DNA from: Escherichia coli phage vB_EcoS_Ace
Reading direction: 5' to 3' (one strand)
Sequence record: MT833283.1
Length of the DNA stretch: 64,000 nucleotides
Shown here: positions 1 to 64,000 of the stretch, one piece after another
Numbering within the stretch: position 1 is the first letter of the stretch
How the letters are laid out: every line of letters begins with the position of its first letter
Notes under the pieces: generated by a model
What the model was told of the DNA's origin: nothing
Database searches by the model: none
The model's input: the letters and a program-made list of their open reading frames with translations, nothing else
Position numbers and translations under genes: made by a program

Positions 1-39
1 TGTTATCATTACACAGTGTGACTATTTTATTTTTAATTG

Positions 40-774
40 TTAGGCAACTTTTAATTTATCAATGAATTGTTGCGGAGTGGTACTATATTCCGCGCGTTCT
101 TCCTCGGTCATACCTTCCCAACACATTTTTAAACGTTCGGCTAGGAATTGATAATCGTTATCATCATCAAGCGATTCATCAATAAAGGTTTCACCGATCA
201 ATGTTACGCCGATTGATAGGATATCATTAACGGCTTGAGCGTCCAGCGTTTTAAATCCAGCACTTGCCGCCGCCGATAATACACCTTTATGATCATCAAT
301 CATTGTAAAATCAGCGTTAGGATATAGCTGTTTAAACAGTTCAAAGTAATAAGATTTATATACAGCGTCTTTGCTGTGATATATTTCGCTAACCTTATTT
401 GCATCAAAGTATTTATGTAATGTATCGCGGGAAAATACGCGAATATTACTATTTCCGCGCCCTCGCAAGCCTTGTTTGCGTAAATAAAAATAATCGCTTT
501 TAGACATTAAGCGCGCGGTACAAATTATATTTAATGTATTTGCATCATTCATACATTGGCGCATATATTCAACCAACGGCAATAAAGAATCTTGCATAAT
601 TAAATCATGTTTGCAGGCTTCGCGGGAATACTTAACTAAATCTAAATTCCCGTTATCATCAAAGCAAGGTGCTACACGATGGAAAGAATTTATAATCGTT
701 CCGTCTAAATCCCAAATCATAACGCGGGAAATATGCGGGAAAGCGCGGGTAATATTCATGTTGACTTGATTCAT
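40..774 (-). CDS. dmp: 5'-deoxyribonucleotidase, HAD family (T5 Dmp-like)
   Basis: 244-aa ORF; HAD motif I (IWDLDGTI); position and size match T5 pre-early dmp as recalled. Confidence 0.75.
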   Translation of the reverse strand: MNQVNMNITRAFPHISRVMIWDLDGTIINSFHRVAPCFDDNGNLDLVKYSREACKHDLIMQDSLLPLVEYMRQCMNDANTLNIICTARLMSKSDYFYLRKQGLRGRGNSNIRVFSRDTLHKYFDANKVSEIYHSKDAVYKSYYFELFKQLYPNADFTMIDDHKGVLSAAASAGFKTLDAQAVNDILSIGVTLIGETFIDESLDDDNDYQFLAERLKMCWEGMTEEERAEYSTTPQQFIDKLKVA

Positions 775-861
775 TTGTTACATTCTCCATTTAAGGGATT
801 TAGGTTAATTCAATCTTGCCAGCTAATTATATTAGATTAGCTGGCAATGTTCAATTAACTA

Positions 862-1254
862 TTAGTTAGTGAGGCCATACGCTAGCGCGTCACCGATAAA
901 GGAAAGATCTTCACCATGTACGCTAGAACGGATACCCGCGCAAGTATAAACCATTGCGCTAGCTTCGGGATTGCAGACCGGACACGGCTTAACAACTGCA
1001 AACGCTAGACCTGATTTAAGCGCATCAATAATGATTGTTTGCACTGTCAAAGTATCAGCGTAAACGCCTTTTGCTTTCGTATGGCTTGCCACTTTGCCGG
1101 TATCATAAGCAAAGGTAGTAACCTGCAAAGCGTCGTTATAATTCAGCAAATCGAAATTAACTTGCCCCGCTTCGACGTGATAACGTTCGCCATTAGAGTA
1201 AACTAGAACGATGGAAGAAGTAGCGCGATCAAAAGGAATGTTTTGGTTTTTCAT
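862..1254 (-). CDS. hypothetical pre-early protein (130 aa)
   Basis: ORF in track; same strand and tight spacing with dmp/A1; no recognisable motif. Confidence 0.5.
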   Translation of the reverse strand: MKNQNIPFDRATSSIVLVYSNGERYHVEAGQVNFDLLNYNDALQVTTFAYDTGKVASHTKAKGVYADTLTVQTIIIDALKSGLAFAVVKPCPVCNPEASAMVYTCAGIRSSVHGEDLSFIGDALAYGLTN

Positions 1255-1290
1255 GTTTATGACTCCAGATTGTTTAATTACGGGATTAAT

Positions 1291-1569
1291 TTATTTATTG
1301 ACTTCTAAACTTACAACAAAGTTTAAATTTGTTTCTTTCCACACATCGGGAATATCTTGTTCCTGCAAATAATCCCTCGCTTCATAATCAGTTTCAAAGG
1401 AATAAAAATCCCCTGATTCAATTATATAAGAATGACCATTTATCGGATTTTGATAAATATAACAGTCACCATCTTTTATATTACGGTATACAGTGCCATG
1501 CCCGATATTATCAATGGCATATGTATCAGACATATTTTTACTAGATGGAAGATTAATTTTAATCGTCAT
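1291..1569 (-). CDS. hypothetical pre-early protein (92 aa)
   Basis: ORF in track directly downstream of A1 on the same strand. Confidence 0.5.
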   Translation of the reverse strand: MTIKINLPSSKNMSDTYAIDNIGHGTVYRNIKDGDCYIYQNPINGHSYIIESGDFYSFETDYEARDYLQEQDIPDVWKETNLNFVVSLEVNK

Positions 1570-1621
1570 TTAATTATCCTTTTATTAATGGCGGCATATT
1601 TCAACCGCCGATTAAATTTAA

Positions 1622-3286
1622 TTATGCAAAGAATTTACCGTTTTTGAAATCAATCAAAGTACGTTGCCCGTTTGCATAGGTAATTAAATGCGTTTGCGTC
1701 CAGCTTGACGCGCCCACGTTGTAGCCCATATCAAGGGAACCAGCAACGCCAGCGGTATAAACGCCGCCGTAAATGCTAGCCGTGTGAGTGTGACCAGTGT
1801 TAAGGCGTCCCAACTTTTTAAACTGCTTAGGATTGCCCCGACTGCCGTTAATGCCATTGTGACCATGTACGCCGCACTCAATGCCAGCGATTTTAAATGA
1901 CTGGTCAGTAGTCAGGAAAATGGCGTTAAATACACATCCTGCAACGTAGCGGAGGGCGTAATCCAATACGTTAAAGGTATCATTCTGTTTTGCAATTGCA
2001 GAGTAAATCGCAGCGTTTAAGCTGTGGTATAGTTCGGCGTTTGCGGGGTCGTCTTTAATGTTAGCGTTACGATCATCTAGCCAGCGTGAAAGAGCTAAAT
2101 CATGGTTAGATTCAACAATGATTGTTTGAGAGAAATCACGCTCCATTGATTCTAAAACGCGTCCAGTATCGATAAGATCATCTAAAACCTTGTCACGTCC
2201 TGCGGCGTACTGTTTAGCAAGGAATACACCACTTGCGCGGTTATGATGATTGCGGGATGTAAAATCGTGTACGTCATGGATAAACTGATATTTCGGTTTA
2301 AGAATATCAAGCAATGAATTTTCACTAGCCCATGACGCAATGGCGCATTCATCATCTAATTTTTCGGCGTGAATATCGCCATATTGCAGACCTAAAACAT
2401 GATCAGATGTTTCAAAACATCCGGTAGGCATAGCGCAAATATTCAAATCGTAGAACATCCCGCTTTCGTCCATTGTTTCAAGCTGGCGAACAAAAAATTC
2501 GCCGTCGTCGTCAAATTCTACTAATAAAGCGCCGTAATTATGCAGCGCCTCAGCTTTTTGACCTGCTTTCTGCTGAATATAGTTTTTAAGTGTAGCCGTT
2601 CCGGTGGAGTACATACGGCGTACTACTTCACCTTTTAACGCTGGCACACTTTCAGCGGTGATTTTAGCGTGACCAATTGCCAGACCTTCGATATTTAAAG
2701 CGGTGGCGGTTTCTGCGAATCCTGAAAGCGGATAATCAGCCGTTGGCAAAACGTTAATTTCAGCCATGAAAGCAAAGCGGCGGTTATTTAAAAATACGTT
2801 TTTATCACAAACATATTTATCAAATGCGGGATCGTATTTAATACCGTTTGCACCTTCCCCGTTCTGGAATCCATTTTTATTATAAATGAATTTACTGATT
2901 AGCAATTCAGCGCCGATATATTCAGCGAATTTTTCCAGACTTGCTAAAAAGTTTTTATGCGGGAAAGTATTATTTTGAACCGACGTTAGAATAAAACGGC
3001 GACCGGATTTAACTTCCCATTGTTCAACGGTACTAGAAACAATCCCCGCCGCTTCGGGGCGATCATCATTTTTAATCGCCTTTTCAGCTTTTGCCGCTTT
3101 CGGTTTCGCTGGCTTATTTGCTTCCAACCAGTCACAAATTGCGGTCGAATGTTTCGGCGTATCATAAACAGCTTTTGAAATATCGTCGCAAACTTCCAAT
3201 TTAGTAGCGCGTAAACGCTTACCGTAGAAGTTAAAATCTGCGGCCATTTTCAAAATTTGAGCTTGTTTTTCTGCGGAAATATTCAT
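1622..3286 (-). CDS. A1: A1-like pre-early protein with C-terminal calcineurin-like metallophosphoesterase (Mre11/SbcD-type nuclease) domain
   Basis: 554-aa ORF; motifs GDIHAE, VESNHD, GHNGINGSRGN, GHTHT in the order expected for metallophosphoesterases; size matches T5 A1 as recalled. Confidence 0.7.
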   Translation of the reverse strand: MNISAEKQAQILKMAADFNFYGKRLRATKLEVCDDISKAVYDTPKHSTAICDWLEANKPAKPKAAKAEKAIKNDDRPEAAGIVSSTVEQWEVKSGRRFILTSVQNNTFPHKNFLASLEKFAEYIGAELLISKFIYNKNGFQNGEGANGIKYDPAFDKYVCDKNVFLNNRRFAFMAEINVLPTADYPLSGFAETATALNIEGLAIGHAKITAESVPALKGEVVRRMYSTGTATLKNYIQQKAGQKAEALHNYGALLVEFDDDGEFFVRQLETMDESGMFYDLNICAMPTGCFETSDHVLGLQYGDIHAEKLDDECAIASWASENSLLDILKPKYQFIHDVHDFTSRNHHNRASGVFLAKQYAAGRDKVLDDLIDTGRVLESMERDFSQTIIVESNHDLALSRWLDDRNANIKDDPANAELYHSLNAAIYSAIAKQNDTFNVLDYALRYVAGCVFNAIFLTTDQSFKIAGIECGVHGHNGINGSRGNPKQFKKLGRLNTGHTHTASIYGGVYTAGVAGSLDMGYNVGASSWTQTHLITYANGQRTLIDFKNGKFFA

Positions 3287-3394
3287 AACTAAATCAACTC
3301 CTATAAAGGGATAAATATTAATACTGGCAATATTGCCAAATATAACGCCTTACCTGAAGTGAGGACAATTTAAAAGGCGTTATAATTTGCAATA

Positions 3395-3640
3395 TTATTC
3401 TAGAATTGGCATAAGACTAGAACTAAAACCGCAACTAATAGCCAGCGTTAAAAATATAATCGCTAGATATTTTTGTTTATTAGCTTGACGTTTAAACATA
3501 TCAGCGGCATAAGCTGAATTAATGCCGATAATAGAGATTATATATTTGCCGTAATTAAATATAAATATAGCGGCAACTATAAATAAACCTAAAATAAACG
3601 CTTCACTAGGGAAGAAGATCATTTTAATAACTCCGGTCAA
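3395..3640 (-). CDS. small hydrophobic membrane protein (81 aa)
   Basis: ORF in track; two predicted hydrophobic helices; between A1 and A2. Confidence 0.45.
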   Translation of the reverse strand: MTGVIKMIFFPSEAFILGLFIVAAIFIFNYGKYIISIIGINSAYAADMFKRQANKQKYLAIIFLTLAISCGFSSSLMPILE

Positions 3641-3680
3641 AGGGAAATTATAGCGGGGAATAATCCCCGCTAATTAAAAT

Positions 3681-4097
3681 TTATTCACCTGCGGCCTGTT
3701 TTACTTCCTCCGCTACGCCTAACAATTGCGCTACGGCTTCCAGCGTTTCCAGTTTTGCACTTTCCAGACTTGCCAGATCATCAGCGTCTTTGATAACGCC
3801 AGCATCAATGGCATGTTTAGCCATAACGCGCACATAGTGAGCTTTACGGACACTAGACCCGCCGCCAACTTTACGCGGTTTATCACTTTTCTGGTACGCT
3901 TTTGCGCTTGTCAGTTTAGAACGTACAGAAACAGGGCTTGCAGCGCCAACGGCGGCGGCAATTTCTTTCAGGCCGTCACTGTTAGCAAATTCAATTCCGC
4001 TTTTAGCGACCATTTCAGAATACATAGAAACAGCCTTTTCGGTGTTTTCTTCGTTCCAAGAGAATTTTGCGGTTTTTTCGGTTTTAACGTTAGACAT
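3681..4097 (-). CDS. A2: A2-like pre-early DNA-binding protein (138 aa)
   Basis: ORF size and position right of A1 match T5 A2 as recalled; Ala/Lys-rich; assignment by synteny only. Confidence 0.45.
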   Translation of the reverse strand: MSNVKTEKTAKFSWNEENTEKAVSMYSEMVAKSGIEFANSDGLKEIAAAVGAASPVSVRSKLTSAKAYQKSDKPRKVGGGSSVRKAHYVRVMAKHAIDAGVIKDADDLASLESAKLETLEAVAQLLGVAEEVKQAAGE

Positions 4098-4383
4098 AAT
4101 TTAATACTCCATTCAATTATTAATTAAGGGATTATGATTAACTAAATGTTAATCGCTATATATTCTATTAGCTAGAATATATAACGGAAACATTTTATTT
4201 TTATTTCCAGTTTCAAGCAGTTTATTAGTTCCCGAATATATTTATATTCTCACCTTATCCGGCTTGCCAGAGAATTAATAAGGCAACATTGTATTTATAC
4301 GCTGTTTATTATTCCGTTCACGCTAGGAATATTTCGAGTTATCTTTATTGCCTAACTAAGCATGATATGTAAGGCGCATTAAT

Positions 4384-4635
4384 TTATGCGATAGCTTGCC
4401 ATTTATCATCTTTCTGAATGATTTTTACAACGTCGCCAGATTTAACACGGACGTTATAAATAGGCTTGCCGTGGTTACTGCGTTCCGTTTCCGCATAGAC
4501 CGCTTCAATCTTATCAAAGGGATCAAGCGCCGCACCTTTAATACGTTCGGCTTTTCCGGTTAATTCATCCGTTTTAGTTACAAAAGGAATGAATACAGAT
4601 TGACCTACTTTCGGCGCGGTAATAACGTTTTGCAT
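4384..4635 (-). CDS. hypothetical protein (83 aa)
   Basis: ORF in track, minus strand, pre-early region. Confidence 0.45.
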   Translation of the reverse strand: MQNVITAPKVGQSVFIPFVTKTDELTGKAERIKGAALDPFDKIEAVYAETERSNHGKPIYNVRVKSGDVVKIIQKDDKWQAIA

Positions 4636-4767
4636 TTTTAATACTCCGGTTTATTGGGGATTATTCCACAATAGCGCCTCGATACTTTGAAACGCTATTA
4701 GATTATAATCCGCTAGGAGTTAGCCTAAACATTACCGTTATCCAAATTGTTAAAGAGCAGTTACTAT

Positions 4768-4790
4768 GGGGAACATCTTAAAACCTATCG
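4768..4790. repeat. inverted repeat arm (GGGAACATCTTAAAACCTATCGG)
   Basis: 22/23 match to reverse complement of 5051-5073. Confidence 0.6.
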
Positions 4791-4799
4791 GCTAGCGTG

Positions 4800-5018
4800 T
4801 CAAGCGTTTTTTAAACTTTTTTCGATTTGATGTGAGTTATATAAATCAATCATTATATTACGCCACACCATTTCCAGACCTTGCTGCTTACCTTTCTTGT
4901 ATTGCTTGAATCTGTATTTTACAGATCTTTGCGCTACTGTCAACAAATTTTTTGTTCTGCTATCCAGTGGGCTAGCAGGTTTTGCACTAATCACTAAAGC
5001 GTTTTTTGATTTGATCAT
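4800..5018 (-). CDS. small basic protein (72 aa), flanked by 23-bp inverted repeats
   Basis: ORF in track; Lys/Arg-rich; bracketed by IR 4768-4790 / 5051-5073. Confidence 0.4.
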   Translation of the reverse strand: MIKSKNALVISAKPASPLDSRTKNLLTVAQRSVKYRFKQYKKGKQQGLEMVWRNIMIDLYNSHQIEKSLKNA

Positions 5019-5050
5019 TATCGTCGATTCCTTATAATATCTAAGTTTAC

Positions 5051-5073
5051 CGCCGATAGGCTTTAAGATGTTC
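5051..5073. repeat. inverted repeat arm (CCGATAGGCTTTAAGATGTTCCC)
   Basis: partner of 4768-4790; the two arms bracket ORF 4800..5018. Confidence 0.6.
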
Positions 5074-5770
5074 CCTAATTTTTAAAGAGCATGGCAGGGT
5101 TTTGAAAGGTCAAACAGACTGTCAATCGCTGTTATCCCCGCCGTGTAGTTCGTCATTGCCGCCCTACGTGATAAATAATAGGAGAATACCGAGAAGGGCG
5201 CAAGCGTATTTTTGTAAAGAAACGTAAAGAAAACCACTACTCGCAAACTTCCAGCGGCGCATTAAATTTAATGAAACGGGCGCGCGAATAACACCAAAAC
5301 AACCATTTTAGCAAGTAATTTTTTCATTTATATCTGCTCTAGGGTACTTGACAAAATCTAAAATCCTCGTGGTGAGGTTTTCTCGGTGTACCCCTTATGA
5401 TTGCCTATCTTTTCCTTTGAGGCGCTTAGAATGCGTTACAGAGCGTTTTAGACCCTGTTAATAACTTATACAAAAAGCAAAAATGAAATTTAATGAGTTA
5501 TCCACTTGATTTTTCAAAAAAGTATTTTCTGCTGTTATTTTTCATTGACAAATAAGTCTGGACGTGCATCAGAGCATTAGCAGACTAATAATCGCTAGGA
5601 TGATAATCACGCTGGTGGATTGTAACAGCCGAAACAGTTAGTAGACTATTAATACTCTAAAAATCTATTAGCCAACTAACTATTTCATAATATATAATAT
5701 ACACATAAATTAATGAGAAATAATAACTATGAGAAACTATCGGGCTAAGTGAGAACCACTATCATTTAGG

Positions 5771-5840
5771 TTATGCACAAAGCTATCCACAGCACAAAAT
5801 AACTTGACGCAATAGGCGACGTTTTGGCGACTTATCCACA
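5771..5840. promoter_or_regulatory. cluster of DnaA-box-like 9-mers (TTATGCACA, CTATCCACA, TTATCCACA)
   Basis: three matches to TTATNCACA within 70 bp; further copies at 9460-9468 and 9521-9529. Confidence 0.5.
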
Positions 5841-5880
5841 GACTTATATACAGGTTATCCTACTGTATAAATATACAGGG
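5831..5880. repeat. left arm of ~50-bp inverted repeat carrying DnaA box TTATCCACA and LexA-box-like palindrome CTGT-N8-ACAG
   Basis: about 45/50 identity to reverse complement of 9421-9470. Confidence 0.7.
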
Positions 5881-6127
5881 TAGAATGGTAGCAGTAACAA
5901 CCGCAATCAAATTTAAGCGGCCTAGAACGCGCTACACGGCGTTTTCTCACTGCTACCCTTATTATAATAAAGCCTTGTGTACGCTTACAGAGAGCTAGAA
6001 ATAGAAAACGCGCGATTATCATAAAAATGGGCAGTAGGCAAGGAATAAAAAACCTTTTCTTTTTTCTTGCCCCTAGCGAACAATTATCTATATCATTCAC
6101 TCACCGATTAACGAGGGAGACAAAGAA

Positions 6128-7129
6128 ATGTCTACTGTAAGAATTGCAGTACCAGCAAACGCCACTATTATTAAGGGTAGTTTGCGCAACCTGATAGACG
6201 GATCAAGTCCAGCAAGCCTACAACATACGGCGGCAATGGTTGAAAAGATTCACTATGATATTTTAGATAATAATGATACTCATTATTCAGTCGATGATTT
6301 CACGCTATTACTAGACCAGACAAGGGCGCTAGTAATTTTCAACCGTGATTATCATATTTTCCGTAATAGTCGTGGAACTGATATTGATTTTATCATTGTT
6401 GGCTATAGTGAGTCTCATAGTGGTTACATTGCGCGATTATATAACGTGCAAGAAAAGGAGCAGGTAACAGCAACAAAAGTAAATAATATCCTGCTGGATA
6501 GTGTCGGATCGTTATTAAATAGTATCTGGCGTGAATTATCATCCAGTTATAAAGGTGCGGATAGTGACGCAATCGAAACAACTGGCGTATTGTGTTTTGA
6601 ACGCGCTAGCGGTAACATGTTGATTCCTAACGATTATTTAGAGAATGGGAATGAATCAAACGTTGTAAATGCTGGATTTACACTTTTACCGCTTGACATT
6701 GTAACAAAACAGGCTGTACAATCTCAAACTTCAAGCGCAAATGCGCAAACTACTGAAAATAAAGGAAATATTATGTCTAAAGTATCTTCTATCGTTGCCG
6801 CTAATAAATCCGCCGTTGTAAACGCTGCTAAACTGGAAGCAGGTAAAATTGCACTGACTCAAATCACAAAAGTAGCGGCGAAAAAAGCGCCGTTTATTAT
6901 CAAGGGTTATATTGATACGCCTATCGGTCGGGTAGTTATTGCTAACCTGCTGAGTGTAGCAGTTGACCAGTACGCCCCGAATAACGCGAAAGCAAAAGCG
7001 GTAGCAGGCGCGGCAATGGAAGCGGCAATGCTAGAAATGGTACAATCTTTTAACATCGCTGAAATGATCGACGAAATGGTAAAAGGTATTGACATTTCCA
7101 CCTTTACCCAAAACGCTGAAAGCGAATAA
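6128..7129 (+). CDS. hypothetical protein (333 aa), Ala-rich C-terminus
   Basis: ORF in track; GAGGGAG Shine-Dalgarno 6 nt upstream of ATG; first gene of the plus-strand block. Confidence 0.6.
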   Translation: MSTVRIAVPANATIIKGSLRNLIDGSSPASLQHTAAMVEKIHYDILDNNDTHYSVDDFTLLLDQTRALVIFNRDYHIFRNSRGTDIDFIIVGYSESHSGYIARLYNVQEKEQVTATKVNNILLDSVGSLLNSIWRELSSSYKGADSDAIETTGVLCFERASGNMLIPNDYLENGNESNVVNAGFTLLPLDIVTKQAVQSQTSSANAQTTENKGNIMSKVSSIVAANKSAVVNAAKLEAGKIALTQITKVAAKKAPFIIKGYIDTPIGRVVIANLLSVAVDQYAPNNAKAKAVAGAAMEAAMLEMVQSFNIAEMIDEMVKGIDISTFTQNAESE

Positions 7130-7183
7130 TAATATTTAGCGGGGATTATTTCCCCGCTTTCCCTTTTAGTTAGGAGACTAATT

Positions 7184-7678
7184 ATGTCGGAAGAAAAATA
7201 TGGCTTTTCGCTAGAAAGTGTGAGTGAAGCTAAACACGATATGATCGTTTTAGTTGATTGTCACACTGGCTATTGTGGAGAAAGGAACACTGAGGAACAT
7301 TTTGTTCCCGCTGGATGTGATCTGGACGCGTTCACACATGAAATGGCTATTGATAATGCTTCTAGTTTCGGTAGTGATGGCTATGAAGATGAAGAAACAG
7401 GGGAATGGATTGAAAATGATAATGTATATGCGAGTCTTTATCATTATCAATTGAGTAAGTCCGGCACTTATGTAAATGGCGGCGATCCTATTAATACCGT
7501 TATGAAACTAATTATTAAACACGGTGGCGCGGAAATAATTGGTAACAAGGCGTTATTATATGCAAATCGATTAAAACAGCTTGTTTATATTCCTGATAAT
7601 TCCCGTTGGGATGAATATGCCGTTTTACAGAAAGAACTAAAACGCTGTTTCAATATTGAAGCATTAGAAATAGTCTAA
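7184..7678 (+). CDS. acidic hypothetical protein (164 aa)
   Basis: ORF in track; AGGAG upstream; followed by hairpin plus T-run terminator at 7694-7720. Confidence 0.6.
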   Translation: MSEEKYGFSLESVSEAKHDMIVLVDCHTGYCGERNTEEHFVPAGCDLDAFTHEMAIDNASSFGSDGYEDEETGEWIENDNVYASLYHYQLSKSGTYVNGGDPINTVMKLIIKHGGAEIIGNKALLYANRLKQLVYIPDNSRWDEYAVLQKELKRCFNIEALEIV

Positions 7679-7693
7679 TGTAAAGTCTTGTAA

Positions 7694-7720
7694 AGGTCGC
7701 CTATGTTGGCGGCCTTTTTT
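7694..7720 (+). terminator. rho-independent terminator
   Basis: 8-bp GC-rich stem (AGGTCGCC/GGCGGCCT) followed by T6. Confidence 0.6.
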
Positions 7721-7786
7721 GTTATAATGCCTTTACACCGAAACGGTGGATTGAAAATTTTTCCCTGATTTCTAGGAGGCGTTAAA

Positions 7787-8014
7787 ATGGTATATTCATC
7801 ATCTTCTGCAATTTTTAACGGTATGGAATGGGTATCCGTTCCCGCTATTGTCAGCGTTATGGTTTCTGAATTTGGGATTGGTAAAACTTATGTTACCATT
7901 CAGGGGCTTTACGACAATGACAAGATTGATCAGCAAACCGCCGGATTTTTGCTGGATGAATTGAAAGCTAACCATTGCACTAAAAAGCAAGCGGCAAAAA
8001 TTGTTTTAATGTAA
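7787..8014 (+). CDS. hypothetical protein (75 aa)
   Basis: ORF in track; AGGAGG upstream of ATG. Confidence 0.5.
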   Translation: MVYSSSSAIFNGMEWVSVPAIVSVMVSEFGIGKTYVTIQGLYDNDKIDQQTAGFLLDELKANHCTKKQAAKIVLM

Positions 8015-8212
8015 TTATTAAAGGGGATATATTATCCCCTAATTTCTAGGAGCTAATAAAATGGTTATTTTTCGATCTATTCTGGCTAGTATCTTGGGCG
8101 CTATTTTATCGCTGTTTGTAATAGCTTTCGGCGTTCACGTGGTTATTATTGGAGCAGGTATCGCGGGGTTTTCTTACTTGTTAGGCTGTATGACTGGTAA
8201 AGGGGAATAAAA

Positions 8213-8425
8213 ATGTTAAAAAATGTAAGCCTTGCCCGTTCAAAAGGTTTTAAGCTGGTGGATGTTAACACGTTTGAGCGTACAGATTGTAAAATCGAAT
8301 ATGTACCGCGTAACAAAAACGCTTTCCGTGTTACAGAAAAGAAATTTGACAAGCGCGGAAATTTGGTAGCCGAAACGGTTAAACACTTTGCCACCTTTTA
8401 CGCTGCGTTTCGGGGAGTGTTATAA
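8213..8425 (+). CDS. hypothetical protein (70 aa)
   Basis: ORF in track; stop 1 nt before next ATG. Confidence 0.5.
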   Translation: MLKNVSLARSKGFKLVDVNTFERTDCKIEYVPRNKNAFRVTEKKFDKRGNLVAETVKHFATFYAAFRGVL

Positions 8426-8426
8426 A

Positions 8427-8771
8427 ATGGTAATTTACGAGGGCAATCGCTTTGTAACTAATTGCCGTCCGGCATTATTAGCAAACTATTTAAATCAGCT
8501 TTCACCAGTTTATAAAGGCGTGGTTAATATCTATGAGGGCAAAGCACATTATAAAATTTCTGCCGTTGTCGCCCGTGAACTAGCGTTTCAATTTTTAACT
8601 TTTGGGTCTTGTGACGTTCAGGTTATGGGGGAAGCGTTAATAGCGGAAAATGAAAATGAATTTATTGACATTTTCCGCAAAGTATGTACAGAGCGCCTGA
8701 TTATGAAAGGCGCGTATATTCAATCAACCGCTGAAAGTATCGAAACAGCGTTTCGAAAGGTGGCGCAATGA
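8427..8771 (+). CDS. hypothetical protein (114 aa)
   Basis: in-frame ATG at 8427 immediately after upstream stop; track ORF 8388..8771 trimmed to this ATG. Confidence 0.5.
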   Translation: MVIYEGNRFVTNCRPALLANYLNQLSPVYKGVVNIYEGKAHYKISAVVARELAFQFLTFGSCDVQVMGEALIAENENEFIDIFRKVCTERLIMKGAYIQSTAESIETAFRKVAQ

Positions 8772-9079
8772 CTAGAAATGAAGCTGTTAAAGCTATGTTA
8801 GAAGGTAAAAAAGTAACTCATCGTTATTTTTCCATGCATGAATATTTATTCATGAAATATGAAGTGATCACCACGGAGGATGGTTATAAATTTAATCATG
8901 AATTTTATAGCCGTGAAATGTTTAATGATGGCTGGTAGCTTTATTATGAATAGCTGGTGGCGAAAAACACAAAGCCATAAATCTAATAATACCGCTGGGA
9001 AACATTCCCAGCGTTTACGATTTGGTAATGGCTTCACAATGATATTGATAATCATTCTCATTCTAGGAGCAATGGCGTT

Positions 9080-9274
9080 ATGAGTGATAAAATTGTTGTA
9101 ACTAAAACTACTGTTACCGTTGATACTTTCTTTGTGCCTGATACGCTGGAAAATCGGCAAGCGGTGGAGCGTGGCGATTATGATAAAGTGATTTATGATA
9201 ACGATGGTTACTATCAACATTTGGTAGACTCCTACGGCGAAAGCGAAAAGATCACACATCGACTACCAGACTAA
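9080..9274 (+). CDS. hypothetical protein (64 aa)
   Basis: ORF in track; last gene of the plus-strand block, followed by terminator 9280-9308. Confidence 0.45.
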   Translation: MSDKIVVTKTTVTVDTFFVPDTLENRQAVERGDYDKVIYDNDGYYQHLVDSYGESEKITHRLPD

Positions 9275-9279
9275 TAATA

Positions 9280-9308
9280 ACGGGGCGCAACTATCGGCCC
9301 CGTCTTTT
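9280..9308 (+). terminator. rho-independent terminator closing the plus-strand block
   Basis: stem ACGGGGC/GCCCCGT followed by CTTTT. Confidence 0.6.
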
Positions 9309-9420
9309 CTGGCCTTCCTCAAATTTCCCCTTATTAAAATACCTCCCCCAAAAATAAACGCGTTCTAACGCGTTTGAGAGCGTTTTAGAGCTATATTAGA
9401 GTTATTCACTACGCAGGAAT

Positions 9421-9470
9421 ACTGTATAAATATACAGTAGAATAACCTGTTGATAAGTCTGTGGATAACG
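9421..9470. repeat. right arm of ~50-bp inverted repeat (TACTGTATAAATATACAGTA plus DnaA box TGTGGATAA)
   Basis: reverse complement matches 5831-5880. Confidence 0.7.
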
Positions 9471-9554
9471 CCTCAAAATCACTAGGATTTTGTCAAGTCA
9501 GATCGTGCTGTTAATAAACCTGTGGATAACTTAAATAACAGTGTTTCTCACTTC

Positions 9555-9700
9555 GCTTTGTAAATGCGAGTCATTCTCATTATCATTAGCGTTTCCCTTC
9601 CTAAATGCAAATCATTCTCATTCGTATTCCGGTAGTCAAATGATAACTGTTCTCATTCGCATTCAACTTCTCAAATGCGAATCATTCTCATTATCATTCG
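9555..9700. repeat. three direct copies of ~25-bp motif AAATGCRARTCATTCTCATT(ATCATT)
   Basis: copies near 9563, 9603 and 9672 plus a partial copy near 9640. Confidence 0.6.
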
Positions 9701-9735
9701 CATTTCGGCAGGCAGGGCAATTTGCCCTGCGCTTT

Positions 9736-10476
9736 TGTGCAAATCCGACATTTGCCCCCACGGATTACGTGCCAGTGTGCATGTGCGAATCCGACAATTT
9801 TTGGTAGTGTGCAAATCCGATGGGAAATATTTTTTATATGTGCGAATCCGACAATGAATTTTCCTAAAAACTCCAGCAATCCACAACTGCGATGCAATCC
9901 AGCTGGATTTACTAGAATATGTGCAAATACGACAAGTGTTAAGGTGTGCAAAACCGACAAGATTTTTGTGACTTCGATGAGAGGGTGTATGATTGTGTGA
10001 GTTTGGGGAGAAGTGCGAATCCGACGAGGTTTTTGGGAGGAACTATGGAGGGTGCAGCTGTGGTGGTGCTTCAGCACCGGTTTGCTGCGTTTTTGGGGAT
10101 AATGTGGGATGTTTTGGCTAGAATTGAGATTAGTGGAGATAAAGCGAAATTTTATTAGCAAAATGGGGCAAAATCGCTTGACAAGTGAAAATTCCTGTGG
10201 CTCTAAAAACTCAGGCAAATACGGGCCTTCGGCCCGAAATAATGCTGCTATTTTCAGTGTTCCTAAAAACTTTGGAGACTCCTATCAATGTGCAAATCCG
10301 ACCATAAATTTCTAGAAACATAGTGTGCAAATCCGACAGTAAAATCCAGAAATGTGTTTTGGAAAAATGTTGTCTAGAAATAACCGCCCTCCCCATAACC
10401 GCCCTGTATTAAACCGCCTATTGCTGGAGTTTCTAGGAACAGGAGAAACTGCCCTATAACATGGGCAAATACGACA
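9736..10476. repeat. iteron-like array, about 10 same-orientation copies of 15-bp motif TGTGCRAATCCGACA
   Basis: copies start near 9736, 9782, 9808, 9839, 9920, 9945, 10012, 10289, 10324, 10463; irregular spacing; interleaved TTCCTAAAAAC/TCTAGAAA motifs and three AACCGCC repeats at 10381-10420. Confidence 0.65.
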
Positions 10477-10813
10477 GGGTTTTCCTAGAAACTTAGGAGT
10501 CTACTAGAAAGTGTTGTGCCATCCTAGGAAGAGTGGCGGCAACAAGTGTATCATCTTGAATGTGAATTATGTGGTCAAAAGTTTTACCTTTAATTTAAGT
10601 ATAAGATCCCCAAGGATTGTGAGAGATGCTCCACCCCTGGGATACGAATTGCGTGAGATGGTACAAAACTTCTGAAGATTTCCCTAGCCCTCCGACGAGC
10701 TACGGGGGAAATAGAAGTTTCCCATCCACCATCCGTATCCGGGTGGATCTCTTTATTCTATGTTATTTCATAGAGTTATTATAACATGCAGAAATCATAA
10801 CGTCAAGTAGAGT

Positions 10814-11704
10814 TTATTCATCGAACATGAGGTTTCCTTTCATCCCCATCTCCGCATACTCCATGAGTTCTCCTAGGGATCTCACAGGGTAATCTACTTT
10901 ACTGAAGTTATCATAGATCTTACATGAACTCTCGTACAACTCGTTAGGTATCTGCAATTTGTTATCAGTTAGCTTCTCATAACGTGTAGAAGATTTTGTA
11001 CCTTCAAACAGAACTGCAATAACTGCGGCGATTTGTTTGGTAAGATCATCTGCTCCTAGAATTATTCTATTAATAGCAATCGTTACTTCATGCTTAGGTT
11101 TCACAGGTGGAAGGATAGGCTTGAGATCCTTAGGTAAAGGTTCTGTTCCTAGGAATCCTTCTTTTGTGCGGAACCAATAATTATCTAGATCAGATATTGT
11201 CTTAGACTTATTCCATATAGTGAAGCAAGGTTTATTTCCTTCACGATCTCTGTATTCACGAACTGGAAGATAATGATCAGGGAATGAGTTGAGTGCATCA
11301 TGCATTGGTGAGCCTGTCTTTTTAAATGACAAACCGTACAACTCATTATAATTCATAACTTCATCTTCATAAACATGGAAATCTTTATATGCTGGAAGAT
11401 TAAACCATTCCTGAAGTGAATGAACTGCAAAACGTTGTGCCCAAGCATGCATCACAAGAACTCTGTACTCTTTTACTTCATCTTTTGGAGAAGTACCTCT
11501 AACTGTTCTAGCTGACCGAATACAGAACATCTCAACAACACGTTTCTCGTTTAAAGAAAGCTCAGAGTAACAACGTTCATGGCAACCTTCTAGCATTTCT
11601 AGAAGTTCACATAGTTTCTCTACATCGACCGGTGGAAAAGGTCTCTCTTCCACCGCGAATTTACCAACTACACCTTTCGGCTTTCTATTACTATAAAATC
11701 CCAT
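10814..11704 (-). CDS. hypothetical protein (296 aa)
   Basis: ORF in track; stop/start overlap with next gene on same strand. Confidence 0.55.
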   Translation of the reverse strand: MGFYSNRKPKGVVGKFAVEERPFPPVDVEKLCELLEMLEGCHERCYSELSLNEKRVVEMFCIRSARTVRGTSPKDEVKEYRVLVMHAWAQRFAVHSLQEWFNLPAYKDFHVYEDEVMNYNELYGLSFKKTGSPMHDALNSFPDHYLPVREYRDREGNKPCFTIWNKSKTISDLDNYWFRTKEGFLGTEPLPKDLKPILPPVKPKHEVTIAINRIILGADDLTKQIAAVIAVLFEGTKSSTRYEKLTDNKLQIPNELYESSCKIYDNFSKVDYPVRSLGELMEYAEMGMKGNLMFDE

Positions 11705-12315
11705 TAACGACCTCTAGCCTTATCTGCATCAATAGCTTCGAATACTTTCGTTAACATTTCTTCAAGCTCACCTTCTTTGCTAGGATTGCTCAAACGAATT
11801 GTGTATGAGTTCCTAGAAACTCCGGAGTCTTCTTGTGCTCCGCGATCTTTTGCAAAGCCCATCATTGCAACGCCAGCTTTATTCCACTCGTCTACGCTAG
11901 ATGCTTCCCCAAATTTATATGATTGCGTATTGCTTACCACGCCACCACAAGGAACATTGTGCATATCCGACATTAATCTTTTATCGGAATTATTCAGCAT
12001 TGCGATTGGTCCTGACTGCCACGGATCCCGAATAGTCACTGGAGTACTAGGGCGATTCACCTCAGTCTTCACGAGTTTGTATCCAGCATCGATTAGTGCA
12101 TTAATTAGATTATCAGCCGGGATGCGAGCCGTGCCAAAGATAGCACGAGCATTCATGAGCTTAGCCTGAAATTCCTTGCAACCTTGAAGATCAGTGTGCA
12201 AAAACGACAGTTGCATAGATTTAAACTGTACTGTAGCAGTCAGATCTTTAAAGCTGTAATCCCATGTGTCGAGTTCATGATCTGCTACTACTTTAATGGT
12301 TTGTTGTGTAAACAT
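11704..12315 (-). CDS. hypothetical protein (203 aa)
   Basis: ORF in track. Confidence 0.55.
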   Translation of the reverse strand: MFTQQTIKVVADHELDTWDYSFKDLTATVQFKSMQLSFLHTDLQGCKEFQAKLMNARAIFGTARIPADNLINALIDAGYKLVKTEVNRPSTPVTIRDPWQSGPIAMLNNSDKRLMSDMHNVPCGGVVSNTQSYKFGEASSVDEWNKAGVAMMGFAKDRGAQEDSGVSRNSYTIRLSNPSKEGELEEMLTKVFEAIDADKARGR

Positions 12316-12420
12316 TATTTATTCTCCAGTTTATCTAACAGCTTACAAGCTGCGATATTGTGTTGTTTAATTTCTCGGTTAAGAATTTCATTTTCACTAT
12401 TTAATTCTAGATTCTTAACG

Positions 12421-12969
12421 TTAAGGCGACTGCAAATCAGTATCAGCCCCAGGATTGTCAGGAGTGACACGCCAAGTATTACTAGTAATAAGGTTTCCAT
12501 CGTTTTTCCTCAATTCTTGTTTTAACTTTTGATCTTTATTATACCAAATTATATGCTCACCGTCAACTACAAATTTGTGGAAAGGTGCTGGTACGGTGTA
12601 CACTCCATATTCTGTTAAGCGTGTTACAACTTTATGAGCACATAATCGGCAACCATGTCCTTCTAAGTGAGACCGTGCAGTTTGTAAGAAGTAACCATCG
12701 TGATCTGGGCAATAGATCTCAACCTGCTGTTGCATAGTTCTATACTTAACTCTTTCATATCCAAAGAACTTACCATGTGCTTCTACAGCTCTCCTAATAA
12801 AAATAAGATTAAGTGCATCTTGCTGGAAATCTGGATGAAGTTGTTTGAGCTTAGTTCTATTAATAGATCCATCTGATTTAGTGAATCTATTTATGGGGAA
12901 TTGTAATGCTTCCTCATAAAGTAATTCGTTTATTTTATCTCTCATAGTATACACGAAAGGCCAGAACAA
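12421..12969 (-). CDS. hypothetical protein (182 aa) with Cys/His cluster
   Basis: ORF in track; CPDHDG...HGCRLCAH cluster. Confidence 0.5.
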   Translation of the reverse strand: MFWPFVYTMRDKINELLYEEALQFPINRFTKSDGSINRTKLKQLHPDFQQDALNLIFIRRAVEAHGKFFGYERVKYRTMQQQVEIYCPDHDGYFLQTARSHLEGHGCRLCAHKVVTRLTEYGVYTVPAPFHKFVVDGEHIIWYNKDQKLKQELRKNDGNLITSNTWRVTPDNPGADTDLQSP

Positions 12970-12989
12970 TTAAGTCCTGGCCTCTAGGA

Positions 12990-13373
12990 TTAGTGAAGTT
13001 GCTTGCCGTTTAAGGCCATATCAGCAGTTTCCAGAAGAGATTCGGTAATCTCACGAGAAACTAGATATTCATCAATTGAGTGGCGGCGTTTATAGGCATA
13101 AGCATTAACAATCAGATCTAGAGCACCAAGAACATCATGAACAGTTACTTCTTCATTATTATCTAGCTCTTCTTGTGTAATCTCAATTAACTGGCCAACT
13201 GCCATTAAAAGCCCAAGAATATCTGCTGTTTCACCTGCCACCAGCGGATTAGCACATCCTACTGTAAGATCGAAAGCATGATTGACAATTGACTGTCCAT
13301 CAACGCTTCCTTCCTCAATCTGCTTCTCCAACTGCTTCATCTGCTCTAGCACTGGATTTTTCTTTTGTGTCAT
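12990..13373 (-). CDS. acidic hypothetical protein (127 aa)
   Basis: ORF in track; start may be an internal Met because of overlap with upstream ORF. Confidence 0.45.
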   Translation of the reverse strand: MTQKKNPVLEQMKQLEKQIEEGSVDGQSIVNHAFDLTVGCANPLVAGETADILGLLMAVGQLIEITQEELDNNEEVTVHDVLGALDLIVNAYAYKRRHSIDEYLVSREITESLLETADMALNGKQLH

Positions 13374-13782
13374 GGTAAAGATTTCCTGTATCAGTTGGAA
13401 GGAATGCCGACTGTGCCTTCGGCGGATGTTGTTTAGCGATCCAGTTGAGGATCAGTACACGGCTAGGAACGATATCAGTGTTATACCAGAAGTCATGAAC
13501 CCAATGTCGTGCATCTTCGAACTTACCGAACTTATACGCTTTCTTAAACAGTTCAAAACCAAAACAATCAGGTGCAAAATCTACATCACGATAAGGAATT
13601 ACCTTAGAACCGGTGAGATCTTGAATCGCAGCGTTAATCTCTGTATGCGAGAACTTCGTTTCATGGAAAGTATTAAAGAAGCGGTAATTAAAACGTCCGT
13701 TCGTTTCGACAAACAACTGGATGAATAAATCATTAAATTGGCCATCAAACCAGTAATTCTGTAATCTTTGCAGTGCTGTCAT
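13315..13782 (-). CDS. hypothetical protein (155 aa)
   Basis: ORF in track. Confidence 0.5.
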   Translation of the reverse strand: MTALQRLQNYWFDGQFNDLFIQLFVETNGRFNYRFFNTFHETKFSHTEINAAIQDLTGSKVIPYRDVDFAPDCFGFELFKKAYKFGKFEDARHWVHDFWYNTDIVPSRVLILNWIAKQHPPKAQSAFLPTDTGNLYHDTKEKSSARADEAVGEAD

Positions 13783-13979
13783 TTACGAACTCCATTTATT
13801 GCTGCGATAACGCCTTCATACATGAAAGGAAGAACTTGTGAAATGTGGAAATCTTGAACTGTCCAACCAGCTTCTTGATACATAATATTAATGATTGCAC
13901 AGCTTAGCATGAAGGCTGGCAGGATTATGAAGTAATCCCATGTTGCTTTTTGCAACCGAGGGTTATAAAAATTGATCAT
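13779..13979 (-). CDS. small hydrophobic protein (66 aa)
   Basis: ORF in track; overlapping stop/start with neighbour. Confidence 0.4.
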   Translation of the reverse strand: MINFYNPRLQKATWDYFIILPAFMLSCAIINIMYQEAGWTVQDFHISQVLPFMYEGVIAAINGVRK

Positions 13980-14079
13980 CTGTTTTTAAGTCTCCTTATT
14001 ACTTTGGCCTGCTCCACGATAATGAAAACGGCAACCACTAAACCGAAGACTAGGATTGCCGTAACAGTTGATAATTCAA

Positions 14080-14409
14080 TCACGGGAGGCGCCATTTGTA
14101 ATGGGCTGTCCAGAGGGTTTCTGGTTCATCGTCGTGGTGCATAACCAGAGAAGCTGGAGAATAGCTATCCGCGTACTCTTTACGGATCATTTCACGTTCT
14201 TCACCAGTCTCGATATCTTTAACAATTACCTTCAGTTGAAGTGGTGGTAATTCAGATAGTGGACGCCAGAAATCTTCCAACGTACCTTCTAGCTTTCCAC
14301 GAATCCGCCCGAGAACTTCGGTAGTTTGGGCATCTGTCTGGATGAAACCATCAGTAACAAAACCCAGGAACTCGTGCAGTAAAGTTGCTTCTAAGTGATT
14401 AAGCTTCAT
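14080..14409 (-). CDS. hypothetical protein (109 aa)
   Basis: ORF in track. Confidence 0.5.
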   Translation of the reverse strand: MKLNHLEATLLHEFLGFVTDGFIQTDAQTTEVLGRIRGKLEGTLEDFWRPLSELPPLQLKVIVKDIETGEEREMIRKEYADSYSPASLVMHHDDEPETLWTAHYKWRLP

Positions 14410-14644
14410 CTTTCAGGATATCCTCGATTAGGTCAGAAGATTGCTGGATTTCGTCGATAATACGTTTAACATTAGTCTTAGTGATCTTACCTGCAATCAT
14501 CGTGAGAACTAATGCAACGATAAGAACCGGAACTGGAATAATAAACAGTGCTACTTTCGCAACGTTCTTAATAGACCAAGTGTGGTACTTTTGAACCAGA
14601 ACCGCAGTAACAACAAGGTACATCGCTAGGAGGAACATAATCAT
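14399..14644 (-). CDS. membrane protein (81 aa)
   Basis: ORF in track; two hydrophobic segments. Confidence 0.5.
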   Translation of the reverse strand: MIMFLLAMYLVVTAVLVQKYHTWSIKNVAKVALFIIPVPVLIVALVLTMIAGKITKTNVKRIIDEIQQSSDLIEDILKDEA

Positions 14645-14922
14645 TTCTTAATCTCCGTAATAATCTGTGCGCGTAGTATTTTAACGGGCAGTTTAACGTT
14701 TCCAGCTAGGGATTCGATGTTTGTGAGCTTTTCTTTCAGAAGGTCTGAACGTCTTTGTGCGTCCTCAATATCCTTCTCAGCAGCTACATACTTCTCCCAG
14801 AGACCATTATTGGTAAGCTTCATAGCTTCCATATTTTTATTAGCATTAATAATGCCGATTATACCACCGATTGCTGCTATTGTTGTAATTACTAGCAATC
14901 CAATTAGAATTTCTGTTATCAT
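14641..14922 (-). CDS. membrane-anchored coiled-coil protein (93 aa)
   Basis: ORF in track; N-terminal TM segment. Confidence 0.5.
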   Translation of the reverse strand: MITEILIGLLVITTIAAIGGIIGIINANKNMEAMKLTNNGLWEKYVAAEKDIEDAQRRSDLLKEKLTNIESLAGNVKLPVKILRAQIITEIKK

Positions 14923-15152
14923 TTAACTACTCCATGACCACACTCAATATATGGGCTTATAGTTCTATAGAACGTGATTTTTTCTAAAGATTGGTCAATT
15001 GATTTACAAAATCTTTTGGCCTCTTCAATTTGATGCTTTATTTCTTCTAAATCCTTTAGAACATGCGCATCTTTTATTTCAGCACCTGAATATGCCGAGA
15101 GAGCTTTATCAAACTCTGCTTGATTAAGCACAAGGTTTGCTTCTGCGAGCAT
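14919..15152 (-). CDS. hypothetical protein (77 aa)
   Basis: ORF in track. Confidence 0.45.
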   Translation of the reverse strand: MLAEANLVLNQAEFDKALSAYSGAEIKDAHVLKDLEEIKHQIEEAKRFCKSIDQSLEKITFYRTISPYIECGHGVVK

Positions 15153-15316
15153 TTTATTACGTTCTGCCTGTGCTTTAATTTCAGGGCTAATATATACTTG
15201 TTTAAGAGCTTATTGCTTTTCACGTTGGTTGAGCATATAGTCTGTTACACCGAGCGTGATAGCTACAGAAACTAGGGCATTCAGCCCTAGTACAAGCAAG
15301 AATTTTCCGTTAGTCA

Positions 15317-15568
15317 TTATTTCTTACCTTTCAGTTGTTTAACTTCACGCTCAAAGGAAGCTGCACGACGTTCAGCAGTTGCCTGATGCTCTTTCGCAAA
15401 ACGTGCTTCTTGTTTAGCGAGATTGAATGCCATAGCGTTCTTGTTCAGAGAATCATACATCTTCTTCATTGCCGGAATGGACATCTTCATCAGCTGACCT
15501 TCCAGACCCTGCATATCCAGCAGGATAGCCAGTACGTTTGCCATTTCGTTTTTAGTCATGTTTTCCAT
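15317..15568 (-). CDS. hypothetical protein (about 83 aa)
   Basis: track ORF trimmed to ATG at 15568, which sits 6-8 nt after the GAGAGG Shine-Dalgarno of the promoter cassette at 15601-15629. Confidence 0.55.
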   Translation of the reverse strand: MENMTKNEMANVLAILLDMQGLEGQLMKMSIPAMKKMYDSLNKNAMAFNLAKQEARFAKEHQATAERRAASFEREVKQLKGKK

Positions 15569-15600
15569 GTTTGAATCCTCTCTCATTAATTTATGAAGCT

Positions 15601-15629
15601 ATTATACAGCATTCTGAAGCATCAAGCAA
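15601..15629 (-). promoter_or_regulatory. sigma70 promoter (-10 TATAAT, 17-bp spacer, -35 TTGCTT-like), T5 early-promoter type
   Basis: read on minus strand; followed by conserved leader and GAGAGG SD. Confidence 0.6.
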
Positions 15630-15646
15630 GTGAATTTTTAAATTAA

Positions 15647-16078
15647 TTACCAGTCATTCACAAAACCGGAGAACTCAGAAGCAAATACCATTTCAAACTT
15701 TTCCGCAATCTCAGGATAATCTTTGCAGATCAGTTCGATGCACTTCTCAGGTTCCATACCATCTTCTTCAGGATCACCGTAATACTTGTCCCAAAGATCA
15801 TCAGGTATAACTTGCTCAGCCAGATCTTGGAAGTTCACTAACTGATAGCGTGGAGTATCTTCATTAATAAAGATCTCGTGTAACTCCTCAGATACTTCTC
15901 CCTTATAATCGGAAATTAGCAGAGCATTACAAGCAAAACATTCCCACATCATCAAACGTTCAGAAATAGGGTTTGATTTGTCTTGAACATAGGTCTGGAA
16001 GACTGCTCTAAAAGTAGCTTTAACTTGTTCAAACTTATCTGCTGCTGCGATTAAAAGTGCTTTATCAACCTTTTGCAT
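15647..16078 (-). CDS. hypothetical protein (143 aa)
   Basis: ORF in track; promoter cassette immediately upstream. Confidence 0.55.
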   Translation of the reverse strand: MQKVDKALLIAAADKFEQVKATFRAVFQTYVQDKSNPISERLMMWECFACNALLISDYKGEVSEELHEIFINEDTPRYQLVNFQDLAEQVIPDDLWDKYYGDPEEDGMEPEKCIELICKDYPEIAEKFEMVFASEFSGFVNDW

Positions 16079-16108
16079 TTTGTTTCCTTCTCATCAATTT
16101 ATAAAGTA

Positions 16109-16137
16109 ATTATACAGAAATTAAGGCGTTTTAGCAA
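16109..16137 (-). promoter_or_regulatory. sigma70 promoter (TATAAT / TTGCTA)
   Basis: minus strand; 17-bp spacer. Confidence 0.6.
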
Positions 16138-16239
16138 GTGAAGTTTTAAAATAAAAGGCCTAATCCTAGGCCAGTAAAGAAAGAAATAAGAACTACTATT
16201 GCTATCGCAATAAATATTTCACGAGCCATTCCATCAAAA

Positions 16240-16830
16240 TCAAACATTCGTTTCACCTCGCAGTACAGCAGCCACATCTTCCCCTATTTGTAGAACTTCT
16301 CCAGTAGTGGCGTTAACCACTTTGTCATAGCTTGTAAACTTGCCAGACACGATATCTTCTAAGGGAATCGGTGTCTTACTCATTTCAAATGAGACGTTGA
16401 TATAACGTGGGTCACGCACAGAATTGGTGTGCACATGTCCATGAATGTTCAGCTTACCACGAAGTTCCTCTGGGTGTAAAGGACAATGTGACAGCCAAAA
16501 CTTCTTGCCACCACCTGTTTGCTTACCTAGAGCCTGAATATCATCATAAACGTCTATAAGATCTTTAATATGCAGACCCTGACGTTCAGCATCGTGGTTG
16601 CCCATAATAAGCTGGTTAGGAACGTTGTGGATAACCGACTTCAACTTGGCCAACCCTTCTCGCCCCACGGCACTATCTCCTAGCAGCACAAGTTTTGTAC
16701 GCTTGCCAATGTGCTTGGACAAAGTATCCAGAATATATTCGTCATGCTCTTTCATGTTCTTAAACCACGGACGGAAGCGAAGAGTTCCAGGGTGGTCTAA
16801 GTGCAACTCCGACCAGAATTTAACTTTCAT
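16240..16830 (-). CDS. calcineurin-like metallophosphoesterase (196 aa)
   Basis: motifs LGDSAVG, MGNHDAE, HGHVH. Confidence 0.65.
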   Translation of the reverse strand: MKVKFWSELHLDHPGTLRFRPWFKNMKEHDEYILDTLSKHIGKRTKLVLLGDSAVGREGLAKLKSVIHNVPNQLIMGNHDAERQGLHIKDLIDVYDDIQALGKQTGGGKKFWLSHCPLHPEELRGKLNIHGHVHTNSVRDPRYINVSFEMSKTPIPLEDIVSGKFTSYDKVVNATTGEVLQIGEDVAAVLRGETNV

Positions 16831-17036
16831 TATTTATTCCTTACACATGTGGATGTAATAGTATAACTATCGTAGAATATACCTTTTGTGAGTCCAATTT
16901 GAATACTGGAATAATCTAGCTCACCTCCAGCTACATCACATAAGTGTTTTGTATCTTCTGCAGTAAATCTCATATTATCATCGTAGGAATCACATCCAGC
17001 TAGTATTAGTACTGATAATAGTAGTAATCTCTTCAT
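16830..17036 (-). CDS. small lipoprotein (68 aa)
   Basis: signal peptide with lipobox ILAGC. Confidence 0.5.
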   Translation of the reverse strand: MKRLLLLSVLILAGCDSYDDNMRFTAEDTKHLCDVAGGELDYSSIQIGLTKGIFYDSYTITSTCVRNK

Positions 17037-17404
17037 TACAGAACTTCCTCCGCATATTTATTCCAACCCTGACAATAACTACTAATACCACGAAGTTTGA
17101 ATATTTCATCATAAACCTCATGGTGCTCTTTCGCTTCTTGATATCCTTTGTCAAGTTCTTCCTGTCGTGCTTGCTCAAAATCAACACGATTCTCTAGCAT
17201 TTTCCAGACTTCTTCGTACTCTGGCCAATCATGCTCTACCACGACGGTTTTGAGATCTTCTTTACCACGTTGTGCTCGACTATACCATAGTTTGGACAAG
17301 ATATGTTCCAAAGTGGTAAAGTTACTCTGAGTGATATGCCCTAATTCTAGGGCTTTCTCAATATCAGACAGCTTTATAACTACATAACGTTCTTCACGTT
17401 CCAT
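17036..17404 (-). CDS. hypothetical protein (122 aa)
   Basis: ORF in track. Confidence 0.5.
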   Translation of the reverse strand: MEREERYVVIKLSDIEKALELGHITQSNFTTLEHILSKLWYSRAQRGKEDLKTVVVEHDWPEYEEVWKMLENRVDFEQARQEELDKGYQEAKEHHEVYDEIFKLRGISSYCQGWNKYAEEVL

Positions 17405-18282
17405 TATAGAATCCTCTGTACACCACAGCTATCATCTTTGTCAGTGGTAAATGTCATAATCTTACCAGCTTCATCATTAACTTGCGCAACCGTCAACTGC
17501 CCGTTGAAAACACCGCCAGTATCGAGATAAACACGGTTCTTGTACAGAATTGGGTAAGGAACATCAGTGTGACCATGGAATACGAAATCTACACTTTCAA
17601 CTTCTGGCACTTCCACAGTCAGTTCATCTTTAAATCCTGCATAACGCTGGAAATAGGGGTGCTCTGCACCTTGCTTAGACAGATGAAAACCAATTTCCTG
17701 AATTACATCACGATCCCATAGATATGGCTCAATGTAATAACTAGGATGATCATTAGGATCATTTTCACTTGCAGCGATATGATCAATAATATCGTCCCAA
17801 TTAGGTGTATGTACATCGAATCCCGCATCTTTATATTGGAATGGTATTCCACCATGAACAACACCGTATTTCTTGCCACGATGGAGTACAGTCATGAATA
17901 CTGGCATTTTAACTGCCATATCTTCTGCGATACCTTTAATTGTATCGGTATCCAGATCATTCATTGCCCACATTCCACCATTATACATCCAGTTGGCATA
18001 GTCACCAGCAATCATAAACTGATCATGGTTGCCACGAACGCTACGGAAGCGTGGGTTATATAAGAATTTGGCTAGAACCTGTAAGTTCTGCGGGCCACGG
18101 TCAATTAGGTCGCCAACACAGACAACATAATCACGCTTCTCTTTATACCCTGCTAGTTTAAGAGCATCTTCCAGCATATCATTACAGCCGTGAATATCTC
18201 CTACGAAGAACAGGTTAACATCATCTGGTACTACTAACATTTCATGCAGGTTAAATTCTTTTTTCATTATCGAGTCATCCAA
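17404..18282 (-). CDS. Ser/Thr protein phosphatase (PPP family, lambda-PPase-like)
   Basis: motifs GDIHGC, GDLIDRG, RGNHD. Confidence 0.7.
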   Translation of the reverse strand: MDDSIMKKEFNLHEMLVVPDDVNLFFVGDIHGCNDMLEDALKLAGYKEKRDYVVCVGDLIDRGPQNLQVLAKFLYNPRFRSVRGNHDQFMIAGDYANWMYNGGMWAMNDLDTDTIKGIAEDMAVKMPVFMTVLHRGKKYGVVHGGIPFQYKDAGFDVHTPNWDDIIDHIAASENDPNDHPSYYIEPYLWDRDVIQEIGFHLSKQGAEHPYFQRYAGFKDELTVEVPEVESVDFVFHGHTDVPYPILYKNRVYLDTGGVFNGQLTVAQVNDEAGKIMTFTTDKDDSCGVQRIL

Positions 18283-18647
18283 TTAGTGTGTTTTTCAGCT
18301 TCTGTATCGTTTGGCTCAAAGACAACGTGACAGTCTACTGCTTCCCAGAAAGATTGACGGATGATAGCATTTTGTTCTGCAATATCCAACTCTTCCCATT
18401 CTTCAAGTGTTTCTAGATCTGTATCAACTTCGGTATCACAGCCCACCAGCCCCAGAGTAACAACAATAGTAACACGGCCTTCACGTTCTTCGGGATAAGC
18501 CTCAGCATATTCCCAAGCAGCTTGCTCAACATAATATTCTTGCTCCTTTTCAGGCAGTGACCTATATTTTTCTTCTGTGATTCCCATTTCTACAGCACGA
18601 GTACCACAGACCACGTTGTTATGTATTATAAGATATGCGTAATTCAA
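18267..18647 (-). CDS. hypothetical protein (126 aa)
   Basis: ORF in track; probable TTG start 7 nt after GAGAGGAG SD. Confidence 0.5.
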   Translation of the reverse strand: MNYAYLIIHNNVVCGTRAVEMGITEEKYRSLPEKEQEYYVEQAAWEYAEAYPEEREGRVTIVVTLGLVGCDTEVDTDLETLEEWEELDIAEQNAIIRQSFWEAVDCHVVFEPNDTEAEKHTNWMTR

Positions 18648-18678
18648 TGTGATACTCCTCTCATCAATTTATACATAT

Positions 18679-18707
18679 ATTATATCAAAATTTTTAGCAG
18701 AAAGCAA
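18679..18707 (-). promoter_or_regulatory. sigma70 promoter (TATAAT / TTGCTT)
   Basis: minus strand; 17-bp spacer. Confidence 0.6.
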
Positions 18708-18748
18708 GTAATAAAAAAGCCTAGTCAGCTAAGACTAGGCTTTGGGTA

Positions 18749-19039
18749 TTAATCTTCTGGATTATCTTCCAGGAAGTTTTTGATTGCATCGTGCATAGTT
18801 TCCTTACGAAGCTGACGACCAATCAGAATGTGGTTGGCTTCCACACGACCATTCGGGAGACGATCTGCTAGAACTACTACAGGAACCTGACGAACGCCAA
18901 ATTTCTGCATAAGTTCTGTGTTATCAGTCTCTTTATGAACTTCTAGACTGTAGTCCTGTACTACTTTATCAAATACAGGCTCGAACATTTTGCACGGATT
19001 GCAGGTAGATCCCTTTAATAGATATACTAATTTACTCAT
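18749..19039 (-). CDS. thioredoxin/glutaredoxin-like protein (96 aa)
   Basis: CxxC motif (CNPC) near N-terminus in a thioredoxin-like context. Confidence 0.5.
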   Translation of the reverse strand: MSKLVYLLKGSTCNPCKMFEPVFDKVVQDYSLEVHKETDNTELMQKFGVRQVPVVVLADRLPNGRVEANHILIGRQLRKETMHDAIKNFLEDNPED

Positions 19040-19442
19040 GTTTATTAATGGCCTCCAAAAATGCCTTCATCACTTTAACAGTTGCAGTGCTAAGATCTAA
19101 GGTAGCACCTAAGCACTCAGATACAGCAGCCTGATAAGGGGCTTTTAGCCTGCCTTCCGGTACTTGTACTTTCTTATAGGTTTTCTTTTTGACTTTATCC
19201 AGCATCGTTTCAAGAACATTGAGAGGCAACTTCTGACCTTCAATATTCACGCCAAGCTCTTCCATTAGCATGGTATTTAAGTCAATACGAGTAAGTTTCT
19301 TGCCATTGCTAGACATACGAATTCCCGCCTTTTTCTCAAGTTTTGCACGCTCTGGTGAATCGAGGTCACGTAATGCGATGTTCAATTCATACGGAGCCAT
19401 ATTGTAATGGTTAGCCATCTGAGTATAGTAACGATCTGACAT
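19032..19442 (-). CDS. hypothetical protein (136 aa)
   Basis: ORF in track; promoter cassette upstream. Confidence 0.5.
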   Translation of the reverse strand: MSDRYYTQMANHYNMAPYELNIALRDLDSPERAKLEKKAGIRMSSNGKKLTRIDLNTMLMEELGVNIEGQKLPLNVLETMLDKVKKKTYKKVQVPEGRLKAPYQAAVSECLGATLDLSTATVKVMKAFLEAINKHE

Positions 19443-19475
19443 TTGTGAAACTCCTCTGATTCAATTTATACAAAT

Positions 19476-19504
19476 ATTATATAAAAATTTCAGCGGAAAG
19501 TCAA
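19476..19504 (-). promoter_or_regulatory. sigma70 promoter (TATAAT / TTGACT)
   Basis: minus strand; 17-bp spacer. Confidence 0.6.
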
Positions 19505-19517
19505 CTACTTTTTTATA

Positions 19518-19934
19518 TTAGTGTGCTTGATGTGGGAATCTCTTCCTAACTAAGTACATAGTTATTGGATATATTGAATACATAAGTATAGGGGAGAAAA
19601 GGGTGAAATAAGCCGTGACTCCCCCAGCTAACATCAGTGGTATCAATGCTAGAGTAAGGGCCATAAGAATCATACCGAATGAGACAGCCAGGGCTACTGT
19701 GATGCAGTTCTCTAACTCCATCCAAAGCCAACAATATTTCGTATTCCTCTGGCAGTTGCATTTGCAAACGCCGAATGTGCCCATAATTATATACTCTAGC
19801 CCATGAACGACTTTCTTTAATGTATCATTTTGGGTAACTAGTGCGACAACAGTGAGAATTATCATTAAGATGAAAACTACTAGGCTTATTTTCCATATTC
19901 CTAGTAATATCATGGTGAATAGTTCTGCAAACAT
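19518..19934 (-). CDS. multi-pass membrane protein (138 aa)
   Basis: ORF in track; several hydrophobic helices. Confidence 0.5.
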   Translation of the reverse strand: MFAELFTMILLGIWKISLVVFILMIILTVVALVTQNDTLKKVVHGLEYIIMGTFGVCKCNCQRNTKYCWLWMELENCITVALAVSFGMILMALTLALIPLMLAGGVTAYFTLFSPILMYSIYPITMYLVRKRFPHQAH

Positions 19935-20009
19935 GGCTTTCTCCTATCATTAAGTTTTTAAAGCCCCCTTTGCTTTAAAAGGCGGGAATTACCCCGCCTT
20001 GATTTATTA

Positions 20010-20423
20010 TCAGACTAATTCTACGTGACCACCGTCGTAAGTACCACGATCGATCTCATCATGATAATCACCAGAACTATTCCAGTCGGCACCAAAACGA
20101 AGTTTGACACCAAGTTCCTTACCAGCTTGTTCAAAAGCCTTCTTAACAGCCCAAAATGCTTCCAGATCTTTCCAATCAATCTTACCATTAATATATGGTG
20201 CAAAATCGATAGCGTCTCCAGTTACATGCTTACTTTTGCTAGGGTCTTTCAAAAATGAAGTACCATTAGCAATGTTTTGGGCACTTTGTGCTACTGTACG
20301 AATACCTTGTACGATTGTGAAATCATATGGGGATAGTTCTAAAGCCCTACGAGCTACCTTTTGTAGCTCGGGCTTAACAGTTGCTAATTGTTTTTCGCTA
20401 TTTTTACCAAATTTAAAACTCAT
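20010..20423 (-). CDS. lys: endolysin (L-alanyl-D-glutamate peptidase-type, T5 Lys-like)
   Basis: 137-aa ORF matching T5 endolysin size and sequence as recalled; directly downstream of holin-like gene. Confidence 0.7.
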   Translation of the reverse strand: MSFKFGKNSEKQLATVKPELQKVARRALELSPYDFTIVQGIRTVAQSAQNIANGTSFLKDPSKSKHVTGDAIDFAPYINGKIDWKDLEAFWAVKKAFEQAGKELGVKLRFGADWNSSGDYHDEIDRGTYDGGHVELV

Positions 20424-21076
20424 ATAGATCTACCTAATGATCTTTGCTGCGGTGAGCAAAGCTTTGTTAAGTACTCCTTAAATTGTTCCGAGTCAGCTGT
20501 ATCTACGGGTTTATCCTTCCAGGCAATACCTATGTATCCAGCATAGATATTATTTAGGTTGAAATACGGACAAGTATAGACGTAATTAAAAGTAACGTTC
20601 TTAAACGCGGGTATATTTGACCCCATATATTTATTTACTTTTACACTTAAATCCGAAGCGTAGTTAAAGCCTTCCAGGTGACGTCTATAAAGTTCAGACG
20701 TCTTGTTTACTGCTTTATCGGCCAAGTCAGCCCTATCCAATTGCGCATTGCTTTCCCATGCAATAATGTTAGAATAATCGTTTATAGCATCGGGTTTATA
20801 CTTGACTACAAAAACAGCATCCGCACCCGTCTGAGAGAAAAGGACCATGCTCTTTTCTCGTGCTACATTAGGAAAGTTATCTATCCTTTGGGTTTGAACA
20901 TCCTGTAAAACCGCAGACGTGGAGAAAGTCTTTAAAAATGACATCACCTCGCTAGTGTTACTTACAAACAAGAAAATAATGACAGCAACTAAGATAGTTA
21001 GCAGACGTTTTAGTAGCGAAGCTGGATCTTTCGCTTCTTGGAGCAGTACCGTTAATAGTTGTAGAAACTTTTCCAC
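20420..21076 (-). CDS. hol: holin-like membrane protein (218 aa)
   Basis: N-terminal TM segment; ATGA overlap with endolysin gene; T5 holin-like size. Confidence 0.55.
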   Translation of the reverse strand: MEKFLQLLTVLLQEAKDPASLLKRLLTILVAVIIFLFVSNTSEVMSFLKTFSTSAVLQDVQTQRIDNFPNVAREKSMVLFSQTGADAVFVVKYKPDAINDYSNIIAWESNAQLDRADLADKAVNKTSELYRRHLEGFNYASDLSVKVNKYMGSNIPAFKNVTFNYVYTCPYFNLNNIYAGYIGIAWKDKPVDTADSEQFKEYLTKLCSPQQRSLGRSI

Positions 21077-21232
21077 TTGTAACCTCCTCTAACCATTACC
21101 ATTATACTAATTCTAGAGGAAAATTACAACGTGTTTTTAAAGATCACTTCTGGAGCATAATTTTTTGTCGTTGTCAAGAAGAATTTTAGGCAAAAGAAAA
21201 GCCAGAGTTGTTAAACTCTGGCTTAAAACTAC

Positions 21233-21832
21233 TTACACTTCTCCATGTTCTTCTGGATGCGGAGCTTGAGCTTTACTATATTGCTCTTTGCGATAATTCG
21301 CCAAAATTTCAATACGCTTATTGATTTCTTTGCTGTTGAGGTAGATATTCTTATTCTCTTTTACCATGTCCTCGATCTCGTCAATAGAGAAGAACGGGAA
21401 GTAAACATCGAGCATCATATCTTCTACAAACTGGTTGTAAGATTCATAGGCTTTCTTGATTTCTTGACCTTTCTCACAGAATCCGCCAGAGAACGTATGT
21501 CCCATAAGCGTAGCATGTGGATGTACAACCCAACCGTGGCAAGACAGGAAGATTGTGCAGTAAGCAGAAGCACTAGGACCGAGCAGGTGTCCAATAACCG
21601 TTCCACGACAGTTAGCGATTAGGTTAGATAGTTGTGCAGCAGTATCAACGTAACCACCAGGCCCATTAATCATCAGATTAATTTCATCATCTTCACCAGC
21701 CTGCATCAGTATCATGGATAGGTCACGATACTCATCCGGTGAGCCTAATTCTTCATCAAAGAAAAAGGTATATTCGTTAGATTGGCGAACAGTGTGAAAC
21801 AGGTTAGTCTTTTCTTCTTTCTTATTAGTCAT
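21233..21832 (-). CDS. ClpP-like serine protease (199 aa)
   Basis: ClpP-like core (NGPGGYV...LGPSASAY). Confidence 0.55.
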   Translation of the reverse strand: MTNKKEEKTNLFHTVRQSNEYTFFFDEELGSPDEYRDLSMILMQAGEDDEINLMINGPGGYVDTAAQLSNLIANCRGTVIGHLLGPSASAYCTIFLSCHGWVVHPHATLMGHTFSGGFCEKGQEIKKAYESYNQFVEDMMLDVYFPFFSIDEIEDMVKENKNIYLNSKEINKRIEILANYRKEQYSKAQAPHPEEHGEV

Positions 21833-21844
21833 AGTGATCCTTAA

Positions 21845-22597
21845 TTATCCAACTAGTGGTTCTAGCTCTAAGTCACAGAAGTGGTACACATCGGTACGAA
21901 GTGCATCAAGTCCGTTGAAGGTATTCTCAAATTTATGAGAAATGTATTTTTCAGGAATACCGCTTTCAGACGGATGATCTGTCTCGATGCGATACTTATT
22001 AGTAATACCAGATTCAACCTTAATAAGCATGGAATCCATATCTAGAGTATTGGTTTCCATGATTAGCTCTCCCTCATTGGGGAAACGCACATCGGTAACG
22101 ATTGCGACGTCTGGGTAGTCTTTATCGATGGATTGCTCCAGAATTATGAGCCAAATGCGTTCATGCACCAGCTGCCTTCCTAACTCAGTACCTACAAGCT
22201 GTAGCATTTTTCTTGGGGAGATAAATACGCTATACAGCGCATCATCAGCTTGCCCAATTAACTGCTGAGGATCAAGGTATTTTCCTTCAAATATCGGCCA
22301 AACGTACGAGAAGTCCTCAAACTTATCGATACCATACTTAAACCATACGTCTCTAGCTAGCTCCAATTGAGATTGTGTGACTGTAAACCATTGGTCAATC
22401 TCTTTTCCCCTGCGCTCTCCCAGAAACTCTGGAGTTACCCCGAGGATTACGGATGCAAGTTCGTAAACGGGTTTAGCAAAACTGTAACGACGGGATAAAC
22501 ACGTTGGGAACGTGTCATTACACCAGTCAATCATTAATTCTGCAACGGTATCTTTTCCCGCACCAGCCTCACCATGTAAACCGACTAATACTGACAT
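21845..22597 (-). CDS. dnk: deoxynucleoside monophosphate kinase (P-loop)
   Basis: Walker A GEAGAGKDT at N-terminus; 250 aa as for T5 dNMP kinase as recalled. Confidence 0.6.
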   Translation of the reverse strand: MSVLVGLHGEAGAGKDTVAELMIDWCNDTFPTCLSRRYSFAKPVYELASVILGVTPEFLGERRGKEIDQWFTVTQSQLELARDVWFKYGIDKFEDFSYVWPIFEGKYLDPQQLIGQADDALYSVFISPRKMLQLVGTELGRQLVHERIWLIILEQSIDKDYPDVAIVTDVRFPNEGELIMETNTLDMDSMLIKVESGITNKYRIETDHPSESGIPEKYISHKFENTFNGLDALRTDVYHFCDLELEPLVG

Positions 22598-22950
22598 TAA
22601 TCTTTCCTATTTGTAATGGGTGGATAGTAAACTAAGCAACGTTTTTCTTGTAAATCTTGACGATAGAAGCAAACCATACCGGTCAGTCGTGAAATGTAAG
22701 AGTAAACTGCTTCCTCGCATTTTGCTTTTGCATTCCAATCTTTGTAAGGTACAACAACTACTACGCCATCTTCACCATTTGTAGCTAATTTCTTTTCGAA
22801 TTTGAAATCAAAACTACAAGGCTGAAGTCCTTTAGGCCAATCGACATGAGCTTGCTTTAACTCATGGGATGGCTCTGGTTTTATTTCTTCTGCACAGCCT
22901 GTGATTGTGATTGCGGCTGCGAGCAGTACTCCAAGTTTCCAGTTAAACAC
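22597..22950 (-). CDS. lipoprotein (117 aa); candidate o-spanin
   Basis: lipobox ITGC after signal peptide; start embedded in the 3' end of the upstream TM/coiled-coil ORF. Confidence 0.4.
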   Translation of the reverse strand: MFNWKLGVLLAAAITITGCAEEIKPEPSHELKQAHVDWPKGLQPCSFDFKFEKKLATNGEDGVVVVVPYKDWNAKAKCEEAVYSYISRLTGMVCFYRQDLQEKRCLVYYPPITNRKD

Positions 22951-23330
22951 GCTAATCTTTCCTCGAACTCTTTATTCTGCTTTTTAGCAATTAATGTTAC
23001 CAATCCAGGCTTTGCAGCGATAACATCTTGACGATTAAGAGCTTTATCTAACTGCTTAATCTTTTTGTCTAGATCTGCTTGCGAAATATTATTCATTGTG
23101 AAATACTGGTTCATTCGAGTCTCCCGAAGTTCACTTTCAGTTTTCACCTTATTAAGGGAAGTCTCTAGAGAGGAGATCTTTTTAGCCGCAACTGCAAGAT
23201 CACCTGCTAGAGTCTCAACCTTATTTACTAAGTGATAAGCACCGAATCCGATGCCTATCGCTAGACCTGCTCCCAGGATATACCACTTACCTTGCCATAT
23301 TCCTGAAAGAAGTTTTTGTATCAAATCCAT
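22881..23330 (-). CDS. N-terminal TM plus coiled-coil protein (149 aa); candidate i-spanin
   Basis: single N-terminal TM helix followed by coiled-coil-like periplasmic region. Confidence 0.4.
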   Translation of the reverse strand: MDLIQKLLSGIWQGKWYILGAGLAIGIGFGAYHLVNKVETLAGDLAVAAKKISSLETSLNKVKTESELRETRMNQYFTMNNISQADLDKKIKQLDKALNRQDVIAAKPGLVTLIAKKQNKEFEERLACLTGNLEYCSQPQSQSQAVQKK

Positions 23331-23985
23331 GCGCTGCTAACCTGTCTTTATCTGATACGGTAATCATATCAGGCTCACCAGTTCCTAGTACACCGAAGAT
23401 ATACTGTTCGAGAACTTGGTGTAAACGGTATAAGTTACTTTCAATTTCCTGCCATGGAATACCTGACTGGTGGAAACGAATGTTTGTCTGAATTACGAAG
23501 TTACGAACATCATCGTTATCGTTTTTCTTAATACCTTTCACATATGCAATTGGTACGCGCAGTTCAGATAAGATACGTTCTGCTTTAGGTTTTGCTTCAA
23601 CCAACATATCTCGCATGGTTTCACGAACATCACCACGATTCTTGTCTAGTAAGTAAGAACGGGCATATAATCCCATTTCTTCCATTTTATCAAATACAGC
23701 ATCGATGTTGAACGTTTTGAAACTGAATGCCGGATGCCAGCAGGACAGCTCATGTAACCAGTAAACTTCACCTGCAATAAACAGCGGATTTACTGAGTAT
23801 TCGAAATCACCACGGAAGGATAAGGAACCTTCACGAAACACCTGACGATTATGAACAATATTCTTTTCTACATCGTCGGTTACTTTTACTAGCAGCTCTT
23901 CAGTTTTACGCTCCCAGACACGATCTGGATCAAATAAACTATTCTGCAAATCGTATACATCATTGAACTTTGAAATGATTCTCAT
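23287..23985 (-). CDS. hypothetical protein (232 aa)
   Basis: ORF in track; promoter-like cassette 24017-24045 upstream. Confidence 0.55.
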   Translation of the reverse strand: MRIISKFNDVYDLQNSLFDPDRVWERKTEELLVKVTDDVEKNIVHNRQVFREGSLSFRGDFEYSVNPLFIAGEVYWLHELSCWHPAFSFKTFNIDAVFDKMEEMGLYARSYLLDKNRGDVRETMRDMLVEAKPKAERILSELRVPIAYVKGIKKNDNDDVRNFVIQTNIRFHQSGIPWQEIESNLYRLHQVLEQYIFGVLGTGEPDMITVSDKDRLAAHGFDTKTSFRNMAR

Positions 23986-24016
23986 AAATTATCCTTTTGC
24001 CTCAATCTATAAACAT

Positions 24017-24045
24017 ATTATACAATACTTGTGGCATCTGAGCAA
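24017..24045 (-). promoter_or_regulatory. sigma70 promoter (TATAAT / TTGCTC)
   Basis: minus strand; 17-bp spacer. Confidence 0.5.
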
Positions 24046-24130
24046 CTGAAATTTTATTACAAAAATAGCCCAGTCGCAAAATTGCAGGCTGGGCTTTGTC
24101 ATTATTATTCTTGCTAGGAGGTGATTATCA

Positions 24131-24520
24131 TCACTCTTGTTTACTTAATTCTCTAGCACGACGTAGCGATCCAGCGGTTCTCCATAGTTTAATGTCGTCA
24201 ACAACTTCTTTGTAGGGAGCAATAGTAAGACCTAGCGGCCCCGCTACCAACAGTCCAAAGAAACCAATTACACGCATGTAAAGCAAGCATTCTTTGGGAG
24301 TCATTGACTGGACAGCCTGTCTTTCCTCAGCACTGTCGAACTCGTGTTCTCGATCGTCTAAACGTAGGTACTTAATAAACCATTCAGCAGAATATTCATC
24401 CAGATGACGAATAACTGCAATAGCATAGCCTAAACCAATAATAAACCATGCTGCTACAATGAATAAAATAAAGCTCATGATATCTCCAGTTAAAGTTGAG
24501 GTCAGCGACCAACTCACCAC
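24131..24520 (-). CDS. membrane protein (129 aa)
   Basis: ORF in track; hydrophobic helices. Confidence 0.5.
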   Translation of the reverse strand: MVSWSLTSTLTGDIMSFILFIVAAWFIIGLGYAIAVIRHLDEYSAEWFIKYLRLDDREHEFDSAEERQAVQSMTPKECLLYMRVIGFFGLLVAGPLGLTIAPYKEVVDDIKLWRTAGSLRRARELSKQE

Positions 24521-24595
24521 TTACCGCACTAAAGGGGCACGACTCCCTTATCCGTAACAGTTGCAGGTGACGCAACTCGGTCCTACGCGAGTTCT

Positions 24596-24880
24596 TTACT
24601 TGCTCTGCATTTCAGCGCGAAACTTTTTCATCTTACGAGTTTTACGGAAGAAGAAGTAAGTAGCTACTGGCCCGAACAAGGTGTCCATGATAAGCATACC
24701 TGACATAATGAATTTGAACATCTTTTCATTGTCAAATTCTGCTAATTCTGGTGGACGATATTTGTTTATAACATAAAGAATAACATCTTTATTTTTAGAG
24801 ATATACAGATCATCAATCAGGCTGTAAATCGCGACAACTGCACCAATAACAAACCACAAAGCAAATGGAGAGATAATCAT
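24596..24880 (-). CDS. membrane protein (94 aa)
   Basis: ORF in track. Confidence 0.5.
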   Translation of the reverse strand: MIISPFALWFVIGAVVAIYSLIDDLYISKNKDVILYVINKYRPPELAEFDNEKMFKFIMSGMLIMDTLFGPVATYFFFRKTRKMKKFRAEMQSK

Positions 24881-25170
24881 TTAAGATCCTTTTCATCAAT
24901 TAGAATAGTAACAAACAATGGTACACAACCTGGGCACAAATCTTTACCAAACTTTTCCATCACATCCCAAAGTGGTAAAGTAATCACACCATTCTTAACT
25001 CTAGGATCTGTATACTCAGCTATTCGTTTATTTGCAAAATCAGTAGCTAAATCTGAGTTATGCTCGTAGCTATAATCAGTCCAGAATTTAACATGATCCT
25101 TTCTAAGATATTCTAGTACAGCATCAGTTGCTGGAATCTGTACTAGACTGTTGAGATTTAGCTCTTTCAC
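24877..25170 (-). CDS. hypothetical protein (97 aa)
   Basis: ORF in track. Confidence 0.5.
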   Translation of the reverse strand: MKELNLNSLVQIPATDAVLEYLRKDHVKFWTDYSYEHNSDLATDFANKRIAEYTDPRVKNGVITLPLWDVMEKFGKDLCPGCVPLFVTILIDEKDLK

Positions 25171-25621
25171 GTTCTTCTCTCCGACGTTTGCGTTCTTTCA
25201 TCATGTAAGCTGCTACAACTTCATGATAGTAGTCATTAATGTTATCTTCTGGCAAGAAATGTTTAATTGTTTCTAGCTGACAGATAACACGGTAAAGATG
25301 TTTATTTGGTAGACATAGTTTCATGCCCATAACAAATCCAGAGAAGCCTGGAACACTGAACATGGGTTGGGCTTCTACGTTGCCCTCTGGATTGATACTA
25401 AGTTCAATCGAGATGCCCATTTTCATGCTATAAAGCTGACAGCCTTCACCATTGCCAAATCTTGACCAAACAGTGAAGTCCTCATCTATCTGATCTTGGA
25501 TTTCTTCGACTGCATGTTTAATTCTAGGGTCTAAATTACTCATCTTCACCTTCAAAGCCGCAGTCATAACGGCAAGTAAAAGAATCAGAACTATTAGTAC
25601 GTTGAGTAGTGATTTCACCAC
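25124..25621 (-). CDS. hypothetical protein (165 aa), N-terminal hydrophobic segment
   Basis: ORF in track. Confidence 0.45.
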   Translation of the reverse strand: MVKSLLNVLIVLILLLAVMTAALKVKMSNLDPRIKHAVEEIQDQIDEDFTVWSRFGNGEGCQLYSMKMGISIELSINPEGNVEAQPMFSVPGFSGFVMGMKLCLPNKHLYRVICQLETIKHFLPEDNINDYYHEVVAAYMMKERKRRREERERAKSQQSSTDSSN

Positions 25622-25835
25622 GTTTACTAACAGTAACAGCCGGAGTAGAGAAGTTTTTATTAGTATATATTTCTACTTTGCCATTACGTTCTTTTACATC
25701 ACGTACTTTACCATATTCGGTGGTAATGCCATTCTGCTGAACTTTAACATTACCATTTTTCATAGAAACTTTGGTAGATGCCAGAGAACCGAAACTAACT
25801 GCTGAAATTACTAGAGCAATAATAAACTTATTCAT
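25536..25835 (-). CDS. secreted protein (99 aa)
   Basis: N-terminal signal peptide. Confidence 0.45.
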   Translation of the reverse strand: MNKFIIALVISAVSFGSLASTKVSMKNGNVKVQQNGITTEYGKVRDVKERNGKVEIYTNKNFSTPAVTVSKRGEITTQRTNSSDSFTCRYDCGFEGEDE

Positions 25836-26107
25836 TATTCTTCTCCTTCACAATCGGAACAGTAGGAACCTTCTTCAGAACGATCATGCTCTGGACACCA
25901 CCAATTACAGTTACCACACTGGAAGACTTCAGCACTACTACAAGTTTCCATTAGAAGATCTTCAATTTCAGTATCTTCCATATGTACGCCTTTCTCGGCT
26001 AACATTTCCTGAAATACTATAGCAGACTCGAATAAACTATTGCAACTGCCTTGCATATAGGAAACGATGAATATTCTAGCCATTTCATTAATTTCTGCTT
26101 CTTTCAT
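25835..26107 (-). CDS. Cys-rich protein (90 aa)
   Basis: CGNCNWWC...CSDC cluster; promoter cassette upstream. Confidence 0.5.
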   Translation of the reverse strand: MKEAEINEMARIFIVSYMQGSCNSLFESAIVFQEMLAEKGVHMEDTEIEDLLMETCSSAEVFQCGNCNWWCPEHDRSEEGSYCSDCEGEE

Positions 26108-26137
26108 TTCAAAGCCCTCTCATCAATTTATATAAAT

Positions 26138-26166
26138 ATTATATCAAAAGGAGAGGGTTTTAGCAA
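26138..26166 (-). promoter_or_regulatory. sigma70 promoter (TATAAT / TTGCTA)
   Basis: minus strand; 17-bp spacer. Confidence 0.6.
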
Positions 26167-26183
26167 ATGAATTATTTACGAAA

Positions 26184-26579
26184 TTAGTCGTAGCACCACC
26201 ATAACCCACGCTTACGCAGATCATGATCGCGATTATAGTCGTAATTTTCTGGATCTTTCATCACACGATGAAGTTCGCGATGGTTTCCCTGACGAACCAT
26301 TTTGTTAGAATGCCACTTAACATTCCTACTAACAGAATCCCACCAGTGCCCATCTTTCTTCTCGTTACGGATGATATTTTCCTGAATCTCCTTCTCAATT
26401 TCATCCCAAGTTTTAGCCCATGCTTCATTGGATCGAACTTGATAATACTTCCACTGCTTACCCTCCCTATCCGTGTAGATATACGGAATACGGATATTAG
26501 TGCTATGAAAATTATAAGTAGAACGATGTGCATCACGCCAGTGACGATCACCAGATTGTTTACGATATGTACGGCTCAT
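26184..26579 (-). CDS. basic Trp-rich protein (131 aa)
   Basis: ORF in track. Confidence 0.5.
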   Translation of the reverse strand: MSRTYRKQSGDRHWRDAHRSTYNFHSTNIRIPYIYTDREGKQWKYYQVRSNEAWAKTWDEIEKEIQENIIRNEKKDGHWWDSVSRNVKWHSNKMVRQGNHRELHRVMKDPENYDYNRDHDLRKRGLWWCYD

Positions 26580-26637
26580 ATTACCTCCATTAAGTCTTTT
26601 AAATTAACTTAATGTGGGCGAACTTCAAAATATAACA

Positions 26638-26823
26638 TCAGTAATCTCCGTTGTCGTTGTATACTACCACACCACTCGGGAGTTCTTCTACTGTCACATC
26701 CTCGAATTCTATAGAACTTCTATGGTTTCTAGCCAGTTCGATTGCTTCTTCTGCAGTTTCTGCAACGACAATAGCTGTACCACCTAACCACGGGCCGCTA
26801 TAGTTCACTTTAAAAATTTTCAT
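26638..26823 (-). CDS. hypothetical protein (61 aa)
   Basis: ORF in track. Confidence 0.4.
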   Translation of the reverse strand: MKIFKVNYSGPWLGGTAIVVAETAEEAIELARNHRSSIEFEDVTVEELPSGVVVYNDNGDY

Positions 26824-26888
26824 TTCGAAAATCCTACATACAAGAAAACCCCAGACTACCTATTCAATAGCTGGGGGTTTATTATTAA

Positions 26889-27188
26889 TTAGATAATTTC
26901 GACAATATCCTGAGTTACAAAACTGTCGAATTCATCAGAGATACCACCTGTAAAGGTGATGCCCATAATCATTGCATCCATCTTTTTAATCTCCGAGATT
27001 TTCATACCTGCTTTACTATTCTTATAGTATTTGCGAGGATTCCCACACATCCAACAAGAACAGATGCAAGGAGTGGTAGTGATAATGCCTAACCGCTTAG
27101 GACTTTCTTCATGTGGGAAGACTGTCCAATACTTTTTGCGATTGTTTTTCACACGTTGCCGGTGATGGCGTCTTAATGCTCGATCCAC
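26889..27188 (-). CDS. Cys-rich protein (99 aa)
   Basis: CICSCWMCGNP motif. Confidence 0.45.
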   Translation of the reverse strand: MDRALRRHHRQRVKNNRKKYWTVFPHEESPKRLGIITTTPCICSCWMCGNPRKYYKNSKAGMKISEIKKMDAMIMGITFTGGISDEFDSFVTQDIVEII

Positions 27189-27269
27189 ACATTTCTCCTA
27201 AAACTTGGGAGATAAATGGAGTTTGCTCGACTACCTTGCGTAGCTGGGAGAAATCGTATCCAAACCCCA

Positions 27270-27638
27270 TTATATCGCCTGAGTAAATGTACGACTAATA
27301 ACGTCGTTCTGTTGTTCACGCGTCAATGCGTTAAATCGAACAGCATAGCCAGAGACACGGATGGTCAACTGAGGATATTTTTCAGGATGTTTCTGTGCAT
27401 CCAAAAGCTGATCACGGCTTAACACATTGACATTTAGGTGCTGACCACCCTCGACTTGAGGAACCACTTCCACATCTACAATGCGAAAGGCCTCAGGGTC
27501 AAAGTGAGGTGTGATACCTTCTAGATCTTCGACTAGAACTTTCTGTTTAAGTTCACCATCTTTAGAATATAGTTGAATGATCTGATTGTTATGAACAATG
27601 TTAATTACGCCAGACTTAAGACTTTGATATGCTTTCAT
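27270..27638 (-). CDS. grcA: autonomous glycyl-radical cofactor (GrcA/YfiD-like)
   Basis: C-terminal block [11 protein letters not shown]...[20 protein letters not shown] nearly identical to E. coli YfiD as recalled, including glycyl-radical motif RVSGY. Confidence 0.7.
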
Positions 27639-28000
27639 TAGATCTCCCTGATGTTAGAATTTGGCTCAGCTTTTTGTTAACCCAGAAGCAAGATAAAAAC
27701 TGGAAGGCAGGCTTGCTTATTATCTAATCACTAGCTACTGTTGGGGTGCTAGCATTCCGGTGAGATTGATGGTCTCGATTAGATAAATAAGCACTGGAAC
27801 TTTGATTTTAACGTTGCGATCTTCCAGGTCTGTTGCAACTACGTGATTGCTCACGCTAAGACAATGGCTATCTAAAGTCCTAGCTTCTACATTTATACTC
27901 CTGGATAGCATGGAGTTGCAGTCTACTTCCTGCTGTCACGCCCGGCCATTTATAGAATGTGGACTCTCTTCTCAGCAGGATCTGGTACAATGACCTGATC

Positions 28001-28073
28001 CTCTGTTTAGTAGTTAGTAGTGGATTTGAACCACTGTAGTCACTCCATATGAAGGAGGTGCATAACCACTCTG
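28001..28073 (-). tRNA. tRNA-Met or Ile-lysidine (anticodon CAU)
   Basis: cloverleaf by hand; acceptor AGTTAGT/ACTAACT; T-loop TTCAAAT; anticodon loop TTCATAT; CCA not encoded. Confidence 0.6.
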
Positions 28074-28079
28074 CCAACT

Positions 28080-28155
28080 AACTATAATTTGGTACTCCGA
28101 CTTGGGATCGAACCAAGATTTGACGATTATCGGTCGCCTGTTCTAACCTGTTGAA
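28080..28155 (-). tRNA. tRNA-Ile (GAU)
   Basis: cloverleaf by hand; anticodon loop CCGATAA; T-loop TTCGATC; CCA encoded. Confidence 0.65.
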
Positions 28156-28166
28156 CTATCAGAGCA

Positions 28167-28460
28167 TTACATCATTTCATCTAAGTAAGAAGTATACTGG
28201 TATTTAGCTTCACCAGTCTTATCTACTTCTACCTCAGTTCGTGGTACTTTACGAACTAGACCGTGAATCATCTTATAGTTAATAGACTTAGATGGTTCGT
28301 GATCTTTTGGAAAGACTTGTTTAACCGTTACTACTTTGAAGCCTTCACGAGGTGTTAATACAACAACTTGATCACCTTCTTTAATTTTCCAGGACTCAGG
28401 AAATTCATAAGTGTAGCGTTGACCACCCGTTTGGAATACGACAGAAAGATAACGTTTCAT
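28167..28460 (-). CDS. hypothetical protein (97 aa)
   Basis: ORF in track; promoter cassette upstream. Confidence 0.5.
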   Translation of the reverse strand: MKRYLSVVFQTGGQRYTYEFPESWKIKEGDQVVVLTPREGFKVVTVKQVFPKDHEPSKSINYKMIHGLVRKVPRTEVEVDKTGEAKYQYTSYLDEMM

Positions 28461-28490
28461 TTGGTTTCCCTCTCATTAATTTATATAAAT

Positions 28491-28519
28491 ATTATAACAA
28501 GAAATAAGAGAGAAGGCAA
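28491..28519 (-). promoter_or_regulatory. sigma70 promoter (TATAAT / TTGCCT)
   Basis: minus strand; 17-bp spacer. Confidence 0.55.
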
Positions 28520-28534
28520 ATGAATTTTTAAATT

Positions 28535-28609
28535 TGGTGCTCCCACCAGGAATCGAACCCGGTTCAGATGCTTACAAGGCAACTGCATCGCCAGCAATGC
28601 TTTAGGAGC
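28535..28609 (-). tRNA. tRNA-Thr (UGU)
   Basis: cloverleaf by hand; anticodon loop CTTGTAA; one mismatch in anticodon stem. Confidence 0.55.
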
Positions 28610-28776
28610 AATAAACCCATTATTTCAACGGGATTTCTTTTTCATATACAGGAGACTTATATGATATTACTGTCATAGCCAACTGCTGTAGAAATTCGAA
28701 TGAGAGTTTTAAACGCTCTTCTCCTAACCCAACCTCAACGCACTTCATTCGTTTATCTACTTTTAGCTTTAGATTA

Positions 28777-28998
28777 TCAGCCATCTTTGGATTCTCTTTG
28801 CTCAGCTATTGCTAGCCAGTCTGGTAAAAGAAACTTAGTACGAAATTCTTCATATGTTTCTTCTGGATGAAAGCTATAGCCTTGCTTTTCATCATTTAAT
28901 AAAACCGAACCATCTTCTTGCTCATAAGCTCTATATGTTTCACCAATAATTAAAACTCGTCTATTGGGGTTTTTATTACGAAACTCAAAAACGTCCAT
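28777..28998 (-). CDS. hypothetical protein (73 aa)
   Basis: ORF in track, between tRNA genes. Confidence 0.4.
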   Translation of the reverse strand: MDVFEFRNKNPNRRVLIIGETYRAYEQEDGSVLLNDEKQGYSFHPEETYEEFRTKFLLPDWLAIAEQRESKDG

Positions 28999-29014
28999 AA
29001 CGTTTCCTTATATT

Positions 29015-29089
29015 TGGTGCGGGATACGAGAGTCGAACTCGTGTCTACTGGTTGGAAGCCAGTTATTCTAGCCACTGAACTAATCACGC
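29015..29089 (-). tRNA. tRNA-Gly (UCC)
   Basis: cloverleaf by hand; anticodon arm ACTGG-CTTCCAA-CCAGT. Confidence 0.6.
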
Positions 29090-29095
29090 ATAAAT

Positions 29096-29171
29096 TGGCT
29101 GGAGAAGGAGGAATCGAACCTACCATTAACGGAGTCAAAGGCCGTTGTGCTAACCGTTACACTACTCTCCA
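29096..29171 (-). tRNA. tRNA-Gln (UUG)
   Basis: cloverleaf by hand; U1-A72, G73; anticodon loop CTTTGAC. Confidence 0.55.
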
Positions 29172-29177
29172 ATTGTT

Positions 29178-29253
29178 TGGCTGGGATGCCACGGATCGAA
29201 CGTGGAACCTTCGGAGTCAGAGGCCGACGATCTGCCAATTGATCTACATCCCA
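29178..29253 (-). tRNA. tRNA-Gln (CUG)
   Basis: cloverleaf by hand; U1-A72, G73; anticodon loop CTCTGAC. Confidence 0.55.
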
Positions 29254-29260
29254 ATAATTT

Positions 29261-29461
29261 TTATTCTACAGGAACCGTGGCAATTGGATCTGGTTCTTCT
29301 AGACGTTTACCATTATGGTCAACACGAATAATACCACAACCTTCACAGATTACAACAGCACCATAGCCTTCTTTAACTTCGGCTTCTGTAATCAGACCAG
29401 AAAGATCACCAGTATCTTTGCCCCACATATCGATAGAGCATTCTTTGCAGAAATCAGCCAT
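29261..29461 (-). CDS. Cys-rich small protein (66 aa)
   Basis: CKEC...CEGC pairs. Confidence 0.4.
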   Translation of the reverse strand: MADFCKECSIDMWGKDTGDLSGLITEAEVKEGYGAVVICEGCGIIRVDHNGKRLEEPDPIATVPVE

Positions 29462-29485
29462 ATTTTAGTTCCTGTATAAGTTAAT

Positions 29486-29560
29486 TGGTGCATCCTCAGG
29501 GAATCGAACCCCGATCGTAAAGTTCGTAGCTTTACATTCTTTCCGTTGAAATAAGGACGC
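29486..29560 (-). tRNA. tRNA-Arg (ACG)
   Basis: cloverleaf by hand; anticodon arm GTAAAG-CTACGAA-CTTTAC. Confidence 0.6.
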
Positions 29561-29565
29561 ATATT

Positions 29566-29642
29566 TGGGGTGGCTAGTGGAATTCGAATCCACATAGGCC
29601 TGATTCACAATCAGGATCATTAACCAATTATGATATAGCCAC
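29566..29642 (-). tRNA. tRNA-His (GUG)
   Basis: cloverleaf by hand; anticodon arm CCTGA-TTGTGAA-TCAGG; discriminator C. Confidence 0.6.
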
Positions 29643-30007
29643 AATTGAAAACTCGCAGGGTTAGCGAAACCATCCTCAAATAGCATTTTCTAGAATACTA
29701 ATCAAGTTATCTCCTATTGCACGCAGCTCAAGACGAGTACGAATTTTCAATTGTGGCGGCTCTCCGAAACTCTTCTACTCTAGCCTTAGCAGCTTACTCC
29801 CGAACGCATGTCGGGAAAGTCTTACTAAGAGCATCAAATAGCACCGTTACTCTTTGAGCCATTGAATATCAAGAAGCAGAAGGACTTGAACCTTCACGAG
29901 ATAGACCATTTATCTCAGCCTCGTTTTCGGGTATCTTATGAGGAGTGGATGTTCCCCTTACGCCCTTTAGGAAGCCCCGTCTACCGATTCCGGCATACTT
30001 CAAGATT

Positions 30008-30097
30008 TGGCAGAAGATAATGGAGTCGAACCATCACCATATCACTACAGCGGGCCGGTTTTCAAGACCGGTTACGTACCACTACGTCCTATCTTCT
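30008..30097 (-). tRNA. tRNA-Ser (UGA), class II
   Basis: long variable arm; anticodon arm CCGGT-CTTGAAA-ACCGG; acceptor AGAAGAT/ATCTTCT. Confidence 0.6.
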
Positions 30098-30452
30098 ATT
30101 GTTCGTATATTACAAAGTTTACAGATTCAGAGTAATAACCATTACTAGAACCATGCCATTTAACGGTTACACAGCCTTTAGCTGTGGCAAACTTATACCA
30201 TGTATGGGTTACTGAATCCCAATCTTCTGTAGCGTGTGTGATTACTTCCTCTGCTTCTATGATTGGATAACCTAAAAGGTCATGTAAATCACCAATAATA
30301 TCATCTATATGAACATCTTCACAGCAGTCCTGCTCATGATAAAACTTATAGTTCTTACCATCAGTACAAATGAAGATAAGAGTATCCTGGTCTTGGCATA
30401 CACTAGTAAAAATTTTGCCAAGCATTTCATTATAGATTGTCACTTCTGACAT
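30096..30452 (-). CDS. hypothetical protein (118 aa)
   Basis: ORF in track. Confidence 0.45.
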   Translation of the reverse strand: MSEVTIYNEMLGKIFTSVCQDQDTLIFICTDGKNYKFYHEQDCCEDVHIDDIIGDLHDLLGYPIIEAEEVITHATEDWDSVTHTWYKFATAKGCVTVKWHGSSNGYYSESVNFVIYEQ

Positions 30453-30474
30453 ATTAGTTTCCTAGTAAGTTGTT

Positions 30475-30566
30475 TGGCGGAAGAAGAGAGATTCGAACTC
30501 TCAAGCCTGCTTTCACAAGTCAGCCACTTTCCAAGCGGTTTTCGTCACCTATCGATTTGCTCTTCC
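30475..30566 (-). tRNA. class II tRNA, probably tRNA-Ser (GGA)
   Basis: acceptor and T-arm clear; anticodon arm assignment (loop TTGGAAA) tentative; atypical D-arm. Confidence 0.4.
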
Positions 30567-30745
30567 GTAGATCTCAGGATTAAATCATAAACTTCATTAG
30601 CGGATACTGGAAGTATGAGATTATACATCTTTTGGTCATACCTCTGACCATACTCTATAAACACATACTCTTTAGTTAATGTATTAACAGCTAACCAGAT
30701 ATCAGTTATAGGAGTTATAGGAGTTTTCATCATGAGTTGATCCAA
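30545..30745 (-). CDS. hypothetical protein (66 aa)
   Basis: ORF in track. Confidence 0.4.
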   Translation of the reverse strand: MDQLMMKTPITPITDIWLAVNTLTKEYVFIEYGQRYDQKMYNLILPVSANEVYDLILRSTEEQIDR

Positions 30746-30749
30746 TGTT

Positions 30750-30830
30750 TGGTAGGGATGGAGGGACTCGAACCCACACCCGAAGACTAGAACCTAAATC
30801 TAGCGCGTCTGCCAATTTCGCCACATCCCC
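30750..30830 (-). tRNA. tRNA-Leu (UAG) with short UUCG-type variable hairpin
   Basis: anticodon arm CTAGA-TTTAGGT-TCTAG; A73; 81 nt. Confidence 0.5.
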
Positions 30831-30837
30831 ATTTGTT

Positions 30838-30913
30838 TGGTGGAGTCACTCAGAATTGAACTGAGTTCCACTGCTTGCAAGGCAGTAAGTTTAACCAAAT
30901 AACCTATGACCCC
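30838..30913 (-). tRNA. tRNA-Ala (UGC)
   Basis: G3-U70 wobble; anticodon loop CTTGCAA. Confidence 0.6.
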
Positions 30914-30918
30914 GAATT

Positions 30919-30997
30919 TGGTGGAGAATAAGAGATTCGAACTCTTCTGATATCCTCGGTGCAAGCGAGGTGTCCACTCCAAGCAGACCCATTCCCC
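30919..30997 (-). tRNA. second tRNA-Ala (UGC)-like
   Basis: G3-U70; anticodon arm CCTCG-CTTGCAC-CGAGG; 7-nt variable loop. Confidence 0.45.
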
Positions 30998-31006
30998 AAA
31001 ATTTAT

Positions 31007-31270
31007 TTATTCTCTATACATATCGAGAACAGTTGCTACAATCTGAGCTTCTAGCCTAGCAATATCTTTATTCACTATATCAGATTCTACTACTAAGTGA
31101 TTATATATTGCTTCAGTTTTAGCAAGATCTACATCAGATAGTTTATTAAGACTATTATAATACTTAGCATTATTGCAACGTTTCTTCGTATCGGAAACTC
31201 GTTTATGGAGTGTTCTTTGTTGATAACGTTGCGACATTAGTTTCTTAGCCATATCTTTAAGATCAAACAT
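31007..31270 (-). CDS. hypothetical protein (87 aa)
   Basis: ORF in track; fed by promoter 31513-31541 through a ~235-nt leader. Confidence 0.45.
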   Translation of the reverse strand: MFDLKDMAKKLMSQRYQQRTLHKRVSDTKKRCNNAKYYNSLNKLSDVDLAKTEAIYNHLVVESDIVNKDIARLEAQIVATVLDMYRE

Positions 31271-31512
31271 AGATATTCCTTCTAGTTTACTAAGGCTATT
31301 AGCTCGGTGTGCGTATTACCCTCAGACATTAGCCAGTAGAGTATAACCGCTCTTCACAAACCCGATACACTATTCAGTTGCCACTGAATCTAGTGGACTA
31401 ATCTAGAACTTCTCCCAAGTCGTAGGGATCGTGCTTTTGGCAGCCAGCCCTAGGTCGAGCTAATACCTTAGTGAACTTTGATGAGGATTTCTCCTCATCA
31501 ATTTATATAAAT

Positions 31513-31541
31513 ATTATAACAAGAAATTAAGCATCAAGCAA
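31513..31541 (-). promoter_or_regulatory. sigma70 promoter (TATAAT / TTGCTT)
   Basis: minus strand; 17-bp spacer; overlaps 3' end of ORF 31534..31893. Confidence 0.55.
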
Positions 31542-31893
31542 GTACATTTTTAGCAATTTCTTGTAGTTCCTTAACGTCGCTAACGAAAAGGTAATCAGAG
31601 CTTCCAGAGTGCATACTCTGCATAACCACACCATCCTCTGGTGCATCTTCCTTCAAAGTAAGTCCTAACCAGAACTCGGCAAAACTAGGTGTTACCTCAC
31701 CTTGACTTGCCTTGAACACATCACCTTCTGTGATCTCTTGACCAGTAGAGAGTCCCATGTATGGTACGTTCAGATCAATATCTTTGTAGAATTCAGCTAG
31801 ATCTTGTTCGAAGTCCCAACCTTTAGAGATAGCGAACTCCATTGTTACATGACCGAAATAGCCTTGAACCTTGCTTGATAATTGCATTTGCAA
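31534..31893 (-). CDS. hypothetical protein (119 aa)
   Basis: ORF in track. Confidence 0.5.
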   Translation of the reverse strand: MQMQLSSKVQGYFGHVTMEFAISKGWDFEQDLAEFYKDIDLNVPYMGLSTGQEITEGDVFKASQGEVTPSFAEFWLGLTLKEDAPEDGVVMQSMHSGSSDYLFVSDVKELQEIAKNVLA

Positions 31894-31911
31894 TTCCTTA
31901 TTTTGAGTTAA

Positions 31912-31985
31912 TTGGTACTCGGTGATAGAATCGAACTATCGCAACCGCCGTGTAAAGACGGGGTTCTACCATTAAACTAACCGAG
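31912..31985 (-). tRNA. tRNA-Val (UAC)
   Basis: cloverleaf by hand; anticodon loop TTTACAC. Confidence 0.6.
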
Positions 31986-31989
31986 CAAT

Positions 31990-32067
31990 TTGGTGGATTG
32001 CCTGGGATTCGAACCCAGAACTGACGGATTAAAGGTCCGCTACTCTTATCCAGTTGAGCTAGCAATC
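31990..32067 (-). tRNA. tRNA-Lys (UUU)
   Basis: anticodon loop CCTTTAA (C at position 33). Confidence 0.55.
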
Positions 32068-32700
32068 CAATTTTTCTACTAATAATTTAAAAGCATCTAG
32101 TACAGGTACTTCAAACCACTCTCCAGATACTCTATAATCTTTAAGAAGATTATGTAATTCTTTCTCTGTACGTCTTTTATCCGACGAAAATCTGAAATGG
32201 TATAGCTTGTAGTCTCTATTAGGTGAATAAGTTTGATAACTTGCTAACCTCTCATTCACATCTATAGTCATACCTATTTTATACATGCCTGGCCATGCTG
32301 GATTACCAATTACATATATAAAACCTTCCGTTATAGGTATTTTATGCTCCCTTTTATACTTTAAGAGATTTAAGGCTGCCATTCGATAACAGAATCTAAA
32401 CTCTGAAGTTTTTAACTTACCTTCTTTACCCGAAATTTCGTTATATTTGCTCATATAAGCTCTTATGAGCTTATCATCTATAATGAAGTTATCAGGAAGG
32501 TTTAAGGCAGCTAAAACTTTATTAATTAGCATAGACTTCCTTAATAGAGTATCCTTAATAGAGTAGACTTTCAAGTAAGGATGATTGATTCCTAATTCCG
32601 CCATCACTTCGTTTTTATCTTTACCGTAATGGGCTAGTGGATACTTCTTACGATCTTTGCTAGATCGTAGATCACTTACCTTTAAACGAAATAATTTCAT
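32059..32700 (-). CDS. T5orf172-domain protein (GIY-YIG-like), putative homing endonuclease
   Basis: GFIYVIGN...YKIGMT motif; paralog of ORF 35847..36377; embedded in tRNA cluster. Confidence 0.6.
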   Translation of the reverse strand: MKLFRLKVSDLRSSKDRKKYPLAHYGKDKNEVMAELGINHPYLKVYSIKDTLLRKSMLINKVLAALNLPDNFIIDDKLIRAYMSKYNEISGKEGKLKTSEFRFCYRMAALNLLKYKREHKIPITEGFIYVIGNPAWPGMYKIGMTIDVNERLASYQTYSPNRDYKLYHFRFSSDKRRTEKELHNLLKDYRVSGEWFEVPVLDAFKLLVEKLDC

Positions 32701-32721
32701 TTCGAAATCCTTCTATTAAAT

Positions 32722-32799
32722 TGGAAGCGGGTGTAGGAATCGAACCTACCTCTTTCTAGCTTATGAGACTAGCGATCTCTACCAAAGATCTAACCCGCA
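32722..32799 (-). tRNA. tRNA-Met (CAU), possibly initiator-like
   Basis: anticodon loop CTCATAA; U1-U72 mismatch at top of acceptor stem. Confidence 0.55.
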
Positions 32800-32805
32800 A
32801 TTGTT

Positions 32806-32882
32806 TGGTCTCCAATGAAGGACTCGAACCTTCAACCCCACCGCCCCAAACGGTGTACTCTAGCCAATTGAGCTAATCGGAG
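32806..32882 (-). tRNA. tRNA-Pro (UGG)
   Basis: anticodon arm CACCG-TTTGGGG-CGGTG. Confidence 0.6.
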
Positions 32883-32891
32883 AATATTATT

Positions 32892-33089
32892 TTATTGTGG
32901 TGGAATATTAATATTCCGTCCATCTATGCAGTAAATGGTACTAGGAATTGTAGAGTGTATACTGAAGTTTTGTATTTTACTCTCTCCACCACAGAAATTT
33001 TTTGCAAATTCATACTCCTTGTTAATGGTTGAATCAAATTTAAAGCAACCAGTGAGTAAGAATACAGATAGTAACATAACTTTTTTCAT
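32892..33089 (-). CDS. small lipoprotein (65 aa)
   Basis: signal peptide with lipobox LTGC. Confidence 0.45.
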   Translation of the reverse strand: MKKVMLLSVFLLTGCFKFDSTINKEYEFAKNFCGGESKIQNFSIHSTIPSTIYCIDGRNINIPPQ

Positions 33090-33121
33090 TTTGCTTTCCT
33101 TCTCAACACTTTATAAGATAT

Positions 33122-33150
33122 ATTATACAGAGAATTAAGCAAAATAGCAA
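33122..33150 (-). promoter_or_regulatory. sigma70 promoter (TATAAT / TTGCTA)
   Basis: minus strand; 17-bp spacer. Confidence 0.6.
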
Positions 33151-33408
33151 ATGAATTTTTAATAAATTTACTTATTGCGTAGGCCACCTGGAGGGTTCAA
33201 GCCCCACGTCTGACAAAGAAGTTTGCGAGACTTCTCTTAAACGCCAGAATAGACCCGCCGATCTATCGGAACCTACTCAATAAGTAAACTTTCGTTTACC
33301 TACACCTACCTGGTCGGGAGGATTTTCAGCTACTAGAACCGGCCGGAAACTCATCGCCTTGTTTACCTTGTAGTCCCACTATAAGTGACGCGACCTACAA
33401 AGATTTTG

Positions 33409-33479
33409 TGCGGTCGGAGGGAATCGAACCCTCAACTTCTGGTTGGCAACCAAAAATTATACCTTTTAACTACGAACGC
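33409..33479 (-). tRNA. tRNA-Gly (GCC)
   Basis: anticodon arm TTTGG-TTGCCAA-CCAGA; one acceptor mismatch; CCA not encoded. Confidence 0.5.
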
Positions 33480-33692
33480 ATAATGAGTCAATCTAGGTAG
33501 GACTTGAACCTACTATCACTTGTGCGGATTTACGAGAACCATTCTTTCACTCGAATCGAACGAGCTTCTACCCTCGGCAAGCTGGTGTCCCCTCTCCACC
33601 ACGCTAGAATGATAATTAATGCCTGCTCCTTTGAATCAAGAAGTCCACCCCGGACTTTGGGTCTTTGCAGTACATCACGCTGCTCTGATGTT

Positions 33693-33769
33693 TGGTACAC
33701 CCACTAGGACTTGAACCTAGAACCTACCGCTTAAGAGGCGGTAGCTCTAACCAATTGAGCTATGGATGT
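33693..33769 (-). tRNA. tRNA-Lys (CUU)
   Basis: anticodon arm ACCGC-CTCTTAA-GCGGT. Confidence 0.6.
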
Positions 33770-33775
33770 ATAATT

Positions 33776-33850
33776 TGGCGGTACTAAGGGTAATCGAAAC
33801 CCTACCTCTCCCGTGACAGGGGAGTATCCTAACCGTTAGACTATAGTACC
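33776..33850 (-). tRNA. tRNA-Asp (GUC)
   Basis: anticodon arm CTCCC-CTGTCAC-GGGAG. Confidence 0.65.
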
Positions 33851-34371
33851 TTTAACTTTTTAAGTTCTTTAGGATTGCCTCCTAAAGAAGTGTATCTTTT
33901 ACGCAACCCATTATCTGAATAACTTAACTTTCTCCCTGCACCTGACCAGCCTAGCTCTCTTACTGTAACCTCGATTATTTCTTTAGTTATAGAGATATCT
34001 TTTGGTTTATGTGAAGAGCACTCCTGACATTTTTCAGCTTTTAAAGAAATAGCTTTACCACAATCCTTACAACAATTATCATGGTTTAGTTTACTAAATC
34101 CTTTATCTTTTAAAGTCTTTTCTAGATGCTGCTCTTTTGTGAGCACTTGTAAGTTATTAAGACCCCAATAAGTAATGTCTGTGTTAATATGGTCAACTTC
34201 TAGTTCAGAGTCTAGACTTGGTAATTTCTTAAATGCACATGCTAAAATCCTATGTACACCAGTATTTCTCTGTTGACCATTTTTATGGAGACGTATAGAT
34301 AAGTATCCGTAATTACTGGTTATTGGGGTTAGTATTTTGTTTGATTTGATACTAAATACTAACCCATCCAA
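33841..34371 (-). CDS. HNH homing endonuclease (176 aa)
   Basis: HNH motif (VHRILACAF...EVDHIN...N...H); within tRNA cluster, as for T5 F-Tfl endonucleases as recalled. Confidence 0.65.
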   Translation of the reverse strand: MDGLVFSIKSNKILTPITSNYGYLSIRLHKNGQQRNTGVHRILACAFKKLPSLDSELEVDHINTDITYWGLNNLQVLTKEQHLEKTLKDKGFSKLNHDNCCKDCGKAISLKAEKCQECSSHKPKDISITKEIIEVTVRELGWSGAGRKLSYSDNGLRKRYTSLGGNPKELKKLKVL

Positions 34372-34425
34372 ACTTACTAAGTACTTCTCAAACCCTGGAA
34401 TGGGTAAGGATATTCAGTGCATAAT

Positions 34426-34611
34426 TTACTCAGTTTTGAGTTTTTCGATAGCTTCCTCAACCTCTTTTAGAGCTTCACGACGCTCTACTTGACCTTGAAG
34501 TTCTTCAAGAAGTTCAGCTTTCAGAGCCTTAATAATATTACCACGAACCTTAATATTATTAATCAGATTATCACGATCAGCTTCTAGTCGAGCAATTGCA
34601 CGAGTTGTCAT
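34426..34611 (-). CDS. coiled-coil protein (61 aa)
   Basis: ORF in track. Confidence 0.35.
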   Translation of the reverse strand: MTTRAIARLEADRDNLINNIKVRGNIIKALKAELLEELQGQVERREALKEVEEAIEKLKTE

Positions 34612-34714
34612 ATCTATTTCCTCAGTTGTTAATGAAAAATGGTATCTGTGACTGAATTCGATATCAGCAATGATAGCTGGTTGGCTACCGGTTTACTTAA
34701 CTCTACACAGAATA

Positions 34715-34797
34715 TGGCGGGCCGTGTAGGATTCGAACCTACGTTGTCTTTCGACATGGATTAACAGTCCACCGCCAAACCGCTTGGCTAACGACCC
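34715..34797 (-). tRNA. class II-like tRNA with anticodon GUU (Asn)
   Basis: 3-bp D-stem and 13-nt variable hairpin (Tyr-like scaffold) but anticodon loop CTGTTAA and discriminator G. Confidence 0.45.
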
Positions 34798-34804
34798 TAA
34801 AATT

Positions 34805-34880
34805 TGGACGACCGCATGAGATTCGAACTCACATAAGGAGGTTTTGCAGGCCTCCGCCTAAGCCATTCAGCCAACGGTCG
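34805..34880 (-). tRNA. tRNA-Cys (GCA)
   Basis: anticodon loop CTGCAAA. Confidence 0.55.
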
Positions 34881-35058
34881 ATTTATCTTGCTTTTCGAGA
34901 TTAGTAAACTCTAGATCTATAGAATGTCCTATAGATCTAGCATAATAGCCATCTCCAGCATCATAGCCTGACTTACCACACTCACACATCTTAAACTCTC
35001 TATAACGAGTGAAAATATGTTCAGAACCACAACACTTAAATTTAACTAACATTTTCAT
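34867..35058 (-). CDS. Cys-containing small protein (63 aa)
   Basis: ORF in track; CC...CEC motif. Confidence 0.4.
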   Translation of the reverse strand: MKMLVKFKCCGSEHIFTRYREFKMCECGKSGYDAGDGYYARSIGHSIDLEFTNLEKQDKSTVG

Positions 35059-35297
35059 TTAACACGCTCCGGTAAATCTTCGAGTTTATATTGAGTAGCC
35101 ACATTAGCAGCATCTAGTAACAAACCCATATGTTTAAGAATCCTAGTGATAGCCTCGCCTTCTGCTTCTTCTACAAAAGTGCGTAGTTGAATGAAGTCAA
35201 TACCACCATCCATACCAGAGAAAATGTTAAGTAAGCGAAGCATTACCAGCTTACGTTCTTTCAGTTCTTGTTCTATCATGTTGCTTCTCCAGTTCAA
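35055..35297 (-). CDS. hypothetical protein (80 aa)
   Basis: ORF in track; promoter cassette upstream. Confidence 0.5.
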   Translation of the reverse strand: MNWRSNMIEQELKERKLVMLRLLNIFSGMDGGIDFIQLRTFVEEAEGEAITRILKHMGLLLDAANVATQYKLEDLPERVK

Positions 35298-35308
35298 TTT
35301 ATGTAATA

Positions 35309-35337
35309 ATTATACAGAACTTTAAGGATTTAAGCAA
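35309..35337 (-). promoter_or_regulatory. sigma70 promoter (TATAAT / TTGCTT)
   Basis: minus strand; 17-bp spacer. Confidence 0.6.
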
Positions 35338-35668
35338 CTACATTTTTCAGAAATTTGATGCCTTTCTTACACTTCTTATACCACCACGTCTTAGAGTTTT
35401 GTCGATTATGAACGCTTGAGATCTTCGCCTCATTAAAGTGCTTCAAAAGCATATAATCAGCCCCTAATTGCTCAAGTGGAATGTGATCTCCACTAGAATC
35501 ATAAACATAAGGCCGTTGATTAGCTCTGTAGTGATATACCTTATTAATCCGGCGTTTAAGCAAAGGACTAGTACAGTATATAAAGAAGTTTTTAGGATGC
35601 ATCAGCATCTCCTTCAAAATTGGTGCACCCCGTTGGTAACGATCCAACCTCTCAAGCTCTTCAGGCAA
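35330..35668 (-). CDS. hypothetical protein (112 aa)
   Basis: ORF in track. Confidence 0.45.
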   Translation of the reverse strand: MPEELERLDRYQRGAPILKEMLMHPKNFFIYCTSPLLKRRINKVYHYRANQRPYVYDSSGDHIPLEQLGADYMLLKHFNEAKISSVHNRQNSKTWWYKKCKKGIKFLKNVVA

Positions 35669-35786
35669 GCGCTAATCCATCTCAGCTAAAGGTGCAAATA
35701 TTGGCAAACCTACTAGGACTCGAACCTAGACCGTACGGTTTTGGAGACCGACATGCTGTCCAGTAACACTCTAGGAATGCAGAAAT

Positions 35787-35861
35787 TGGTATTCTCACAC
35801 GGATTCGAACCGAGATTTCTGGAGTGAAGTTCCAGTGACCTAACCATTAGTCGATGAGAAC
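35787..35861 (-). tRNA. tRNA-Glu (UUC)
   Basis: anticodon arm CTGGA-ACTTCAC-TCCAG; one T-stem mismatch. Confidence 0.5.
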
Positions 35862-36377
35862 ATTATATTCTTTTGCTTTCTCTAATTTTAGAAAAGACTT
35901 TAATTCTTCTAAGTTAATTATATTAAACCATTCACCTTCTAGTGCAAAAGGTTTAAGAAACTTATGTATTTTTGATTCTACCGCACGTCTATCGGAGTAG
36001 AATTGATAGTGCTCCAGAGTAAAATCTCTGTAAGGACTATATGTTTGATATGACCTCAGTCTTTCATGGACATTTACTGTCATACCTATTTTGTAACAAT
36101 TAGGCCATGCTTTATTGCCAATAACATATACCATACCTTCATACACAGGTAATTTATGCGCTTGTTTATACTGAATAAGATTTAAAGCAGAAATTCTATC
36201 ATACTGCATTATTCTTTTAGTATTCTTCTTTTCAGTACAAGTACCTTTTATCTCATTATAGATTTCTCGATATTTAGCAAGTAAATCTACATCAATAACA
36301 AAAGGTATAGTAGGAGAGATAATATCTCTTTCCTCCATAGCGCTAATTACTATTTTTGGTATATCTGGTATTGCCAT
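35847..36377 (-). CDS. T5orf172-domain protein (GIY-YIG-like), putative homing endonuclease
   Basis: EGMVYVIGN...YKIGMT...GEWF motifs; paralog of 32059..32700. Confidence 0.6.
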   Translation of the reverse strand: MAIPDIPKIVISAMEERDIISPTIPFVIDVDLLAKYREIYNEIKGTCTEKKNTKRIMQYDRISALNLIQYKQAHKLPVYEGMVYVIGNKAWPNCYKIGMTVNVHERLRSYQTYSPYRDFTLEHYQFYSDRRAVESKIHKFLKPFALEGEWFNIINLEELKSFLKLEKAKEYNVLID

Positions 36378-36398
36378 TTTTAGACCTTAGTTAAATTT

Positions 36399-36486
36399 GG
36401 TGGGCGTTAATGGAGTCGAACCACTCGAGTCGCAATGACCAGGGATTTACAATCCCCTCCGCTACCACTTACGGAATAAACGCCCA
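36399..36486 (-). tRNA. tRNA-Tyr (GUA), class II
   Basis: long variable arm; anticodon arm GGGGA-TTGTAAA-TCCCT; A73. Confidence 0.6.
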
Positions 36487-36616
36487 TATTTAGAAGTATT
36501 CAAAAAATTCTCATTTAAACACTTTTAAATATGTTTCCAAATTAGATAACTATTATATCAAGTTTTATGGCACTGAGCAAGTCAGATTTTAAAGAACTTG
36601 CTCAGTGCTGTATTAG

Positions 36617-36892
36617 TTAGTCGAACTTAGGAGTGACAGTTAAGGAGAACGGAAGTTCAAAAACTTCTTCACCCTCATCACTAACAGTGATTACCCGACC
36701 CTCTAACTTATTCATGCTAATCTCAACATCAGCCGTAGCATCTGGAGCCATGCCAGCTTCAACACATTTAGCTTTAATTTCCGGCAGAAGTTCTACATCA
36801 TAGAAATAAAGCCATTCAATCTCACCTTCCCAGCCTTCCCAGGATTTACAGATTGCACTTTCAATACCAGTTGTTATAACACGATTTTGCAT
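36617..36892 (-). CDS. hypothetical protein (91 aa)
   Basis: ORF in track; promoter cassette upstream. Confidence 0.5.
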   Translation of the reverse strand: MQNRVITTGIESAICKSWEGWEGEIEWLYFYDVELLPEIKAKCVEAGMAPDATADVEISMNKLEGRVITVSDEGEEVFELPFSLTVTPKFD

Positions 36893-36922
36893 TCGTTAAC
36901 TCCTTCATCAATTTATATAACT

Positions 36923-36952
36923 ATTATAACAGAAATCTTAAGTAAAAAGCAA
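36923..36952 (-). promoter_or_regulatory. sigma70 promoter (TATAAT / TTGCTT, 18-bp spacer)
   Basis: minus strand. Confidence 0.55.
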
Positions 36953-36982
36953 GTACATTTTTAAAATTTCTGCTTGGAGGAG

Positions 36983-37255
36983 TTAAACTCCTGATTCTTC
37001 AGCCAGATCAAGCCCAACCAACGTGATTGCCATAATAGCCGCGCCATGTTCCTTCTCTCCTAGCTCTTTAGCTTGAGTGAGAATATTGAGGAATTGCTTT
37101 TGAAAATCTGTAACTTCTTCTGTCATGCCTGCTTCAGCAATAATTCCTTTCAGCATAAAGCGTTGTGCCGTAATTTCAGGATTAGCCATTTGTTTTCTCC
37201 AGTTATTTAGAATGTAAGCCAAACTTAGGATCATAGCGATCATAAGTCGTACCAT
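36983..37255 (-). CDS. hypothetical protein (90 aa)
   Basis: ORF in track. Confidence 0.45.
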   Translation of the reverse strand: MVRLMIAMILSLAYILNNWRKQMANPEITAQRFMLKGIIAEAGMTEEVTDFQKQFLNILTQAKELGEKEHGAAIMAITLVGLDLAEESGV

Positions 37256-37341
37256 TAGTTGAAGCCTTGATGCTATGAAAACGACAGTACATAAATTTAC
37301 GTAGTGCTTTATTAATAGCTTTCATTTTATTTCCTTTTATT

Positions 37342-37418
37342 TGGTAGGGGTGGTGGGATTCGAACCCACAAAACCTGAATTTTAAGTCCAGTACCTATGC
37401 CAATTCGATTACACCCCC
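37342..37418 (-). tRNA. tRNA-Leu (UAA)-like with class I architecture
   Basis: anticodon arm CTGGA-CTTAAAA-TTCAG; A73; only 4-nt variable loop; D-arm atypical. Confidence 0.4.
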
Positions 37419-37426
37419 ATGTAATC

Positions 37427-37768
37427 TTAGCGAATCTCTAAACCCTGGAAATATCGAGGGAATGGAGAGCCAACTTCAAAATTAATACCCCAATTAAGTT
37501 CAACGAGTTCAGATTTATTAAGATCCAGACCATTACCTTCAAAGATATAGCCGTAAACCGCAGGGAACATAGCTGCTAGATCTTCCATATCGGAATGAGC
37601 ATTGTGTTCTTCACGAAACTGCTCAAACTCTTCAAAGAACTTTTCTAGGAAGAACTCTGGTACAATGAACGTTACTACATCTGTGGTATCATCAATACGA
37701 TAGATGGTAGCTTGGAATAGACCTACACCTAAAAGGTTGACTGCCGGAGTTGTAAAAATATCCATTTT
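37427..37768 (-). CDS. acidic hypothetical protein
   Basis: track ORF 37427..37876 trimmed to internal Met that overlaps the upstream stop. Confidence 0.4.
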   Translation of the reverse strand, partial: KMDIFTTPAVNLLGVGLFQATIYRIDDTTDVVTFIVPEFFLEKFFEEFEQFREEHNAHSDMEDLAAMFPAVYGYIFEGNGLDLNKSELVELNWGINFEVGSPFPRYFQGLEIR

Positions 37769-37952
37769 AGCCTCGCTCAATATCAAAAGAAATTGCATAA
37801 TTAGGGTTAATGCCAGAACCTTTACAGGTAGGACATTCCCATTCGTTATAGAAAATGTCCCCAGGTTCAGCATCATTTTGAGTGCCAGAACCCCAACATT
37901 CAGTACACATACATTCTTCTAGCTCTTGAGCAATTTCTCGAAAGCGTGACAT
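37767..37952 (-). CDS. zinc-ribbon protein (61 aa)
   Basis: CxxC...CxxC (CTEC, CPTC). Confidence 0.45.
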   Translation of the reverse strand: MSRFREIAQELEECMCTECWGSGTQNDAEPGDIFYNEWECPTCKGSGINPNYAISFDIERG

Positions 37953-37969
37953 ATAGTCTCCTAATTAAT

Positions 37970-38047
37970 TGGTGGCTCCCGGAGGATTCGAACCTACCTA
38001 CCTTTCGCTTATGAGGCGACGGCTCATACCAAATGAGCTTGAGAACC
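37970..38047 (-). tRNA. tRNA-Met or Ile-lysidine (CAU)
   Basis: anticodon loop CTCATAA; D-arm GCTCA...TGAGC. Confidence 0.55.
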
Positions 38048-38052
38048 AAATC

Positions 38053-38146
38053 TGGAGGAAGATGCCAGATTCGAACTGGCACACCGTGTTTCCACAGCTA
38101 CTGGCTGTTTAGCAAACAGCTCCCTTACCATTAGGGTTAATCTTCC
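38053..38146 (-). tRNA. tRNA-Ser (GCU), class II
   Basis: anticodon arm GCTGT-TTGCTAA-ACAGC; long variable arm; acceptor GGAAGAT/ATCTTCC. Confidence 0.65.
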
Positions 38147-38160
38147 GAATTTATGAATAT

Positions 38161-38189
38161 ATTATACAGAAAATTTCGACATTAAGCAA
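38161..38189 (-). promoter_or_regulatory. sigma70 promoter (TATAAT / TTGCTT) reading into tRNA cluster
   Basis: minus strand; 17-bp spacer; next downstream genes are tRNA-Ser(GCU) and tRNA-Met. Confidence 0.6.
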
Positions 38190-38197
38190 GTGAAATT

Positions 38198-38494
38198 TTA
38201 CTGAACCTTGCACTGATATACTTGTTTGATACGTGTCACTGACTTCTTAGTTGGATTGATAGAAGAACCCTGCCACCAACGTGATTCTGAGCTGAGAACA
38301 GTACCAGGAACAGCTTGTTCTTTTGGCAGAACAATATCAAAACACTGTTCACCCATATTATCTTTAATGTGCGACCAAATGTCTAGAGTAAATCGTTCTA
38401 GCTTATTACAAACTTGAACTTGACAAAGTTCCTGTTGTGGAGCAGCAAATACAGAAGTAGATACTAGAGTCAATGCAAGTACAATGCGTTTCAT
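38198..38494 (-). CDS. secreted protein
   Basis: track ORF trimmed to Met after SD; N-terminal signal peptide. Confidence 0.5.
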   Translation of the reverse strand: MKRIVLALTLVSTSVFAAPQQELCQVQVCNKLERFTLDIWSHIKDNMGEQCFDIVLPKEQAVPGTVLSSESRWWQGSSINPTKKSVTRIKQVYQCKVQ

Positions 38495-38524
38495 ATTTGA
38501 TTCCTCTCTCAAATTTATAAATAT

Positions 38525-38553
38525 ATTATACAGAAATTTTCTATATTAAGCAA
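38525..38553 (-). promoter_or_regulatory. sigma70 promoter (TATAAT / TTGCTT)
   Basis: minus strand; 17-bp spacer. Confidence 0.6.
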
Positions 38554-38571
38554 GTGAAAATTTCTGTATAA

Positions 38572-38591
38572 TAGCCCTCGCTTAGAGGGCT
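38572..38591 (-). terminator. GC hairpin, possible terminator after pnuC
   Basis: stem AGCCCTC/GAGGGCT immediately 3' of pnuC stop; U-tract weak. Confidence 0.35.
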
Positions 38592-38600
38592 ATAGCTACT

Positions 38601-39293
38601 TTATTTGTTAACGCGTACAAAGTATCCTTTATATGCCCCAAGAATAGAGTTACCTAAAAATACTAGCCACATTGCTAGGATTGCATAAGATGCACCTGTA
38701 GATTGAGCAGTTACAAGCCAAATGTATACAGTACCAATGTTAATAGCAATCCAGATCAGCCACTGCTCGGCATACTGCTTAACCATAAGCCACATAGCGA
38801 TCACACTACCTACCGCAGTAAATGCATCCAACATTGGGAATGGATCAGCCGTAGTAGTTAAGAAACTACCATACCCTAACGTGGCTACTGCTAGAATCCC
38901 TAGAGTCAGCAGAGCTTGGACTTTAGTCAGAATCTTAGTTGGAACATCTGGCAGATTACTTGGCTTATTTTTATGCCATAAGTACATTCCATAAAACTGC
39001 ATAGGAACGTAGTATAGCAGGTTTAGTGCAGCGTTACCATAAAGATCTTCGTTTAAAGCTGTAATACCATAGGTAAGAACACCAACTAAGCCCCAAATAT
39101 AGTTAGAAACACGTCCTTTAGCAACCAAAATAACACAAACTACGTTGGTTATCGCAGTAGCCCAATCTAGAGGTGTACCATTATAGTTAGCTAAACTAAT
39201 GAAGGCAACCGCTATGAACAGCCACAGATATTCCAGAGGTTTCCAGTTTTTAAAGTCATTTACGAGATAGTTAGTCATATTAAAACTCTCCAA
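38601..39293 (-). CDS. pnuC: nicotinamide riboside transporter (PnuC family)
   Basis: 230-aa multi-pass membrane protein with PnuC-like conserved blocks; immediately downstream of NadR-like gene. Confidence 0.6.
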   Translation of the reverse strand: MESFNMTNYLVNDFKNWKPLEYLWLFIAVAFISLANYNGTPLDWATAITNVVCVILVAKGRVSNYIWGLVGVLTYGITALNEDLYGNAALNLLYYVPMQFYGMYLWHKNKPSNLPDVPTKILTKVQALLTLGILAVATLGYGSFLTTTADPFPMLDAFTAVGSVIAMWLMVKQYAEQWLIWIAINIGTVYIWLVTAQSTGASYAILAMWLVFLGNSILGAYKGYFVRVNK

Positions 39294-39903
39294 CGTTAAA
39301 GTGATGAATCAGCCAGTCTACTGCGTTTACTGCTTCGTCCATACGAACTTTGTAGTCCGGGGAGTCGATGTACACAGTACGCCCTTCAGGGAACTGATTT
39401 GGAAATTCTTTCTTCATCTGCTCGAACAGTTCAGAAGTAATTGAACGATCGGAGTTAATACGTAAACCATCATCTACCCACTTGACAGTGGGCGCTAGAA
39501 CAATTACTAAATCGTAATGTTCTTCTTTTGCAATTGCTGTAACCACAGGGTTCTTACGATGTTCATAAAGTCTGTGGTAGAACTCAGTAATAAAAGCATT
39601 TGTATCCACAAACATGATCTTATTTGCAGTACGTTCTGCCTCAAACTCTAGCTCTTTGTGTCTGAACGCAATTTTACTATAATCTTCGCTGGTAAGCAGA
39701 TTTTCGTTACCAACTAGATCAACTTCACAATACGTTCGACCATATTCTTCTACCCACGAAGTGTTGTATAGCTTCGCAAGGTATTTTGTTAAAGTAGTCT
39801 TTCCTGAGCTTTCAGTCCCAATGATTACAACCCTACGCACGTAATCTTTACGAACTACGCTAGGAAGAAACTCCCAATACTTCATAAGATCATTACGAAT
39901 CAT
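39280..39903 (-). CDS. nadR: NadR-like protein, C-terminal ribosylnicotinamide kinase domain (part after in-frame TAG)
   Basis: Walker A GTESSGKTT; collinear with E. coli NadR C-terminal domain; same frame as 40117..40335 across a single TAG. Confidence 0.6.
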   Translation of the reverse strand: MIRNDLMKYWEFLPSVVRKDYVRRVVIIGTESSGKTTLTKYLAKLYNTSWVEEYGRTYCEVDLVGNENLLTSEDYSKIAFRHKELEFEAERTANKIMFVDTNAFITEFYHRLYEHRKNPVVTAIAKEEHYDLVIVLAPTVKWVDDGLRINSDRSITSELFEQMKKEFPNQFPEGRTVYIDSPDYKVRMDEAVNAVDWLIHHFNVGEF

Positions 39904-40116
39904 TGTAGCTGAGATTGGAACACGAGTCCGATCAGAATCTACAATATAATGACCAAACTTCGGCAGATATTTCTTATATTCTGCATCATAGTCTAGTTCG
40001 CTAGAGAAAATGGTGATCTCAGGTAAATGTCCGTAATTTTCATTAAGGATTCTAGCATATTCCGGCCAACCATTCGGATATTCAGGAATATCATCTTCAA
40101 TAATATACTCTACCTA

Positions 40117-40335
40117 AACGTGCTCAATATCCGCGTAAGTTTGTTCTAACCAACGAAGACGATTCTTTAACTGTAATACTTCCTGATCACGTGTGTTCTG
40201 CTTATCCAGCCAACGATTATCATGACTAACTACAATAATAACTCGTTCACACATAGTTGCTGCTGTATTTATTAGGTTAATATGGCCACGCGTTAAGGGT
40301 GCGAACTTACCAATTACTAGACCAGTCTTAATCAT
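40117..40335 (-). CDS. nadR: NadR-like protein, N-terminal NMN adenylyltransferase segment ending at in-frame TAG
   Basis: nucleotidyltransferase motif GKFAPLTRGHINLI; start set at Met after SD because the track ATG at 40386 lies inside the promoter. Confidence 0.55.
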
Positions 40336-40365
40336 GTTTGATTCCTCTCTCAAATTTATAAATAT

Positions 40366-40394
40366 ATTATACAGAGAATTTAGCATTCAAGCAA
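40366..40394 (-). promoter_or_regulatory. sigma70 promoter (TATAAT / TTGCTT) for nadR-like/pnuC
   Basis: minus strand; 17-bp spacer. Confidence 0.6.
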
Positions 40395-40598
40395 ACGAAT
40401 TTTTAAACTTTTTAGTGGAAAAATCTCAGGGCATTTAATGGTAGCACGTTGTTGCAGCAACAATAGTATGCGATTCTAAAGAATTAAATACTAAAGACCT
40501 TAGTTGAATAACTTATGGGCTTTTCTTTTGCCTTAAATACAGAAAAGCCCGCGCTCTCGGAGGGAACGCGGGCTTGGTTCGAAGATTACGTGTAACTA

Positions 40599-41543
40599 TT
40601 ACTTGTTACGCATATCCATGATCATTTGACCATCGTAGCCAGTACCAACAACAGTCTGCGGTACACCACCTTGGTATTTTTCAGCACGAAGCATTTCAAC
40701 TTCCAGCTGCTTCCAACGAATCATTTCAGGAGTAATGGTACGTTGCAGCGCGGCGTTAGCTTCAGCTTCTTTCTTAGCTGCGTACAGTTTAGCATCTGCG
40801 TCACGTTCGTTAGCTACTGCCATGTTTTCACGAGCAGAACGATCAGCTTCAGCTTGCTTAACTTTCTGCTGTGCTTCTTGTTCAACACGAGCCAATTCAG
40901 CTTTTGCAGCGTTAACTTGTTCTTCACGAACTTTAGTGTTCTGTACCTGTTCCATGATTACCGGTGGCAGAGTAATATCCTGAAGGAATACTTGCTTAAC
41001 CGTGTAACCATAAGGACGCGCGTACTCTTCTACCTCTTGCTGAATAGCAGTTTGCAGTTGAGCCTGAATCTTAGCGTCGAACAGATCTTGTGCTTTTGGT
41101 ACGGACTTACCAAACTCACGAATCGTAGACAGCATCTTCTCTTCAACGTACTTGTTCAGAGCTTGATCCTGAGTACCTGCGTTAACACGGTTCATAGGAG
41201 CTTTAGCACCATCAAACTGCAACATAACGGTAATGTCAACAGTAGACTTAAACTTATCCTGGCTAGGAACCTGAAGTTTATCCAGTTTCATGGAAATATC
41301 TTTCGTACTAAAAGTATCAAAAGAAGCAAATGGGTTAACAATATGGAAGCCTGGCAGTACAGGGTTCGGGCTAACTTTACCCAGGAAGGTCTGAGTCTTT
41401 ACAGTACCATCCTGAACAACTGTGTAGGAATTGAGAGCCAGAATAAGAGCACCAAGACCAACTACAGCACCAACACCCCAACGTTTAATAGTACGAATTA
41501 CTTTTTGCTCAGAAGTCAGTTCTTTAGTGTTTTTAGTAAACAT
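40599..41543 (-). CDS. SPFH/band-7 (prohibitin/HflK-like) membrane protein
   Basis: N-terminal TM, SPFH-like core, long Ala/Glu/Gln-rich coiled-coil C-terminus. Confidence 0.6.
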   Translation of the reverse strand: MFTKNTKELTSEQKVIRTIKRWGVGAVVGLGALILALNSYTVVQDGTVKTQTFLGKVSPNPVLPGFHIVNPFASFDTFSTKDISMKLDKLQVPSQDKFKSTVDITVMLQFDGAKAPMNRVNAGTQDQALNKYVEEKMLSTIREFGKSVPKAQDLFDAKIQAQLQTAIQQEVEEYARPYGYTVKQVFLQDITLPPVIMEQVQNTKVREEQVNAAKAELARVEQEAQQKVKQAEADRSARENMAVANERDADAKLYAAKKEAEANAALQRTITPEMIRWKQLEVEMLRAEKYQGGVPQTVVGTGYDGQMIMDMRNK

Positions 41544-41554
41544 ATATTTCCTTA

Positions 41555-41755
41555 TTATTTAGAAGAGTTAGCTACTACAGTTACTTTAGTTGCAGAAATA
41601 AACAGGCCAGCATCCACAGCAAATTCAGGAGCTTTGATATCTCCATTATGAAATATGACTATACCGGAGATTACCTCAAATGCTAGTGCTGTAACATCGG
41701 TGGTATTTACTTGTGAATGTTCACCTACTACTTTTACTATATATCGTGTTTTCAT
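41555..41755 (-). CDS. hypothetical protein (66 aa)
   Basis: ORF in track. Confidence 0.4.
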   Translation of the reverse strand: MKTRYIVKVVGEHSQVNTTDVTALAFEVISGIVIFHNGDIKAPEFAVDAGLFISATKVTVVANSSK

Positions 41756-41781
41756 TTTATTTTCCTAACAGTTAATAAAAT

Positions 41782-41856
41782 TGGCCGAGGTGACAGGATT
41801 TGAACCTGCATAAAGGAATTTAGAAGACTCCTGCCTATCCCTTAGACTACACCCCG
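41782..41856 (-). tRNA. tRNA-Arg (UCU)
   Basis: anticodon arm AGGAGT-CTTCTAA-ATTCCT; isolated from main cluster. Confidence 0.55.
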
Positions 41857-41864
41857 AAAGTTAA

Positions 41865-42374
41865 TCATTTAATGACTTTATTCAATTTAGTTTGACTTTC
41901 AACAGCTTCTTTAGCAGATTTCTCAGCATTTTTAGCTGCACGTTGTGCTTTAGAGTCAATCAATAGCTTGTCATACTTGATATTAACGAACTCTTTAATA
42001 TCGTGGTAGAAACGTTGATGTGCCATGTATTCTTGTGCATCTGCGTCATAACAGCGCATATAGAAGTAATCACTAGGCTCTCCGCGAAGTGTACTCTCTA
42101 GAATCTGCGGGCGATAACGACGTAATGTATCTTTCGCCATTTTTACTTCATCAGTTTCTTCACCAAGCTGAACTAGGTGATAAAGACGAGTATTGTCGAT
42201 GTAATCCAAAGCTACGCTAAAGTATTCACCTTCTCGAAGATTATATCCTGTAATCTCACTCATTTTCTCGCGAGCTTGATCAAGTGTCAATCGTTCAGAG
42301 AAATGTGCTATATGCAGAATACGAGGGCAACACATTTCTTGAAGATCAAAGATACAAGTTGTTCCTAGATTCAT
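41865..42374 (-). CDS. hypothetical protein (169 aa)
   Basis: ORF in track; lies downstream of the ~870-nt ORF-free transcribed region. Confidence 0.5.
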   Translation of the reverse strand: MNLGTTCIFDLQEMCCPRILHIAHFSERLTLDQAREKMSEITGYNLREGEYFSVALDYIDNTRLYHLVQLGEETDEVKMAKDTLRRYRPQILESTLRGEPSDYFYMRCYDADAQEYMAHQRFYHDIKEFVNIKYDKLLIDSKAQRAAKNAEKSAKEAVESQTKLNKVIK

Positions 42375-43247
42375 ATTGATTCCTTTTGTTAGGTATTTTT
42401 AAGAACTCTCGAAAAAGCTCTTAAAGATACCCGGCGGTAGGTAGGGTCAGCCCCCTCAGATTAAGCTCTGCAGCCCTTCCGTCAGACAATATCCTCCAGT
42501 TTAAGTCAGGGTGACTTTGTGGTTATGTTCTCCGTATGTGAAGAACTCGGTTAGGCTTAGGTCATGACTCCCAGCCTACTGCTGCCACTCAACAGGAATT
42601 ATCGCGAATTACCTGTACTATTGGGCACCATTAGTGACATCTCTCATGCCAGCATTTCCCACTCTCATATTCACGCGGTCTGGTAGAATCACACCTCCGA
42701 TTTTCGATGCGAAGCTGGATGCCTAGTCTCTATGTTAAACGGGGCACACACTAGGCAGTGATCCCGAGTTCCGAGTTTGGTTGAGGCCGTCAGGTTTCCT
42801 CGTGGTTTAGCTGTTTCGATTCTAACCTAATACTGATCAGGCGGCGTACCTCCTGAACCGTCATAGTATGTACTCCAGCAGCGAATGCTTATCCGGTATA
42901 AGCCCGAGTTATCCGATTCTTTCCGACCGCAGGATTCGAACCTGCATCTTCCACCAGTTACGGTTTAATATTACCGTTTATACTAGGACGGCAGTGTTAT
43001 CACATAAGTCAGTTCGACACCCCACTAACATAAACTAGAGAAGAGTTTACGAGATTTCGGGACAGCTCCCGTGTTTTCCGCAGATTTTCAGTTCCCTATC
43101 AATAGCAATAAGCGTTAGCTCGTAGCCTCTCTCAGAGTACTTACTAGTCTCCAACTCACCGACTCTATTCAGTGGAATAGCTATCCTAGTAGGAATCACT
43201 AAACTCACTCAGCGTAATCGGCTCGCTGTTCTCTACTTTATGAATTT

Positions 43248-43276
43248 ATTATACAGAATTTTGAAGCGTTTAGCAA
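43248..43276 (-). promoter_or_regulatory. sigma70 promoter (TATAAT / TTGCTA) reading into ORF-free region 42375-43247
   Basis: minus strand; 17-bp spacer; no SD/ATG follows. Confidence 0.6.
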
Positions 43277-43284
43277 ACCAATTT

Positions 43285-43728
43285 TTAATTAAATTCGCCA
43301 GCAACCTGAGCAGCAATGCCACCGTCGTAACGACCAGGAAACTCTTCCTTAATCGCTTTCATCAGCATACCCTTTGTAATCCCAGGATTCAGCTTAACTA
43401 ATTCTGCGAAGTATTTGCGAATCTCAGTAGGAGATAACTGAGGCGGCAGATACTGCTGTAGCCATTTGTTCAGTATATACTCATACTGAGCAGACTGCAA
43501 GCTATAATTATCGAGGTCTTGACCGTGAAGTTTAGCTTTCGTATGATTAATGCTTTTCAGTTGAGCTTTTAGATAAGATACAAACTGTTCAGAAGTTATG
43601 AAGTCTTTATCAATACGCTGAAGATCTCCGATTATGGTCTGGTAGCTTTTAGCTACTTCTTTATCAGAACCATCAACCTTAGATTCCTGCAAAACTCTAC
43701 GCAAAACAGATAGAATATTCTCTTCCAT
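43285..43728 (-). CDS. GatB/YqeY-domain protein (147 aa)
   Basis: C-terminal GMLMKAIKEEFPGRYDGGIAAQVAGEF resembles YqeY signature. Confidence 0.5.
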   Translation of the reverse strand: MEENILSVLRRVLQESKVDGSDKEVAKSYQTIIGDLQRIDKDFITSEQFVSYLKAQLKSINHTKAKLHGQDLDNYSLQSAQYEYILNKWLQQYLPPQLSPTEIRKYFAELVKLNPGITKGMLMKAIKEEFPGRYDGGIAAQVAGEFN

Positions 43729-43898
43729 TATTTAATTTCCAGTGCTTGGTTAAAAGATTGTTCTGTCATAACTGCTGAGACTTTGGCGAAATCAAACTTC
43801 TTAGGGTTTGTAGTAATTTCAGCAACGTTAGTAGTTTTAACTGTTTTCGTAGTACGGATACCACGAGTATTAACACCAATAATTACAACTGATTTCAT
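43728..43898 (-). CDS. small protein (56 aa), not in ORF track
   Basis: ATG 6 nt after GAGAGGAAG SD of promoter cassette 43930-43958; stop overlaps next ATG (TAATG). Confidence 0.45.
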   Translation of the reverse strand: MKSVVIIGVNTRGIRTTKTVKTTNVAEITTNPKKFDFAKVSAVMTEQSFNQALEIK

Positions 43899-43929
43899 AT
43901 TTCGCTTCCTCTCATTAATTTATGAAAGT

Positions 43930-43958
43930 ATTATACAGAAATTTAAGGCTTTAAGCAA
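43930..43958 (-). promoter_or_regulatory. sigma70 promoter (TATAAT / TTGCTT)
   Basis: minus strand; 17-bp spacer. Confidence 0.6.
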
Positions 43959-43966
43959 TCGAATTT

Positions 43967-44467
43967 TTAAGTTTTCTTAACCACAGGCTTGTAGAACGTA
44001 TGGCCTTGAATCTTCGTTGTTTTCTTAAACTTCTTTGTCCAGTACGGTTTATCTTTACCACTATGGAAGTATAACGCTCCATGTGTTGGATCTTGTGGTA
44101 AATCAACGTAGTATATCACTCTAGCTAAATTCTTAGCAACTTGCCAAGCCTCATCGGTTTTATCAACTTTTGGTCTCTTGGCCACCCAAGAGAACTGGTT
44201 AGACTGATATACTACTTTACAGTAAGAATCAGGAAAAGTACCAGAGTTAACACGATTTTTAGTAACCTGTGCAACTGCGATCATTCCTTTAGTGCCCTCA
44301 CCACGACTCTCAAAATAGATGTTTTTTGCAATACAGTCTATCTCTTTAGCATCATGTGTGGCATAAGCAGGTAAGCTACTTATAGTAGTGGCCAGCAGGA
44401 GTAATACTTTCAACATAGTATCACTCCTTATACGGCTGGTATAGGGCAAATTCACCGAATAGGTCAA
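43967..44467 (-). CDS. SleB/CwlJ-like cell-wall hydrolase with signal peptide
   Basis: blocks NIYFESRGE, AVAQVTKNRV, SYCKVVYQ..QFSW. Confidence 0.55.
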   Translation of the reverse strand: MTYSVNLPYTSRIRSDTMLKVLLLLATTISSLPAYATHDAKEIDCIAKNIYFESRGEGTKGMIAVAQVTKNRVNSGTFPDSYCKVVYQSNQFSWVAKRPKVDKTDEAWQVAKNLARVIYYVDLPQDPTHGALYFHSGKDKPYWTKKFKKTTKIQGHTFYKPVVKKT

Positions 44468-44945
44468 ACCTTAAATCATTTGCTACATCTACCGCTTCTT
44501 TTAGACTAAGAAAGGTTCCGCCCTCTATAGGCTTTTTATCTTTCTTTACAATAACCCTCCACCCTTGAGGTGTTTTATACACATTTTTATAGCCAGAAGT
44601 ATTGGCCTTCCCAATATCTTTATTAGCATTATTTTGTGAATGAGTGGCGTCTCTGAGATTTTCTATTTTATCGCAGAAAGGATTAGTGTCATGCCTAGTC
44701 CTATCTTTATGATCAACTTGTACTGGTAAGTATCCTTTATGATATAAAAATACTAATCTATGGTGTCTGTATGATTTATTATCAATGGACACTACTATTG
44801 ATTTCCCATCTTTAGCCCCAGCAGGCTTATCCGCCCATTTGGCATTCCATGCAGGGGCTTTATTGGGATTAGCTTTCCAGTACAATCTACCTTCCTCACT
44901 ATTGTAGTGAAATAAGGATAATAGGTTTTCCTGGGTTATTTCCAT
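44421..44945 (-). CDS. HNH endonuclease with AP2-like DNA-binding domain
   Basis: HNH motif (HHRLV...VDHKDR...N...H) plus AP2-like C-terminus; 3' end overlaps SleB-like gene start. Confidence 0.6.
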   Translation of the reverse strand: MEITQENLLSLFHYNSEEGRLYWKANPNKAPAWNAKWADKPAGAKDGKSIVVSIDNKSYRHHRLVFLYHKGYLPVQVDHKDRTRHDTNPFCDKIENLRDATHSQNNANKDIGKANTSGYKNVYKTPQGWRVIVKKDKKPIEGGTFLSLKEAVDVANDLRFDLFGEFALYQPYKE

Positions 44946-44949
44946 TTAT

Positions 44950-45267
44950 TTACTCCTGCCAATCGTACTCAATACGATTGGGGTTTTCTTGATAACCAGC
45001 TGTTTTTAACTGTTGGCGCATATTTTCTGCAGCAACAGAATTGCTGGTGACTAAAACCACCTTTTTAGGGTACAAATCTTTATCTTCTAGGATACGACTT
45101 AACAAATGGTGGCCTTCTACTTTACTACCCATGTCATTATCTAAATAAAGATAATTACCCTGGAGTTGTAACTGATAGAGCATTTCGTACGCTACATCAG
45201 GGTTTCTGATGATGATATCCATTCCATTTAAGTCACGTACATCATCAAACAAAATATGTAAAGTCAT
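44950..45267 (-). CDS. hypothetical protein (105 aa)
   Basis: ORF in track; promoter cassette upstream. Confidence 0.5.
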   Translation of the reverse strand: MTLHILFDDVRDLNGMDIIIRNPDVAYEMLYQLQLQGNYLYLDNDMGSKVEGHHLLSRILEDKDLYPKKVVLVTSNSVAAENMRQQLKTAGYQENPNRIEYDWQE

Positions 45268-45295
45268 AGGAGCCTCGTCTCATCAATTTAAAAAT

Positions 45296-45324
45296 ATATT
45301 ATACAGATAATTAAACTGTTTTGC
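45296..45324 (-). promoter_or_regulatory. sigma70 promoter (TATAAT / TTGCAA)
   Basis: minus strand; 17-bp spacer. Confidence 0.55.
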
Positions 45325-45711
45325 AAATACATTTTTAGATTGAGAGAACTAGTAAACCGATAAACAGCCTAGAGGCGCCACAGGCCATATCTTATGAGCC
45401 ATGTACCTTTGATCTAGGGTTTGAATCATCAACGAATACTTTGCATCTTTTAGCTTTAGAAGGTTAGAAGTTTGAGTGCTTTTAACTTTTCAGCTTTCAT
45501 ACTTGAGCGTTGATCTTTGAAGTTGTGTTGGTACTACCAACGACCTTTTGTTTTTACGTGTCAGATTAAATGTCTGATGTAATAAACATAATCTCCAATA
45601 GATTATACTTTATAGTATGGTCAGCGGTCTTATTTAACCTCGTATTTCAACCGCTGCTGCGAGGTAAGATGCTTGGGCTTTCGTCTACCGATTTACTAGT
45701 CTTTTAAATTA

Positions 45712-46350
45712 TTACTCTACTTCGATAAAAGTAGAGGCGTTGGACTCAGACAGAACAAAGTCAACGTTAGTTGCAAAGTCCTGGTACTCTTCGTCGTGTT
45801 GCTTGATCAGCTTTTCCAGCTCCAGCGGATCGATCAGGAACGGAGTGTTCTTGAGTTCCAGCAGGTTAAGCTGCATCTTAACTTCATCCTCGGAAGTCTT
45901 CTTGTCGCGGGTAGCCATGGTATCCTGCAAACGCTCATACTTAGCATCAAACTGAGCTTTCTGAGTGTTAAACTTAACAGTAGCAGCATGGAACTGCTTA
46001 CGCATGTTAGCCAGCAACTGAGCTTTGAGTTCCATAGAACGCTTAGCTTCGATTGCTTCCGCAACAGTCATAGAGCGAGAACCGATCTCTACAACAGTTT
46101 CAGCATTGCTCTTGATCAGCGCAGCTTTCAGACTATCACGCTGGGACATCATATCCAACAGAGACTGGAAATCAGTCTTAATACGAGTAGACAGAGCATC
46201 TACTTCGATTGCAGCGCCAACTACAACTTGGTTCTTATCCTTACCTTCACCAACAGCAATCAAAAGCTGTTGTTCAGTAGCTTTACGGATTTTAGCTTCT
46301 AGAGACTTGATAGTTGCCAGAGCACGAGTTTTAGAGATACGAGTAGTCAT
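45712..46350 (-). CDS. hypothetical protein (212 aa)
   Basis: ORF in track. Confidence 0.55.
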   Translation of the reverse strand: MTTRISKTRALATIKSLEAKIRKATEQQLLIAVGEGKDKNQVVVGAAIEVDALSTRIKTDFQSLLDMMSQRDSLKAALIKSNAETVVEIGSRSMTVAEAIEAKRSMELKAQLLANMRKQFHAATVKFNTQKAQFDAKYERLQDTMATRDKKTSEDEVKMQLNLLELKNTPFLIDPLELEKLIKQHDEEYQDFATNVDFVLSESNASTFIEVE

Positions 46351-46403
46351 TATTTCTTCCTTATATGAAGTTTGAGATTTGAATTTGTTTTAAAAATGGT
46401 CTA

Positions 46404-46586
46404 TTACAGACCGATTGCCAGCAGAGTGCGCAGAACAGTATCAGAACTGTTATCAATATTCGGGTTGGCGCGATTCAGCACATTAAAGATTTTCTGGATG
46501 CCGGACTGACGCTCAGCCATACGACGCAGACCCAGGTTACGTTTTGCTACTTTACCATTTTTACGGACGTTTTTAGATACTGGCAT
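46404..46586 (-). CDS. small basic protein (60 aa)
   Basis: ATG directly after SD of promoter cassette. Confidence 0.5.
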   Translation of the reverse strand: MPVSKNVRKNGKVAKRNLGLRRMAERQSGIQKIFNVLNRANPNIDNSSDTVLRTLLAIGL

Positions 46587-46626
46587 AATTATTTTCCTTT
46601 TGTTGTTCTCTCAAATTTATGAATAT

Positions 46627-46655
46627 ATTATACAGAATTTTGGAGCTGAAAGCAA
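46627..46655 (-). promoter_or_regulatory. sigma70 promoter (TATAAT / TTGCTT)
   Basis: minus strand; 17-bp spacer. Confidence 0.6.
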
Positions 46656-46656
46656 A

Positions 46657-47358
46657 TCAAATTTTGATTTTTTTGATCATGACGGCTACACAATAACTTT
46701 CAACTAAAGCATCAAATGCTGGATCATGCTTCACAGGATAGATTCCATAACGAATGGTGTCCATCTTTTCCATTTTAGCTTTTGCCCAGCTAGCACCTTC
46801 GGCTTCTAGATCTTTATAGCTATAACCAGCTTGCATCCACTGATTACGGAAAGATCGAACGTTACCTAAGTTCCAGAATTTCCACGGAACTATTTCTTCA
46901 TGGGTTCCGGCATGGAACGTATTTGCAGAGTAGATTGTCATATCAAACTCTGGGCCATTGCCGTAATACAGAGCATTATCTCCTAGAGACAATTCCATAA
47001 TGTTCTGAGCCATAGAGAAGGCAGCATAATTAGAGCCTACGTCATTAGTGCAGTGATGCTTACCATCACGGAAGGCAATTAGTTTAGGATTACGACCATT
47101 TAGAGCCTCCATAATATGGAGCGCAGATGGACTGTTTTTAGCTTGATCCATCCAGAATGCAATAGTAGAGGCAGTTACCTTAGCACCCGCATTAAGCTGA
47201 TCTTGAACGTCTAGAGTAACGAATACCAGATCAGGATCTTTATCAATTCCGTGCATCGCTACAAAAGCGAAAGAAGGCATTGCAATATGAGTAGTACCGC
47301 AATTTCCTGGAGTACCTAGAGATTCAATGTCCAGCATACCAAAGGGCTTGAATTTCAT
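46657..47358 (-). CDS. putative DnaQ-like 3'-5' exonuclease (233 aa)
   Basis: LDIESLG (Exo I-like) near N-terminus and H-x4-D (HDPAFD) near C-terminus; tentative. Confidence 0.4.
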   Translation of the reverse strand: MKFKPFGMLDIESLGTPGNCGTTHIAMPSFAFVAMHGIDKDPDLVFVTLDVQDQLNAGAKVTASTIAFWMDQAKNSPSALHIMEALNGRNPKLIAFRDGKHHCTNDVGSNYAAFSMAQNIMELSLGDNALYYGNGPEFDMTIYSANTFHAGTHEEIVPWKFWNLGNVRSFRNQWMQAGYSYKDLEAEGASWAKAKMEKMDTIRYGIYPVKHDPAFDALVESYCVAVMIKKIKI

Positions 47359-47388
47359 AATTATGTCCTTTATTGTTGTAGAAAACTA

Positions 47389-47601
47389 TTAAAGAGCTGT
47401 CTCTTTAATAGACTCCCACTGTTTGGGGTCTTTCAGAGGAAGTTCCTCTTCTTCAAACAGGTCTGTTCCATTTTCACTAACATCCCAGTTTTCTTCCATG
47501 ATTTCTTCTAGAAGCTCATGTTTAGAAAGACGAGTGTAGTCTCTAGCAGACTTGTGAGTGCTAGCACGGTTAAAATCATTCTTTGCAACGAAGTTACGCA
47601 T
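47389..47601 (-). CDS. hypothetical protein (70 aa)
   Basis: ORF in track. Confidence 0.45.
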   Translation of the reverse strand: MRNFVAKNDFNRASTHKSARDYTRLSKHELLEEIMEENWDVSENGTDLFEEEELPLKDPKQWESIKETAL

Positions 47602-47642
47602 AGTTTCTCCAAATAAGAGGGGCTTTCGCCCCCTGATTTAAA

Positions 47643-47858
47643 TTACTTGCCCAGCAGTTTAAGGATATTTTCCTTAATAGTTTGAGCAGATTTTTCACTC
47701 TTATTGGTTTCAGCCAGTTTCAGAGCGAGTTCTTCCTGCTGTTTCTGAATATCAGCAGCAGTTTTCTGGTCAGCTTCAATACGAGCTTGAAGTTCATCAG
47801 TAATAGTGGTAAAGGAAGCAACGATTTCAGTAACGGAACGTGGTTTCTTAGAGAACAT
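47643..47858 (-). CDS. hypothetical coiled-coil protein (71 aa)
   Basis: ORF in track. Confidence 0.45.
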   Translation of the reverse strand: MFSKKPRSVTEIVASFTTITDELQARIEADQKTAADIQKQQEELALKLAETNKSEKSAQTIKENILKLLGK

Positions 47859-47919
47859 AAAAATATCCTTGATTAGTCAGAGAAAGAGTTAGTATATGGG
47901 GCTTTCGCCCCCTCAATCA

Positions 47920-48435
47920 TTACTTCGCTTTACGCTTACGAGTAGGTTTAGCGGATTTACGATCAGAAGCACCAGTAAACTTAATACCGATACCGTAGCA
48001 CAGAGCGCGAACGTTGTCACGGCTATACTCTACACCTAAAATATTCGGTTTAACGGAGCCAAACTGTCCACGGGATTCACGCATTACGTCAGCCATTGGC
48101 TTACGCTTCTGATTGACTGCTTTTTCGTAGTCTTTCAGAGCCATACCGTTGCGGGCGAACATCTCAGCACCGCCGTTAAAGCTCAGAGTTACAGGTACAG
48201 ACTTATGACCTTCACCCTTGATGAACACAACCTGCTTAGCAGTTGCGCGAGTAGAGTTCTTGGCCTTCGGCTTCTGGCGAACCGGAGCCGCAGACTTCAG
48301 GGCAGTCTGAGCCTGAGCATCAGTAGGATGCTTACGCAGATGACGTTCCAGACGAGCCTTACGATTGGCCTCGGTCTGAGCGAAAGTTTTAACTGCCGGA
48401 GCTGCCTGAGTTTTTGCGTTTTTCTGCTTAGCCAT
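47920..48435 (-). CDS. basic Ala/Lys-rich protein (171 aa)
   Basis: ORF in track; promoter cassette upstream. Confidence 0.55.
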   Translation of the reverse strand: MAKQKNAKTQAAPAVKTFAQTEANRKARLERHLRKHPTDAQAQTALKSAAPVRQKPKAKNSTRATAKQVVFIKGEGHKSVPVTLSFNGGAEMFARNGMALKDYEKAVNQKRKPMADVMRESRGQFGSVKPNILGVEYSRDNVRALCYGIGIKFTGASDRKSAKPTRKRKAK

Positions 48436-48473
48436 TATTTGTTTTCCTTTTTGTTGATCAATTTATGAGATAT

Positions 48474-48502
48474 ATTATACGAAATTTTGAAGCGTTTAGC
48501 AA
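48474..48502 (-). promoter_or_regulatory. sigma70 promoter (TATAAT / TTGCTA)
   Basis: minus strand; spacer nearly identical to promoter at 43248-43276. Confidence 0.6.
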
Positions 48503-48518
48503 ATGAATTTTTTAAAAA

Positions 48519-48797
48519 TTATCTGCCGATCATCTTAGCTTGTTCCTCACTGGAAACGTACTGATAACCACCCTTGTTATATGCAGGAGCAGTACACAGT
48601 TTCTTGCGCTCAATTTCTTCTTGAGCTTTGCGTTCCCTTTCGGCTAATTCTTCATCTAGATAAACTAGACGCTGCTCCGGAGGTGGTGGAAGCCTAGTTT
48701 CTGGCTCACCAATATTTGCCTTTCTGATCTGACGCGGAGATTGTGCGCGTTTTCTCAAAGGTTTAAATCCTAATGAATTTGAGTTGTAAATTCGCAT
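48519..48797 (-). CDS. hypothetical protein (92 aa)
   Basis: ORF in track; promoter cassette upstream. Confidence 0.5.
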   Translation of the reverse strand: MRIYNSNSLGFKPLRKRAQSPRQIRKANIGEPETRLPPPPEQRLVYLDEELAERERKAQEEIERKKLCTAPAYNKGGYQYVSSEEQAKMIGR

Positions 48798-48824
48798 AAA
48801 GCCCTCCTCACTTTCAATACGAAT

Positions 48825-48853
48825 ATTATACTAAATTCGAGGGCTTTAAGCAA
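48825..48853 (-). promoter_or_regulatory. sigma70 promoter (TATAAT / TTGCTT)
   Basis: minus strand; 17-bp spacer. Confidence 0.6.
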
Positions 48854-48873
48854 GTGAATTTTTAAATTATTTA

Positions 48874-49362
48874 TTACATCTCAGCAAGTTCTTGCTCAGT
48901 AATTACAGTATTGCATAGAGCATCAACTTCTTCATTACCACGAATACCTGAGTGACCTTTAACCTTAACAAAGGTTGGATTGGTATCATGGAAGTTAATA
49001 TACTGTTGAGTTAGTTTAAATGCTTCTTGCCAGAGTTCTAGATTAAGAGGAGTTTCACCATCTCCCTTCTTCCAGCCTTTCTTCTGCCAAGACCACATCC
49101 AGCTTTCCATACCATTTTTGCAGTAAGCAGAATCAGTGTAGATAATTACTGGACGATTATCTTTCTTAGTAGACCAACGAAGAACTTCTACAATTGCAGT
49201 AAGTTCCATTTCGTTATTAGTAGTTTTAGGGCTGAAGCCAGATTTAGAGCCAATACGATCATCATTATCATTATAGACAACGAATCCCCACGCACCTAAA
49301 CCAGGATTGCCTTTACATGCACCATCTGTATATATGTGGAAAACCGACATTATTTGCTCCAA
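48874..49362 (-). CDS. rnh: ribonuclease H (RnhA-like)
   Basis: YTDGACKGNPG, ELTA, DS.Y, HSG..GNE.D motifs. Confidence 0.75.
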   Translation of the reverse strand: MEQIMSVFHIYTDGACKGNPGLGAWGFVVYNDNDDRIGSKSGFSPKTTNNEMELTAIVEVLRWSTKKDNRPVIIYTDSAYCKNGMESWMWSWQKKGWKKGDGETPLNLELWQEAFKLTQQYINFHDTNPTFVKVKGHSGIRGNEEVDALCNTVITEQELAEM

Positions 49363-49619
49363 TCAATTTCAAGCCAAAAACCTTCACGTTGCTCATACTT
49401 AGCTTCCACAACATAACCTAGTTTGCTAAGTTTTTGCATGACGCTATTTCTAGCGTTTTCTGAGTATTCAGTTAATCCCTGGATGTGACAATTAAATTCT
49501 TTATCTTTAATAGCTTTGTCAATCTCTACGGCAATAAGTGATTCTAGGTCAATTACTTCCTTTTTAATGCTAGCAATAGTATTTTGTTTTGCTTCTAGAG
49601 CAGATAAAAGAATAGACAT
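49350..49619 (-). CDS. hypothetical protein (89 aa)
   Basis: ORF in track. Confidence 0.45.
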   Translation of the reverse strand: MSILLSALEAKQNTIASIKKEVIDLESLIAVEIDKAIKDKEFNCHIQGLTEYSENARNSVMQKLSKLGYVVEAKYEQREGFWLEIDWSK

Positions 49620-49621
49620 AT

Positions 49622-50200
49622 TTATTCTCCAATTACTAAAACATCATGTTGAGAAGATACACCACACATATAATCTGCACAATGCGTAAAAGCCAGATCA
49701 ATGATTTCAAATATATCATCTACATCTAAATCTGTGGCTCGACAATACGCAATAGCTAAACCTGTACGAATACTGGAAAGTACATCTTCTCCTCCACAGC
49801 CTACACCGGCATATTCAACTTCTAGAATAGAAGCATTAGATTGGAAAATAAAGATTCTTCCTTTGTAGAGCATAATAAATTGTCCCAGATTAGGTTCAGC
49901 ATATTTTTCATTTTTCTTTTCGCCAAAATCTTTCTGGTTAAACATATCACGTAATTTAGGTACTATTTCCGTGTATAAATATTTATCATCAGAAATATCT
50001 GCTAAACGTGGTGGTACAGTAAAGCTATGCTCTAGTAATTGTCCCATGTAGAAGGAACTAGTGTATCCGAAGTACAAATCATCAGAGATTTTGAATACTT
50101 TCGGATTTTTAACCAGCAGTTTCGTATAGCCATTAGAACCCATACGATCACCAGCTAAGTATACTTTATCTTTATATTTAAATGCTACTATGGCTGTCAT
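49622..50200 (-). CDS. Ntn-hydrolase, HslV/proteasome-beta-like (192 aa)
   Basis: N-terminal MTAIVAF...VYLAGDRMGS pattern resembling HslV; tentative. Confidence 0.4.
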   Translation of the reverse strand: MTAIVAFKYKDKVYLAGDRMGSNGYTKLLVKNPKVFKISDDLYFGYTSSFYMGQLLEHSFTVPPRLADISDDKYLYTEIVPKLRDMFNQKDFGEKKNEKYAEPNLGQFIMLYKGRIFIFQSNASILEVEYAGVGCGGEDVLSSIRTGLAIAYCRATDLDVDDIFEIIDLAFTHCADYMCGVSSQHDVLVIGE

Positions 50201-50230
50201 TATTAAATCCTTCTGTCAAATTAGAAGTAT

Positions 50231-50259
50231 ATTATATTTAAATTTCACTCAGTAAGCAA
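50231..50259 (-). promoter_or_regulatory. sigma70 promoter (TATAAT / TTGCTT)
   Basis: minus strand; 17-bp spacer. Confidence 0.55.
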
Positions 50260-50277
50260 ATGAAATTTAAATATAAT

Positions 50278-50295
50278 AGCCCCGAAGGGCTATTT
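50278..50295 (-). terminator. GC hairpin, possible terminator
   Basis: AGCCCCGAAGGGCT hairpin (GAAG tetraloop-like) between two minus-strand genes. Confidence 0.4.
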
Positions 50296-50298
50296 GAA

Positions 50299-50652
50299 TT
50301 AGATTATAATCAAGATTATTAGGGCGTATGTCAGATAATGCAGTAACTGATCAAATCCTAAAGCTATCCAAAACTTAGCATCGCTTATAGCGTATTTACA
50401 GCGTTGTGCTTTCCAATAATCTATAATAAAGTGTAGAATTAATTCCATAATAGCTAAAGCTATAGACATTCCTGGTGATGTGAATAGGATTAGAATTGCA
50501 AATGTTAATCCAGCATGTACTAGCGAATGGGTTAATAATGGAAGTTTCCACCCTATTTTATGCGTCTTTCTTAGCATATATGGTGTTTGGAGTGGATAAT
50601 CGGCCATAAAATGTTTTAGAAATAATATGACAAATAATAGTATAATTAACAT
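50299..50652 (-). CDS. multi-pass membrane protein (117 aa)
   Basis: ORF in track; strongly hydrophobic. Confidence 0.5.
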   Translation of the reverse strand: MLIILLFVILFLKHFMADYPLQTPYMLRKTHKIGWKLPLLTHSLVHAGLTFAILILFTSPGMSIALAIMELILHFIIDYWKAQRCKYAISDAKFWIALGFDQLLHYLTYALIILIII

Positions 50653-50655
50653 ATG

Positions 50656-51510
50656 TTACACCGTAAATGGATATGCAATAGCAGGATGGTGTTCATAGCC
50701 ACGAACAGTAAAATCATCCTTACTTACCCACGTTAATACATCATCCAAAGTTCTAATATTTGGATTGATTTCTAAAGTAGGAGGTGCAAAAGGTTCACGA
50801 TCGAATTGCTTGTGCTCCATCAGAACATTATACTGATCTTCATAGATATGAAGATTAATAATCTTTTGACGAGCAATACCTGGCTTAAGACCTGTAATCT
50901 GTGCCATAATAGCTAGAAGTGCATAGCATTGCACCATATTAAATACTTGGCCCAGCAAGAAATCATTAGACCTCTGGAAAGAGTTTAGGTATAGTGTATC
51001 ACCTAAAATAGAGAATTGATGGGTATGCATACACGGACGTAGGCATCCTTTACGAAATTCCCCAGGGTTCCAAAAAGTTAAAATTTCTCCACGATCGTCA
51101 ATCCCTCTTTTCAAATTATGATAGACTTTGGCTAACTGATCAAATACCATACCATCAGAATTAGTCCAATGACGTCCTTGAACACCATAAACTCGTCCCA
51201 TATCATCCTCGCCTTTACGGAATGGATTACCTAGCCAGGCAATATTTTCATTTGCATTAGCATTCCATGTATTAACACCAATAGCGCGGAATTGTGCTGC
51301 TGAGTCGTACCCACGGAGATATCCGATCATTTCCATTATTGCTTGTTTAGCAAATGCTTTACGAGTAGTTACTAGCGGCAGTTCTCCTGCTCCTACGTTA
51401 AAGGTAAAGTCTGCATCAATAATGGTTAGGCAACGAACCCCTGTTCTAGGATTCGTTACCCATACACCCTCTTCAAGAATACGTTTTCCAGTTTCAATAT
51501 ATTGCTTCAT
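50656..51510 (-). CDS. thyA: thymidylate synthase (ThyA family)
   Basis: 284 aa; ThyA-like blocks including catalytic Cys region (RPCMHTHQF). Confidence 0.7.
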
Positions 51511-52037
51511 TTAAATATCACCAATTCTTGTAAGAATGAAAGCGTTTTATCTGCATTCTGTCCTGCCACATAGTCCATTCTAGTTGCCATTGAATTAGTT
51601 AAAGTAATATGATGATGCAGATGTACATCAGCAGATAATGGTGTGGCTGAAGTAATAGTAGAGATATACGCCATATCTAGATGATTTTTGACATACATTT
51701 CAAGAAGCAGAGTTGCTCCCCCTAATACTACAGTTACCTCTTCCTTGAGAAAATCAGGCAGACGGTATCCAATGTTGCTTATGCGTGTAGCTGATCCTAC
51801 AGAGTTAGGTAGTGGTCTATTTGCATAAATAAATAGGTCAGAATCTCCTAGTATTCTTTTTTGCAGAGTCTCAGGGAAGGCTAACCAAGTTCCTGCTCCT
51901 ACAATAATATTATCAGGTGCTAGAGAATCCAAAGTAGCATAGAAAGTATTTAGTTCTTCTTTGAAAGAACCCCAAGGGAGTTTACCATTGAGGCCGAACT
52001 CCCCATTCGGCCCAGTTGCATAGATTGCTGCTATCAT
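51507..52037 (-). CDS. frd: dihydrofolate reductase
   Basis: 176 aa; N-terminal MIAAI...GKLPW motif; overlapped stop/start with thyA and nrdB. Confidence 0.65.
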
Positions 52038-53182
52038 TAGAACATGCCCTCAAATTCGTTACCCAGATCTTTCAGGGTATCAGCAGAAGTTTCAGTTACC
52101 TGACCCACACGATATGCTGCACCAATCTGGATTTCTTGTGGGGCAGGCTGTAAGGAAGTAGTATCCAGCCAGTTCATAATCCACGGAATAGGGTTCTTAG
52201 TAATTACAGGTAAGTGGCTTGGCCATTCTACACCAATGTGCATAAATGCGTTACGTCCTACAAAGTAAAGGTATTCTTCAAGCAGTTCTGCGTTCAAACC
52301 AATCAGACTACGGCCTTTAAAGATAAAGTGACCCCATTCAATCTCAGTTTTCAGAGTTTTTAGGAGTTGTGTTGGTGCTTTAGCTAATGCTTCATCTACC
52401 AGATCTTTATCAAACTGCTGGAACATAATCTGGATGATAGCTTTAGACATTTGAGTATGTAGAGCTTCATCTTTAGCGATTAATTGCAGGTTCTTAGCAA
52501 TACCTTGCAGAATATCGTTCTCTGCTAGAGCAAAGGTACATGCAAAGGATGCGTAGAACTGCATTGCTTCTAGACCGTAGATTGCAAAGTAAGCGTCTAA
52601 CAGTTTAGCCTGAGTTTCACGTTTAACTTCAGGGAACTCAGTTTCTGGATAAGTATTATCACCACGATGATCACGTACTGCAAGGAAATACTGGCCTAAC
52701 AGATACAATTCATCAAACAGTTCAACAGAATCTGCGATACGTGCAAATGCTTCTTGGTTTTTAGTTACAGAATCAATAAATTCTGCTGGATCAGTCAGAA
52801 CGTTACGAATAATGTTACTATATGCACGGCTATGCAGATCTTCGAAGTAGCTCCACTGCTTGAGCATACCCTCCAATTCAGGACGGCTTACAAGCGGCAT
52901 AATAGCTGCTTCAGGAGCACGGCTAATGAAAGAATCTGTTTGGGTCTGCCATGCTAAGTTCAGGAGAGTAATTTCCTGAATATCACGCGGAAGGTTTGGC
53001 CATTGTTTCTTATCAGCTTCCAGACTGATTTCAGTTTCAGTCCAAAATTGAGAACGTTGCAGAAGTGCTAGACGCTCAAGTTCAGGATGTGCTACACGAA
53101 CGTAATCTGCGATACCAAGAGAATCGCCCAGGAAAAGGTCAGCGTTAGTATGATCCCAATTCAGGTTTAGTAAAGTAGTCAT
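52037..53182 (-). CDS. nrdB: ribonucleotide reductase small subunit (NrdB)
   Basis: 381 aa with class Ia R2-like conserved regions. Confidence 0.75.
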   Translation of the reverse strand: MTTLLNLNWDHTNADLFLGDSLGIADYVRVAHPELERLALLQRSQFWTETEISLEADKKQWPNLPRDIQEITLLNLAWQTQTDSFISRAPEAAIMPLVSRPELEGMLKQWSYFEDLHSRAYSNIIRNVLTDPAEFIDSVTKNQEAFARIADSVELFDELYLLGQYFLAVRDHRGDNTYPETEFPEVKRETQAKLLDAYFAIYGLEAMQFYASFACTFALAENDILQGIAKNLQLIAKDEALHTQMSKAIIQIMFQQFDKDLVDEALAKAPTQLLKTLKTEIEWGHFIFKGRSLIGLNAELLEEYLYFVGRNAFMHIGVEWPSHLPVITKNPIPWIMNWLDTTSLQPAPQEIQIGAAYRVGQVTETSADTLKDLGNEFEGMF

Positions 53183-53213
53183 TGATTTTCCTCTTTCTCA
53201 CTATTTCAGGAAT

Positions 53214-53242
53214 ATTATAGCAAATCTGGTAGCGATTAGCAA
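53214..53242 (-). promoter_or_regulatory. sigma70 promoter (TATAAT / TTGCTA) for nrdB-frd-thyA
   Basis: minus strand; 17-bp spacer. Confidence 0.6.
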
Positions 53243-53260
53243 GTAAAATTTCAAAGAAAA

Positions 53261-53287
53261 AGGAGACCCGAAGATCTCCTTGTTTTT
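53261..53287. terminator. bidirectional hairpin terminator downstream of nrdA
   Basis: stem AGGAGA/TCTCCT with A-run on one side and T-run on the other. Confidence 0.55.
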
Positions 53288-53288
53288 A

Positions 53289-55619
53289 TTATAGGTTACA
53301 ACCACCGGATGCACAACCTGCTGCTTCTTCACCAGCTCCACCACCATTTTCAGTGTTGAAGTTAGCGTAGTACCAAGTTTTCCAACCGTACTTAACAGCA
53401 GTCATGAAATCACGAACTACTACTGGACCAGGAATGATTTCATTCTCAAACTTGGTGTAGTCATAGTACATATTCGTACTGATAGACTGACTGAAAAATT
53501 TCTGCATGGTTGCTACCCATTTGATCCACTCGATACGATCTACATCATAAGCCAGTTTATAGCTCATTAATATATCCCAATCGGTTGCACCTGGAGCAAT
53601 TGCAATTACTTTATTCACTGCACTACCCTTGATAGATACAATCTTACGAGGTGGTTCAATAGAGTTAGTAACACCTAGCAGTACAGAGGAACTTTCACCC
53701 GGCATCTGAGCAGTCAGAACAGAGTTACGCATACCGTATTTCAGGATATCTGCACGCAGAGATTCCCAATCCATTTCTAGACCTACGGTTACCAGTTCAT
53801 CAACAGTTTTCTTGTACGTGTCGATTACCAGAGTTCCTTTGGATGGCTTAGTACGATTAAACCAGTCACATGCACCTTGTTCTTTAGCCAGACGTACAGA
53901 TGCTTTGTGCAGGAAGTAAGACAGTTTTTCAGCTTCACGGTGAATCCAGTTACGAGCTTCAACACCTTCGTAAGCCAAACCTTCTGCTGCCATTGCACCT
54001 GCTGCGTTCATCAGGCCAATACCAACGTTTCGACGTTTCTTAGCCGTGTATTCCATAGTTGGGAATGGGTAATCCTGAATCTCGATGATTGTATCAACTA
54101 ATTTCAGAAGGATGTAGCAAGTTTTCTCCCATTCAGCCAGAGATTCCATGCGGCCTAGTACAACACCACCTAAGTTACACAGAGATACTTCACCAATATC
54201 TTCTGGACGCATATCGTCTAACTGATCTTGGGTTTTATACAGTTCCGTAATGTGATGGAATGGACGGGTTGGCTGAGTAATTTCAACACAAAGGTTGGTC
54301 ATACGAATCGGGTCAAGGAAGTTACCATGACGGTTAGATTCACCAATGTGATGAGCATACATACGCCCTGTTTCCATACGGATACGTAACCAAGTATCTA
54401 GGATTTCTTTTGCAGAGATTCTAGGAGCTGCTGGAATTGTTTTTCCTTCGTGGTCGGTCTTTGTAAGAGATGCCACACGTTTCTCCGCTGCCACGTAGAT
54501 TTCTTCAAACTTAGCCTCATCTTCACCATAAAACGCTTCATGAACTTCTGGTGCGTAGAAGTAGGACATTAGCGTAATATCTTCGTTTTTCAGGTAACGT
54601 TTTAACAGAAGGTTGTTAAAGCTCAGAGAATAATCCATCTTATCGATTTTATTCTCGTCTGTAGCACGTTGCTGCTTAACCTGCATCAACTGAATGATTT
54701 CAGGATCGAAGTATGGATAAGACACAGTAGCAGAACCGCCACGGGTTTGCTGAGTGTTAGCTTTTACTGAACGGTCAATGTGTCTATAATATGGCAGTTT
54801 TCCGGAATGCGGGAATGCCCCATTTCGCACCGGATCAGCAATTGATCGGCTTTCAAGATGATACCCGATTCCCGCTCTGGCTGCGACCATTTTGAAGACG
54901 ATATGCTCGGCTGTGTCGATTGAATCGAGGGTATCAGTACTATCAACAAGACAACAAGAAGCAAAACCGCGGTCGCTGCTCCTAAGACCCACGAGAGGTG
55001 GAGTAGGAACGTTGATTTTGTGGAGCGACATTGCATTGTAGAGGTCGATTGCATCTAGAATTGTCCAGTTAGGTTGAGATAACATCGCCATTGCCATACC
55101 CATGTAAGCAAACTGCGGGGTTTCATAAATTTCACCAGTTGCAATATTACGACGGGAATACTTGTCGAAGAACTGTTTCAGCCCACCACTGGTGAATAAA
55201 CGATCGCGATCATGATCAATAACTTGATTCAGAGCATCAAACTGATCATCGCTAATCCATGCACTCATGTCTTCCCAAGCTCCAACACTAACCATATGAT
55301 CGTGGAAGAAACGCAGAGAAGGAGGCTCGAAGGAGTCATATAGACGTTTACGCATCTGCGCAAGACGTAATTCCTTAGCTGGCACATCATATGCTGGGTT
55401 ATCTTTGATAAGACCTTCAGCGGCTTTAATTAACGCATCCATTAGGGTGTCGGAGTCTACAACACCTTTAGGTAGAGTTTTTTGAGCAGCCATAGTGATG
55501 GATGACCAGCTTACATCAACTGTTTTGCAGCCATACACTGCCCAACCATTGAGTTTTTCAGGAGCAAAGTCTTCTACAGTACCGTCACGTTTGATTACTT
55601 TTTCTATGCGATGGCTCAT
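53289..55619 (-). CDS. nrdA: ribonucleotide reductase large subunit (NrdA)
   Basis: class I RNR alpha with ATP-cone (VIKRDGT) and C-terminal Cys pair; start set at ATG 55619 after AAGGAAAG SD rather than the longer track ORF. Confidence 0.75.
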   Translation of the reverse strand: MSHRIEKVIKRDGTVEDFAPEKLNGWAVYGCKTVDVSWSSITMAAQKTLPKGVVDSDTLMDALIKAAEGLIKDNPAYDVPAKELRLAQMRKRLYDSFEPPSLRFFHDHMVSVGAWEDMSAWISDDQFDALNQVIDHDRDRLFTSGGLKQFFDKYSRRNIATGEIYETPQFAYMGMAMAMLSQPNWTILDAIDLYNAMSLHKINVPTPPLVGLRSSDRGFASCCLVDSTDTLDSIDTAEHIVFKMVAARAGIGYHLESRSIADPVRNGAFPHSGKLPYYRHIDRSVKANTQQTRGGSATVSYPYFDPEIIQLMQVKQQRATDENKIDKMDYSLSFNNLLLKRYLKNEDITLMSYFYAPEVHEAFYGEDEAKFEEIYVAAEKRVASLTKTDHEGKTIPAAPRISAKEILDTWLRIRMETGRMYAHHIGESNRHGNFLDPIRMTNLCVEITQPTRPFHHITELYKTQDQLDDMRPEDIGEVSLCNLGGVVLGRMESLAEWEKTCYILLKLVDTIIEIQDYPFPTMEYTAKKRRNVGIGLMNAAGAMAAEGLAYEGVEARNWIHREAEKLSYFLHKASVRLAKEQGACDWFNRTKPSKGTLVIDTYKKTVDELVTVGLEMDWESLRADILKYGMRNSVLTAQMPGESSSVLLGVTNSIEPPRKIVSIKGSAVNKVIAIAPGATDWDILMSYKLAYDVDRIEWIKWVATMQKFFSQSISTNMYYDYTKFENEIIPGPVVVRDFMTAVKYGWKTWYYANFNTENGGGAGEEAAGCASGGCNL

Positions 55620-55740
55620 TTGGCTTTCCTTTTTGTAGTTATCAGGATTTAGGAAATAGTTTACTTTATTCTCAGTCATTTGGCAAATAAAATTTTCTGA
55701 TAGAAAAGGCCCGAGTATTTTCATACCCAGGCCTTCTATA

Positions 55741-55983
55741 TTACCAGTCTAGTTTTTCGGCTTGATTAATTACTTTTGCTTTCGCATTCGCCCTCAGAAG
55801 AATATCTACTGATGTTGAAAGTTCATTATAATTAAAAGGCCGATTTGGATTAGAGGCTACAATTTTCCACGCTAGGGTAGTCTTAGGACTTTCTTCCCCT
55901 TCCTTACGTGTAATCATATTAGCAGCACTCAGTGAAGTACGGTGGATCTTAGTTTTGCGGTGCAGATGTACGACGTTTCCCAT
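55741..55983 (-). CDS. hypothetical protein (80 aa)
   Basis: ORF in track between phoH and nrdA. Confidence 0.4.
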   Translation of the reverse strand: MGNVVHLHRKTKIHRTSLSAANMITRKEGEESPKTTLAWKIVASNPNRPFNYNELSTSVDILLRANAKAKVINQAEKLDW

Positions 55984-55984
55984 A

Positions 55985-56746
55985 TTACACCTTCCCCATA
56001 TCCTTAAAGATATCGTAGAATGCTTTAGACTCTGGTGAGCGAACGTTGTCGATCAGTTCGATCATAGAGAAAGGAGAGTTTTCATACTTCTCATAGACTT
56101 CCATAAGAAGTGCTAGACCTGAATCACCCTTGATGTCTTTCTGAGCTATATCTCCACAGATAATTAAACGACAATCTTGTCCTACACGAGTCAAAAGACA
56201 GATCATTGCTTCAACGGAGATATTCTGAGCTTCATCGACAATTACATAGGAGTTGTTGAAAGTTCGGCCACGGGCATGTTCGATAGCCAGGAATTTGATT
56301 TTCTGACGTTCGACATATCCTTTGTAGGCATGATCACCGATTGCCCATTTCATACCATCGGCTATTGGTTCCAACCAAGGCTCTAGCTTTTCTGCTAGAT
56401 CACCTGGGAGCATACCAAGAGATTTACCTAGAGGTTCGTTCGGACGCACGAGGATCACTTGCTCAATATCTGAGTGAATGTCTACGAGTTCCTGAGCTGC
56501 AAGAACGGATGGAATAAAGGTTTTACCAGTACCTGGTTCACCTATACCCACAGTCACTGTGTTGTTCTTGATCATATTGATATATGATTTTTGCTCACGG
56601 TTTTTACCAACTAGGGATTTAGCAACTGGATTGGCGTAATCACCAGAGAAATCTGCTTGAATTACGTTACTCTCGTACTTGTTGCCACGCTTTCTTGAAC
56701 CATTGCGGTTCTCTCTTTTTTGACGTGCTTTTCCCATAAATAACAC
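55985..56746 (-). CDS. phoH: PhoH-like ATPase
   Basis: Walker A GEPGTGKTF and PhoH-like core. Confidence 0.75.
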   Translation of the reverse strand: MLFMGKARQKRENRNGSRKRGNKYESNVIQADFSGDYANPVAKSLVGKNREQKSYINMIKNNTVTVGIGEPGTGKTFIPSVLAAQELVDIHSDIEQVILVRPNEPLGKSLGMLPGDLAEKLEPWLEPIADGMKWAIGDHAYKGYVERQKIKFLAIEHARGRTFNNSYVIVDEAQNISVEAMICLLTRVGQDCRLIICGDIAQKDIKGDSGLALLMEVYEKYENSPFSMIELIDNVRSPESKAFYDIFKDMGKV

Positions 56747-56810
56747 TCCTATAGTGTACTTCGCTAACAGAGGATCAACAAAAAGATCTTGTTTATCAAC
56801 TTACAAATAT

Positions 56811-56839
56811 ATTATACCAATATATACGGGAGAAAGCAA
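56811..56839 (-). promoter_or_regulatory. sigma70 promoter (TATAAT / TTGCTT) for phoH
   Basis: minus strand; 17-bp spacer. Confidence 0.6.
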
Positions 56840-57030
56840 CTACAATTTTAAATAAGCCTATGATATTGCATTTAAATAAAAAATTTGCTTGCTTTTATTG
56901 GGAAATGTATGGTACTAGATAATCATTTTATATCGCGTACACGGGTGCGTGATTATACTATTTTTAGTAGAGGTTGGCAAATAAAATTTTTTGACTCAGA
57001 TCAATTTACAGAATGTTATAGTAAAATATT

Positions 57031-57059
57031 GTTGACATCCGCCTTCGAATGAGTTATAA
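57031..57059 (+). promoter_or_regulatory. consensus sigma70 promoter (TTGACA-17-TATAAT) for nrdD
   Basis: plus strand; perfect hexamers with 17-bp spacer, 30 bp upstream of nrdD SD. Confidence 0.7.
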
Positions 57060-57089
57060 TAGTAGTCTTAGTTAGAGAAGGAGAGTATA

Positions 57090-58964
57090 ATGAATCGCAA
57101 TGAAGAACTAAAGTATAAAGGAATGCAGTCCTTGATTCGAAACTGCAAAGAAATTATCGAAGGTTCAGCAGATGAAGAGCTGCTGTTTAATAATGCCAAT
57201 AAGCCCTCAGAACGTTTCCCTACACAAAGGGATATGCTTGCAGGGGAATTGAGTAAATATCTGATTCTGGAAGAAATGCCAATCCAGATTCGAAATGCTC
57301 ACATGATTGGTGATATTCACTTCCATGATGCTGATTACGCTGCATTAGGTATGACTAACTGTTGCCTGGTTGCTTTGGAAGATATGTTGAAAAACGGTAT
57401 GAAGGTTGGTAATGCTGAAATCAGTACGCCAAACTCCATTACTACTGCGGCTGCTATTACAGCTCAGATTATTACTCAGGTTAGCTCCCATCAATATGGT
57501 GGTACTTCTGTAGACCGATTAGATGAAGTACTGGCTCCTTATGTTCGTAAGTCTTATGATAAGAATCATGCGTTTGCAAAACGTTGGACTAAGGATGAAG
57601 CCAAAGCATCTGTAATGGCTACGGAAATGACTGAGAAAGAAGTTTACGATGCCTGTCAGGGCCTGGAGTATGAAATCAATACGATGTTCAACTCTAATGG
57701 TCAAAGTCCGTTTATTACCTTTGGGTTTGGTCTAGGAACTTCTTGGGAAGCACGTCTTGTACAGAAAGCAATCCTAGAAGTGCGTATGGATGGTTTGGGT
57801 ATCAATAAACGTACAGCTATCTTCCCTAAACTGGTATTTGTTTTGCGTGATGGCGTAAACATGAAACCTGGTGATGTTAACTATGATATCAAGAAGTTAG
57901 CTATGAAATGTACTGCTGAACGTATGTATCCTGACTACATCAGTTATGATAAGGTTGTAGAAGTTACGGGAGACTACAAAGTCTCTATGGGCTGTCGTTC
58001 ATTCCTGGCTGCTGCGGAAGATGGTGAAACTTCTGGTCGTAACAACTTAGGCGTTGTTTCCGTAAACCTTCCTCGAATCGCTATCGAAGCGGAAGGAAAT
58101 ATTGATCTATTCTTCGATCTACTTGAGCTGCGTGTGGATACCGCGTTAAAAGCATTGGAGTGGAGGGTTGATCGCTTAAAATACATTCAAGCTAAAGCTG
58201 CGCCCATCCTCTATATGTCAGGAGCCTTTGGATTACGTCTGGGGCCAGATGAATATGTATTTGATCATTTCTACAAGCGTGCTTCCGTATCTCTAGGATA
58301 TATTGGTTGCCACGAAATGTTGCAGCTCATGTTTGGTAAAGATGTAGATACAATGTCTGAGTCTTGTATCAAGTTCGTTCAACGTGTGCTACAATATATG
58401 CGTGATCGTGCTGATCAGAAGAAGGAAGAGACTCAGTTAGGTTATAGTCTGTATGCTACACCATCTGAATCTCTGTGTGATCGCTTCTGTCGTCTAGACC
58501 GTGAGTACTTCCCAGAGCATGAGGATATTCTGGCTAAAGGATATTACACTAACTCCCATCACCTTGATGTAGAACGTAAGGTTGCTCCAAATGTGAAATT
58601 TGATTATGAGTCTAACTTTACTCCTATTGCTTCTGGTGGGTGCATTTCCTACGTGGAATTACCTGACATGAAGAAATTCCCAGATGCCCTAGAATGGGTA
58701 ATTAACTATGCTGCAAGTAAAGTTCACTACTTTGGTATTAATACTCCAGTTGATTCTTGTGGTGAGTGTGGATTCTTAGGCGAAACAATTGCTTCTGAAG
58801 ATGGATTTAAATGCCCAATTTGTGGCAACCATGATCCTGAGACTCTTGAGGTAACACGTCGTGTTTGTGGGTACCTTGGTAATCCAGGTGCACGCCCATT
58901 TAACCCAGGTAAACAGCATGAGGTTATGGGACGAATCAAGCATGCAGATGTAAGAGCTAAATAA
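57090..58964 (+). CDS. nrdD: anaerobic ribonucleoside-triphosphate reductase (NrdD)
   Basis: 624 aa; C-terminal Cys cluster and glycyl-radical motif RVCGYLG; consensus promoter and SD upstream. Confidence 0.8.
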   Translation: MNRNEELKYKGMQSLIRNCKEIIEGSADEELLFNNANKPSERFPTQRDMLAGELSKYLILEEMPIQIRNAHMIGDIHFHDADYAALGMTNCCLVALEDMLKNGMKVGNAEISTPNSITTAAAITAQIITQVSSHQYGGTSVDRLDEVLAPYVRKSYDKNHAFAKRWTKDEAKASVMATEMTEKEVYDACQGLEYEINTMFNSNGQSPFITFGFGLGTSWEARLVQKAILEVRMDGLGINKRTAIFPKLVFVLRDGVNMKPGDVNYDIKKLAMKCTAERMYPDYISYDKVVEVTGDYKVSMGCRSFLAAAEDGETSGRNNLGVVSVNLPRIAIEAEGNIDLFFDLLELRVDTALKALEWRVDRLKYIQAKAAPILYMSGAFGLRLGPDEYVFDHFYKRASVSLGYIGCHEMLQLMFGKDVDTMSESCIKFVQRVLQYMRDRADQKKEETQLGYSLYATPSESLCDRFCRLDREYFPEHEDILAKGYYTNSHHLDVERKVAPNVKFDYESNFTPIASGGCISYVELPDMKKFPDALEWVINYAASKVHYFGINTPVDSCGECGFLGETIASEDGFKCPICGNHDPETLEVTRRVCGYLGNPGARPFNPGKQHEVMGRIKHADVRAK

Positions 58965-58970
58965 TGAATC

Positions 58971-59001
58971 AGCCAGGTCGCTAGTCGATCTGGCTTTTAT
59001 T
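58971..59001 (+). terminator. rho-independent terminator downstream of nrdD
   Basis: stem AGCCAG/CTGGCT followed by TTTTATTTT. Confidence 0.55.
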
Positions 59002-59005
59002 TTAC

Positions 59006-59034
59006 TTGCTTTCTAGCTAAAACTTATGTATAAT
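59006..59034 (+). promoter_or_regulatory. sigma70 promoter (TTGCTT-17-TATAAT) with plus-strand copy of the early leader/SD cassette
   Basis: followed by TGATTTATAAATTTGAGAGGAG and ATG at 59064. Confidence 0.6.
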
Positions 59035-59063
59035 TGATTTATAAATTTGAGAGGAGAAAACGA

Positions 59064-59282
59064 ATGGCAAAAGTACCACAAGAATTTACGGATGGAATTA
59101 AGGCAGATCTAGATGTAATGCTAATGGCCCAATGGGAGTCTGGCTTCCGAGATGGAATTGATTGTTGTGTGGCCGTGCTCGATACTATTAGTTGGCAGCT
59201 TATTCAATCTGGAAATGATGCAGAAGGCAACCTTCTAGCTAACCTTTCTAAACAAATTAGGGAAATGAAATGCGCAGATTAA
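59064..59282 (+). CDS. hypothetical protein (72 aa)
   Basis: ATG after GAGAGGAGAAAACGA leader of plus-strand promoter cassette; overlaps start of next gene. Confidence 0.45.
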   Translation: MAKVPQEFTDGIKADLDVMLMAQWESGFRDGIDCCVAVLDTISWQLIQSGNDAEGNLLANLSKQIREMKCAD

Positions 59283-60112
59283 TTATTGTTAGTGGTGCAG
59301 GTTTGAGTGTAGATAGTGGTGTTCGTGCTTTCCGTACTGATACTGCTAGTGGGAAATCCTTGTGGGATGAGTACGATCTAGAGGAAGTATGTAGCTTGCC
59401 TAACTTTGAAGCTGGCTTCCGTCGCTTCTGTGGTGAAGATGATCCTAACTACTTCAGTGCTCGTTTCCCTGGCATTGATGAAGATGGTAACGATCTGTAT
59501 CTCAAGACTCATGAGTTCTACAACATGCGTCGTCAGGAATTACAGACTGTTGAGCCTAACATTGCCCATCTGCGAATTGCAGAATGGTTCCAGCGTTATG
59601 ATGCGGATAGCGTGAAGAACTTCACTACTAACGTTGATGACCTTCTGGAACGTGCTGGTATCCCTCGTGATGAAATCATTCACGCTCACGGGTACTTGAA
59701 AGAGGTGATCTATCGTCAGGGTCGCAATCAAATCATCGAAGATGTTGGGTATACTGCGATTGCCCCTGAAGATTACGAATGGGTAAAACCAAACGTAACA
59801 TTCTTTGGTGAGACGGCTCCGTGGTATATGGGTCAGATTAACCTGTTTGATACGCTTACTAGCAATGATATGGTTATTGTGGTAGGTTGTAGCAACCAAG
59901 TGATTGACTTCAACTGGGAACTATTCCCTGCTGTATGTCGTGGAACTAAGATGATGGTTGTTAACCCTCAAGTTCGCTATGATGAACAGCTTGAATATGA
60001 GAAACGTGGTGTTACTGTATGGCGGGCTGGAGCTGCCGAAGTTTTTGGTAACAAGCATTTCATTGGTCAAGTAGAAGCCTTTATGGAAGGAACTATTTAT
60101 GTCGCATCCTAA
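59270..60112 (+). CDS. Sir2-family (sirtuin-like) protein
   Basis: GAGLSVDSGVRAFR, TTNVDDLLERAG, HAHG, VTFFGE, VVGCS blocks; no Zn-ribbon Cys pairs seen. Confidence 0.6.
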   Translation: MRRLIIVSGAGLSVDSGVRAFRTDTASGKSLWDEYDLEEVCSLPNFEAGFRRFCGEDDPNYFSARFPGIDEDGNDLYLKTHEFYNMRRQELQTVEPNIAHLRIAEWFQRYDADSVKNFTTNVDDLLERAGIPRDEIIHAHGYLKEVIYRQGRNQIIEDVGYTAIAPEDYEWVKPNVTFFGETAPWYMGQINLFDTLTSNDMVIVVGCSNQVIDFNWELFPAVCRGTKMMVVNPQVRYDEQLEYEKRGVTVWRAGAAEVFGNKHFIGQVEAFMEGTIYVAS

Positions 60113-60314
60113 TAAGGGTAAAATGGGAGATATGGGATCAGACCCCCGATTTTACAAATCGCCTAAAAGACACCCTGATGATATAATTGTATGGCCAGAT
60201 AAAACATGGTGCTATCGTGAAGAGTTGTGGGAAATGGATTATATGTCAGATGATTTCTGTGTAATCTATATCGACACACCGGAACATAAAGCGTTCCTAG
60301 AGGAGAACGAATGA
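60099..60314 (+). CDS. hypothetical protein (71 aa)
   Basis: ORF in track. Confidence 0.4.
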   Translation: MSHPNKGKMGDMGSDPRFYKSPKRHPDDIIVWPDKTWCYREELWEMDYMSDDFCVIYIDTPEHKAFLEENE

Positions 60315-60496
60315 TAAAGAAGATTTTTAAGGGTATCTGGAAAGGTCTAGTATGGTTTGTCAACCTAATCGGTATGATTACCATTTATTCTCTGTTCCTA
60401 TCTGTTATGTGGGGTAAAGGTGAATTGAAGGTTCCGGTTCCTTTTACTGAGGAAGTTAAAGTCTGGACGTGGGATGCTACTGGTGGAAATAAGTAA
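60311..60496 (+). CDS. small membrane protein (61 aa)
   Basis: ORF in track; hydrophobic. Confidence 0.4.
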   Translation: MIKKIFKGIWKGLVWFVNLIGMITIYSLFLSVMWGKGELKVPVPFTEEVKVWTWDATGGNK

Positions 60497-60989
60497 TACT
60501 CCTGTGATTTTCCTGGATATTGATGGGGTGCTCAATTCGAGCATCTCTCACCATCATGCTCCAGACAGTGAAAAGCTGTTCTTTGGCAGTGATTGGGTTT
60601 ATAAGCCATTACTCCAGGCTTTTCAGAACTTTCTTAAACCCTCCCCAATAATGATTGTTGGGGTCTCTTCATGGTTTTCTGTACGAAATGAAATGGAGAA
60701 CGTTCAGATTATGACCGGACTCGGTTTGATCGATCGTTTCCTTGGTACAACAGATTTTACTGGAGGTGGTTTATCTCGGGGTAATTCTGTTTTACGTTTC
60801 GTCGAAAAATATAAGCTCAAGCATTGGTGTGTCCTAGATGATGCTGGTGCTATGATGTACCAATTCCCTACTGTTATTGTAAATGGCAGGACTGGAATAA
60901 ACCTTCAAGATTTAAATGCTATCAGCTATATGCTGGAGTTTAGTCCAGATCTTGAAATGTGTAAGGCTCTTCAGAAACTTAAGGTGTAA
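60474..60989 (+). CDS. HAD-superfamily phosphatase-like protein
   Basis: HAD motif I FLDIDGVLN; start codon uncertain. Confidence 0.5.
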   Translation: MLLVEISNTPVIFLDIDGVLNSSISHHHAPDSEKLFFGSDWVYKPLLQAFQNFLKPSPIMIVGVSSWFSVRNEMENVQIMTGLGLIDRFLGTTDFTGGGLSRGNSVLRFVEKYKLKHWCVLDDAGAMMYQFPTVIVNGRTGINLQDLNAISYMLEFSPDLEMCKALQKLKV

Positions 60990-60991
60990 AT

Positions 60992-61420
60992 ATGTTCGAT
61001 AATCTTTTCATGAAAGAGGTAAACCCTATGCTCCTCAACTTCTGGCGTTCTCTCCCTAATGGTATGTATAATGAAACCATCAATCTGCTTAAGATTTGGT
61101 GTGAGAATAACGATATCTTCCTATCCTTTAAAGGCCCACTAGAGGAAGCTCCATGTATTGGAGTTAGCGTGGATTTAGGTGAGGGAGTAGAAGAAATTGT
61201 AGACTGGAAAGAACTCGATGAAATGGGTCTGGTTTTTGCCTTGAACCATAAGCTGTTTATGCCTGCAAATCACCGTCTTATTGTAAACTATCGCACTGGT
61301 GAAGCTCCTGCTTTCCAGGTAAATGAACGTGAGGGCTGGTCATATTCGCCCAAAGAAGTAAATGAGGGGATTCAGAAACTTCGTCGTTTCGGGTATATGA
61401 TCCCAGGTTTAACTGCTTAA
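60992..61420 (+). CDS. hypothetical protein (142 aa), paralog of 61430..61825
   Basis: shared C-terminal block (W.EL..MGL..ALN...F.P......TGE.P...V......Y......E....L.R.G...PGL). Confidence 0.55.
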   Translation: MFDNLFMKEVNPMLLNFWRSLPNGMYNETINLLKIWCENNDIFLSFKGPLEEAPCIGVSVDLGEGVEEIVDWKELDEMGLVFALNHKLFMPANHRLIVNYRTGEAPAFQVNEREGWSYSPKEVNEGIQKLRRFGYMIPGLTA

Positions 61421-61429
61421 GGAGGCAGA

Positions 61430-61825
61430 ATGGAACAAGTATTTTGGCGTCAGATAGATCCTAGTTTGGTAGAGCGTGCTGAAGGGCTCCTTGCACGTTG
61501 GTTGGGGGTTGACAAGGTTAGTGTAACATTTCCGTTTACTTCTGTAACAGACCCTAGTGTAGGTGTCTTTGTGGACGAAGATGAAGATGATGGTTGGGAA
61601 GCTGACTGGAATGAATTGTCCAGTATGGGCTTGATTGTTGCCCTCAACTTCTCTATATTCCATCCACGTGGCTTAGCCATTACACGTGACCCCGAAACTG
61701 GTGAATCCCCTTATCTTTTGCAAGTAGAAGATGATATTTGGGAGTACACCGAAGATATTCTCGAAGAAGCTAAAGGTCAATTAAATCGCATTGGGATCTA
61801 TGTTCCAGGCCTAAATGATGATTGA
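61430..61825 (+). CDS. hypothetical protein (131 aa), paralog of 60992..61420
   Basis: tandem duplicate; GGAGG SD upstream. Confidence 0.55.
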   Translation: MEQVFWRQIDPSLVERAEGLLARWLGVDKVSVTFPFTSVTDPSVGVFVDEDEDDGWEADWNELSSMGLIVALNFSIFHPRGLAITRDPETGESPYLLQVEDDIWEYTEDILEEAKGQLNRIGIYVPGLNDD

Positions 61826-61916
61826 TTTTCATTAGTCCAATCCTGATTACCGAGTCATTTTGGCTCGGTTTTCTCTGTGCTCAAAGACACTGATAGCACC
61901 TTCGGAAAAATTTTAC

Positions 61917-61945
61917 TTGCAGGATGCTCAAAATCTTGATATAAT
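61917..61945 (+). promoter_or_regulatory. sigma70 promoter (TTGCAG-17-TATAAT) heading a ~500-nt ORF-free leader
   Basis: plus strand; A-tract upstream; no start codon follows the leader. Confidence 0.5.
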
Positions 61946-62438
61946 ATTTATATTGAATTGAGAGACATTAGTAAAAATTGATTTTGCTAATTTTTCTTGT
62001 TTACAATCCGCAATACGGAACAGTTAGGCTGCCCCATTAAGGGTTGTTTTAACTATTACTAGTGTTTATACTGCATTAGTTAATTATCAATTAAGTGATC
62101 TGCGTACCCTGAATTCGGAAAGGTAAATCCAAACCGTGCATATTTAGCTCGTTATATAGGCAGAGCTTTATATGGGGGTGCGAACGAAAAGAGCAGCGAA
62201 TGGTGACACGTCCAGTAGCCACCTACCAATAGGATAGTGAGGGCAATCAGAATAGGCTTAGCGGCCAATGACCTAGGTTCTGATCTGGATAAGAGTTAAG
62301 AGAGCGCAGCACTGAGGTATGATAACTTATTCATACTGCTTGATGATTAATGTTTGTGTAAATGGTAGTAATAGTTGTTCTATTCTTTTGAATAGTCCTA
62401 AAGAAAGATATCCGAATAACCAACATAGGAGTATTGTT

Positions 62439-64000
62439 GTGTTCTCAATCCTACAAGGTCACGCAGGATTTTCCAGAGATAAAGCCACTGGCATCTGGAA
62501 AGAGATCAAAGTGGAAGATTACACCTTTGCAAAGCGATTCTCTAAAGAGCATCCAGAAGGTAAACCAGCTTCCATGCCCTTCAAATTTGATGTACTTGAA
62601 GAACTTGACCCGCAAAACCTTGCTGAAATGTTACCTATCATGCGTCGTCTTACCAAAGACCCGCATATTGTAGCTATTCGTGGTAAATGTCTAGCTCCAA
62701 AAGATAATGTGCGTCGTACCAGAGGAAACTTTAACGTATCCAATCCTAGTCATATTATCGCTATGGACGTGGATGGTATTGTAGATACTGGTGGCTATGA
62801 CAAGTTTAATCTTGTTGGCATGGCACGTCATATTATTAAGATGTTGAATAGTATTAGTGAGGATATGTTTCCTCTTGATGCAGGGTTTATTGCTCATGCA
62901 TCGTCTTCGGCTGGATTAAAACCAGGTATCCGAATGCACTTAATGCTAGAATCTAATGTCAAGGTAACGCAGGGGCAATTAAAATTCTTATTTACATCCA
63001 TCAATGACAGTAGTAAGCAAAAGTATGGCTTTGATATTGCTGACTTAGCTTATTATTCTTCTGTTCAGCTTCACTATTTCGCAGATCCCTTATTTGATGA
63101 TGGTATAGTCGATCCGTTTAAAGCGGAGAATAAACCACGTCTTGTGTATGTTAAGGGTTCGAAAGTGAATCTACCCAATAACCTAGTTGACTTTGAAACA
63201 ACTAGAGGTGAGTTTAAAGAAGAATTCTACTCCTTACTTGACCAAATTAAAGGCAAGAAGGCTGCATCTGATAAAGTGGAAGAAACCATCAGCGAACTAG
63301 AAGAAGCTGAGGATGGGGTGTACCTGCGTATTATCCCAAAACTTTATCACAGAGCGTTAGAAGATGGTGTTGACTTTACGTGGTTAGAACGTGAGATTAA
63401 ACCAGCTTTATCTGAATATATTGCAACTAAAGATAATAGTCGTAATATTCAAGATTACTTTAATAACGGTCGTAAGCAGGCTCTAAAAGCCTTTGTGAAT
63501 AACTCCAAACGTGAGATTCCACCCAACTTAAAAGGTGTACCACTAAAGCGTCTGGACACAGATTCACCGCCAGAAGTTCCATACTTGAAGATTAACATTG
63601 TACCCCCAAAAGGACATTTAACATTTGTTAAGGCAAGTCTTGGTACAGGTAAAACCACAGCAGTAACTAAGTGGCTAGATGCAGGTGTTCTTCCAGGAAA
63701 CTTTATTGCAATCACGAATACTAGGGCACTTGTATCTTCAAACGCGAAGAAATTCGGTGCTGGTCAGTATGATAAGTCAGTTGATATGCTGAACTTCAAA
63801 CGTGGTGCTATTGATCGTATGTCTTCAACTATTCACTCTATCCATAAGTTCAAGAGCTTTGTGGGTCAGATTGATACGATCTTTATTGATGAATGTGACG
63901 CAGTAATGAATGATCTGTTATTCGCCCCGGTTGTTAAAAACCGTCGTGAATGTATTCAGGTTCTTCGCGATATTCTTATTACTGCAAAAACGGTTATCTT
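62439..64000 (+). CDS. putative replicative helicase-like P-loop NTPase, 5' partial (runs off window)
   Basis: open frame from GTG at 62439 (AGGAG 7 nt upstream) to window end; Walker A LGTGKTT and IFIDECD (Walker B/DExx); not in ORF track because it has no stop. Confidence 0.55.
   Translation, partial: MFSILQGHAGFSRDKATGIWKEIKVEDYTFAKRFSKEHPEGKPASMPFKFDVLEELDPQNLAEMLPIMRRLTKDPHIVAIRGKCLAPKDNVRRTRGNFNVSNPSHIIAMDVDGIVDTGGYDKFNLVGMARHIIKMLNSISEDMFPLDAGFIAHASSSAGLKPGIRMHLMLESNVKVTQGQLKFLFTSINDSSKQKYGFDIADLAYYSSVQLHYFADPLFDDGIVDPFKAENKPRLVYVKGSKVNLPNNLVDFETTRGEFKEEFYSLLDQIKGKKAASDKVEETISELEEAEDGVYLRIIPKLYHRALEDGVDFTWLEREIKPALSEYIATKDNSRNIQDYFNNGRKQALKAFVNNSKREIPPNLKGVPLKRLDTDSPPEVPYLKINIVPPKGHLTFVKASLGTGKTTAVTKWLDAGVLPGNFIAITNTRALVSSNAKKFGAGQYDKSVDMLNFKRGAIDRMSSTIHSIHKFKSFVGQIDTIFIDECDAVMNDLLFAPVVKNRRECIQVLRDILITAKTVI

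What the first reader, a model, noticed from the sequence alone, without database searches (positions are those of the whole stretch)
42375..43247. About 870-nt ORF-free region transcribed from a consensus early promoter: candidate long non-coding RNA
Promoter 43248-43276 (TATAAT/TTGCTA, 17-bp spacer) points into a stretch with no ORF of 60 aa or more on either strand and a visibly higher GC content than its surroundings. It lacks the leader/SD/ATG that follows the other early promoters. The stretch contains a tRNA-like T-arm hairpin (42929-42945, GCAGG-TTCGAAT-CCTGC on the RNA) with no acceptor partner. It could be a structured RNA, a decayed gene, or an unusually long leader for ORF 41865..42374.
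Basis: seen in the sequence. Interest (0 to 1): 0.6.

Follow-up and report, generated by a model that had tools for sequence, protein, structure and literature searches.

The report
RNAX: large structured T5-phage RNA
This ORF-free stretch is the gene for RNAX, a large folded non-coding RNA that T5-like phages carry beside their tRNA genes; phage T5's GenBank record already annotates it as a stable RNA of unknown function, and its structure and role have never been worked out.

Summary
Window 42375-43247 has no ORF of 60 aa or more, is GC-rich (0.45-0.50 against about 0.37 in the flanks), and lies behind a TTGCTA-17-TATAAT promoter on the minus strand. It is not a new locus. The homologous stretch is annotated in T5 (AY543070) and DT571/2 as misc_RNA rnaX, 'stable RNA with unknown functions'.

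New here: the RNA is about 855 nt in this phage and 644-1296 nt in relatives. It is clearly a structured, modular non-coding RNA. Three separately aligned blocks pair in 89-99% of cells, against 25-47% in slid controls. 47 of 89 pairs show compensatory changes. G·U pairs fit only the minus-strand transcript.

It lacks a normal anticodon loop and sits at the tip of a covarying 12-bp stem. A hairpin displays an invariant self-complementary loop, AGUCAUGA.

I found homologs in six Demerecviridae lineages and none in bacterial genomes. No Rfam family matches. It is deleted in the T5 st0 strain.

Function is unknown. My best guess, at low confidence, is a GOLLD/ROOL-like self-associating phage RNA that displays a tRNA-shaped module.

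The parts
43248..43276 (-). Sigma-70 early promoter (TTGCTA, 17-nt spacer, TATAAT). The transcript start is inferred at about 43241.
   Evidence: Promoter scan. Conserved in all aligned relatives. T5's record annotates 'promoter P 16-17' at the homologous place.
42393..43241 (-). Body of the RNAX-family non-coding RNA. RNA position p equals window 43248-p; about 850 nt.
   Evidence: Homolog of T5 and DT571/2 misc_RNA rnaX. 528 phage records hold it. Covariation in three blocks. No Rfam family besides tRNA.
43229..43242 (-). P1, 5' strand (RNA 6-19, CAUAAAGUAGAGAA). Pairs with 43029-43042.
   Evidence: The inner 7 pairs were counted: 5 of 7 have compensatory changes and 96.7% of cells pair. The extension to 13 pairs was read from the sequence. 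T5 keeps this stem but caps it with a short loop in place of the 190-nt 5' domain.
43029..43042 (-). P1, 3' strand (RNA 206-219, UUCUCUAGUUUAUG). Closes the optional 5' domain.
43210..43228 (-). Hairpin H2 (CAGCG-AGCCGAUUA-CGCUG). Loop bases GCCGA form pseudoknot PK1 with 43158-43162.
   Evidence: H2 pairs in 100% of cells and switches G-C to A-U in DU_PP_V and Proteus phages. PK1 pairs in 100% of cells: GCCGA/UCGGU, GCUGA/UCAGU, GCAGA/UCUGU, GCAUA/UAUGU.
43158..43162 (-). PK1, 3' strand (UCGGU).
43022..43025 (-). LR1, 5' strand (GUGG). Pairs with CCAC at 42802-42805 and closes Domain I.
   Evidence: GUGG/CCAC in most. bobsandoy has AUGG/CCAU, DU_PP_V has UACGG/CCGUA, and Proteus and Providencia phages have AAUGGG/CCCAUU.
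42802..42805 (-). LR1, 3' strand (CCAC, within GCUAAACCAC).
42999..43012 (-). Core stem S1-S3, 5' strand (CUGA-C-UUAU-G-UGAU).
   Evidence: helix 1: 12 pairs, 99.7% of cells paired across 29 sequences, 7 pairs with compensatory changes.
42904..42917 (-). Core stem S1-S3, 3' strand (AUCG-G-AUAA-C-UCGG).
42921..42992 (-). tRNA-like cloverleaf at the tip of S1-S3. It has an acceptor-like stem, a D arm and a T arm (GGUUCGAAUCC). A 3-4 bp stem with a 6-nt loop stands in place of the anticodon arm. Both ends continue into the stem, and there is no CCA.
   Evidence: Infernal RF00005, 29.7 bits. ARAGORN does not call it. T5 record AY587007 marks it as a pseudo-tRNA. The arm varies among relatives: a GNRA loop in AAS21, a long arm in Sugarland, and a plain hairpin in L036, Proteus and Providencia phages.
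42887..42903 (-). Hairpin hp1 (GCUUAU-ACCGG-AUAAGC).
   Evidence: helix 7: 93.6% paired, 3 pairs compensatory.
42519..42662 (-). Domain II (RNA 586-729). It is bounded by an invariant GUGG/CCAC. It contains hairpins 42635-42651 and 42592-42616, the palindromic-loop hairpin, and 42527-42546.
   Evidence: 89.5% paired against 25-42% in slid controls; 16 of 34 pairs compensatory. Hairpin 42527-42546 has 5 of 5 pairs compensatory. The bounding helix never varies, so it is unproven.
42552..42578 (-). Two-tier hairpin that displays the invariant loop AGUCAUGA (42562-42569). It contains the palindrome UCAUGA, part of GUCAUGAC.
   Evidence: The stem covaries (helices 5-6). GGAGUCAUGACC is invariant in all T5-like, Sugarland, DU_PP_V and AAS21 copies. 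The same palindrome sits in a 13-nt loop in Proteus phages, in a different position in the RNA. GTCATGAC occurs once in the 64-kb window.
42504..42516 (-). Hairpin AGUCA-CCC-UGACU, followed by the conserved UAAACUGGA.
   Evidence: 91% paired, little variation.
42393..42430 (-). AU-rich terminal hairpin of about 17 bp. In T5 it lies immediately 5' of tRNA-Arg. No U-tract follows it, so it is not an intrinsic terminator.
   Evidence: Conserved in all lineages except Priunavirus and Novosibvirus. No minus-strand terminator was found.
41865..42374 (-). Context: a 169-aa ORF with a Shine-Dalgarno sequence, inserted between RNAX and tRNA-Arg in this phage type. Not part of the RNA.
   Evidence: No Pfam or PHROG match. 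Present in Shin27, bobsandoy and 26175III; absent in T5, DT571/2, JLBYU40 and bastian.
41782..41856 (-). Context: tRNA-Arg(UCU), the conserved downstream partner of RNAX.
   Evidence: ARAGORN. Synteny.
43285..43728 (-). Context: upstream YqeY-like gene ('tRNA amidotransferase', T5.081).
   Evidence: PHROG 1460, E 5.5e-45. Pfam YqeY at 22.7 bits, below the cut-off of 27.

Best explanation
The stretch is the gene for RNAX, a large structured non-coding RNA of T5-like phages.

How it is made. It is transcribed on the minus strand from the early sigma-70 promoter at 43276-43248 and starts near 43241. It extends at least to the terminal hairpin that ends at 42393. In T5 the RNA abuts tRNA-Arg(UCU). 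I therefore infer that its 3' end is made by RNase P cutting at the tRNA's 5' end, and that the terminal hairpin protects it. Here a 169-codon ORF has been inserted between the hairpin and the tRNA, so the primary transcript probably continues through the ORF.

Fold, shown by covariation:
- An optional 5' domain, closed by a helix between the extreme 5' end and nt 206-219. It holds a hairpin whose loop forms a pseudoknot.
- Domain I, closed by GUGG/CCAC. Its 12-bp interrupted stem carries a tRNA-like cloverleaf without a normal anticodon loop at its tip.
- A variable linker.
- Domain II, with a hairpin that displays the invariant self-complementary loop AGUCAUGA.
- A terminal hairpin.

Function, inferred only. 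It acts in trans as a folded RNA particle and is an accessory factor of the phage tRNA island. The mechanism I think most likely (about 0.25) is that it works like the phage RNAs GOLLD and ROOL. On this view it self-associates through the palindromic loop and displays a tRNA-shaped module to tRNA-handling machinery.
For: Identity:
- Homologous stretch annotated as rnaX, 'stable RNA with unknown functions', in T5 AY543070 and DT571/2.
- 528 phage records hold it.
- A covariance model of Domain I finds exactly one full-length copy per phage searched, including the Proteus and Providencia phages, though most of these sequences were in the model's own seed (E 1e-15 to 1e-36).

Non-coding:
- No ORF of 60 aa or more.
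- No codon periodicity, and inconsistent longest ORFs among relatives.
- Modules are replaced wholesale.

Structure:
- Block A1: 91.1% of cells paired, against 33-42% in slid controls; 23 of 38 pairs compensatory.
- Block A3: 98.6% against 30-47%; 8 of 17 compensatory.
- Block A2: 89.5% against 25-42%; 16 of 34 compensatory.
- LR1 covaries in four forms.
- Frequent G·U/A-U alternation fits only the minus-strand RNA.

Stable-RNA design: both ends are buried in long helices.

Analogy with GOLLD and ROOL. PMC12286853 reports these properties for GOLLD, ROOL or both, and RNAX has the corresponding sequence-level features:
- Phage-encoded, near tRNA islands.
- Variable 5' region and conserved 3' region.
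- tRNAs inside a variable region.
- Conserved palindromic kissing loops.
Against: - I could reach no expression data. 'Stable RNA' rests on a GenBank note only.
- The MFE z-score is only -1.49.
- The palindromic loop never varies, so self-pairing cannot be shown by covariation. The loop is missing in Priunavirus.
- The tRNA-like module is replaced by plain hairpins in L036 and in Proteus and Providencia phages, so it is not indispensable.
- The RNA lies inside the T5 st0 deletion. It is also absent from the part of Vibrio phage pVp-1 that I searched (first 50 kb, tRNA island included). Any role is therefore accessory.
- The GOLLD and ROOL covariance models give no hit even at E up to 10.
Confidence: 0.8

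Rival explanations
1. tRNA-mimic decoy or sponge. RNAX displays a tRNA elbow and acceptor shape in order to soak up a host factor. The factor could be a tRNA-targeting defence nuclease, RNase P or a tRNA-modifying enzyme. This would protect phage or host tRNAs during infection.
For: - A tRNA-like cloverleaf is conserved at the tip of a covarying stem in most lineages.
- The RNA always lies in the tRNA island, next to a YqeY-like gene that PHROGs labels 'tRNA amidotransferase'.
- T5 tRNAs are known to counter PARIS and retron defences, from the titles and abstracts listed (PMC11464382; 10.1101/2023.03.15.532788).
Against: - The anticodon loop, which is the target of the known anticodon nucleases, is exactly the part that is missing or variable.
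- The module is replaced by plain hairpins in L036, Proteus and Providencia phages.
- This reading leaves about 780 nt of conserved structure unexplained.
Confidence: 0.15
2. Cis-acting leader or processing cassette. The RNA exists only to drive, fold or time the expression and RNase P processing of the downstream tRNA-Arg(UCU). In this phage it would also serve the 169-aa ORF.
For: - The order promoter, RNAX, tRNA-Arg(UCU) is kept in all six lineages.
- No terminator separates them.
- In this window a Shine-Dalgarno sequence and ATG follow the terminal hairpin directly.
Against: - 650-1300 nt of covarying, multi-domain structure is far more than any known tRNA leader.
- One to three unrelated ORFs can be inserted between the RNA and the tRNA without changing the RNA.
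- No riboswitch or T-box model matches.
- T5's record calls it a stable RNA in its own right.
Confidence: 0.1
3. Decayed protein gene plus a tRNA pseudogene. On this view it is non-functional filler that happens to be transcribed.
For: - T5 record AY587007 marks the cloverleaf as a pseudo-tRNA.
- Many GenBank records place 'hypothetical protein' CDSs here.
Against: - Conserved across six Demerecviridae lineages, with compensatory base-pair changes in 47 of 89 tested pairs.
- No 3-base periodicity.
- The annotated CDSs differ in strand and place between records.
Confidence: 0.02
4. A DNA-level element, such as a replication origin, nick site or protein-binding array, rather than an RNA.
For: - GTCATGAC is a DNA palindrome.
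- The GC content is atypical for the genome.
Against: - G·U pairs alternate with A-U and G-C in several helices (columns 12/134 and 21/124). They would be C·A mismatches on the other strand, so selection acts on the minus-strand transcript.
- A strong conserved promoter points into the region.
- GTCATGAC occurs only once in the 64-kb window.
Confidence: 0.02

Closest known systems
RNAX (gene rnaX) of phage T5, GenBank AY543070 40848-41566, and of DT571/2, KM979355 30288-30923
   Same: Homologous sequence and the same promoter. Same position between the YqeY-like gene T5.081 and tRNA-Arg(UCU). Same Domain I, tRNA-like module, Domain II and terminal hairpin.
   Different: This phage's copy has about 190 extra nt of 5' domain (P1-enclosed, with the pseudoknot), which T5 replaces by a short loop. 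It has different variable linkers. A 169-aa ORF is inserted before the tRNA. The GenBank entries give only a name and 'unknown functions'. I found no paper on it in the searchable library.
GOLLD RNA (a large ornate RNA of phages and prophages)
   Same: Phage-encoded, in or next to tRNA islands, and 800 nt or more. It has a less conserved 5' part and a conserved 3' part. tRNAs are sometimes embedded in a variable region. Conserved palindromic loops form symmetric kissing contacts. All of this is from PMC12286853.
   Different: No sequence or structure match: the Rfam scan gives no hit even at E up to 10. Different hosts (Enterobacterales phages). Multimer formation by RNAX is untested. The embedded element here is a tRNA mimic without an anticodon loop, not a working tRNA.
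ROOL RNA
   Same: A large, pseudoknotted, phage or prophage RNA near tRNA islands, of unknown function. It self-assembles through kissing loops (PMC12286853).
   Different: No Rfam match. RNAX is longer and more modular. Assembly is not shown.
Bacterial Y RNA of the YrlA type (a tRNA-like module on a protein-binding stem)
   Same: An irregular stem bears a tRNA-like domain with T and D arms and a shortened anticodon arm. The basis is the abstract of 10.1101/312249 listed, plus my own recollection of the YrlA literature.
   Different: YrlA is much shorter than RNAX (from recollection). From recollection, it lies next to an rsr (Ro60) gene and binds Ro60. No Y-RNA family matched in the Rfam scans, and I found no Ro60-type gene beside RNAX. 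The stem sequences are unrelated.
MALAT1 mascRNA and other tRNA-like processing signals
   Same: A tRNA-shaped element lies inside a long non-coding transcript, and RNase P helps define RNA ends (titles and abstracts). Here RNase P at tRNA-Arg probably makes the 3' end of RNAX in T5.
   Different: The internal cloverleaf of RNAX is clamped at both ends by the S1-S3 stem. According to T5's annotation of a 719-nt RNA, it is not excised. Whether RNase P cuts it is untested.

Membership tests
T5 RNAX (rnaX) family | Sequence homology to the annotated T5 and DT571/2 rnaX | tested here: met
   blastn places the DT571/2 rnaX feature under the match (H76). Aligned with T5 over Domain I, Domain II and the terminal hairpin. 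The covariance model R1 (whose seed alignment includes the window) scores the window copy at 165.8 bits.
T5 RNAX (rnaX) family | Position: behind the early promoter that follows the YqeY-like gene and upstream of tRNA-Arg(UCU), on the same strand | tested here: met
   In this phage one extra ORF lies between the RNA and the tRNA.
T5 RNAX (rnaX) family | Accumulates as a discrete stable RNA in infected cells | not testable with these tools
   Only the GenBank note 'stable RNA'. I could reach no RNA-seq or Northern data.
tRNA (RF00005), for the embedded element 42921-42992 | Cloverleaf scoring at or above the Rfam gathering score | tested here: met
   29.7 bits against 29. 38-39 bits in DU_PP_V and AAS21. 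ARAGORN does not call it in the window.
tRNA (RF00005), for the embedded element 42921-42992 | 5-bp anticodon stem with a 7-nt loop carrying a conserved anticodon | tested here: not met
   A 3-4 bp stem with a 6-nt loop here. Relatives have a GAGA tetraloop (AAS21), a 5-nt loop (DU_PP_V) or a long arm (Sugarland). Annotators call it tRNA-OTHER, Sec, Ser or Gln inconsistently.
tRNA (RF00005), for the embedded element 42921-42992 | Free, processable 5' and 3' ends with CCA or a site for CCA addition | tested here: not met
   Both ends continue into the covarying S1-S3 stem. The sequence after the acceptor stem is AAAGAA. Actual processing is not testable here.
GOLLD / ROOL / OLE (large ornate RNAs, Rfam) | Match to the family covariance model | tested here: not met
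   No hit at E up to 1 over 3.5 kb, nor at E up to 10 on the RNA alone. None in eight related loci at E up to 0.1.
GOLLD / ROOL / OLE (large ornate RNAs, Rfam) | Phage-encoded, adjacent to a tRNA island, more than 500 nt, multi-domain and pseudoknotted | tested here: met
   29 tRNAs lie in the window and tRNA-Arg lies downstream. Length 644-1296 nt. Pseudoknot and domains.
GOLLD / ROOL / OLE (large ornate RNAs, Rfam) | RNA-only homo-oligomer held by kissing loops | not testable with these tools
   Indirect only: an invariant palindromic loop is displayed on a covarying stem.
Bacterial Y RNA (YrlA type) | Match to a Y-RNA model, and linkage to an rsr (Ro60) gene | tested here: not met
   No Rfam Y-RNA hit. 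The neighbouring genes are YqeY-like, SPFH and hypothetical. I did not search the whole genome for rsr.
Riboswitch / T-box / other cis-regulatory leader | Match to a known leader family, and obligatory coupling to one downstream gene | tested here: not met
   No Rfam leader family matches. The next gene downstream differs between phages: a tRNA, ORF169 or other small ORFs.

The most novel reading that the evidence does not exclude
RNAX is a further, independent class of self-assembling 'ornate' phage RNA, alongside GOLLD and ROOL. It dimerises or multimerises through the invariant AGUCAUGA kissing loop and displays a tRNA-shaped module (or other cargo hairpins) at the tip of Domain I. Because it lives in phage T5 and E. 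coli, the biological purpose of such giant phage RNAs could at last be tested genetically.
Probability: 0.2. Interest if true: 0.85.

Novelty: already known. Interest (0 to 1): 0.5.

Why it matters
RNAX is encoded by one of the classic model phages, yet it has no Rfam family. I found no paper on it in the searchable library, and its function is unknown.

This analysis shows it is a genuine multi-domain RNA of 650-1300 nt supported by covariation. It is conserved in at least 528 phage records, and its pieces are modular and swappable.

If it behaves like GOLLD or ROOL, whose functions are also unknown, T5 and E. coli would be a far more tractable system for asking what giant phage RNAs do.

There is also a practical point. 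Many GenBank records leave the locus blank. Others fill it with spurious 'hypothetical protein' CDSs or odd tRNA calls (tRNA-Sec, tRNA-OTHER, tRNA-Ser). A covariance model would fix that annotation.

Tried and rejected
1. Rfam scans of the region (E up to 1), of the RNA alone (E up to 10) and of eight related loci. They returned only tRNA hits. No GOLLD, ROOL, OLE, Y RNA, tmRNA, RNase P, intron, riboswitch or T-box.
2. Whole-length MAFFT alignment with an automatic covariation helix finder. Variable and permuted modules misalign and give many false 'compensatory' helices. I abandoned it for blocks cut out at conserved anchors.
3. RNAalifold proposed that the AGUCAUGA loop pairs with CGCGAU. 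Every column is invariant, and the pairing conflicts with the covarying hairpin at 42592-42616, so I did not adopt it.
4. A local hairpin CACUGA/UCGGUG (RNA 74-79 with 86-91) as an alternative to pseudoknot PK1. It cannot form in DU_PP_V, PR1 or the Proteus phages, whereas PK1 covaries.
5. Origin of the tRNA-like module from one of the phage's own tRNAs. The best match is 51 of 72 identities (tRNA-Arg-ACG), so no clear parent.
6. IMG/VR pattern AACACTGCC...GGTTCRANTCC. It pulled in 40 unrelated metagenomic contigs, all negative by nhmmer.
7. Bacterial and archaeal genomes: no match to the Domain I signature. Metagenomes: 12 matches. Four are on contigs of 107-115 kb and the rest on fragments; all have a known RNAX copy as best match.
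8. Vibrio T5-like phage pVp-1 (first 50 kb searched). It has a gene annotated 'tRNA amidotransferase' and a tRNA island, but no RNAX, GOLLD or ROOL.
9. T-loop hairpins in Proteus and Providencia RNAX as a relocated tRNA-like domain. Infernal gives no tRNA hit and folding is inconclusive, so I do not claim this.
10. Literature searches for RNAX, T5 stable RNAs and T5-like structured RNAs. None describes this RNA.
11. Thermodynamic z-score of -1.49. Too weak to use as evidence.
Full report
**Observation**

The window is a T5-like phage with genes on the minus strand here. Between the stop codon of a 147-aa gene (43285-43728) and the start of a 169-aa ORF (41865-42374) there is no ORF of 60 aa or more on either strand. 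The longest are 56 and 53 aa. GC is 0.45-0.50, against 0.33-0.42 in the flanks.

A TTGCTA-17-TATAAT promoter lies at 43276-43248 on the minus strand, and no minus-strand terminator follows it. The T-arm hairpin is at the coordinates given.

Infernal aligns a complete cloverleaf at 42921-42992(-), at 29.7 bits against a gathering score of 29.

**Identity**

- megablast finds the stretch in 355 phage records, and blastn in 528. Most records leave it unannotated or fill it with inconsistent 'hypothetical protein' or odd tRNA calls.
- Two curated records name it. T5 AY543070 has misc_RNA rnaX, 'RNAX, stable RNA with unknown functions', at 40848-41566. It lies behind 'promoter P 16-17' and abuts tRNA-Arg. 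DT571/2 has the same feature.
- Another T5 record marks the cloverleaf as a pseudo-tRNA.
- The locus is therefore known by name. Four different literature searches found no paper that describes it.
- In the T5 st0 strain the deletion joins the truncated upstream gene to the tRNA-Asp region, which removes rnaX. From general knowledge, T5st0 is a viable laboratory strain, so RNAX is dispensable under laboratory conditions.

**Not coding**

- Among 41 distinct copies, the longest ORF differs in strand, place and length.
- Variable columns show no 3-base periodicity: 205, 203 and 203 variable columns at the three positions, p = 0.99.
- Differences between relatives are whole-module insertions, deletions and replacements.
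- The 53-aa ORF at 43047-43208 has no Pfam match. It lies in a domain that T5 lacks altogether.

**Structure**

I cut three blocks out at conserved anchors and counted pairs on each.

| Block | Content | Sequences | Cells paired | Slid controls | Compensatory pairs |
|---|---|---|---|---|---|
| A3 | 5' elements P1, H2, PK1 | 13 | 98.6% | 30-47% | 8 of 17 |
| A1 | Domain I | 29 | 91.1% | 33-42% | 23 of 38 |
| A2 | Domain II | 14 | 89.5% | 25-42% | 16 of 34 |

- In A3 the pseudoknot appears as GCCGA/UCGGU, GCUGA/UCAGU, GCAGA/UCUGU and GCAUA/UAUGU.
- In A1 the 12-pair stem that carries the cloverleaf pairs in 99.7% of cells, and 7 of its pairs are compensatory.
- In A2 one hairpin has 5 of 5 pairs compensatory.
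- A 4-6 bp long-range helix closes Domain I. It covaries as GUGG/CCAC, AUGG/CCAU, UACGG/CCGUA and AAUGGG/CCCAUU.
- Several pairs alternate between U·G, U-A and C-G. This only makes sense for the minus-strand RNA.
- The shuffle controls of the tool do not correct for phylogeny, but the slid-partner controls do. The changes also occur in several separate lineages.
- The MFE z-score (-1.49) is uninformative.

**Architecture** (RNA position p = window 43248-p; coordinates checked)

- *P1.* The extreme 5' end (6-19) pairs with 206-219. This closes an optional domain of about 190 nt that holds H2 and PK1.
- *The 5' domain is optional.* T5 and DT571/2 keep the P1 stem but cap it with a short loop. 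One phage (L046) has an HNH/AP2 homing-endonuclease ORF in place of this domain.
- *Domain I (223-446).* It contains the S1-S3 stem with the cloverleaf (256-327) at its tip, hairpin hp1, a second hairpin of variable size, and the conserved GCUAAACCAC.
- *The cloverleaf.* It keeps the acceptor-like stem, the D arm and the T arm. A short stem with a 6-nt loop replaces the anticodon arm.
- *Variants of that arm.* Relatives have a GNRA loop, a 5-nt loop or a long arm instead. L036, Priunavirus and Novosibvirus have a plain hairpin at that position.
- *Linker (447-585).* Variable.
- *Domain II (586-729).* It includes a two-tier hairpin whose 8-nt loop AGUCAUGA is invariant.
- *The palindromic loop.* GGAGUCAUGACC is identical in Markadamsvirinae, Sugarlandvirus, DU_PP_V and AAS21. 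The palindrome GUCAUGAC also sits in a hairpin loop in Proteus phages, at a different place in the RNA. GTCATGAC occurs once in the 64-kb window.
- *3' end.* The RNA ends with an AU-rich hairpin of about 17 bp (818-855).

**Distribution**

- The order [YqeY-like gene in most lineages; an endolysin gene in Sugarlandvirus] - promoter - RNAX - [0 to 3 small ORFs] - tRNA-Arg(UCU) holds in six lineages. They are Markadamsvirinae, Sugarlandvirus, Hongcheonvirus, the AAS21 group, Priunavirus and Novosibvirus.
- A covariance model of Domain I finds one full-length copy in each phage searched. Elsewhere it matches only ordinary tRNAs, through the tRNA part of the model.
- In the region of Vibrio phage pVp-1 that I searched (first 50 kb; Ermolyevavirinae), there is a gene annotated 'tRNA amidotransferase' and a tRNA island but no RNAX.
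- A 31-nt Domain I signature matches nothing in 185,579 bacterial and archaeal genomes.
- In metagenomes it matches 12 stretches. Four are on contigs of 107-115 kb and the rest on fragments; every one has a known RNAX copy as its best match.

**How it probably works**

*Shown:*
- It has a conserved strong promoter.
- It is non-coding.
- It has a conserved multi-domain fold with both ends buried in helices.
- It is linked to tRNA-Arg.

*Inferred:*
- In T5 the 3' end is made by RNase P at the tRNA's 5' end, and the terminal hairpin protects it.
- In this phage the transcript reads on into ORF169, whose Shine-Dalgarno sequence and ATG directly follow the hairpin. RNAX is then either cut off or serves as the 5' part of that mRNA.

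*Function: unknown.* I commit, at about 0.25, to a GOLLD/ROOL-like mode. On this view RNAX is a trans-acting RNA particle that self-associates through the palindromic loop and displays a tRNA-shaped or other module at the tip of Domain I. The basis is the set of shared properties reported for GOLLD, ROOL or both in PMC12286853:
- Phage origin and location in a tRNA island.
- Variable 5' region and conserved 3' region.
- tRNAs inside a variable region.
- Conserved palindromic kissing loops.

*Rivals:*
- A tRNA-mimic decoy or sponge (0.15). This is weakened because the anticodon loop is absent and the module can be swapped out.
- A purely cis-acting leader for the tRNA (0.1).
- A pseudogene or a DNA-level element (0.02 each). 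The covariation and the G·U evidence argue against both.

**Comparison and novelty**

By homology and synteny this is a member of the RNAX family, so the locus itself is already known. It is not a member of any Rfam family. Its resemblance to GOLLD, ROOL and YrlA-type Y RNAs is one of kind, not of descent.

The following are new in this analysis:
- The covariation-supported domain model.
- Recognition that the 'pseudo-tRNA' is a structural module on a conserved stem.
- The invariant palindromic loop.
- The modular exchange of domains.
- The family's limits within the Demerecviridae that infect Enterobacterales.

**Caveats**

- I had no expression data.
- The structure model is partial: the linker and parts of the 3' region remain unresolved.
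- The helix bounding Domain II and the palindromic loop never vary, so they are unproven.
- Only one Ermolyevavirinae genome segment was examined.
- Pogseptimavirus and Shenzhenvirus were not examined.

Noticed in passing
L046 (IMGVR_UViG_2974662754), locus 220-1357, minus strand: In this T5-like phage the whole 5' domain of RNAX is replaced by a 160-aa HNH/AP2-type homing-endonuclease ORF. Its stop codon lies directly before the Domain I core (…TAGTAATAGTGGGGTGTCGAAC). This looks like a mobile endonuclease sitting inside an RNA gene.
   Followed up: partly
window 41865-42374 (-): A 169-aa ORF lies between RNAX and tRNA-Arg. It has no Pfam or PHROG family. It is present only in some Epseptimavirus-type phages (Shin27, bobsandoy, 26175III) and absent in T5. 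It looks like an inserted accessory gene of unknown function.
   Followed up: partly
L004 (DT571/2 KM979355 25716-27586) and L093 (T5 st0 32841-33086): The curated T5 and DT571/2 records list further small 'stable RNAs with unknown functions' among the tRNAs: RNAI, RNAIII, RNA2H, RNA3, rna2 and RNAIV. Their homologs probably lie in the tRNA-free gaps of this window (28-38 kb). I did not examine them.
   Followed up: no
L036 (IMGVR_UViG_2974569706) 7446-7567: This Salmonella phage copy closely matches the window's RNAX in the stretches I aligned. It has the tRNA-like module cleanly swapped for an unrelated hairpin of about 45 nt, closed by CCAGA/UCUGG. The tip of Domain I behaves as an exchangeable cargo site.
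   Followed up: partly
L096-L098 (Proteus phages) about 1392-1432, compared with window 42552-42578: The hairpin with the GUCAUGAC loop lies 5' of Domain I in Novosibvirus but 3' of it in T5-like phages. The same module therefore occurs in a permuted order. Priunavirus has a GGAAU-loop hairpin there instead.
   Followed up: partly
Many GenBank records under hits H4, H6, H45-H49, H51, H58, H79, H87: The RNAX locus is widely mis-annotated. Some records place up to six 'hypothetical protein' CDSs on it. The cloverleaf is called tRNA-Sec, tRNA-Ser, tRNA-Gln or tRNA-OTHER.
   Followed up: no
L111 (Vibrio phage pVp-1) 37900-45600: This Vibrio T5-like phage has a gene annotated 'tRNA amidotransferase' inside a dense tRNA island of about 25 tRNAs. 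The table returned for this RefSeq stretch lists none of these tRNAs. It has no RNAX. A sub-threshold tRNA-like hit (28 bits) starts at the end of gp059, the ORF after that gene (41563-41631).
   Followed up: partly
window 42562-42552 (-), RNA 686-696: The invariant loop reads GGAG-UC-AUG-ACC-UAA in this phage. That is a Shine-Dalgarno-like GGAG two bases before an AUG, followed by a 2-codon mini-ORF (5 codons in T5). The spacing is too short for normal initiation, and it is probably coincidental.
   Followed up: no

What the first reader, a model, noticed from the sequence alone, without database searches (positions are those of the whole stretch)
49622..50200. Phage-encoded HslV-like Ntn hydrolase in addition to a ClpP-like protease
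ORF 49622..50200 begins MTAIVAF...VYLAGDRMGS, resembling the N-terminal catalytic-Thr region of HslV/proteasome beta subunits. A ClpP-like gene lies at 21233..21832. Two separate protease-like genes in one phage suggest targeted degradation of host or phage proteins.
Basis: inference. Interest (0 to 1): 0.4.

Follow-up and report, generated by a model that had tools for sequence, protein, structure and literature searches.

The report
Phage proteasome-like threonine protease gene
A T5-like phage carries an optional early gene for a small proteasome/HslV-type protease subunit with an intact active site; databases already label it this way and the wider family has been described, but nobody knows what it cuts.

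Summary

The interpretation needs trimming:
- The protein is not an HslV orthologue. It belongs to a separate, mostly phage and prophage clade, most likely the 'AAH' group of Fuchs, Alva and Lupas 2021.
- No unfoldase is annotated in the closest phage genome (Sepoy), and no partner gene is conserved next to homologues.
- It is an accessory gene. It sits in a hypervariable slot between thymidylate synthase and RNase H, about 125 of about 430 T5-like genomes carry it, and T5 has no copy at that locus.
- The ClpP-like gene is found in about 440 T5-like records, T5-type phages included, so nothing links the two genes.

Identical proteins are already annotated 'proteasome subunit' or 'HslV family peptidase'. 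Substrates and function remain untested. Verdict: ordinary, low to moderate interest.

The parts
49622..50200 (-). 192-aa proteasome-family (MEROPS T1-like) Ntn threonine-peptidase subunit. Thr2 becomes Thr1 after Met removal. Asp18 and Lys34 are the Asp17/Lys33 equivalents, Gly45 is the oxyanion-hole Gly, and Gly134-Cys135-Gly136 corresponds to the GSG (Ser129) motif.
50208..50212 (-). Shine-Dalgarno-like AAGGA, 7 nt upstream of the ATG at 50200
   Evidence: read from the sequence; a ribosome-binding site is annotated at the same place in phage Sepoy
50231..50259 (-). sigma-70-type promoter, TTGCTT (50259-50254), 17 nt spacer, TATAAT (50236-50231). It is homologous to the promoter annotated between thy and rnh in phage T5.
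   Evidence: 81% identity to the T5 intergenic region; both hexamer regions largely conserved across three T5-like phages. The generic scan missed it because the -35 hexamer matches only 3 of 6.
50275..50294 (-). Hairpin AATAGCCC-TTCG-GGGCTATT directly after the upstream DUF3307 gene. It looks like a terminator and is conserved in T5 and KKP_3711.
   Evidence: not called by the terminator scan because no T-run of 5 or more follows
49350..49619 (-). 89-aa ORF of unknown function (PHROG_13270). Its ATG lies 2 nt after the protease stop codon, so it is probably translationally coupled. It is not a conserved partner.
   Evidence: It occurs in 217 T5-like records against 125 for the protease gene. 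It is absent next to the homologue in KKP_3711.
48874..49350 (-). RNase H gene, last gene of the same apparent early transcription unit
50299..50652 (-). DUF3307 membrane-protein gene upstream. It is another variable occupant of the thy-rnh slot.
21233..21832 (-). ClpP-related serine-protease-like gene, the second gene named in the finding. Ser89 and His112 align with the ClpP catalytic Ser and His; the Asp position is Asn162.

Best explanation
The gene encodes a catalytically competent subunit of a proteasome-family threonine peptidase. It belongs to the phage- and prophage-borne clade that branches with HslV and BPH, most probably the 'AAH' group of Fuchs, Alva and Lupas 2021. There is no propeptide, so host methionine aminopeptidase removing Met1 exposes the Thr1 nucleophile, as in HslV (inferred). 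Asp17, Lys33 and the Gly oxyanion residue complete the classical proteasomal active site (shown by conservation). By analogy with every ring-forming relative, the subunits probably assemble into stacked homo-oligomeric rings with internal active sites (inferred). The gene sits behind a sigma-70-type promoter homologous to the one annotated in the early region of T5, in one unit with an 89-aa ORF and RNase H (promoter homology shown; timing inferred). It is an accessory cargo gene in a hypervariable slot, not part of the T5-like core. It most likely acts without a dedicated unfoldase, as BPH appears to, on peptides or on a restricted set of unfolded or specific host or phage proteins. Its substrates are unknown.
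Against: No biochemical or genetic data exist for any member of this clade (literature searches). BPH itself showed no activity in standard assays according to its authors, so an intact active site does not guarantee general protease activity. Ring assembly and stoichiometry could not be modelled here. The assignment to AAH rests on length, secondary structure and taxonomic spread, because the reference sequence WP_035979212 could not be fetched. The proteasomal Asp166 equivalent is not conserved in the family. Early expression is inferred from homology of the promoter to one annotated in T5, not measured.
Confidence: 0.7

Rival explanations
1. Hijacking of host HslU. The phage subunit replaces or joins host HslV and uses the host HslU ATPase (E. 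coli or Salmonella) as its unfoldase, redirecting ATP-dependent proteolysis during infection.
For: HslV chains are among the top structural matches. No ATPase partner is annotated in the closest phage genome. Like HslV, the protein starts Met-Thr with no propeptide. Authors of phage genome papers have noted HslV-like genes without HslU (PMC7823757).
Confidence: 0.1
2. Sequence-specific processing enzyme or transpeptidase, like the proteasome homologue connectase. It would act on one defined phage or host protein rather than as a degradative chamber, and might be monomeric.
For: The proteasome-like family includes a monomeric, highly specific ligase (PMC8665760). BPH-like relatives lack activity in generic protease assays. 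The family has its own invariant motif, G-[YF]-T-x-S-F-x-M-G-Q, next to the oxyanion Gly, which could shape a specific substrate pocket.
Confidence: 0.12
3. Catalytically irrelevant protein: a decoy or inhibitor that co-assembles with or titrates host HslV/HslU, or a purely structural protein that retains the fold.
For: Inactive proteasome-fold subunits exist (alpha subunits and some eukaryotic beta subunits). No activity data exist for this clade.
Confidence: 0.04
4. Non-peptidase Ntn amidohydrolase acting on a small molecule such as a cell-wall precursor, an acyl-amide or a signalling nucleotide-peptide conjugate.
Confidence: 0.04

Closest known systems
[quoted passage not shown]
   Same: Compact subunit of about 180-190 aa with all four helices H1-H4. 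No propeptide, no insertions and no C-terminal H5. Thr1/Asp17/Lys33/Gly active site. Homologues are found in Streptomyces, alpha-proteobacteria, Firmicutes and many phages and prophages.
   Different: CPH, a small related cluster also seen in phages, cannot be excluded.
BPH (betaproteobacterial proteasome homologue; PDB 5ovs, 5ovu)
   Different: Only 13-22% identity, and the family profile scores E=0.006. The loop here (KDFGEKKNEKYAEPNLGQ) has mixed charge, not the acidic run typical of BPH. The gene is phage-borne rather than sitting in bacterial stress-linked operons.
HslV (ClpQ), the peptidase of the HslUV protease
   Different: No HslV-specific profile match. No hslU in the closest phage genome. 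Longer H1-H2-loop region: 60 profile positions against 47 residues in T. maritima HslV between the aligned blocks. The family is present in Actinobacteria, a phylum listed without HslV.
PPH / RPC (proteasome homologue of phages and their hosts, and its C-terminally extended relative)
   Same: Phage-borne proteasome homologues. PHROG_1040 lumps them with this protein.
   Different: PPH is about 140 aa and lacks helix H2. This protein is 192 aa with H2 at residues 71-89. A PPH/RPC-like 294-aa protein of Aeromonas phage 4L372D shows no BLASTP similarity to it (E=0.62).
ClpP (for the second gene, 21233..21832)
   Same: Pfam CLP_protease above the cut-off. The catalytic Ser and His align (Ser89, His112).
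   Different: Scores lie far below every NCBIfam ClpP cut-off (15-21 bits against 228-347). The catalytic Asp is replaced by Asn162. It scores better against phage ClpP-related head-maturation protease models, although it sits among early genes and the closest relative has a separate prohead protease.

Membership tests
Proteasome-like family (Pfam PF00227 / MEROPS T1 fold) | Sequence match to the family model above the curated threshold | tested here: met
   38.6 bits against a gathering score of 22.4, covering residues 2-189
Proteasome-like family (Pfam PF00227 / MEROPS T1 fold) | Ntn-hydrolase alpha-beta-beta-alpha sandwich of proteasome-beta type | tested here: met
Proteasome-like family (Pfam PF00227 / MEROPS T1 fold) | Catalytic Thr1, Asp/Glu17, Lys33 and the oxyanion Gly (Gly47 in 20S beta, Gly45 in HslV) | tested here: met
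   T2, D18, K34 and G45 (numbering with Met1) are invariant in 168 homologues and align to PrcB and HslV
Proteasome-like family (Pfam PF00227 / MEROPS T1 fold) | Free N-terminal Thr in the mature protein and peptidase activity | not testable with these tools
   Only inferred: Met-Thr start, no room for a propeptide, and the known preference of methionine aminopeptidase for a small second residue
HslV (ClpQ) sensu stricto | Match to HslV-specific profiles, or close sequence similarity to HslV | tested here: not met
   No HslV model in the NCBIfam output at E<=1. E. coli and H. influenzae HslV chains score E 0.03-0.07 against the family profile; T. maritima HslV scores 3.6e-6, and only over the C-terminal half.
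HslV (ClpQ) sensu stricto | Partner AAA+ HslU encoded with it | tested here: not met
   No HslU or other unfoldase in the annotation of the near-identical phage Sepoy. No conserved neighbour among 160 homologous loci. Use of the host's HslU is not testable here.
HslV (ClpQ) sensu stricto | Short H2-S7 pore linker with the basic cluster Arg86/Arg89/Lys90 (PMC5777263) | tested here: inconclusive
   The model has an 18-residue loop with mixed charge at residues 90-107. No residue-level structural superposition was available.
HslV (ClpQ) sensu stricto | Dodecamer of two hexameric rings | not testable with these tools
   No multimer prediction was possible
AAH (Fuchs et al. 2021) | Clusters with the AAH reference WP_035979212 in sequence space | not testable with these tools
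AAH (Fuchs et al. 2021) | Compact group I architecture: H1-H4 present, no insertions, no S12/H5, no propeptide | tested here: met
   Secondary structure of the model: H 50-59, 71-89, 137-153 and 160-175, with a last strand at 185-190
AAH (Fuchs et al. 2021) | Distribution: Actinobacteria, alpha-proteobacteria, Firmicutes and many phages | tested here: met
   Genome scan and viral scan; prophage-type neighbours
PPH (Fuchs et al. 2021) | About 140 residues, lacking helix H2 | tested here: not met
   192 aa, with H2 predicted at residues 71-89 at high confidence
BPH | Sequence membership and the highly acidic elongated pore loop | tested here: not met
   13-22% identity and profile E=0.006. The loop sequence KDFGEKKNEKYAEPNLGQ has 4 acidic and 4 basic residues.
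ClpP (second gene) | Ser-His-Asp triad and a match to ClpP equivalog models | tested here: not met
   Ser89 and His112 align, but the Asp position is Asn162. NCBIfam ClpP models score 15-21 bits against cut-offs of 228-347. Only the broad Pfam CLP_protease family is passed.

The most novel reading that the evidence does not exclude
The proteasome-like gene is a mobile host-takeover or counter-defence cassette. In this reading it is a stand-alone, early-made, self-compartmentalising threonine protease that selectively destroys a host defence or housekeeping protein, or commandeers a host unfoldase. That would explain why it hops between hypervariable accessory slots of unrelated phages (T5-like, Plateaulakevirus, 121Q-like jumbo phages, many prophages). 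It would be the first functional assignment for any viral proteasome homologue.
Probability: 0.15. Interest if true: 0.6.

Novelty: already known. Interest (0 to 1): 0.27.

Why it matters
Phage-borne proteasome homologues were catalogued by sequence in 2021, but I found no experimental function for any of them in the held library. This T5-like example has practical advantages. The host is a model organism. Natural isogenic-like relatives with and without the gene exist, for example BASEL phages TrudiRoth and IrmaTschudi against GreteKellenberger (without). The transcription unit is simple. It is therefore a convenient system to ask what a viral proteasome-like protease cuts and whether it needs a host unfoldase. 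As a sequence finding it adds nothing new, because identical proteins are already labelled 'proteasome subunit' or 'peptidase HslV family' in GenBank, RefSeq and UniProt.

Tried and rejected
1. Functional link between the ClpP-like and proteasome-like genes: rejected. Their distributions differ (about 440 records against about 125). The weakly ClpP-like 'protease' two genes upstream of the homologue in a 121Q-like jumbo phage is unrelated to the window's ClpP-like protein (BLASTP E=4.5).

2. Conserved partner gene (unfoldase, adaptor or substrate): ORF clustering over 160 bacterial and viral loci found none. The best neighbour family is in 12 loci, and the neighbours are ordinary phage genes.

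3. The 89-aa downstream ORF as a dedicated partner: rejected. It occurs in about 90 more T5-like genomes than the protease gene and is missing beside the KKP_3711 homologue.

4. A second paralogue in the window, as seen in Aeromonas phage 4L372D: none. The family HMM hits only 49625..50215 in the six-frame translation.

5. C-terminal extensions of longer relatives as a functional clue: no Pfam domain in ten of them.

6. Literature on any experimental characterisation: searches found only the 2021 bioinformatic survey and genome-announcement remarks.

7. The generic promoter/terminator scan did not call the promoter or the hairpin. They were identified by homology to the T5 annotation instead.

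8. Direct assignment to AAH, CPH or PPH failed for lack of the reference sequences.

9. Searches produced nothing: a file-path error and a placeholder script.

Full report
**What is there.** The window is the left 64 kb of a T5-like phage (Demerecviridae, genus Epseptimavirus). The region 48800-51600 is 99.6-99.7% identical to many such phages, including Salmonella phage Sepoy and Escherichia phage IrmaTschudi. The ORF at 49622..50200 lies on the minus strand, starts with ATG and encodes 192 aa beginning MTAIVAFKYKDKVYLAGDRMGS. The exact protein is QNR52236.1 of E. coli phage vB_EcoS_Ace. Members of its 90%-identity cluster are already named 'Proteasome subunit', 'putative proteasome', 'protease' or 'peptidase HslV family' in GenBank, RefSeq and UniProt.

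**Is it a proteasome/HslV-type Ntn hydrolase?** Yes.
- It passes Pfam PF00227 (38.6 bits against a cut-off of 22.4, residues 2-189) and hits PHROG_1040 'peptidase HslV family' (E=1.9e-21).
- An AlphaFold2 model built on 18 homologues is confident (pLDDT 91.1, pTM 0.88).
- Foldseek against the PDB returns HslV and BPH first (E about 1e-10, TM 0.63-0.70).

**Active site and maturation.**
- I aligned the query with 167 proteins returned by the homology and exhaustive profile searches, which range down to about 30% identity. Thr2, Asp18, Lys34, Gly45 and Gly134 are 100% conserved. Ser49 is 98% conserved. Position 135 is Cys in 63% and Ser in 30%.
- After removal of Met1 these residues are exactly Thr1, Asp17 and Lys33 of the proteasome numbering. 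HMMER aligns them onto M. tuberculosis PrcB and HslV.
- G-x-G-[C/S]-G aligns with the GSG (Ser129) motif of HslV.
- 160 of 167 homologues begin Met-Thr.
- Only five codons lie upstream in frame before a stop, so there is no propeptide. 'Processing' reduces to initiator-Met removal. I infer this from the known preference of methionine aminopeptidase for small second residues and from the identical MT start of HslV (established knowledge, not tested here).
- dN/dS against two orthologues is 0.08 and 0.03, so the gene is functional and constrained.

**Which family?** It is not HslV proper.
- NCBIfam reported no HslV model at E<=1.
- The family profile scores E. coli and H. influenzae HslV only at E 0.03-0.07, bacterial 20S beta at 0.0015 and BPH at 0.006. 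T. maritima HslV does better (3.6e-6), but mainly over the C-terminal half.
- The exhaustive search shows a large separate family: 6638 50%-identity representatives at E<=1e-3 and 783 at E<=1e-30, nearly all about 180 aa and aligned from residue 1.
- The family carries its own signature, G-[YF]-T-x-S-F-[RY]-M-G-Q.
- In genomes it occurs in Streptomyces, Azospirillum, Mesorhizobium, Devosia, Myxococcota, Paraburkholderia and Firmicutes. It is common in viral contigs.
- Clustered neighbours in these loci are portal, terminase, HK97 protease, capsid, DnaB and methylase genes, which indicates prophage contexts.

This matches the 'AAH' group described by Fuchs, Alva and Lupas (PMC8665760). [quoted passage not shown] It does not fit their PPH, which is about 140 aa and lacks helix H2. 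The model has H2 at residues 71-89. A PPH/RPC-like protein from Aeromonas phage 4L372D shows no BLASTP similarity to it. I could not fetch the AAH, CPH or PPH reference sequences, so the AAH assignment is an inference.

**Partner and mode of action.**
- No AAA+ unfoldase is annotated anywhere in the near-identical phage Sepoy.
- No neighbour family is shared by more than 12 of 160 homologous loci.
- The family is abundant in Streptomyces, and Table 1 of PMC8665760 lists no HslV in Actinobacteria. The family as a whole therefore cannot depend on HslU.
- The segment between H2 and the following strand (residues 90-107, KDFGEKKNEKYAEPNLGQ) is long. HslV has a short linker there, and BPH has a long acidic loop.

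I therefore favour a BPH-like, unfoldase-independent ring protease over an HslU-dependent one. Neither ring assembly nor HslU binding could be tested. The BPH authors found no activity in standard assays and proposed a specialised substrate range. The same caution applies here.

**Genomic setting.**
- The gene sits in a long minus-strand block of early-type genes: nrdA, nrdB, frd, thy, DUF3307, this gene, an 89-aa ORF, then rnh.
- Directly upstream lie a hairpin (50294-50275), a TTGCTT-17-TATAAT promoter (50259-50231) and an AAGGA ribosome-binding site (50212-50208).
- This intergenic element is 81% identical to the T5 thy-rnh intergenic region, where a promoter is annotated. It aligns with the equivalent region of Enterobacter phage KKP_3711.
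- In T5 the promoter is followed directly by rnh. Here it is followed by the protease gene, the 89-aa ORF (stop and start 2 nt apart) and rnh.
- The thy-rnh slot is hypervariable. T5 has nothing in it. GreteKellenberger has an 84-aa and the 89-aa ORF. KKP_3711 has a 63-aa ORF plus the protease gene. This window has DUF3307, the protease gene and the 89-aa ORF.
- Among T5-like records in the phage collection, 432 match the region. Only 125 carry the protease at >=90% identity, and none falls between 60% and 90%. The 89-aa ORF is in 217 records and DUF3307 in 153.

The gene is thus dispensable cargo. More distant homologues (30-42% identity) occur in Aeromonas, Vibrio and 121Q-like jumbo phages. 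BFVD holds about 28 viral structure clusters with this fold.

**The second protease-like gene.** 21233..21832 (minus strand, 199 aa) passes Pfam CLP_protease (30.8 bits against 20.2) and is PHROG_1827 'ATP-dependent protease'.
- Ser89 and His112 align with the ClpP catalytic Ser and His, but the Asp position is Asn162.
- NCBIfam ClpP models are missed by more than 200 bits. The best NCBIfam hit is a ClpP-related head-maturation protease domain, itself below its cut-off.
- The gene lies between dNMP kinase and the holin/endolysin genes. A separate prohead protease exists in the late region of the closest relative.
- Hits at >=80% identity occur in about 440 T5-like records, including the 216 in the 80-90% band where T5-type phages fall.

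So this gene is near-universal among T5-like phages, the proteasome-like gene is optional, and they lie 28 kb apart. Nothing connects them functionally. Counting the prohead protease of the closest relative, the phage type has three protease-like genes rather than two.

**Comparison with what is known, and verdict.** The protein works like, and is a member of, the proteasome-like (T1) superfamily. It is not a member of HslV, BPH or PPH by the tests above, and it is most likely AAH. Phage proteasome homologues are documented (PMC8665760) and phage genome papers mention HslV-only genes (PMC7823757). I found no experimental work on any of them. The finding is a correct, slightly mislabelled annotation of a known but uncharacterised family. 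Its value lies in offering a tractable E. coli/Salmonella phage system for a first functional study, not in novelty of the sequence observation.

Noticed in passing
window 49350-50652, compared with L002 (T5), L003 (KKP_3711) and L169 (GreteKellenberger): The slot between thymidylate synthase and RNase H is a hypervariable accessory-gene site in T5-like phages. It is empty in T5. GreteKellenberger has 84-aa and 89-aa ORFs. KKP_3711 has a 63-aa ORF plus the protease gene. This window has DUF3307, the protease gene and the 89-aa ORF. The flanking hairpin and promoter are conserved.
   Followed up: partly
window 50656-51510: The window's thymidylate synthase gene (284 aa) gave no blastn match to T5 thy at E<=1e-5, although the flanking rnh matches at 84%. 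It matches KKP_3711 thy at 76%. This may be an allelic or xenologous replacement of thy between T5-like genera.
   Followed up: no
L004 3501-4954 (Aeromonas phage 4L372D, NC_048771): Two adjacent proteasome-like genes. One is a 183-aa member of this family (42% identical). The other is a 294-aa PPH/RPC-like protein with a GSGS motif and a long acidic C-terminal extension. Both have Thr right after the initiator codon, which might indicate a two-subunit phage proteasome-like complex.
   Followed up: partly
L005 2565-4094 (Escherichia jumbo phage vB_EcoM_E9.1, 121Q-like): A 202-aa 'protease' (PHROG_26024) lies two genes upstream of the proteasome-like gene. It has a weak, sub-threshold ClpP match (17.5 bits) and a hydrophobic N-terminus. 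It is unrelated to the T5-type ClpP-like protein (BLASTP E=4.5).
   Followed up: partly
window 21233-21832: The T5-type ClpP-like protein keeps the Ser and His but has Asn162 where ClpP has the catalytic Asp. It sits among early and lysis genes, not in the head module, and its role in T5-like phages appears uncharacterised.
   Followed up: partly
P0033, P0039, P0040, P0048, P0058, P0073, P0093 (family members): Some family members carry C-terminal extensions of 120-200 aa with no Pfam domain. BFVD also shows 288-aa and 388-aa viral versions. These could be interaction or targeting modules.
   Followed up: partly
window about 57090-58970 (by homology to Sepoy 57092-58966): In the closest relative, the NrdD-like anaerobic ribonucleotide reductase gene is annotated as joined from two pieces, suggesting an intron or other interruption. 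I did not examine this in the window.
   Followed up: no
window 1-21000 compared with Sepoy (L166): The ClpP-like gene is at 21233 in the window but at 21515 in Sepoy, while coordinates agree to within 1 nt by 48.8 kb. There must be compensating indels in the pre-early and early regions, so the window is a relative of Sepoy and not Sepoy itself. The exact protease protein matches phage vB_EcoS_Ace.
   Followed up: no

What the first reader, a model, noticed from the sequence alone, without database searches (positions are those of the whole stretch)
59270..60112. Sir2-like (sirtuin-family) protein encoded in the nrdD operon
A 280-aa ORF carries the core Sir2 blocks (GAGxSxxSGxxxFR, TxNxDxLxxRAG, HG, FFGE, GxS) but no Zn-ribbon cysteines. 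Sir2 domains act as NAD+-dependent deacylases, ADP-ribosyltransferases or NADases. A phage-encoded copy next to ribonucleotide reductase genes, in a genome that also encodes NAD salvage, suggests host-protein modification or control of NAD+ flux.
Basis: partly seen in the sequence, partly recalled or inferred. Interest (0 to 1): 0.55.

Follow-up and report, generated by a model that had tools for sequence, protein, structure and literature searches.

The report
Known zinc-less sirtuin in T5-like phage
The ORF is a genuine, probably active sirtuin (an NAD+-consuming enzyme) that T5-like and several other large phages are already known to carry, and what it acts on during infection has never been tested.

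Summary
It passes Pfam SIR2 (78 bits against a cut-off of 24). A confident AlphaFold model (pLDDT 88.5) is closest to class-III sirtuins: E. coli CobB, Sir2Af1 and SIRT5.

The window is a T5-like phage (Epseptimavirus). The gene is the counterpart of T5.102, 'putative Sir2-like protein', and homologs occur in 977 phage records. Its lack of zinc was discussed in 2016. Its pairing with a 'Swiss-army-knife' HAD phosphatase was described in 2022, with a predicted KptA-like RNA-repair role. So it is already known, but it has not been characterised experimentally.

'In the nrdD operon' is not accurate. A strong terminator hairpin and a TATAAT promoter separate nrdD from a sirtuin-HAD-DUF7415 unit. 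NAD salvage (NadR-like and PnuC-like genes, 'NARP3') is present 20 kb upstream.

The acceptor substrate is unresolved. I marginally favour an autonomous class-III lysine deacylase (0.4), because the acyl and anion pocket is conserved, the protein is acidic and the phage has no RNA ligase. The KptA-like phosphate-acceptor model (0.3) is backed by recurring phosphoesterase and RNA-ligase neighbours in other phages. DT57C shows that the gene is dispensable.

The parts
57032..57060 (+). Consensus sigma-70 promoter (TTGACA-17-TATAAT, 12/12) in front of nrdD. It marks the start of the upstream transcription unit.
57090..58964 (+). nrdD, the anaerobic ribonucleoside-triphosphate reductase. It is an upstream neighbour and not part of the sirtuin unit.
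   Evidence: NF006732, 840 bits
58971..58995 (+). Intrinsic-terminator-like hairpin (10-bp stem, 6 GC pairs) followed by UUUUAUUUU. It separates nrdD from the sirtuin block.
   Evidence: dG -16.9 kcal/mol, z -5.0; T5 annotates a terminator at the same place
59006..59034 (+). Promoter-like site with a weak -35 (TTGCTT), a 17-nt spacer and a perfect -10 (TATAAT).
   Evidence: Read directly from the sequence. The scanner missed it because the -35 matches only 3 of 6 positions. T5 annotates a promoter here.
59064..59282 (+). Small ORF (72 aa from ATG 59064, with AGGAG 7 nt upstream). One search listed it from TTG 59034. PHROG 5827, function unknown. It overlaps the sirtuin start by 13 nt.
   Evidence: (the PHROG alignment starts at residue 11)
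59270..60112 (+). Sirtuin (280 aa) of class-III type without zinc ligands. Catalytic H140; NAD-binding residues G9-S13, F21/R22, N121/D123; pocket residues C41, Y84, R87, V122, V176, F179; variable insert 47-76.
60099..60314 (+). 71-aa ORF, PHROG 5116, function unknown. It overlaps the sirtuin stop.
60311..60496 (+). 61-aa ORF, PHROG 11166, with a hydrophobic stretch (about residues 13-33). Function unknown.
60474..60989 (+). Cap-less HAD phosphatase of family HAD_SAK_2 (PF18143). Catalytic DxDGV 15-19 and DD 122-123 are invariant. Many records mis-annotate it as a second 'Sir2'.
60992..61420 (+). DUF7415 protein a (142 aa).
61430..61825 (+). DUF7415 protein b (131 aa), a 31%-identical tandem paralogue of a.
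61849..61869 (+). Terminator-like hairpin that closes the sirtuin-HAD-DUF7415 unit.
   Evidence: T5 annotates a terminator at the same place
38604..40335 (-). Context only: PnuC-like transporter (38604..39278) and NadR-like NMNAT/kinase (39283..40335). This is the NAD+ reconstitution pair that a 2026 paper characterised as NARP3 in a sister phage.

Best explanation
The gene encodes a catalytically intact sirtuin that has lost its zinc site. It belongs to a phage-specific offshoot of the class-III (CobB/SIRT5) sirtuins. It is transcribed from its own promoter as an accessory gene, together with a HAD phosphatase. What is shown: the sirtuin fold, all NAD+-binding and catalytic residues, and a conserved class-III pocket. 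What is inferred: the enzyme binds NAD+, expels nicotinamide and transfers ADP-ribose onto an oxygen nucleophile of a substrate held by Tyr84 and Arg87, after which His140 promotes the second step. The acceptor I think most likely is an acyl-lysine carrying a short, probably acidic acyl group (succinyl or malonyl type, possibly acetyl). In that case the enzyme works on its own as an NAD+-dependent protein deacylase. It would strip host-imposed or non-enzymatic lysine acylation from host or phage proteins during infection. The phage's NAD+-rebuilding genes would then offset the NAD+ it consumes.
For: Family and fold: Pfam SIR2 scores 78 bits against a cut-off of 24. The AlphaFold model has pLDDT 88.5. 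The best solved-structure matches are all class-III deacylases: CobB (TM 0.83), Sir2Af1 and SIRT5.

Catalytic set: G9, A10, G11, S13, F21, R22, N121, D123, H140, G141, F179 and E181 are invariant in 56 clade members.

Pocket: I counted along the CobB alignment and anchored it on the residue numbers in the PDB titles. The CobB acyl-pocket residues map as A76 to C41, Y92 to Y84, R95 to R87, I131 to V122, V187 to V176, F190 to F179 and H147 to H140. All of these are invariant or nearly invariant in the clade. Y and R are kept in 127 and 99 of the 136 nearest 50%-identity clusters. The Y-x-x-R pair is the known determinant of succinyl/malonyl-lysine recognition in SIRT5 and CobB (established knowledge).

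Autonomy: the sirtuin is kept without HAD in L012, L013, L021 and L071. It lies about 30 kb from the RNA-repair cluster in Phapecoctavirus and has no informative neighbours in KVP40-like phages. This window's 64 kb has no RNA ligase, cREC or polynucleotide kinase that a repair role would need.

Charge: all 67 clade members are acidic (pI 4.6-6.1; this one 4.71, net charge -17). E. coli KptA has pI 9.4.

Background: phage proteins are heavily lysine-acetylated in infected cells.
Against: No biochemical or genetic data exist for any member of this clade.

The deacylase model does not explain the neighbourhood pattern. The sirtuin is translationally coupled to an RNA ligase and cREC in Vequintavirinae. 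It is followed by a Nudix-cREC fusion in Eneladusvirus, flanked by RlaP and NADAR in L079, and accompanied by HAD_SAK_2 in 31 of 34 T5-like loci and again in a marine contig.

The Pro of the peptide-clamping V-x-P motif is lost (V211-I212-D213). The Gln of TQNID is Thr, and the zinc module is gone. NCBIfam CobB equivalog cut-offs are missed by a wide margin (70 bits against 320).

The host already has CobB. No acyltransferase or known sirtuin target is ever linked to the gene.
Confidence: 0.4

Rival explanations
1. KptA/Tpt1-like phosphate acceptor, the model of Iyer et al. 2022. The sirtuin transfers ADP-ribose from NAD+ onto a phosphate monoester, typically a 2'-phosphate left on cleaved RNA. 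His140 then drives release of ADP-ribose 1''-2'' cyclic phosphate and leaves a clean 2'-OH. Partner phosphoesterases (cREC, HAD_SAK_2, calcineurin-like) either prepare the RNA end or convert the ADP-ribose phosphate product to ADP-ribose. NARP-type enzymes plus the released nicotinamide can then rebuild ADP-ribose into NAD+.
For: I reproduced all three published neighbourhood types. The first is Rnl(T4)-cREC-[kinase]-SIR2 with overlapping genes, plus Metallophos, MazG, NADAR and a Prs/NAMPT-like pair, in 13 loci. The second is SIR2 followed by a Nudt16-like Nudix-cREC fusion, beside NMNAT/NAMPT. The third is SIR2 with HAD_SAK_2 in 31 of 34 T5-like loci.

L079 has RlaP-SIR2-NADAR. Phapecoctavirus genomes carry both the sirtuin and a complete repair cluster.

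HAD_SAK_2 overlaps a Prs-like plus NAMPT-like pair in phage ChuuTotoro. That is the position where a Macro-domain ADPR-1''-phosphate phosphatase (Poa1p-like, the enzyme downstream of Tpt1 in yeast) was shown to work.

The class-III pocket is an anion-binding pocket, and the two-step sirtuin chemistry parallels that of Tpt1 (established knowledge). DT57C lost the sirtuin and HAD in a single deletion.
Against: No sirtuin has ever been shown to act on a nucleic acid, and the model is a prediction only. This phage's window encodes no RNA ligase, cREC or polynucleotide kinase. Ends stripped of phosphate could not be sealed by the host's RtcB (established knowledge), so the pathway is incomplete in T5-likes.

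The sirtuin persists without HAD in four T5-like lineages. The protein is strongly acidic and has no clade-specific basic residues. The hydrophobic lysine-channel residues are conserved. The Phapecoctavirus repair cluster is intact without an embedded sirtuin.

No KptA gene was found replacing the sirtuin in 53 cREC-anchored loci, so there is no displacement evidence. The HAD's structural neighbours are too weak to name a substrate.
Confidence: 0.3
2. Another ADP-ribosyl transfer or counter-defence activity. The sirtuin would ADP-ribosylate a specific host protein, a nucleic-acid base or end, or a small molecule, or would process an NAD-derived immune signal, as part of the phage's NAD/ADP-ribose arms race with the host.
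For: The sirtuin allele is swapped within a conserved slot. It is 52% identical to T5's, while PhoH, NrdD and HAD are 98%, 89% and 91% identical. That pattern is typical of conflict genes. Neighbours in other phages include NADAR (an ADP-ribose-removing family), Nudix, MazG and NAD+ reconstitution genes. The clade has invariant aromatic residues F214, W216 and F219 next to the substrate groove, and these are not conserved in related sirtuins. The gene is dispensable in the laboratory.
Against: No specific target can be named. The known ADP-ribosylating sirtuins are paired with a Macro domain, and none is adjacent here. Retention of the catalytic His and of the full class-III pocket fits a two-step removal reaction better than simple transfer.
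Confidence: 0.15
3. An NAD+ glycohydrolase, or an NAD+-flux regulator, that simply consumes or senses NAD+.
For: NAD+ synthesis genes lie in the same genome and close to the sirtuin in 14 of the 67 fetched sirtuin-containing sequences (66 loci plus the window). The KVP40 homolog was originally annotated as having an NAD+ hydrolysis role.
Against: The protein matches PF02146, not the defence-type SIR2 family, and has no PADLOC hit. The substrate pocket residues are under strong constraint. Depleting NAD+ would harm a phage that carries an NAD-dependent DNA ligase and invests in rebuilding NAD+. The sirtuin is far more widespread than this NadR-type gene.
Confidence: 0.07

Closest known systems
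Phage T5 gene T5.102, 'putative Sir2-like protein' (AY543070), and its orthologues in T5-like phages such as SP15 and the BASEL phages GreteKellenberger and TrudiRoth
   Same: It occupies the same slot, nrdD - small ORFs - Sir2 - small ORFs - HAD (T5.105) - DUF7415 x2 (T5.106/107), with a terminator and promoter after nrdD. It is 99.6% identical to the GreteKellenberger protein, which is annotated 'Sir2-like protein'.
   Different: It is only 52% identical to T5's own allele although the flanking genes are 89-98% identical. This allele carries a 30-residue insert (47-76) that T5's lacks, and it lacks T5's C-terminal insert.
Phage sirtuin clade linked to RNA repair (Iyer, Burroughs, Anantharaman and Aravind 2022, Viruses 14:1977, section 3.7.3), type 3, 'Escherichia phage SP15'
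   Same: The SP15 homolog was recovered (52% identity, H61). The sirtuin and 'Swiss-army-knife' HAD pairing is present here. The other two published neighbourhood types were reproduced.
   Different: Nothing structural differs. The published KptA-like function is a prediction.
E. coli CobB (PDB 1s5p, 6rxj) and class-III sirtuins SIRT5 and Sir2Af1
   Same: Same fold (Foldseek E=1e-15, TM 0.83 on the target), the same catalytic His, Asn and Asp, the FGE loop and the Y-x-x-R anion-recognition pair, and a small residue at the A76 position.
   Different: About 26% identity. There are no zinc cysteines, Thr replaces Gln in TQNID, the V-Y-P peptide clamp reads V-I-D/N, and there is an extra insert at 47-76. 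It scores far below the NCBIfam CobB cut-offs, so it is not a CobB orthologue.
Sir2/CobB of KVP40-like Vibrio phages (Skliros et al. 2016, Front Microbiol 7:1807)
   Same: A phage-encoded, zinc-less sirtuin in a genome with NAD+ salvage. That paper lists T5 as a carrier.
   Different: About 33% identity. The -V-I-[ND]- motif here reads I-N-P there, and there are no HAD or RNR neighbours. That paper proposed activation of acetyl-CoA synthetase, which is also untested.
KptA/Tpt1 RNA 2'-phosphotransferase
   Same: It uses NAD+ in a two-step ADP-ribosyl transfer and release. It sits in comparable phage RNA-repair contexts. It is a possible functional analogue.
   Different: The fold is unrelated (ART fold against Rossmann sirtuin) and there is no sequence match. 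KptA is basic (pI 9.4) while this protein is acidic (pI 4.7).
Defence-associated SIR2 NADases (ThsA, DSR1/2, SIR2-HerA; Pfam PF13289)
   Same: They belong to the same superfamily and cleave NAD+.
   Different: There is no PADLOC hit and no PF13289 hit. This protein is phage-encoded, has a complete substrate pocket and is not fused to a sensor domain.

Membership tests
Sir2/sirtuin family (Pfam PF02146) | The profile match exceeds the curated gathering score | tested here: met
   78.1 bits against a cut-off of 24, E=1.1e-21; PHROG 2162 E=5e-107
Sir2/sirtuin family (Pfam PF02146) | Rossmann-type sirtuin fold with a small domain | tested here: met
   AlphaFold pLDDT 88.5, pTM 0.86. All top Foldseek hits are sirtuins, with CobB at E=1e-15 and TM 0.83 on the target.
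Sir2/sirtuin family (Pfam PF02146) | NAD+-binding GAGxS, the cofactor-loop Phe-Arg, Asn and Asp of the TQNID block, the catalytic His-Gly, and FGE | tested here: met
   G9-A10-G11-S13, F21-R22, N121, D123, H140-G141 and F179-G180-E181 are present; all except G180 are invariant in 56 homologs
Sir2/sirtuin family (Pfam PF02146) | Gln of the TQNID motif | tested here: not met
   The residue is Thr120, invariant in the clade. T is found in 39 and Q in 83 of the 136 nearest clusters.
Sir2/sirtuin family (Pfam PF02146) | Cys4 zinc-binding module in the small domain | tested here: not met
   There are no Cys residues in 141-172 and no CxxC anywhere. The module is absent throughout the clade, is zinc-less in 40 of the 136 nearest clusters, and is retained in the more distant phage relatives L064 and L065. 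The beta-hairpins of the module are still predicted.
Sir2/sirtuin family (Pfam PF02146) | NAD+-dependent catalysis | not testable with these tools
   This needs an enzyme assay. No published assay was found for this clade.
Class-III sirtuins (CobB/SIRT5 type) | A Tyr-x-x-Arg pair that recognises acidic acyl groups, and a small residue at the CobB A76 / SIRT5 A86 position | tested here: met
   Y84, R87 and C41 are invariant in the clade.
CobB orthologue (NCBIfam equivalogs NF040867, NF001755 and others) | The score reaches the curated equivalog cut-off | tested here: not met
   70 bits against 320, 70 against 318, and 88 against 243 for the subfamily model
Phage sirtuin clade with RNA-repair neighbourhoods (Iyer et al. 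2022), type 3 | Homology to the SP15-type phage sirtuin and a nearby stand-alone HAD_SAK phosphatase | tested here: met
   SP15 hit at 52% identity over 100% of the length. HAD_SAK_2 at E=7e-18 lies 362 nt downstream in the same unit. The pairing holds in 31 of 34 T5-like loci.
Phage sirtuin clade with RNA-repair neighbourhoods (Iyer et al. 2022), type 3 | The predicted activity on RNA 2'-phosphate | not testable with these tools
   This is a prediction only. Indirect tests here were mixed.
Defence-type SIR2 NADases (PF13289; ThsA, DSR, SIR2-HerA) | A match to the defence SIR2 models | tested here: not met
   No PADLOC family at E<=0.01. The only Pfam hit is PF02146.
KptA/Tpt1 RNA 2'-phosphotransferase | Homology to the ART-fold 2'-phosphotransferase family | tested here: not met
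   There is no such Pfam or PDB hit. phmmer with E. coli KptA found no relative in 53 cREC-anchored loci. Only a 'works like' relation is conceivable.
nrdD operon | Co-transcription with nrdD, with no terminator or promoter in between | tested here: not met
   Hairpin and U-run at 58971-59004 (z -5.0), then TTGCTT-17-TATAAT at 59006-59034. T5 is annotated the same way. Read-through cannot be excluded without RNA data.

The most novel reading that the evidence does not exclude
The sirtuin fold is used here as an analogue of KptA/Tpt1. It would transfer ADP-ribose onto a phosphate monoester (an RNA 2'-phosphate end) and release ADP-ribose cyclic phosphate. The partner phosphoesterases (HAD_SAK_2, and cREC in other phages) would convert that product to ADP-ribose. 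Phage NAD+-reconstitution enzymes would then recombine ADP-ribose with the released nicotinamide, closing an NAD+ loop. This would be the first sirtuin with a nucleic-acid substrate. The idea was published as a prediction in 2022, so only its confirmation would be new.
Probability: 0.3. Interest if true: 0.7.

Novelty: already known. Interest (0 to 1): 0.3.

Why it matters
As a sequence feature this is ordinary. The gene is annotated in the deposited T5 record (AY543070), has its own PHROG family, and its zinc-less state and HAD neighbour are in the literature. Its value is as an unsolved enzyme that is easy to test. It is carried by about 2% of sequenced phage records (977 of 50,697), across several unrelated families. 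It sits within the NAD+/ADP-ribose arms race that has recently proved central to phage-host conflict, yet nobody has assayed it. If it removes RNA phosphates, it would extend sirtuin chemistry to nucleic acids. If it is a deacylase, it would show that phages edit the acyl-lysine state of proteins during infection.

Tried and rejected
1. Defence-type SIR2 or NADase: PADLOC gave no hit and only PF02146 matched. Rejected.

2. The unknown proteins upstream of the Phapecoctavirus sirtuin (g209, g210), and this window's small ORFs and DUF7415 proteins, as cryptic HAD, cREC, kinase or metallophosphoesterase proteins: all hhalign probabilities were below 2%; Pfam gave nothing for g209 and g210, and PHROGs gave only unknown-function families.

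3. Non-orthologous displacement test, asking whether KptA replaces the sirtuin in cREC clusters: no KptA relative turned up in 53 cREC-anchored viral loci. Most distant loci matched none of my probes, so the test is uninformative rather than negative.

4. Rosetta-stone test for Sir2-HAD fusions: none among 30 HAD homolog clusters, all of which are stand-alone proteins of about 170 aa.

5. HAD substrate from structure: there is no PDB sequence relative. The model is excellent (pLDDT 94.8), but Foldseek gave only weak matches (no E<=1e-3) to cap-less HADs such as MDP-1, the PNKP phosphatase domains and Scp1. This is compatible with a macromolecular substrate but not diagnostic.

6. The L073 gene that overlaps the sirtuin first looked NadR-like. 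Pfam shows a nucleotidyltransferase fused to a CoaE-type kinase, so I withdrew that reading.

7. Eight literature searches for any assay or phenotype of a phage sirtuin found none.

8. My CobB residue mapping could not be reconciled for 'V162' (an off-by-one discrepancy against the PDB titles), so I do not use that position.
Full report
1. WHAT IS THERE

ORF 59270..60112 (+) is real and encodes 280 aa. A Shine-Dalgarno sequence (AGGGA) precedes its ATG, and the start overlaps the preceding small ORF by 13 nt.

The first pattern occurs only once in the six-frame translation of the window. The four cysteines are at 41, 54, 207 and 223. None lies in 141-172, where E. coli CobB has its zinc ligands.

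The protein passes Pfam SIR2 (78.1 bits against a cut-off of 24), matches PHROG 2162 'Sir2' end to end (E=5e-107) and finds CobB as the best solved relative (E=4e-16). An AlphaFold model built on 56 homologs is confident (pLDDT 88.5, pTM 0.86). Its best Foldseek matches are all class-III sirtuins: CobB (E=1e-15, TM 0.83 on the target), Sir2Af1 and SIRT5.

2. WHERE IT COMES FROM, AND THAT IT IS KNOWN

The 5-kb neighbourhood is 96-98% identical to many Salmonella and Escherichia T5-like phages (Demerecviridae, Epseptimavirus), with 551 records matching. The protein is 99.6% identical to 'Sir2-like protein' bas26_0052 of phage GreteKellenberger.

T5 itself has the gene in the same slot as T5.102, 'putative Sir2-like protein'. 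Homologs occur in 977 of 50,697 phage records. They span Demerecviridae, Vequintavirinae, Phapecoctavirus and Justusliebigvirus, KVP40-like Schizotequatrovirus and jumbo phages.

Skliros et al. 2016 already discussed zinc-less phage Sir2/CobB and listed T5 as a carrier. Iyer et al. [quoted passage not shown] They described three neighbourhood types and named T5-like phage SP15 for the type in which the sirtuin is joined by a 'Swiss-army-knife' HAD phosphatase. They predicted a KptA-like removal of RNA 2'-phosphates. SP15's homolog is in my hit list.

The genome's NAD salvage pair, NadR-like at 39283..40335 and PnuC-like at 38604..39278, was shown experimentally in 2026, in sister phage TrudiRoth, to be the counter-defence pathway NARP3. 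Eight literature searches found no assay or phenotype for any phage sirtuin of this clade.

3. TRANSCRIPTION UNIT

nrdD has a perfect consensus promoter at 57032-57060. Its stop codon (58962-58964) is followed by a 10-bp GC-rich hairpin at 58971-58995 with a U-run (dG -16.9 kcal/mol, z -5.0, no shuffle as stable). Next come TTGCTT, a 17-nt spacer and TATAAT (59006-59034), then AGGAG and ATG 59064. That ATG is the true start of the small upstream ORF, because its PHROG alignment begins at residue 11 of the mechanically called ORF.

From there the genes overlap or abut: a 72-aa ORF, the sirtuin, a 71-aa ORF, a 61-aa hydrophobic ORF, the HAD and two DUF7415 proteins. The unit ends at a second terminator at 61849-61869. 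T5 is annotated with a terminator and a promoter at the same junction. So the sirtuin lies downstream of nrdD but heads its own unit. 'nrdD operon' is not supported, although read-through cannot be excluded.

4. ANATOMY OF THE ENZYME

In 56 clade members the NAD-binding and catalytic residues G9, A10, G11, S13, F21, R22, N121, D123, H140, G141, F179 and E181 are invariant. So are Y84, R87 and R88 (the class-III Y-x-x-R) and C41.

I counted along the CobB alignment and checked the count against the residue numbers in the PDB titles. The CobB acyl-pocket residues A76, Y92, R95, I131, H147, V187 and F190 correspond to C41, Y84, R87, V122, H140, V176 and F179.

The differences from canonical sirtuins are these:
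- There is no zinc site.
- Thr replaces Gln in TQNID.
- V-I-D/N replaces the V-x-P peptide clamp.
- F214, W216 and F219 are invariant in the clade but variable in related sirtuins.
- The insert at 47-76 is dispensable and is missing in the T5 allele.

More distant jumbo-phage relatives keep CxxC...CxxC and TQNID, so zinc loss is a derived state. Among the 136 nearest 50%-identity clusters, 40 are zinc-less and 39 have Thr at the Gln position. NCBIfam CobB equivalog cut-offs are missed by a wide margin. There is no PADLOC hit. All 67 clade members I collected are acidic, with pI 4.6-6.1; this one has pI 4.71 and net charge -17.

5. NEIGHBOURHOODS

I collected 59 viral loci from IMG/VR. Together with seven loci fetched from annotated phage records and the window itself, that gave 67 sirtuin-containing sequences to score. 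The results were as follows.

- T5-like loci. In 34 loci the order nrdD - sirtuin - DUF7415 is constant. HAD_SAK_2 is present in 31 and absent in L012, L013 and L021, where the sirtuin is intact. It is also absent in the divergent T5-like locus L071.
- Vequintavirus and Mydovirus. In 13 loci the sirtuin is embedded in an RNA heal-and-seal cluster. This comprises a T4-type RNA ligase, cREC ('cyclic-phosphate processing' domain), a P-loop kinase and a calcineurin-like phosphoesterase. It also has MazG, an ATP-dependent DNA ligase, often NADAR, and a Prs-like plus NAMPT-like pair. The Prs-like plus NAMPT-like pair is the Pfam annotation pattern of NARP1.
- Eneladusvirus jumbo phages. The order is NMNAT, NAMPT, the sirtuin, then a Nudt16-like Nudix-cREC fusion and PhoH.
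- Phapecoctavirus-type loci (12). Only unknown proteins are adjacent, and they are unrelated to HAD, cREC, kinase or phosphoesterase families. These genomes do carry an intact Prs-NAMPT-cREC-phosphoesterase-ligase-kinase-MazG cluster, but about 30 kb away and without a sirtuin in it.
- New, more distant zinc-less relatives. Marine contig L073 has a 43%-identical sirtuin overlapping a nucleotidyltransferase-CoaE-kinase fusion. Further along it has a HAD_SAK_2 only 23% identical to this one, and then a calcineurin-like phosphoesterase. L079 has RlaP ('RNA repair pathway' nucleotidyltransferase), the sirtuin and NADAR in a row. L068 has antirepressor-like genes and a DNA ligase. KVP40-like phages show nothing informative.
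- The HAD family on its own. There are no Sir2-HAD fusions. In Serratia phage ChuuTotoro the HAD overlaps a Prs-like gene followed by a NAMPT-family gene, with no sirtuin within 6 kb. In characterised extended NARP1 operons, that position is taken by a Macro-domain ADPR-1''-phosphate phosphatase homologous to yeast Poa1p, the enzyme downstream of Tpt1.
- The HAD in this window. It has intact catalytic motifs and an excellent model (pLDDT 94.8). It has only weak structural neighbours among cap-less HADs.
- DT57C, a viable T5-like phage. It carries a 273-bp 'defective' sir2 remnant joined directly to the DUF7415 genes. One deletion removed the sirtuin, the two small ORFs and the HAD, so the module is dispensable.
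- This window. It has 29 tRNA genes but no RNA ligase, cREC or polynucleotide kinase.
- Mosaicism. Against T5, PhoH is 98% identical, NrdD 89%, HAD 91% and the DUF7415 proteins about 70%, but the sirtuin only 52%. A divergent allele, closer to those of Phapecoctavirus (60%), has been swapped into a fixed slot.

6. WEIGHING THE MECHANISMS

The following is shown: a sirtuin fold, a complete NAD+ and catalytic apparatus, a conserved class-III anion and acyl pocket, strong purifying selection on these residues across phage families, and accessory status. Everything about the acceptor is inferred.

The deacylase reading rests on the protein itself. Its nearest relatives are all deacylases and the whole acyl-lysine channel is conserved. 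It is acidic, and it persists alone in at least four lineages. This phage also lacks the ligase and kinase that a repair pathway needs. After dephosphorylation the ends would be unusable by the host ligase RtcB (established knowledge). Phage proteins are known to be heavily acetylated in infected cells.

The KptA-like reading rests on context. In at least five independent lineages the sirtuin is next to phosphoesterases and RNA-end enzymes. HAD_SAK_2 is tied both to the sirtuin and to ADP-ribose-to-NAD+ recycling. That makes a coherent loop: sirtuin to ADP-ribose phosphate, then cREC or HAD to ADP-ribose, then NARP enzymes to NAD+.

Against the KptA-like reading, no sirtuin is known to act on nucleic acids, the protein is acidic (KptA has pI 9.4), there are exceptions to the linkage, and displacement evidence is absent.

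I put the deacylase at 0.40, the KptA-like phosphate acceptor at 0.30, another ADP-ribosyl-transfer or counter-defence role at 0.15, and NADase or flux control at 0.07. The remainder covers inactivity or something not considered.

7. VERDICT

However, the gene, its zinc-less state, its HAD partner and a specific functional hypothesis are all already in the literature and in the annotation of hundreds of genomes.

It also adds exceptions to the published RNA-repair linkage, new linkages (RlaP and NADAR; HAD with a NARP1-type pair) and the allele-swap pattern. Interest is modest (0.3). It would rise sharply if the RNA-phosphate activity were demonstrated.

Noticed in passing
window 60474..60989: The HAD_SAK_2 phosphatase also matches PHROG 18062, which is labelled 'Sir2 (NAD-dependent deacetylase)', over residues 80-171 (E=8e-54). 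That is why many phage records list two 'Sir2' genes here. It has no sirtuin domain, so this looks like a propagated mis-annotation.
   Followed up: partly
window 59270..60112 compared with L004 (T5): The block is mosaic. The sirtuin is 52% identical to T5's, while the flanking PhoH, NrdD and HAD are 98%, 89% and 91% identical. The window's allele is closer to those of about 150-kb Phapecoctavirus myophages (60%). This suggests a cassette-like allele swap between phage families at a fixed slot.
   Followed up: partly
L067 (Escherichia phage DT57C) 3468-3740: A natural deletion leaves a 273-bp 'defective' sir2 remnant fused to the DUF7415 genes. The sirtuin, two small ORFs and the HAD were lost together in a viable phage.
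   Followed up: yes
L137 (Serratia phage ChuuTotoro) 6001-9217: HAD_SAK_2 overlaps a Prs-like gene followed by a NAPRTase/NAMPT-family gene (a NARP1-type pair). This might be a HAD-based analogue of the Macro-domain ADPR-1''-phosphate phosphatase of the 'NARP1-AP' pathway. It is untested.
   Followed up: partly
L073 1249-2418 (marine TARA/Logan contig): A 389-aa fusion of a cytidylyltransferase-like nucleotidyltransferase and a CoaE-type kinase overlaps the stop of a zinc-less sirtuin. HAD_SAK_2 and a calcineurin-like phosphoesterase lie in the same cluster. The substrate of the fusion is unknown.
   Followed up: partly
L079 4917-7181: RlaP (an RNA-repair-pathway Pol-beta nucleotidyltransferase), a zinc-less sirtuin and a NADAR protein lie in a row on a 71-kb T4-like contig. 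This neighbourhood is not among the three published types.
   Followed up: no
window 55741..55983 (-): An 80-aa DUF7430 protein between phoH and nrdA matches PHROG 5357, which is labelled 'tail length tape measure protein'. That label is implausible for an 80-residue early-region protein and is probably another propagated mis-annotation. Similarly, the sirtuin of Klebsiella phage vB_Kpn_3 is named 'tail assembly protein'.
   Followed up: no
window 28010..41856 (-): There are 29 tRNA genes on the minus strand, covering most amino acids. The NadR-like and PnuC-like NARP3 genes are embedded at 38604..40335.
   Followed up: no
window 56952..57060: Near-perfect sigma-70 promoters face away from each other: TTGACA-17-TATAAT (12/12) for nrdD, and TTGCCA-17-TATAAT (11/12) on the minus strand for phoH.
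   Followed up: no
window 60992..61825: Two tandem DUF7415 genes are 31% identical to each other. They are present in all 34 T5-like loci and are retained even where the sirtuin and HAD are deleted, so they act independently of the sirtuin.
   Followed up: partly
L138/L139 6001-11251: On a 175-kb contig a HAD_SAK_2 gene sits beside fructose-bisphosphate aldolase, a PfkB kinase and fructose-type PTS components, with an RNA ligase 4 kb upstream. This is an odd sugar-metabolism context for this HAD family.
   Followed up: no
window 16240..16830 (-): An ORF matches my calcineurin-like phosphoesterase profile (E=3e-8). It is the only other phosphoesterase of the surveyed families in the window.
   Followed up: no
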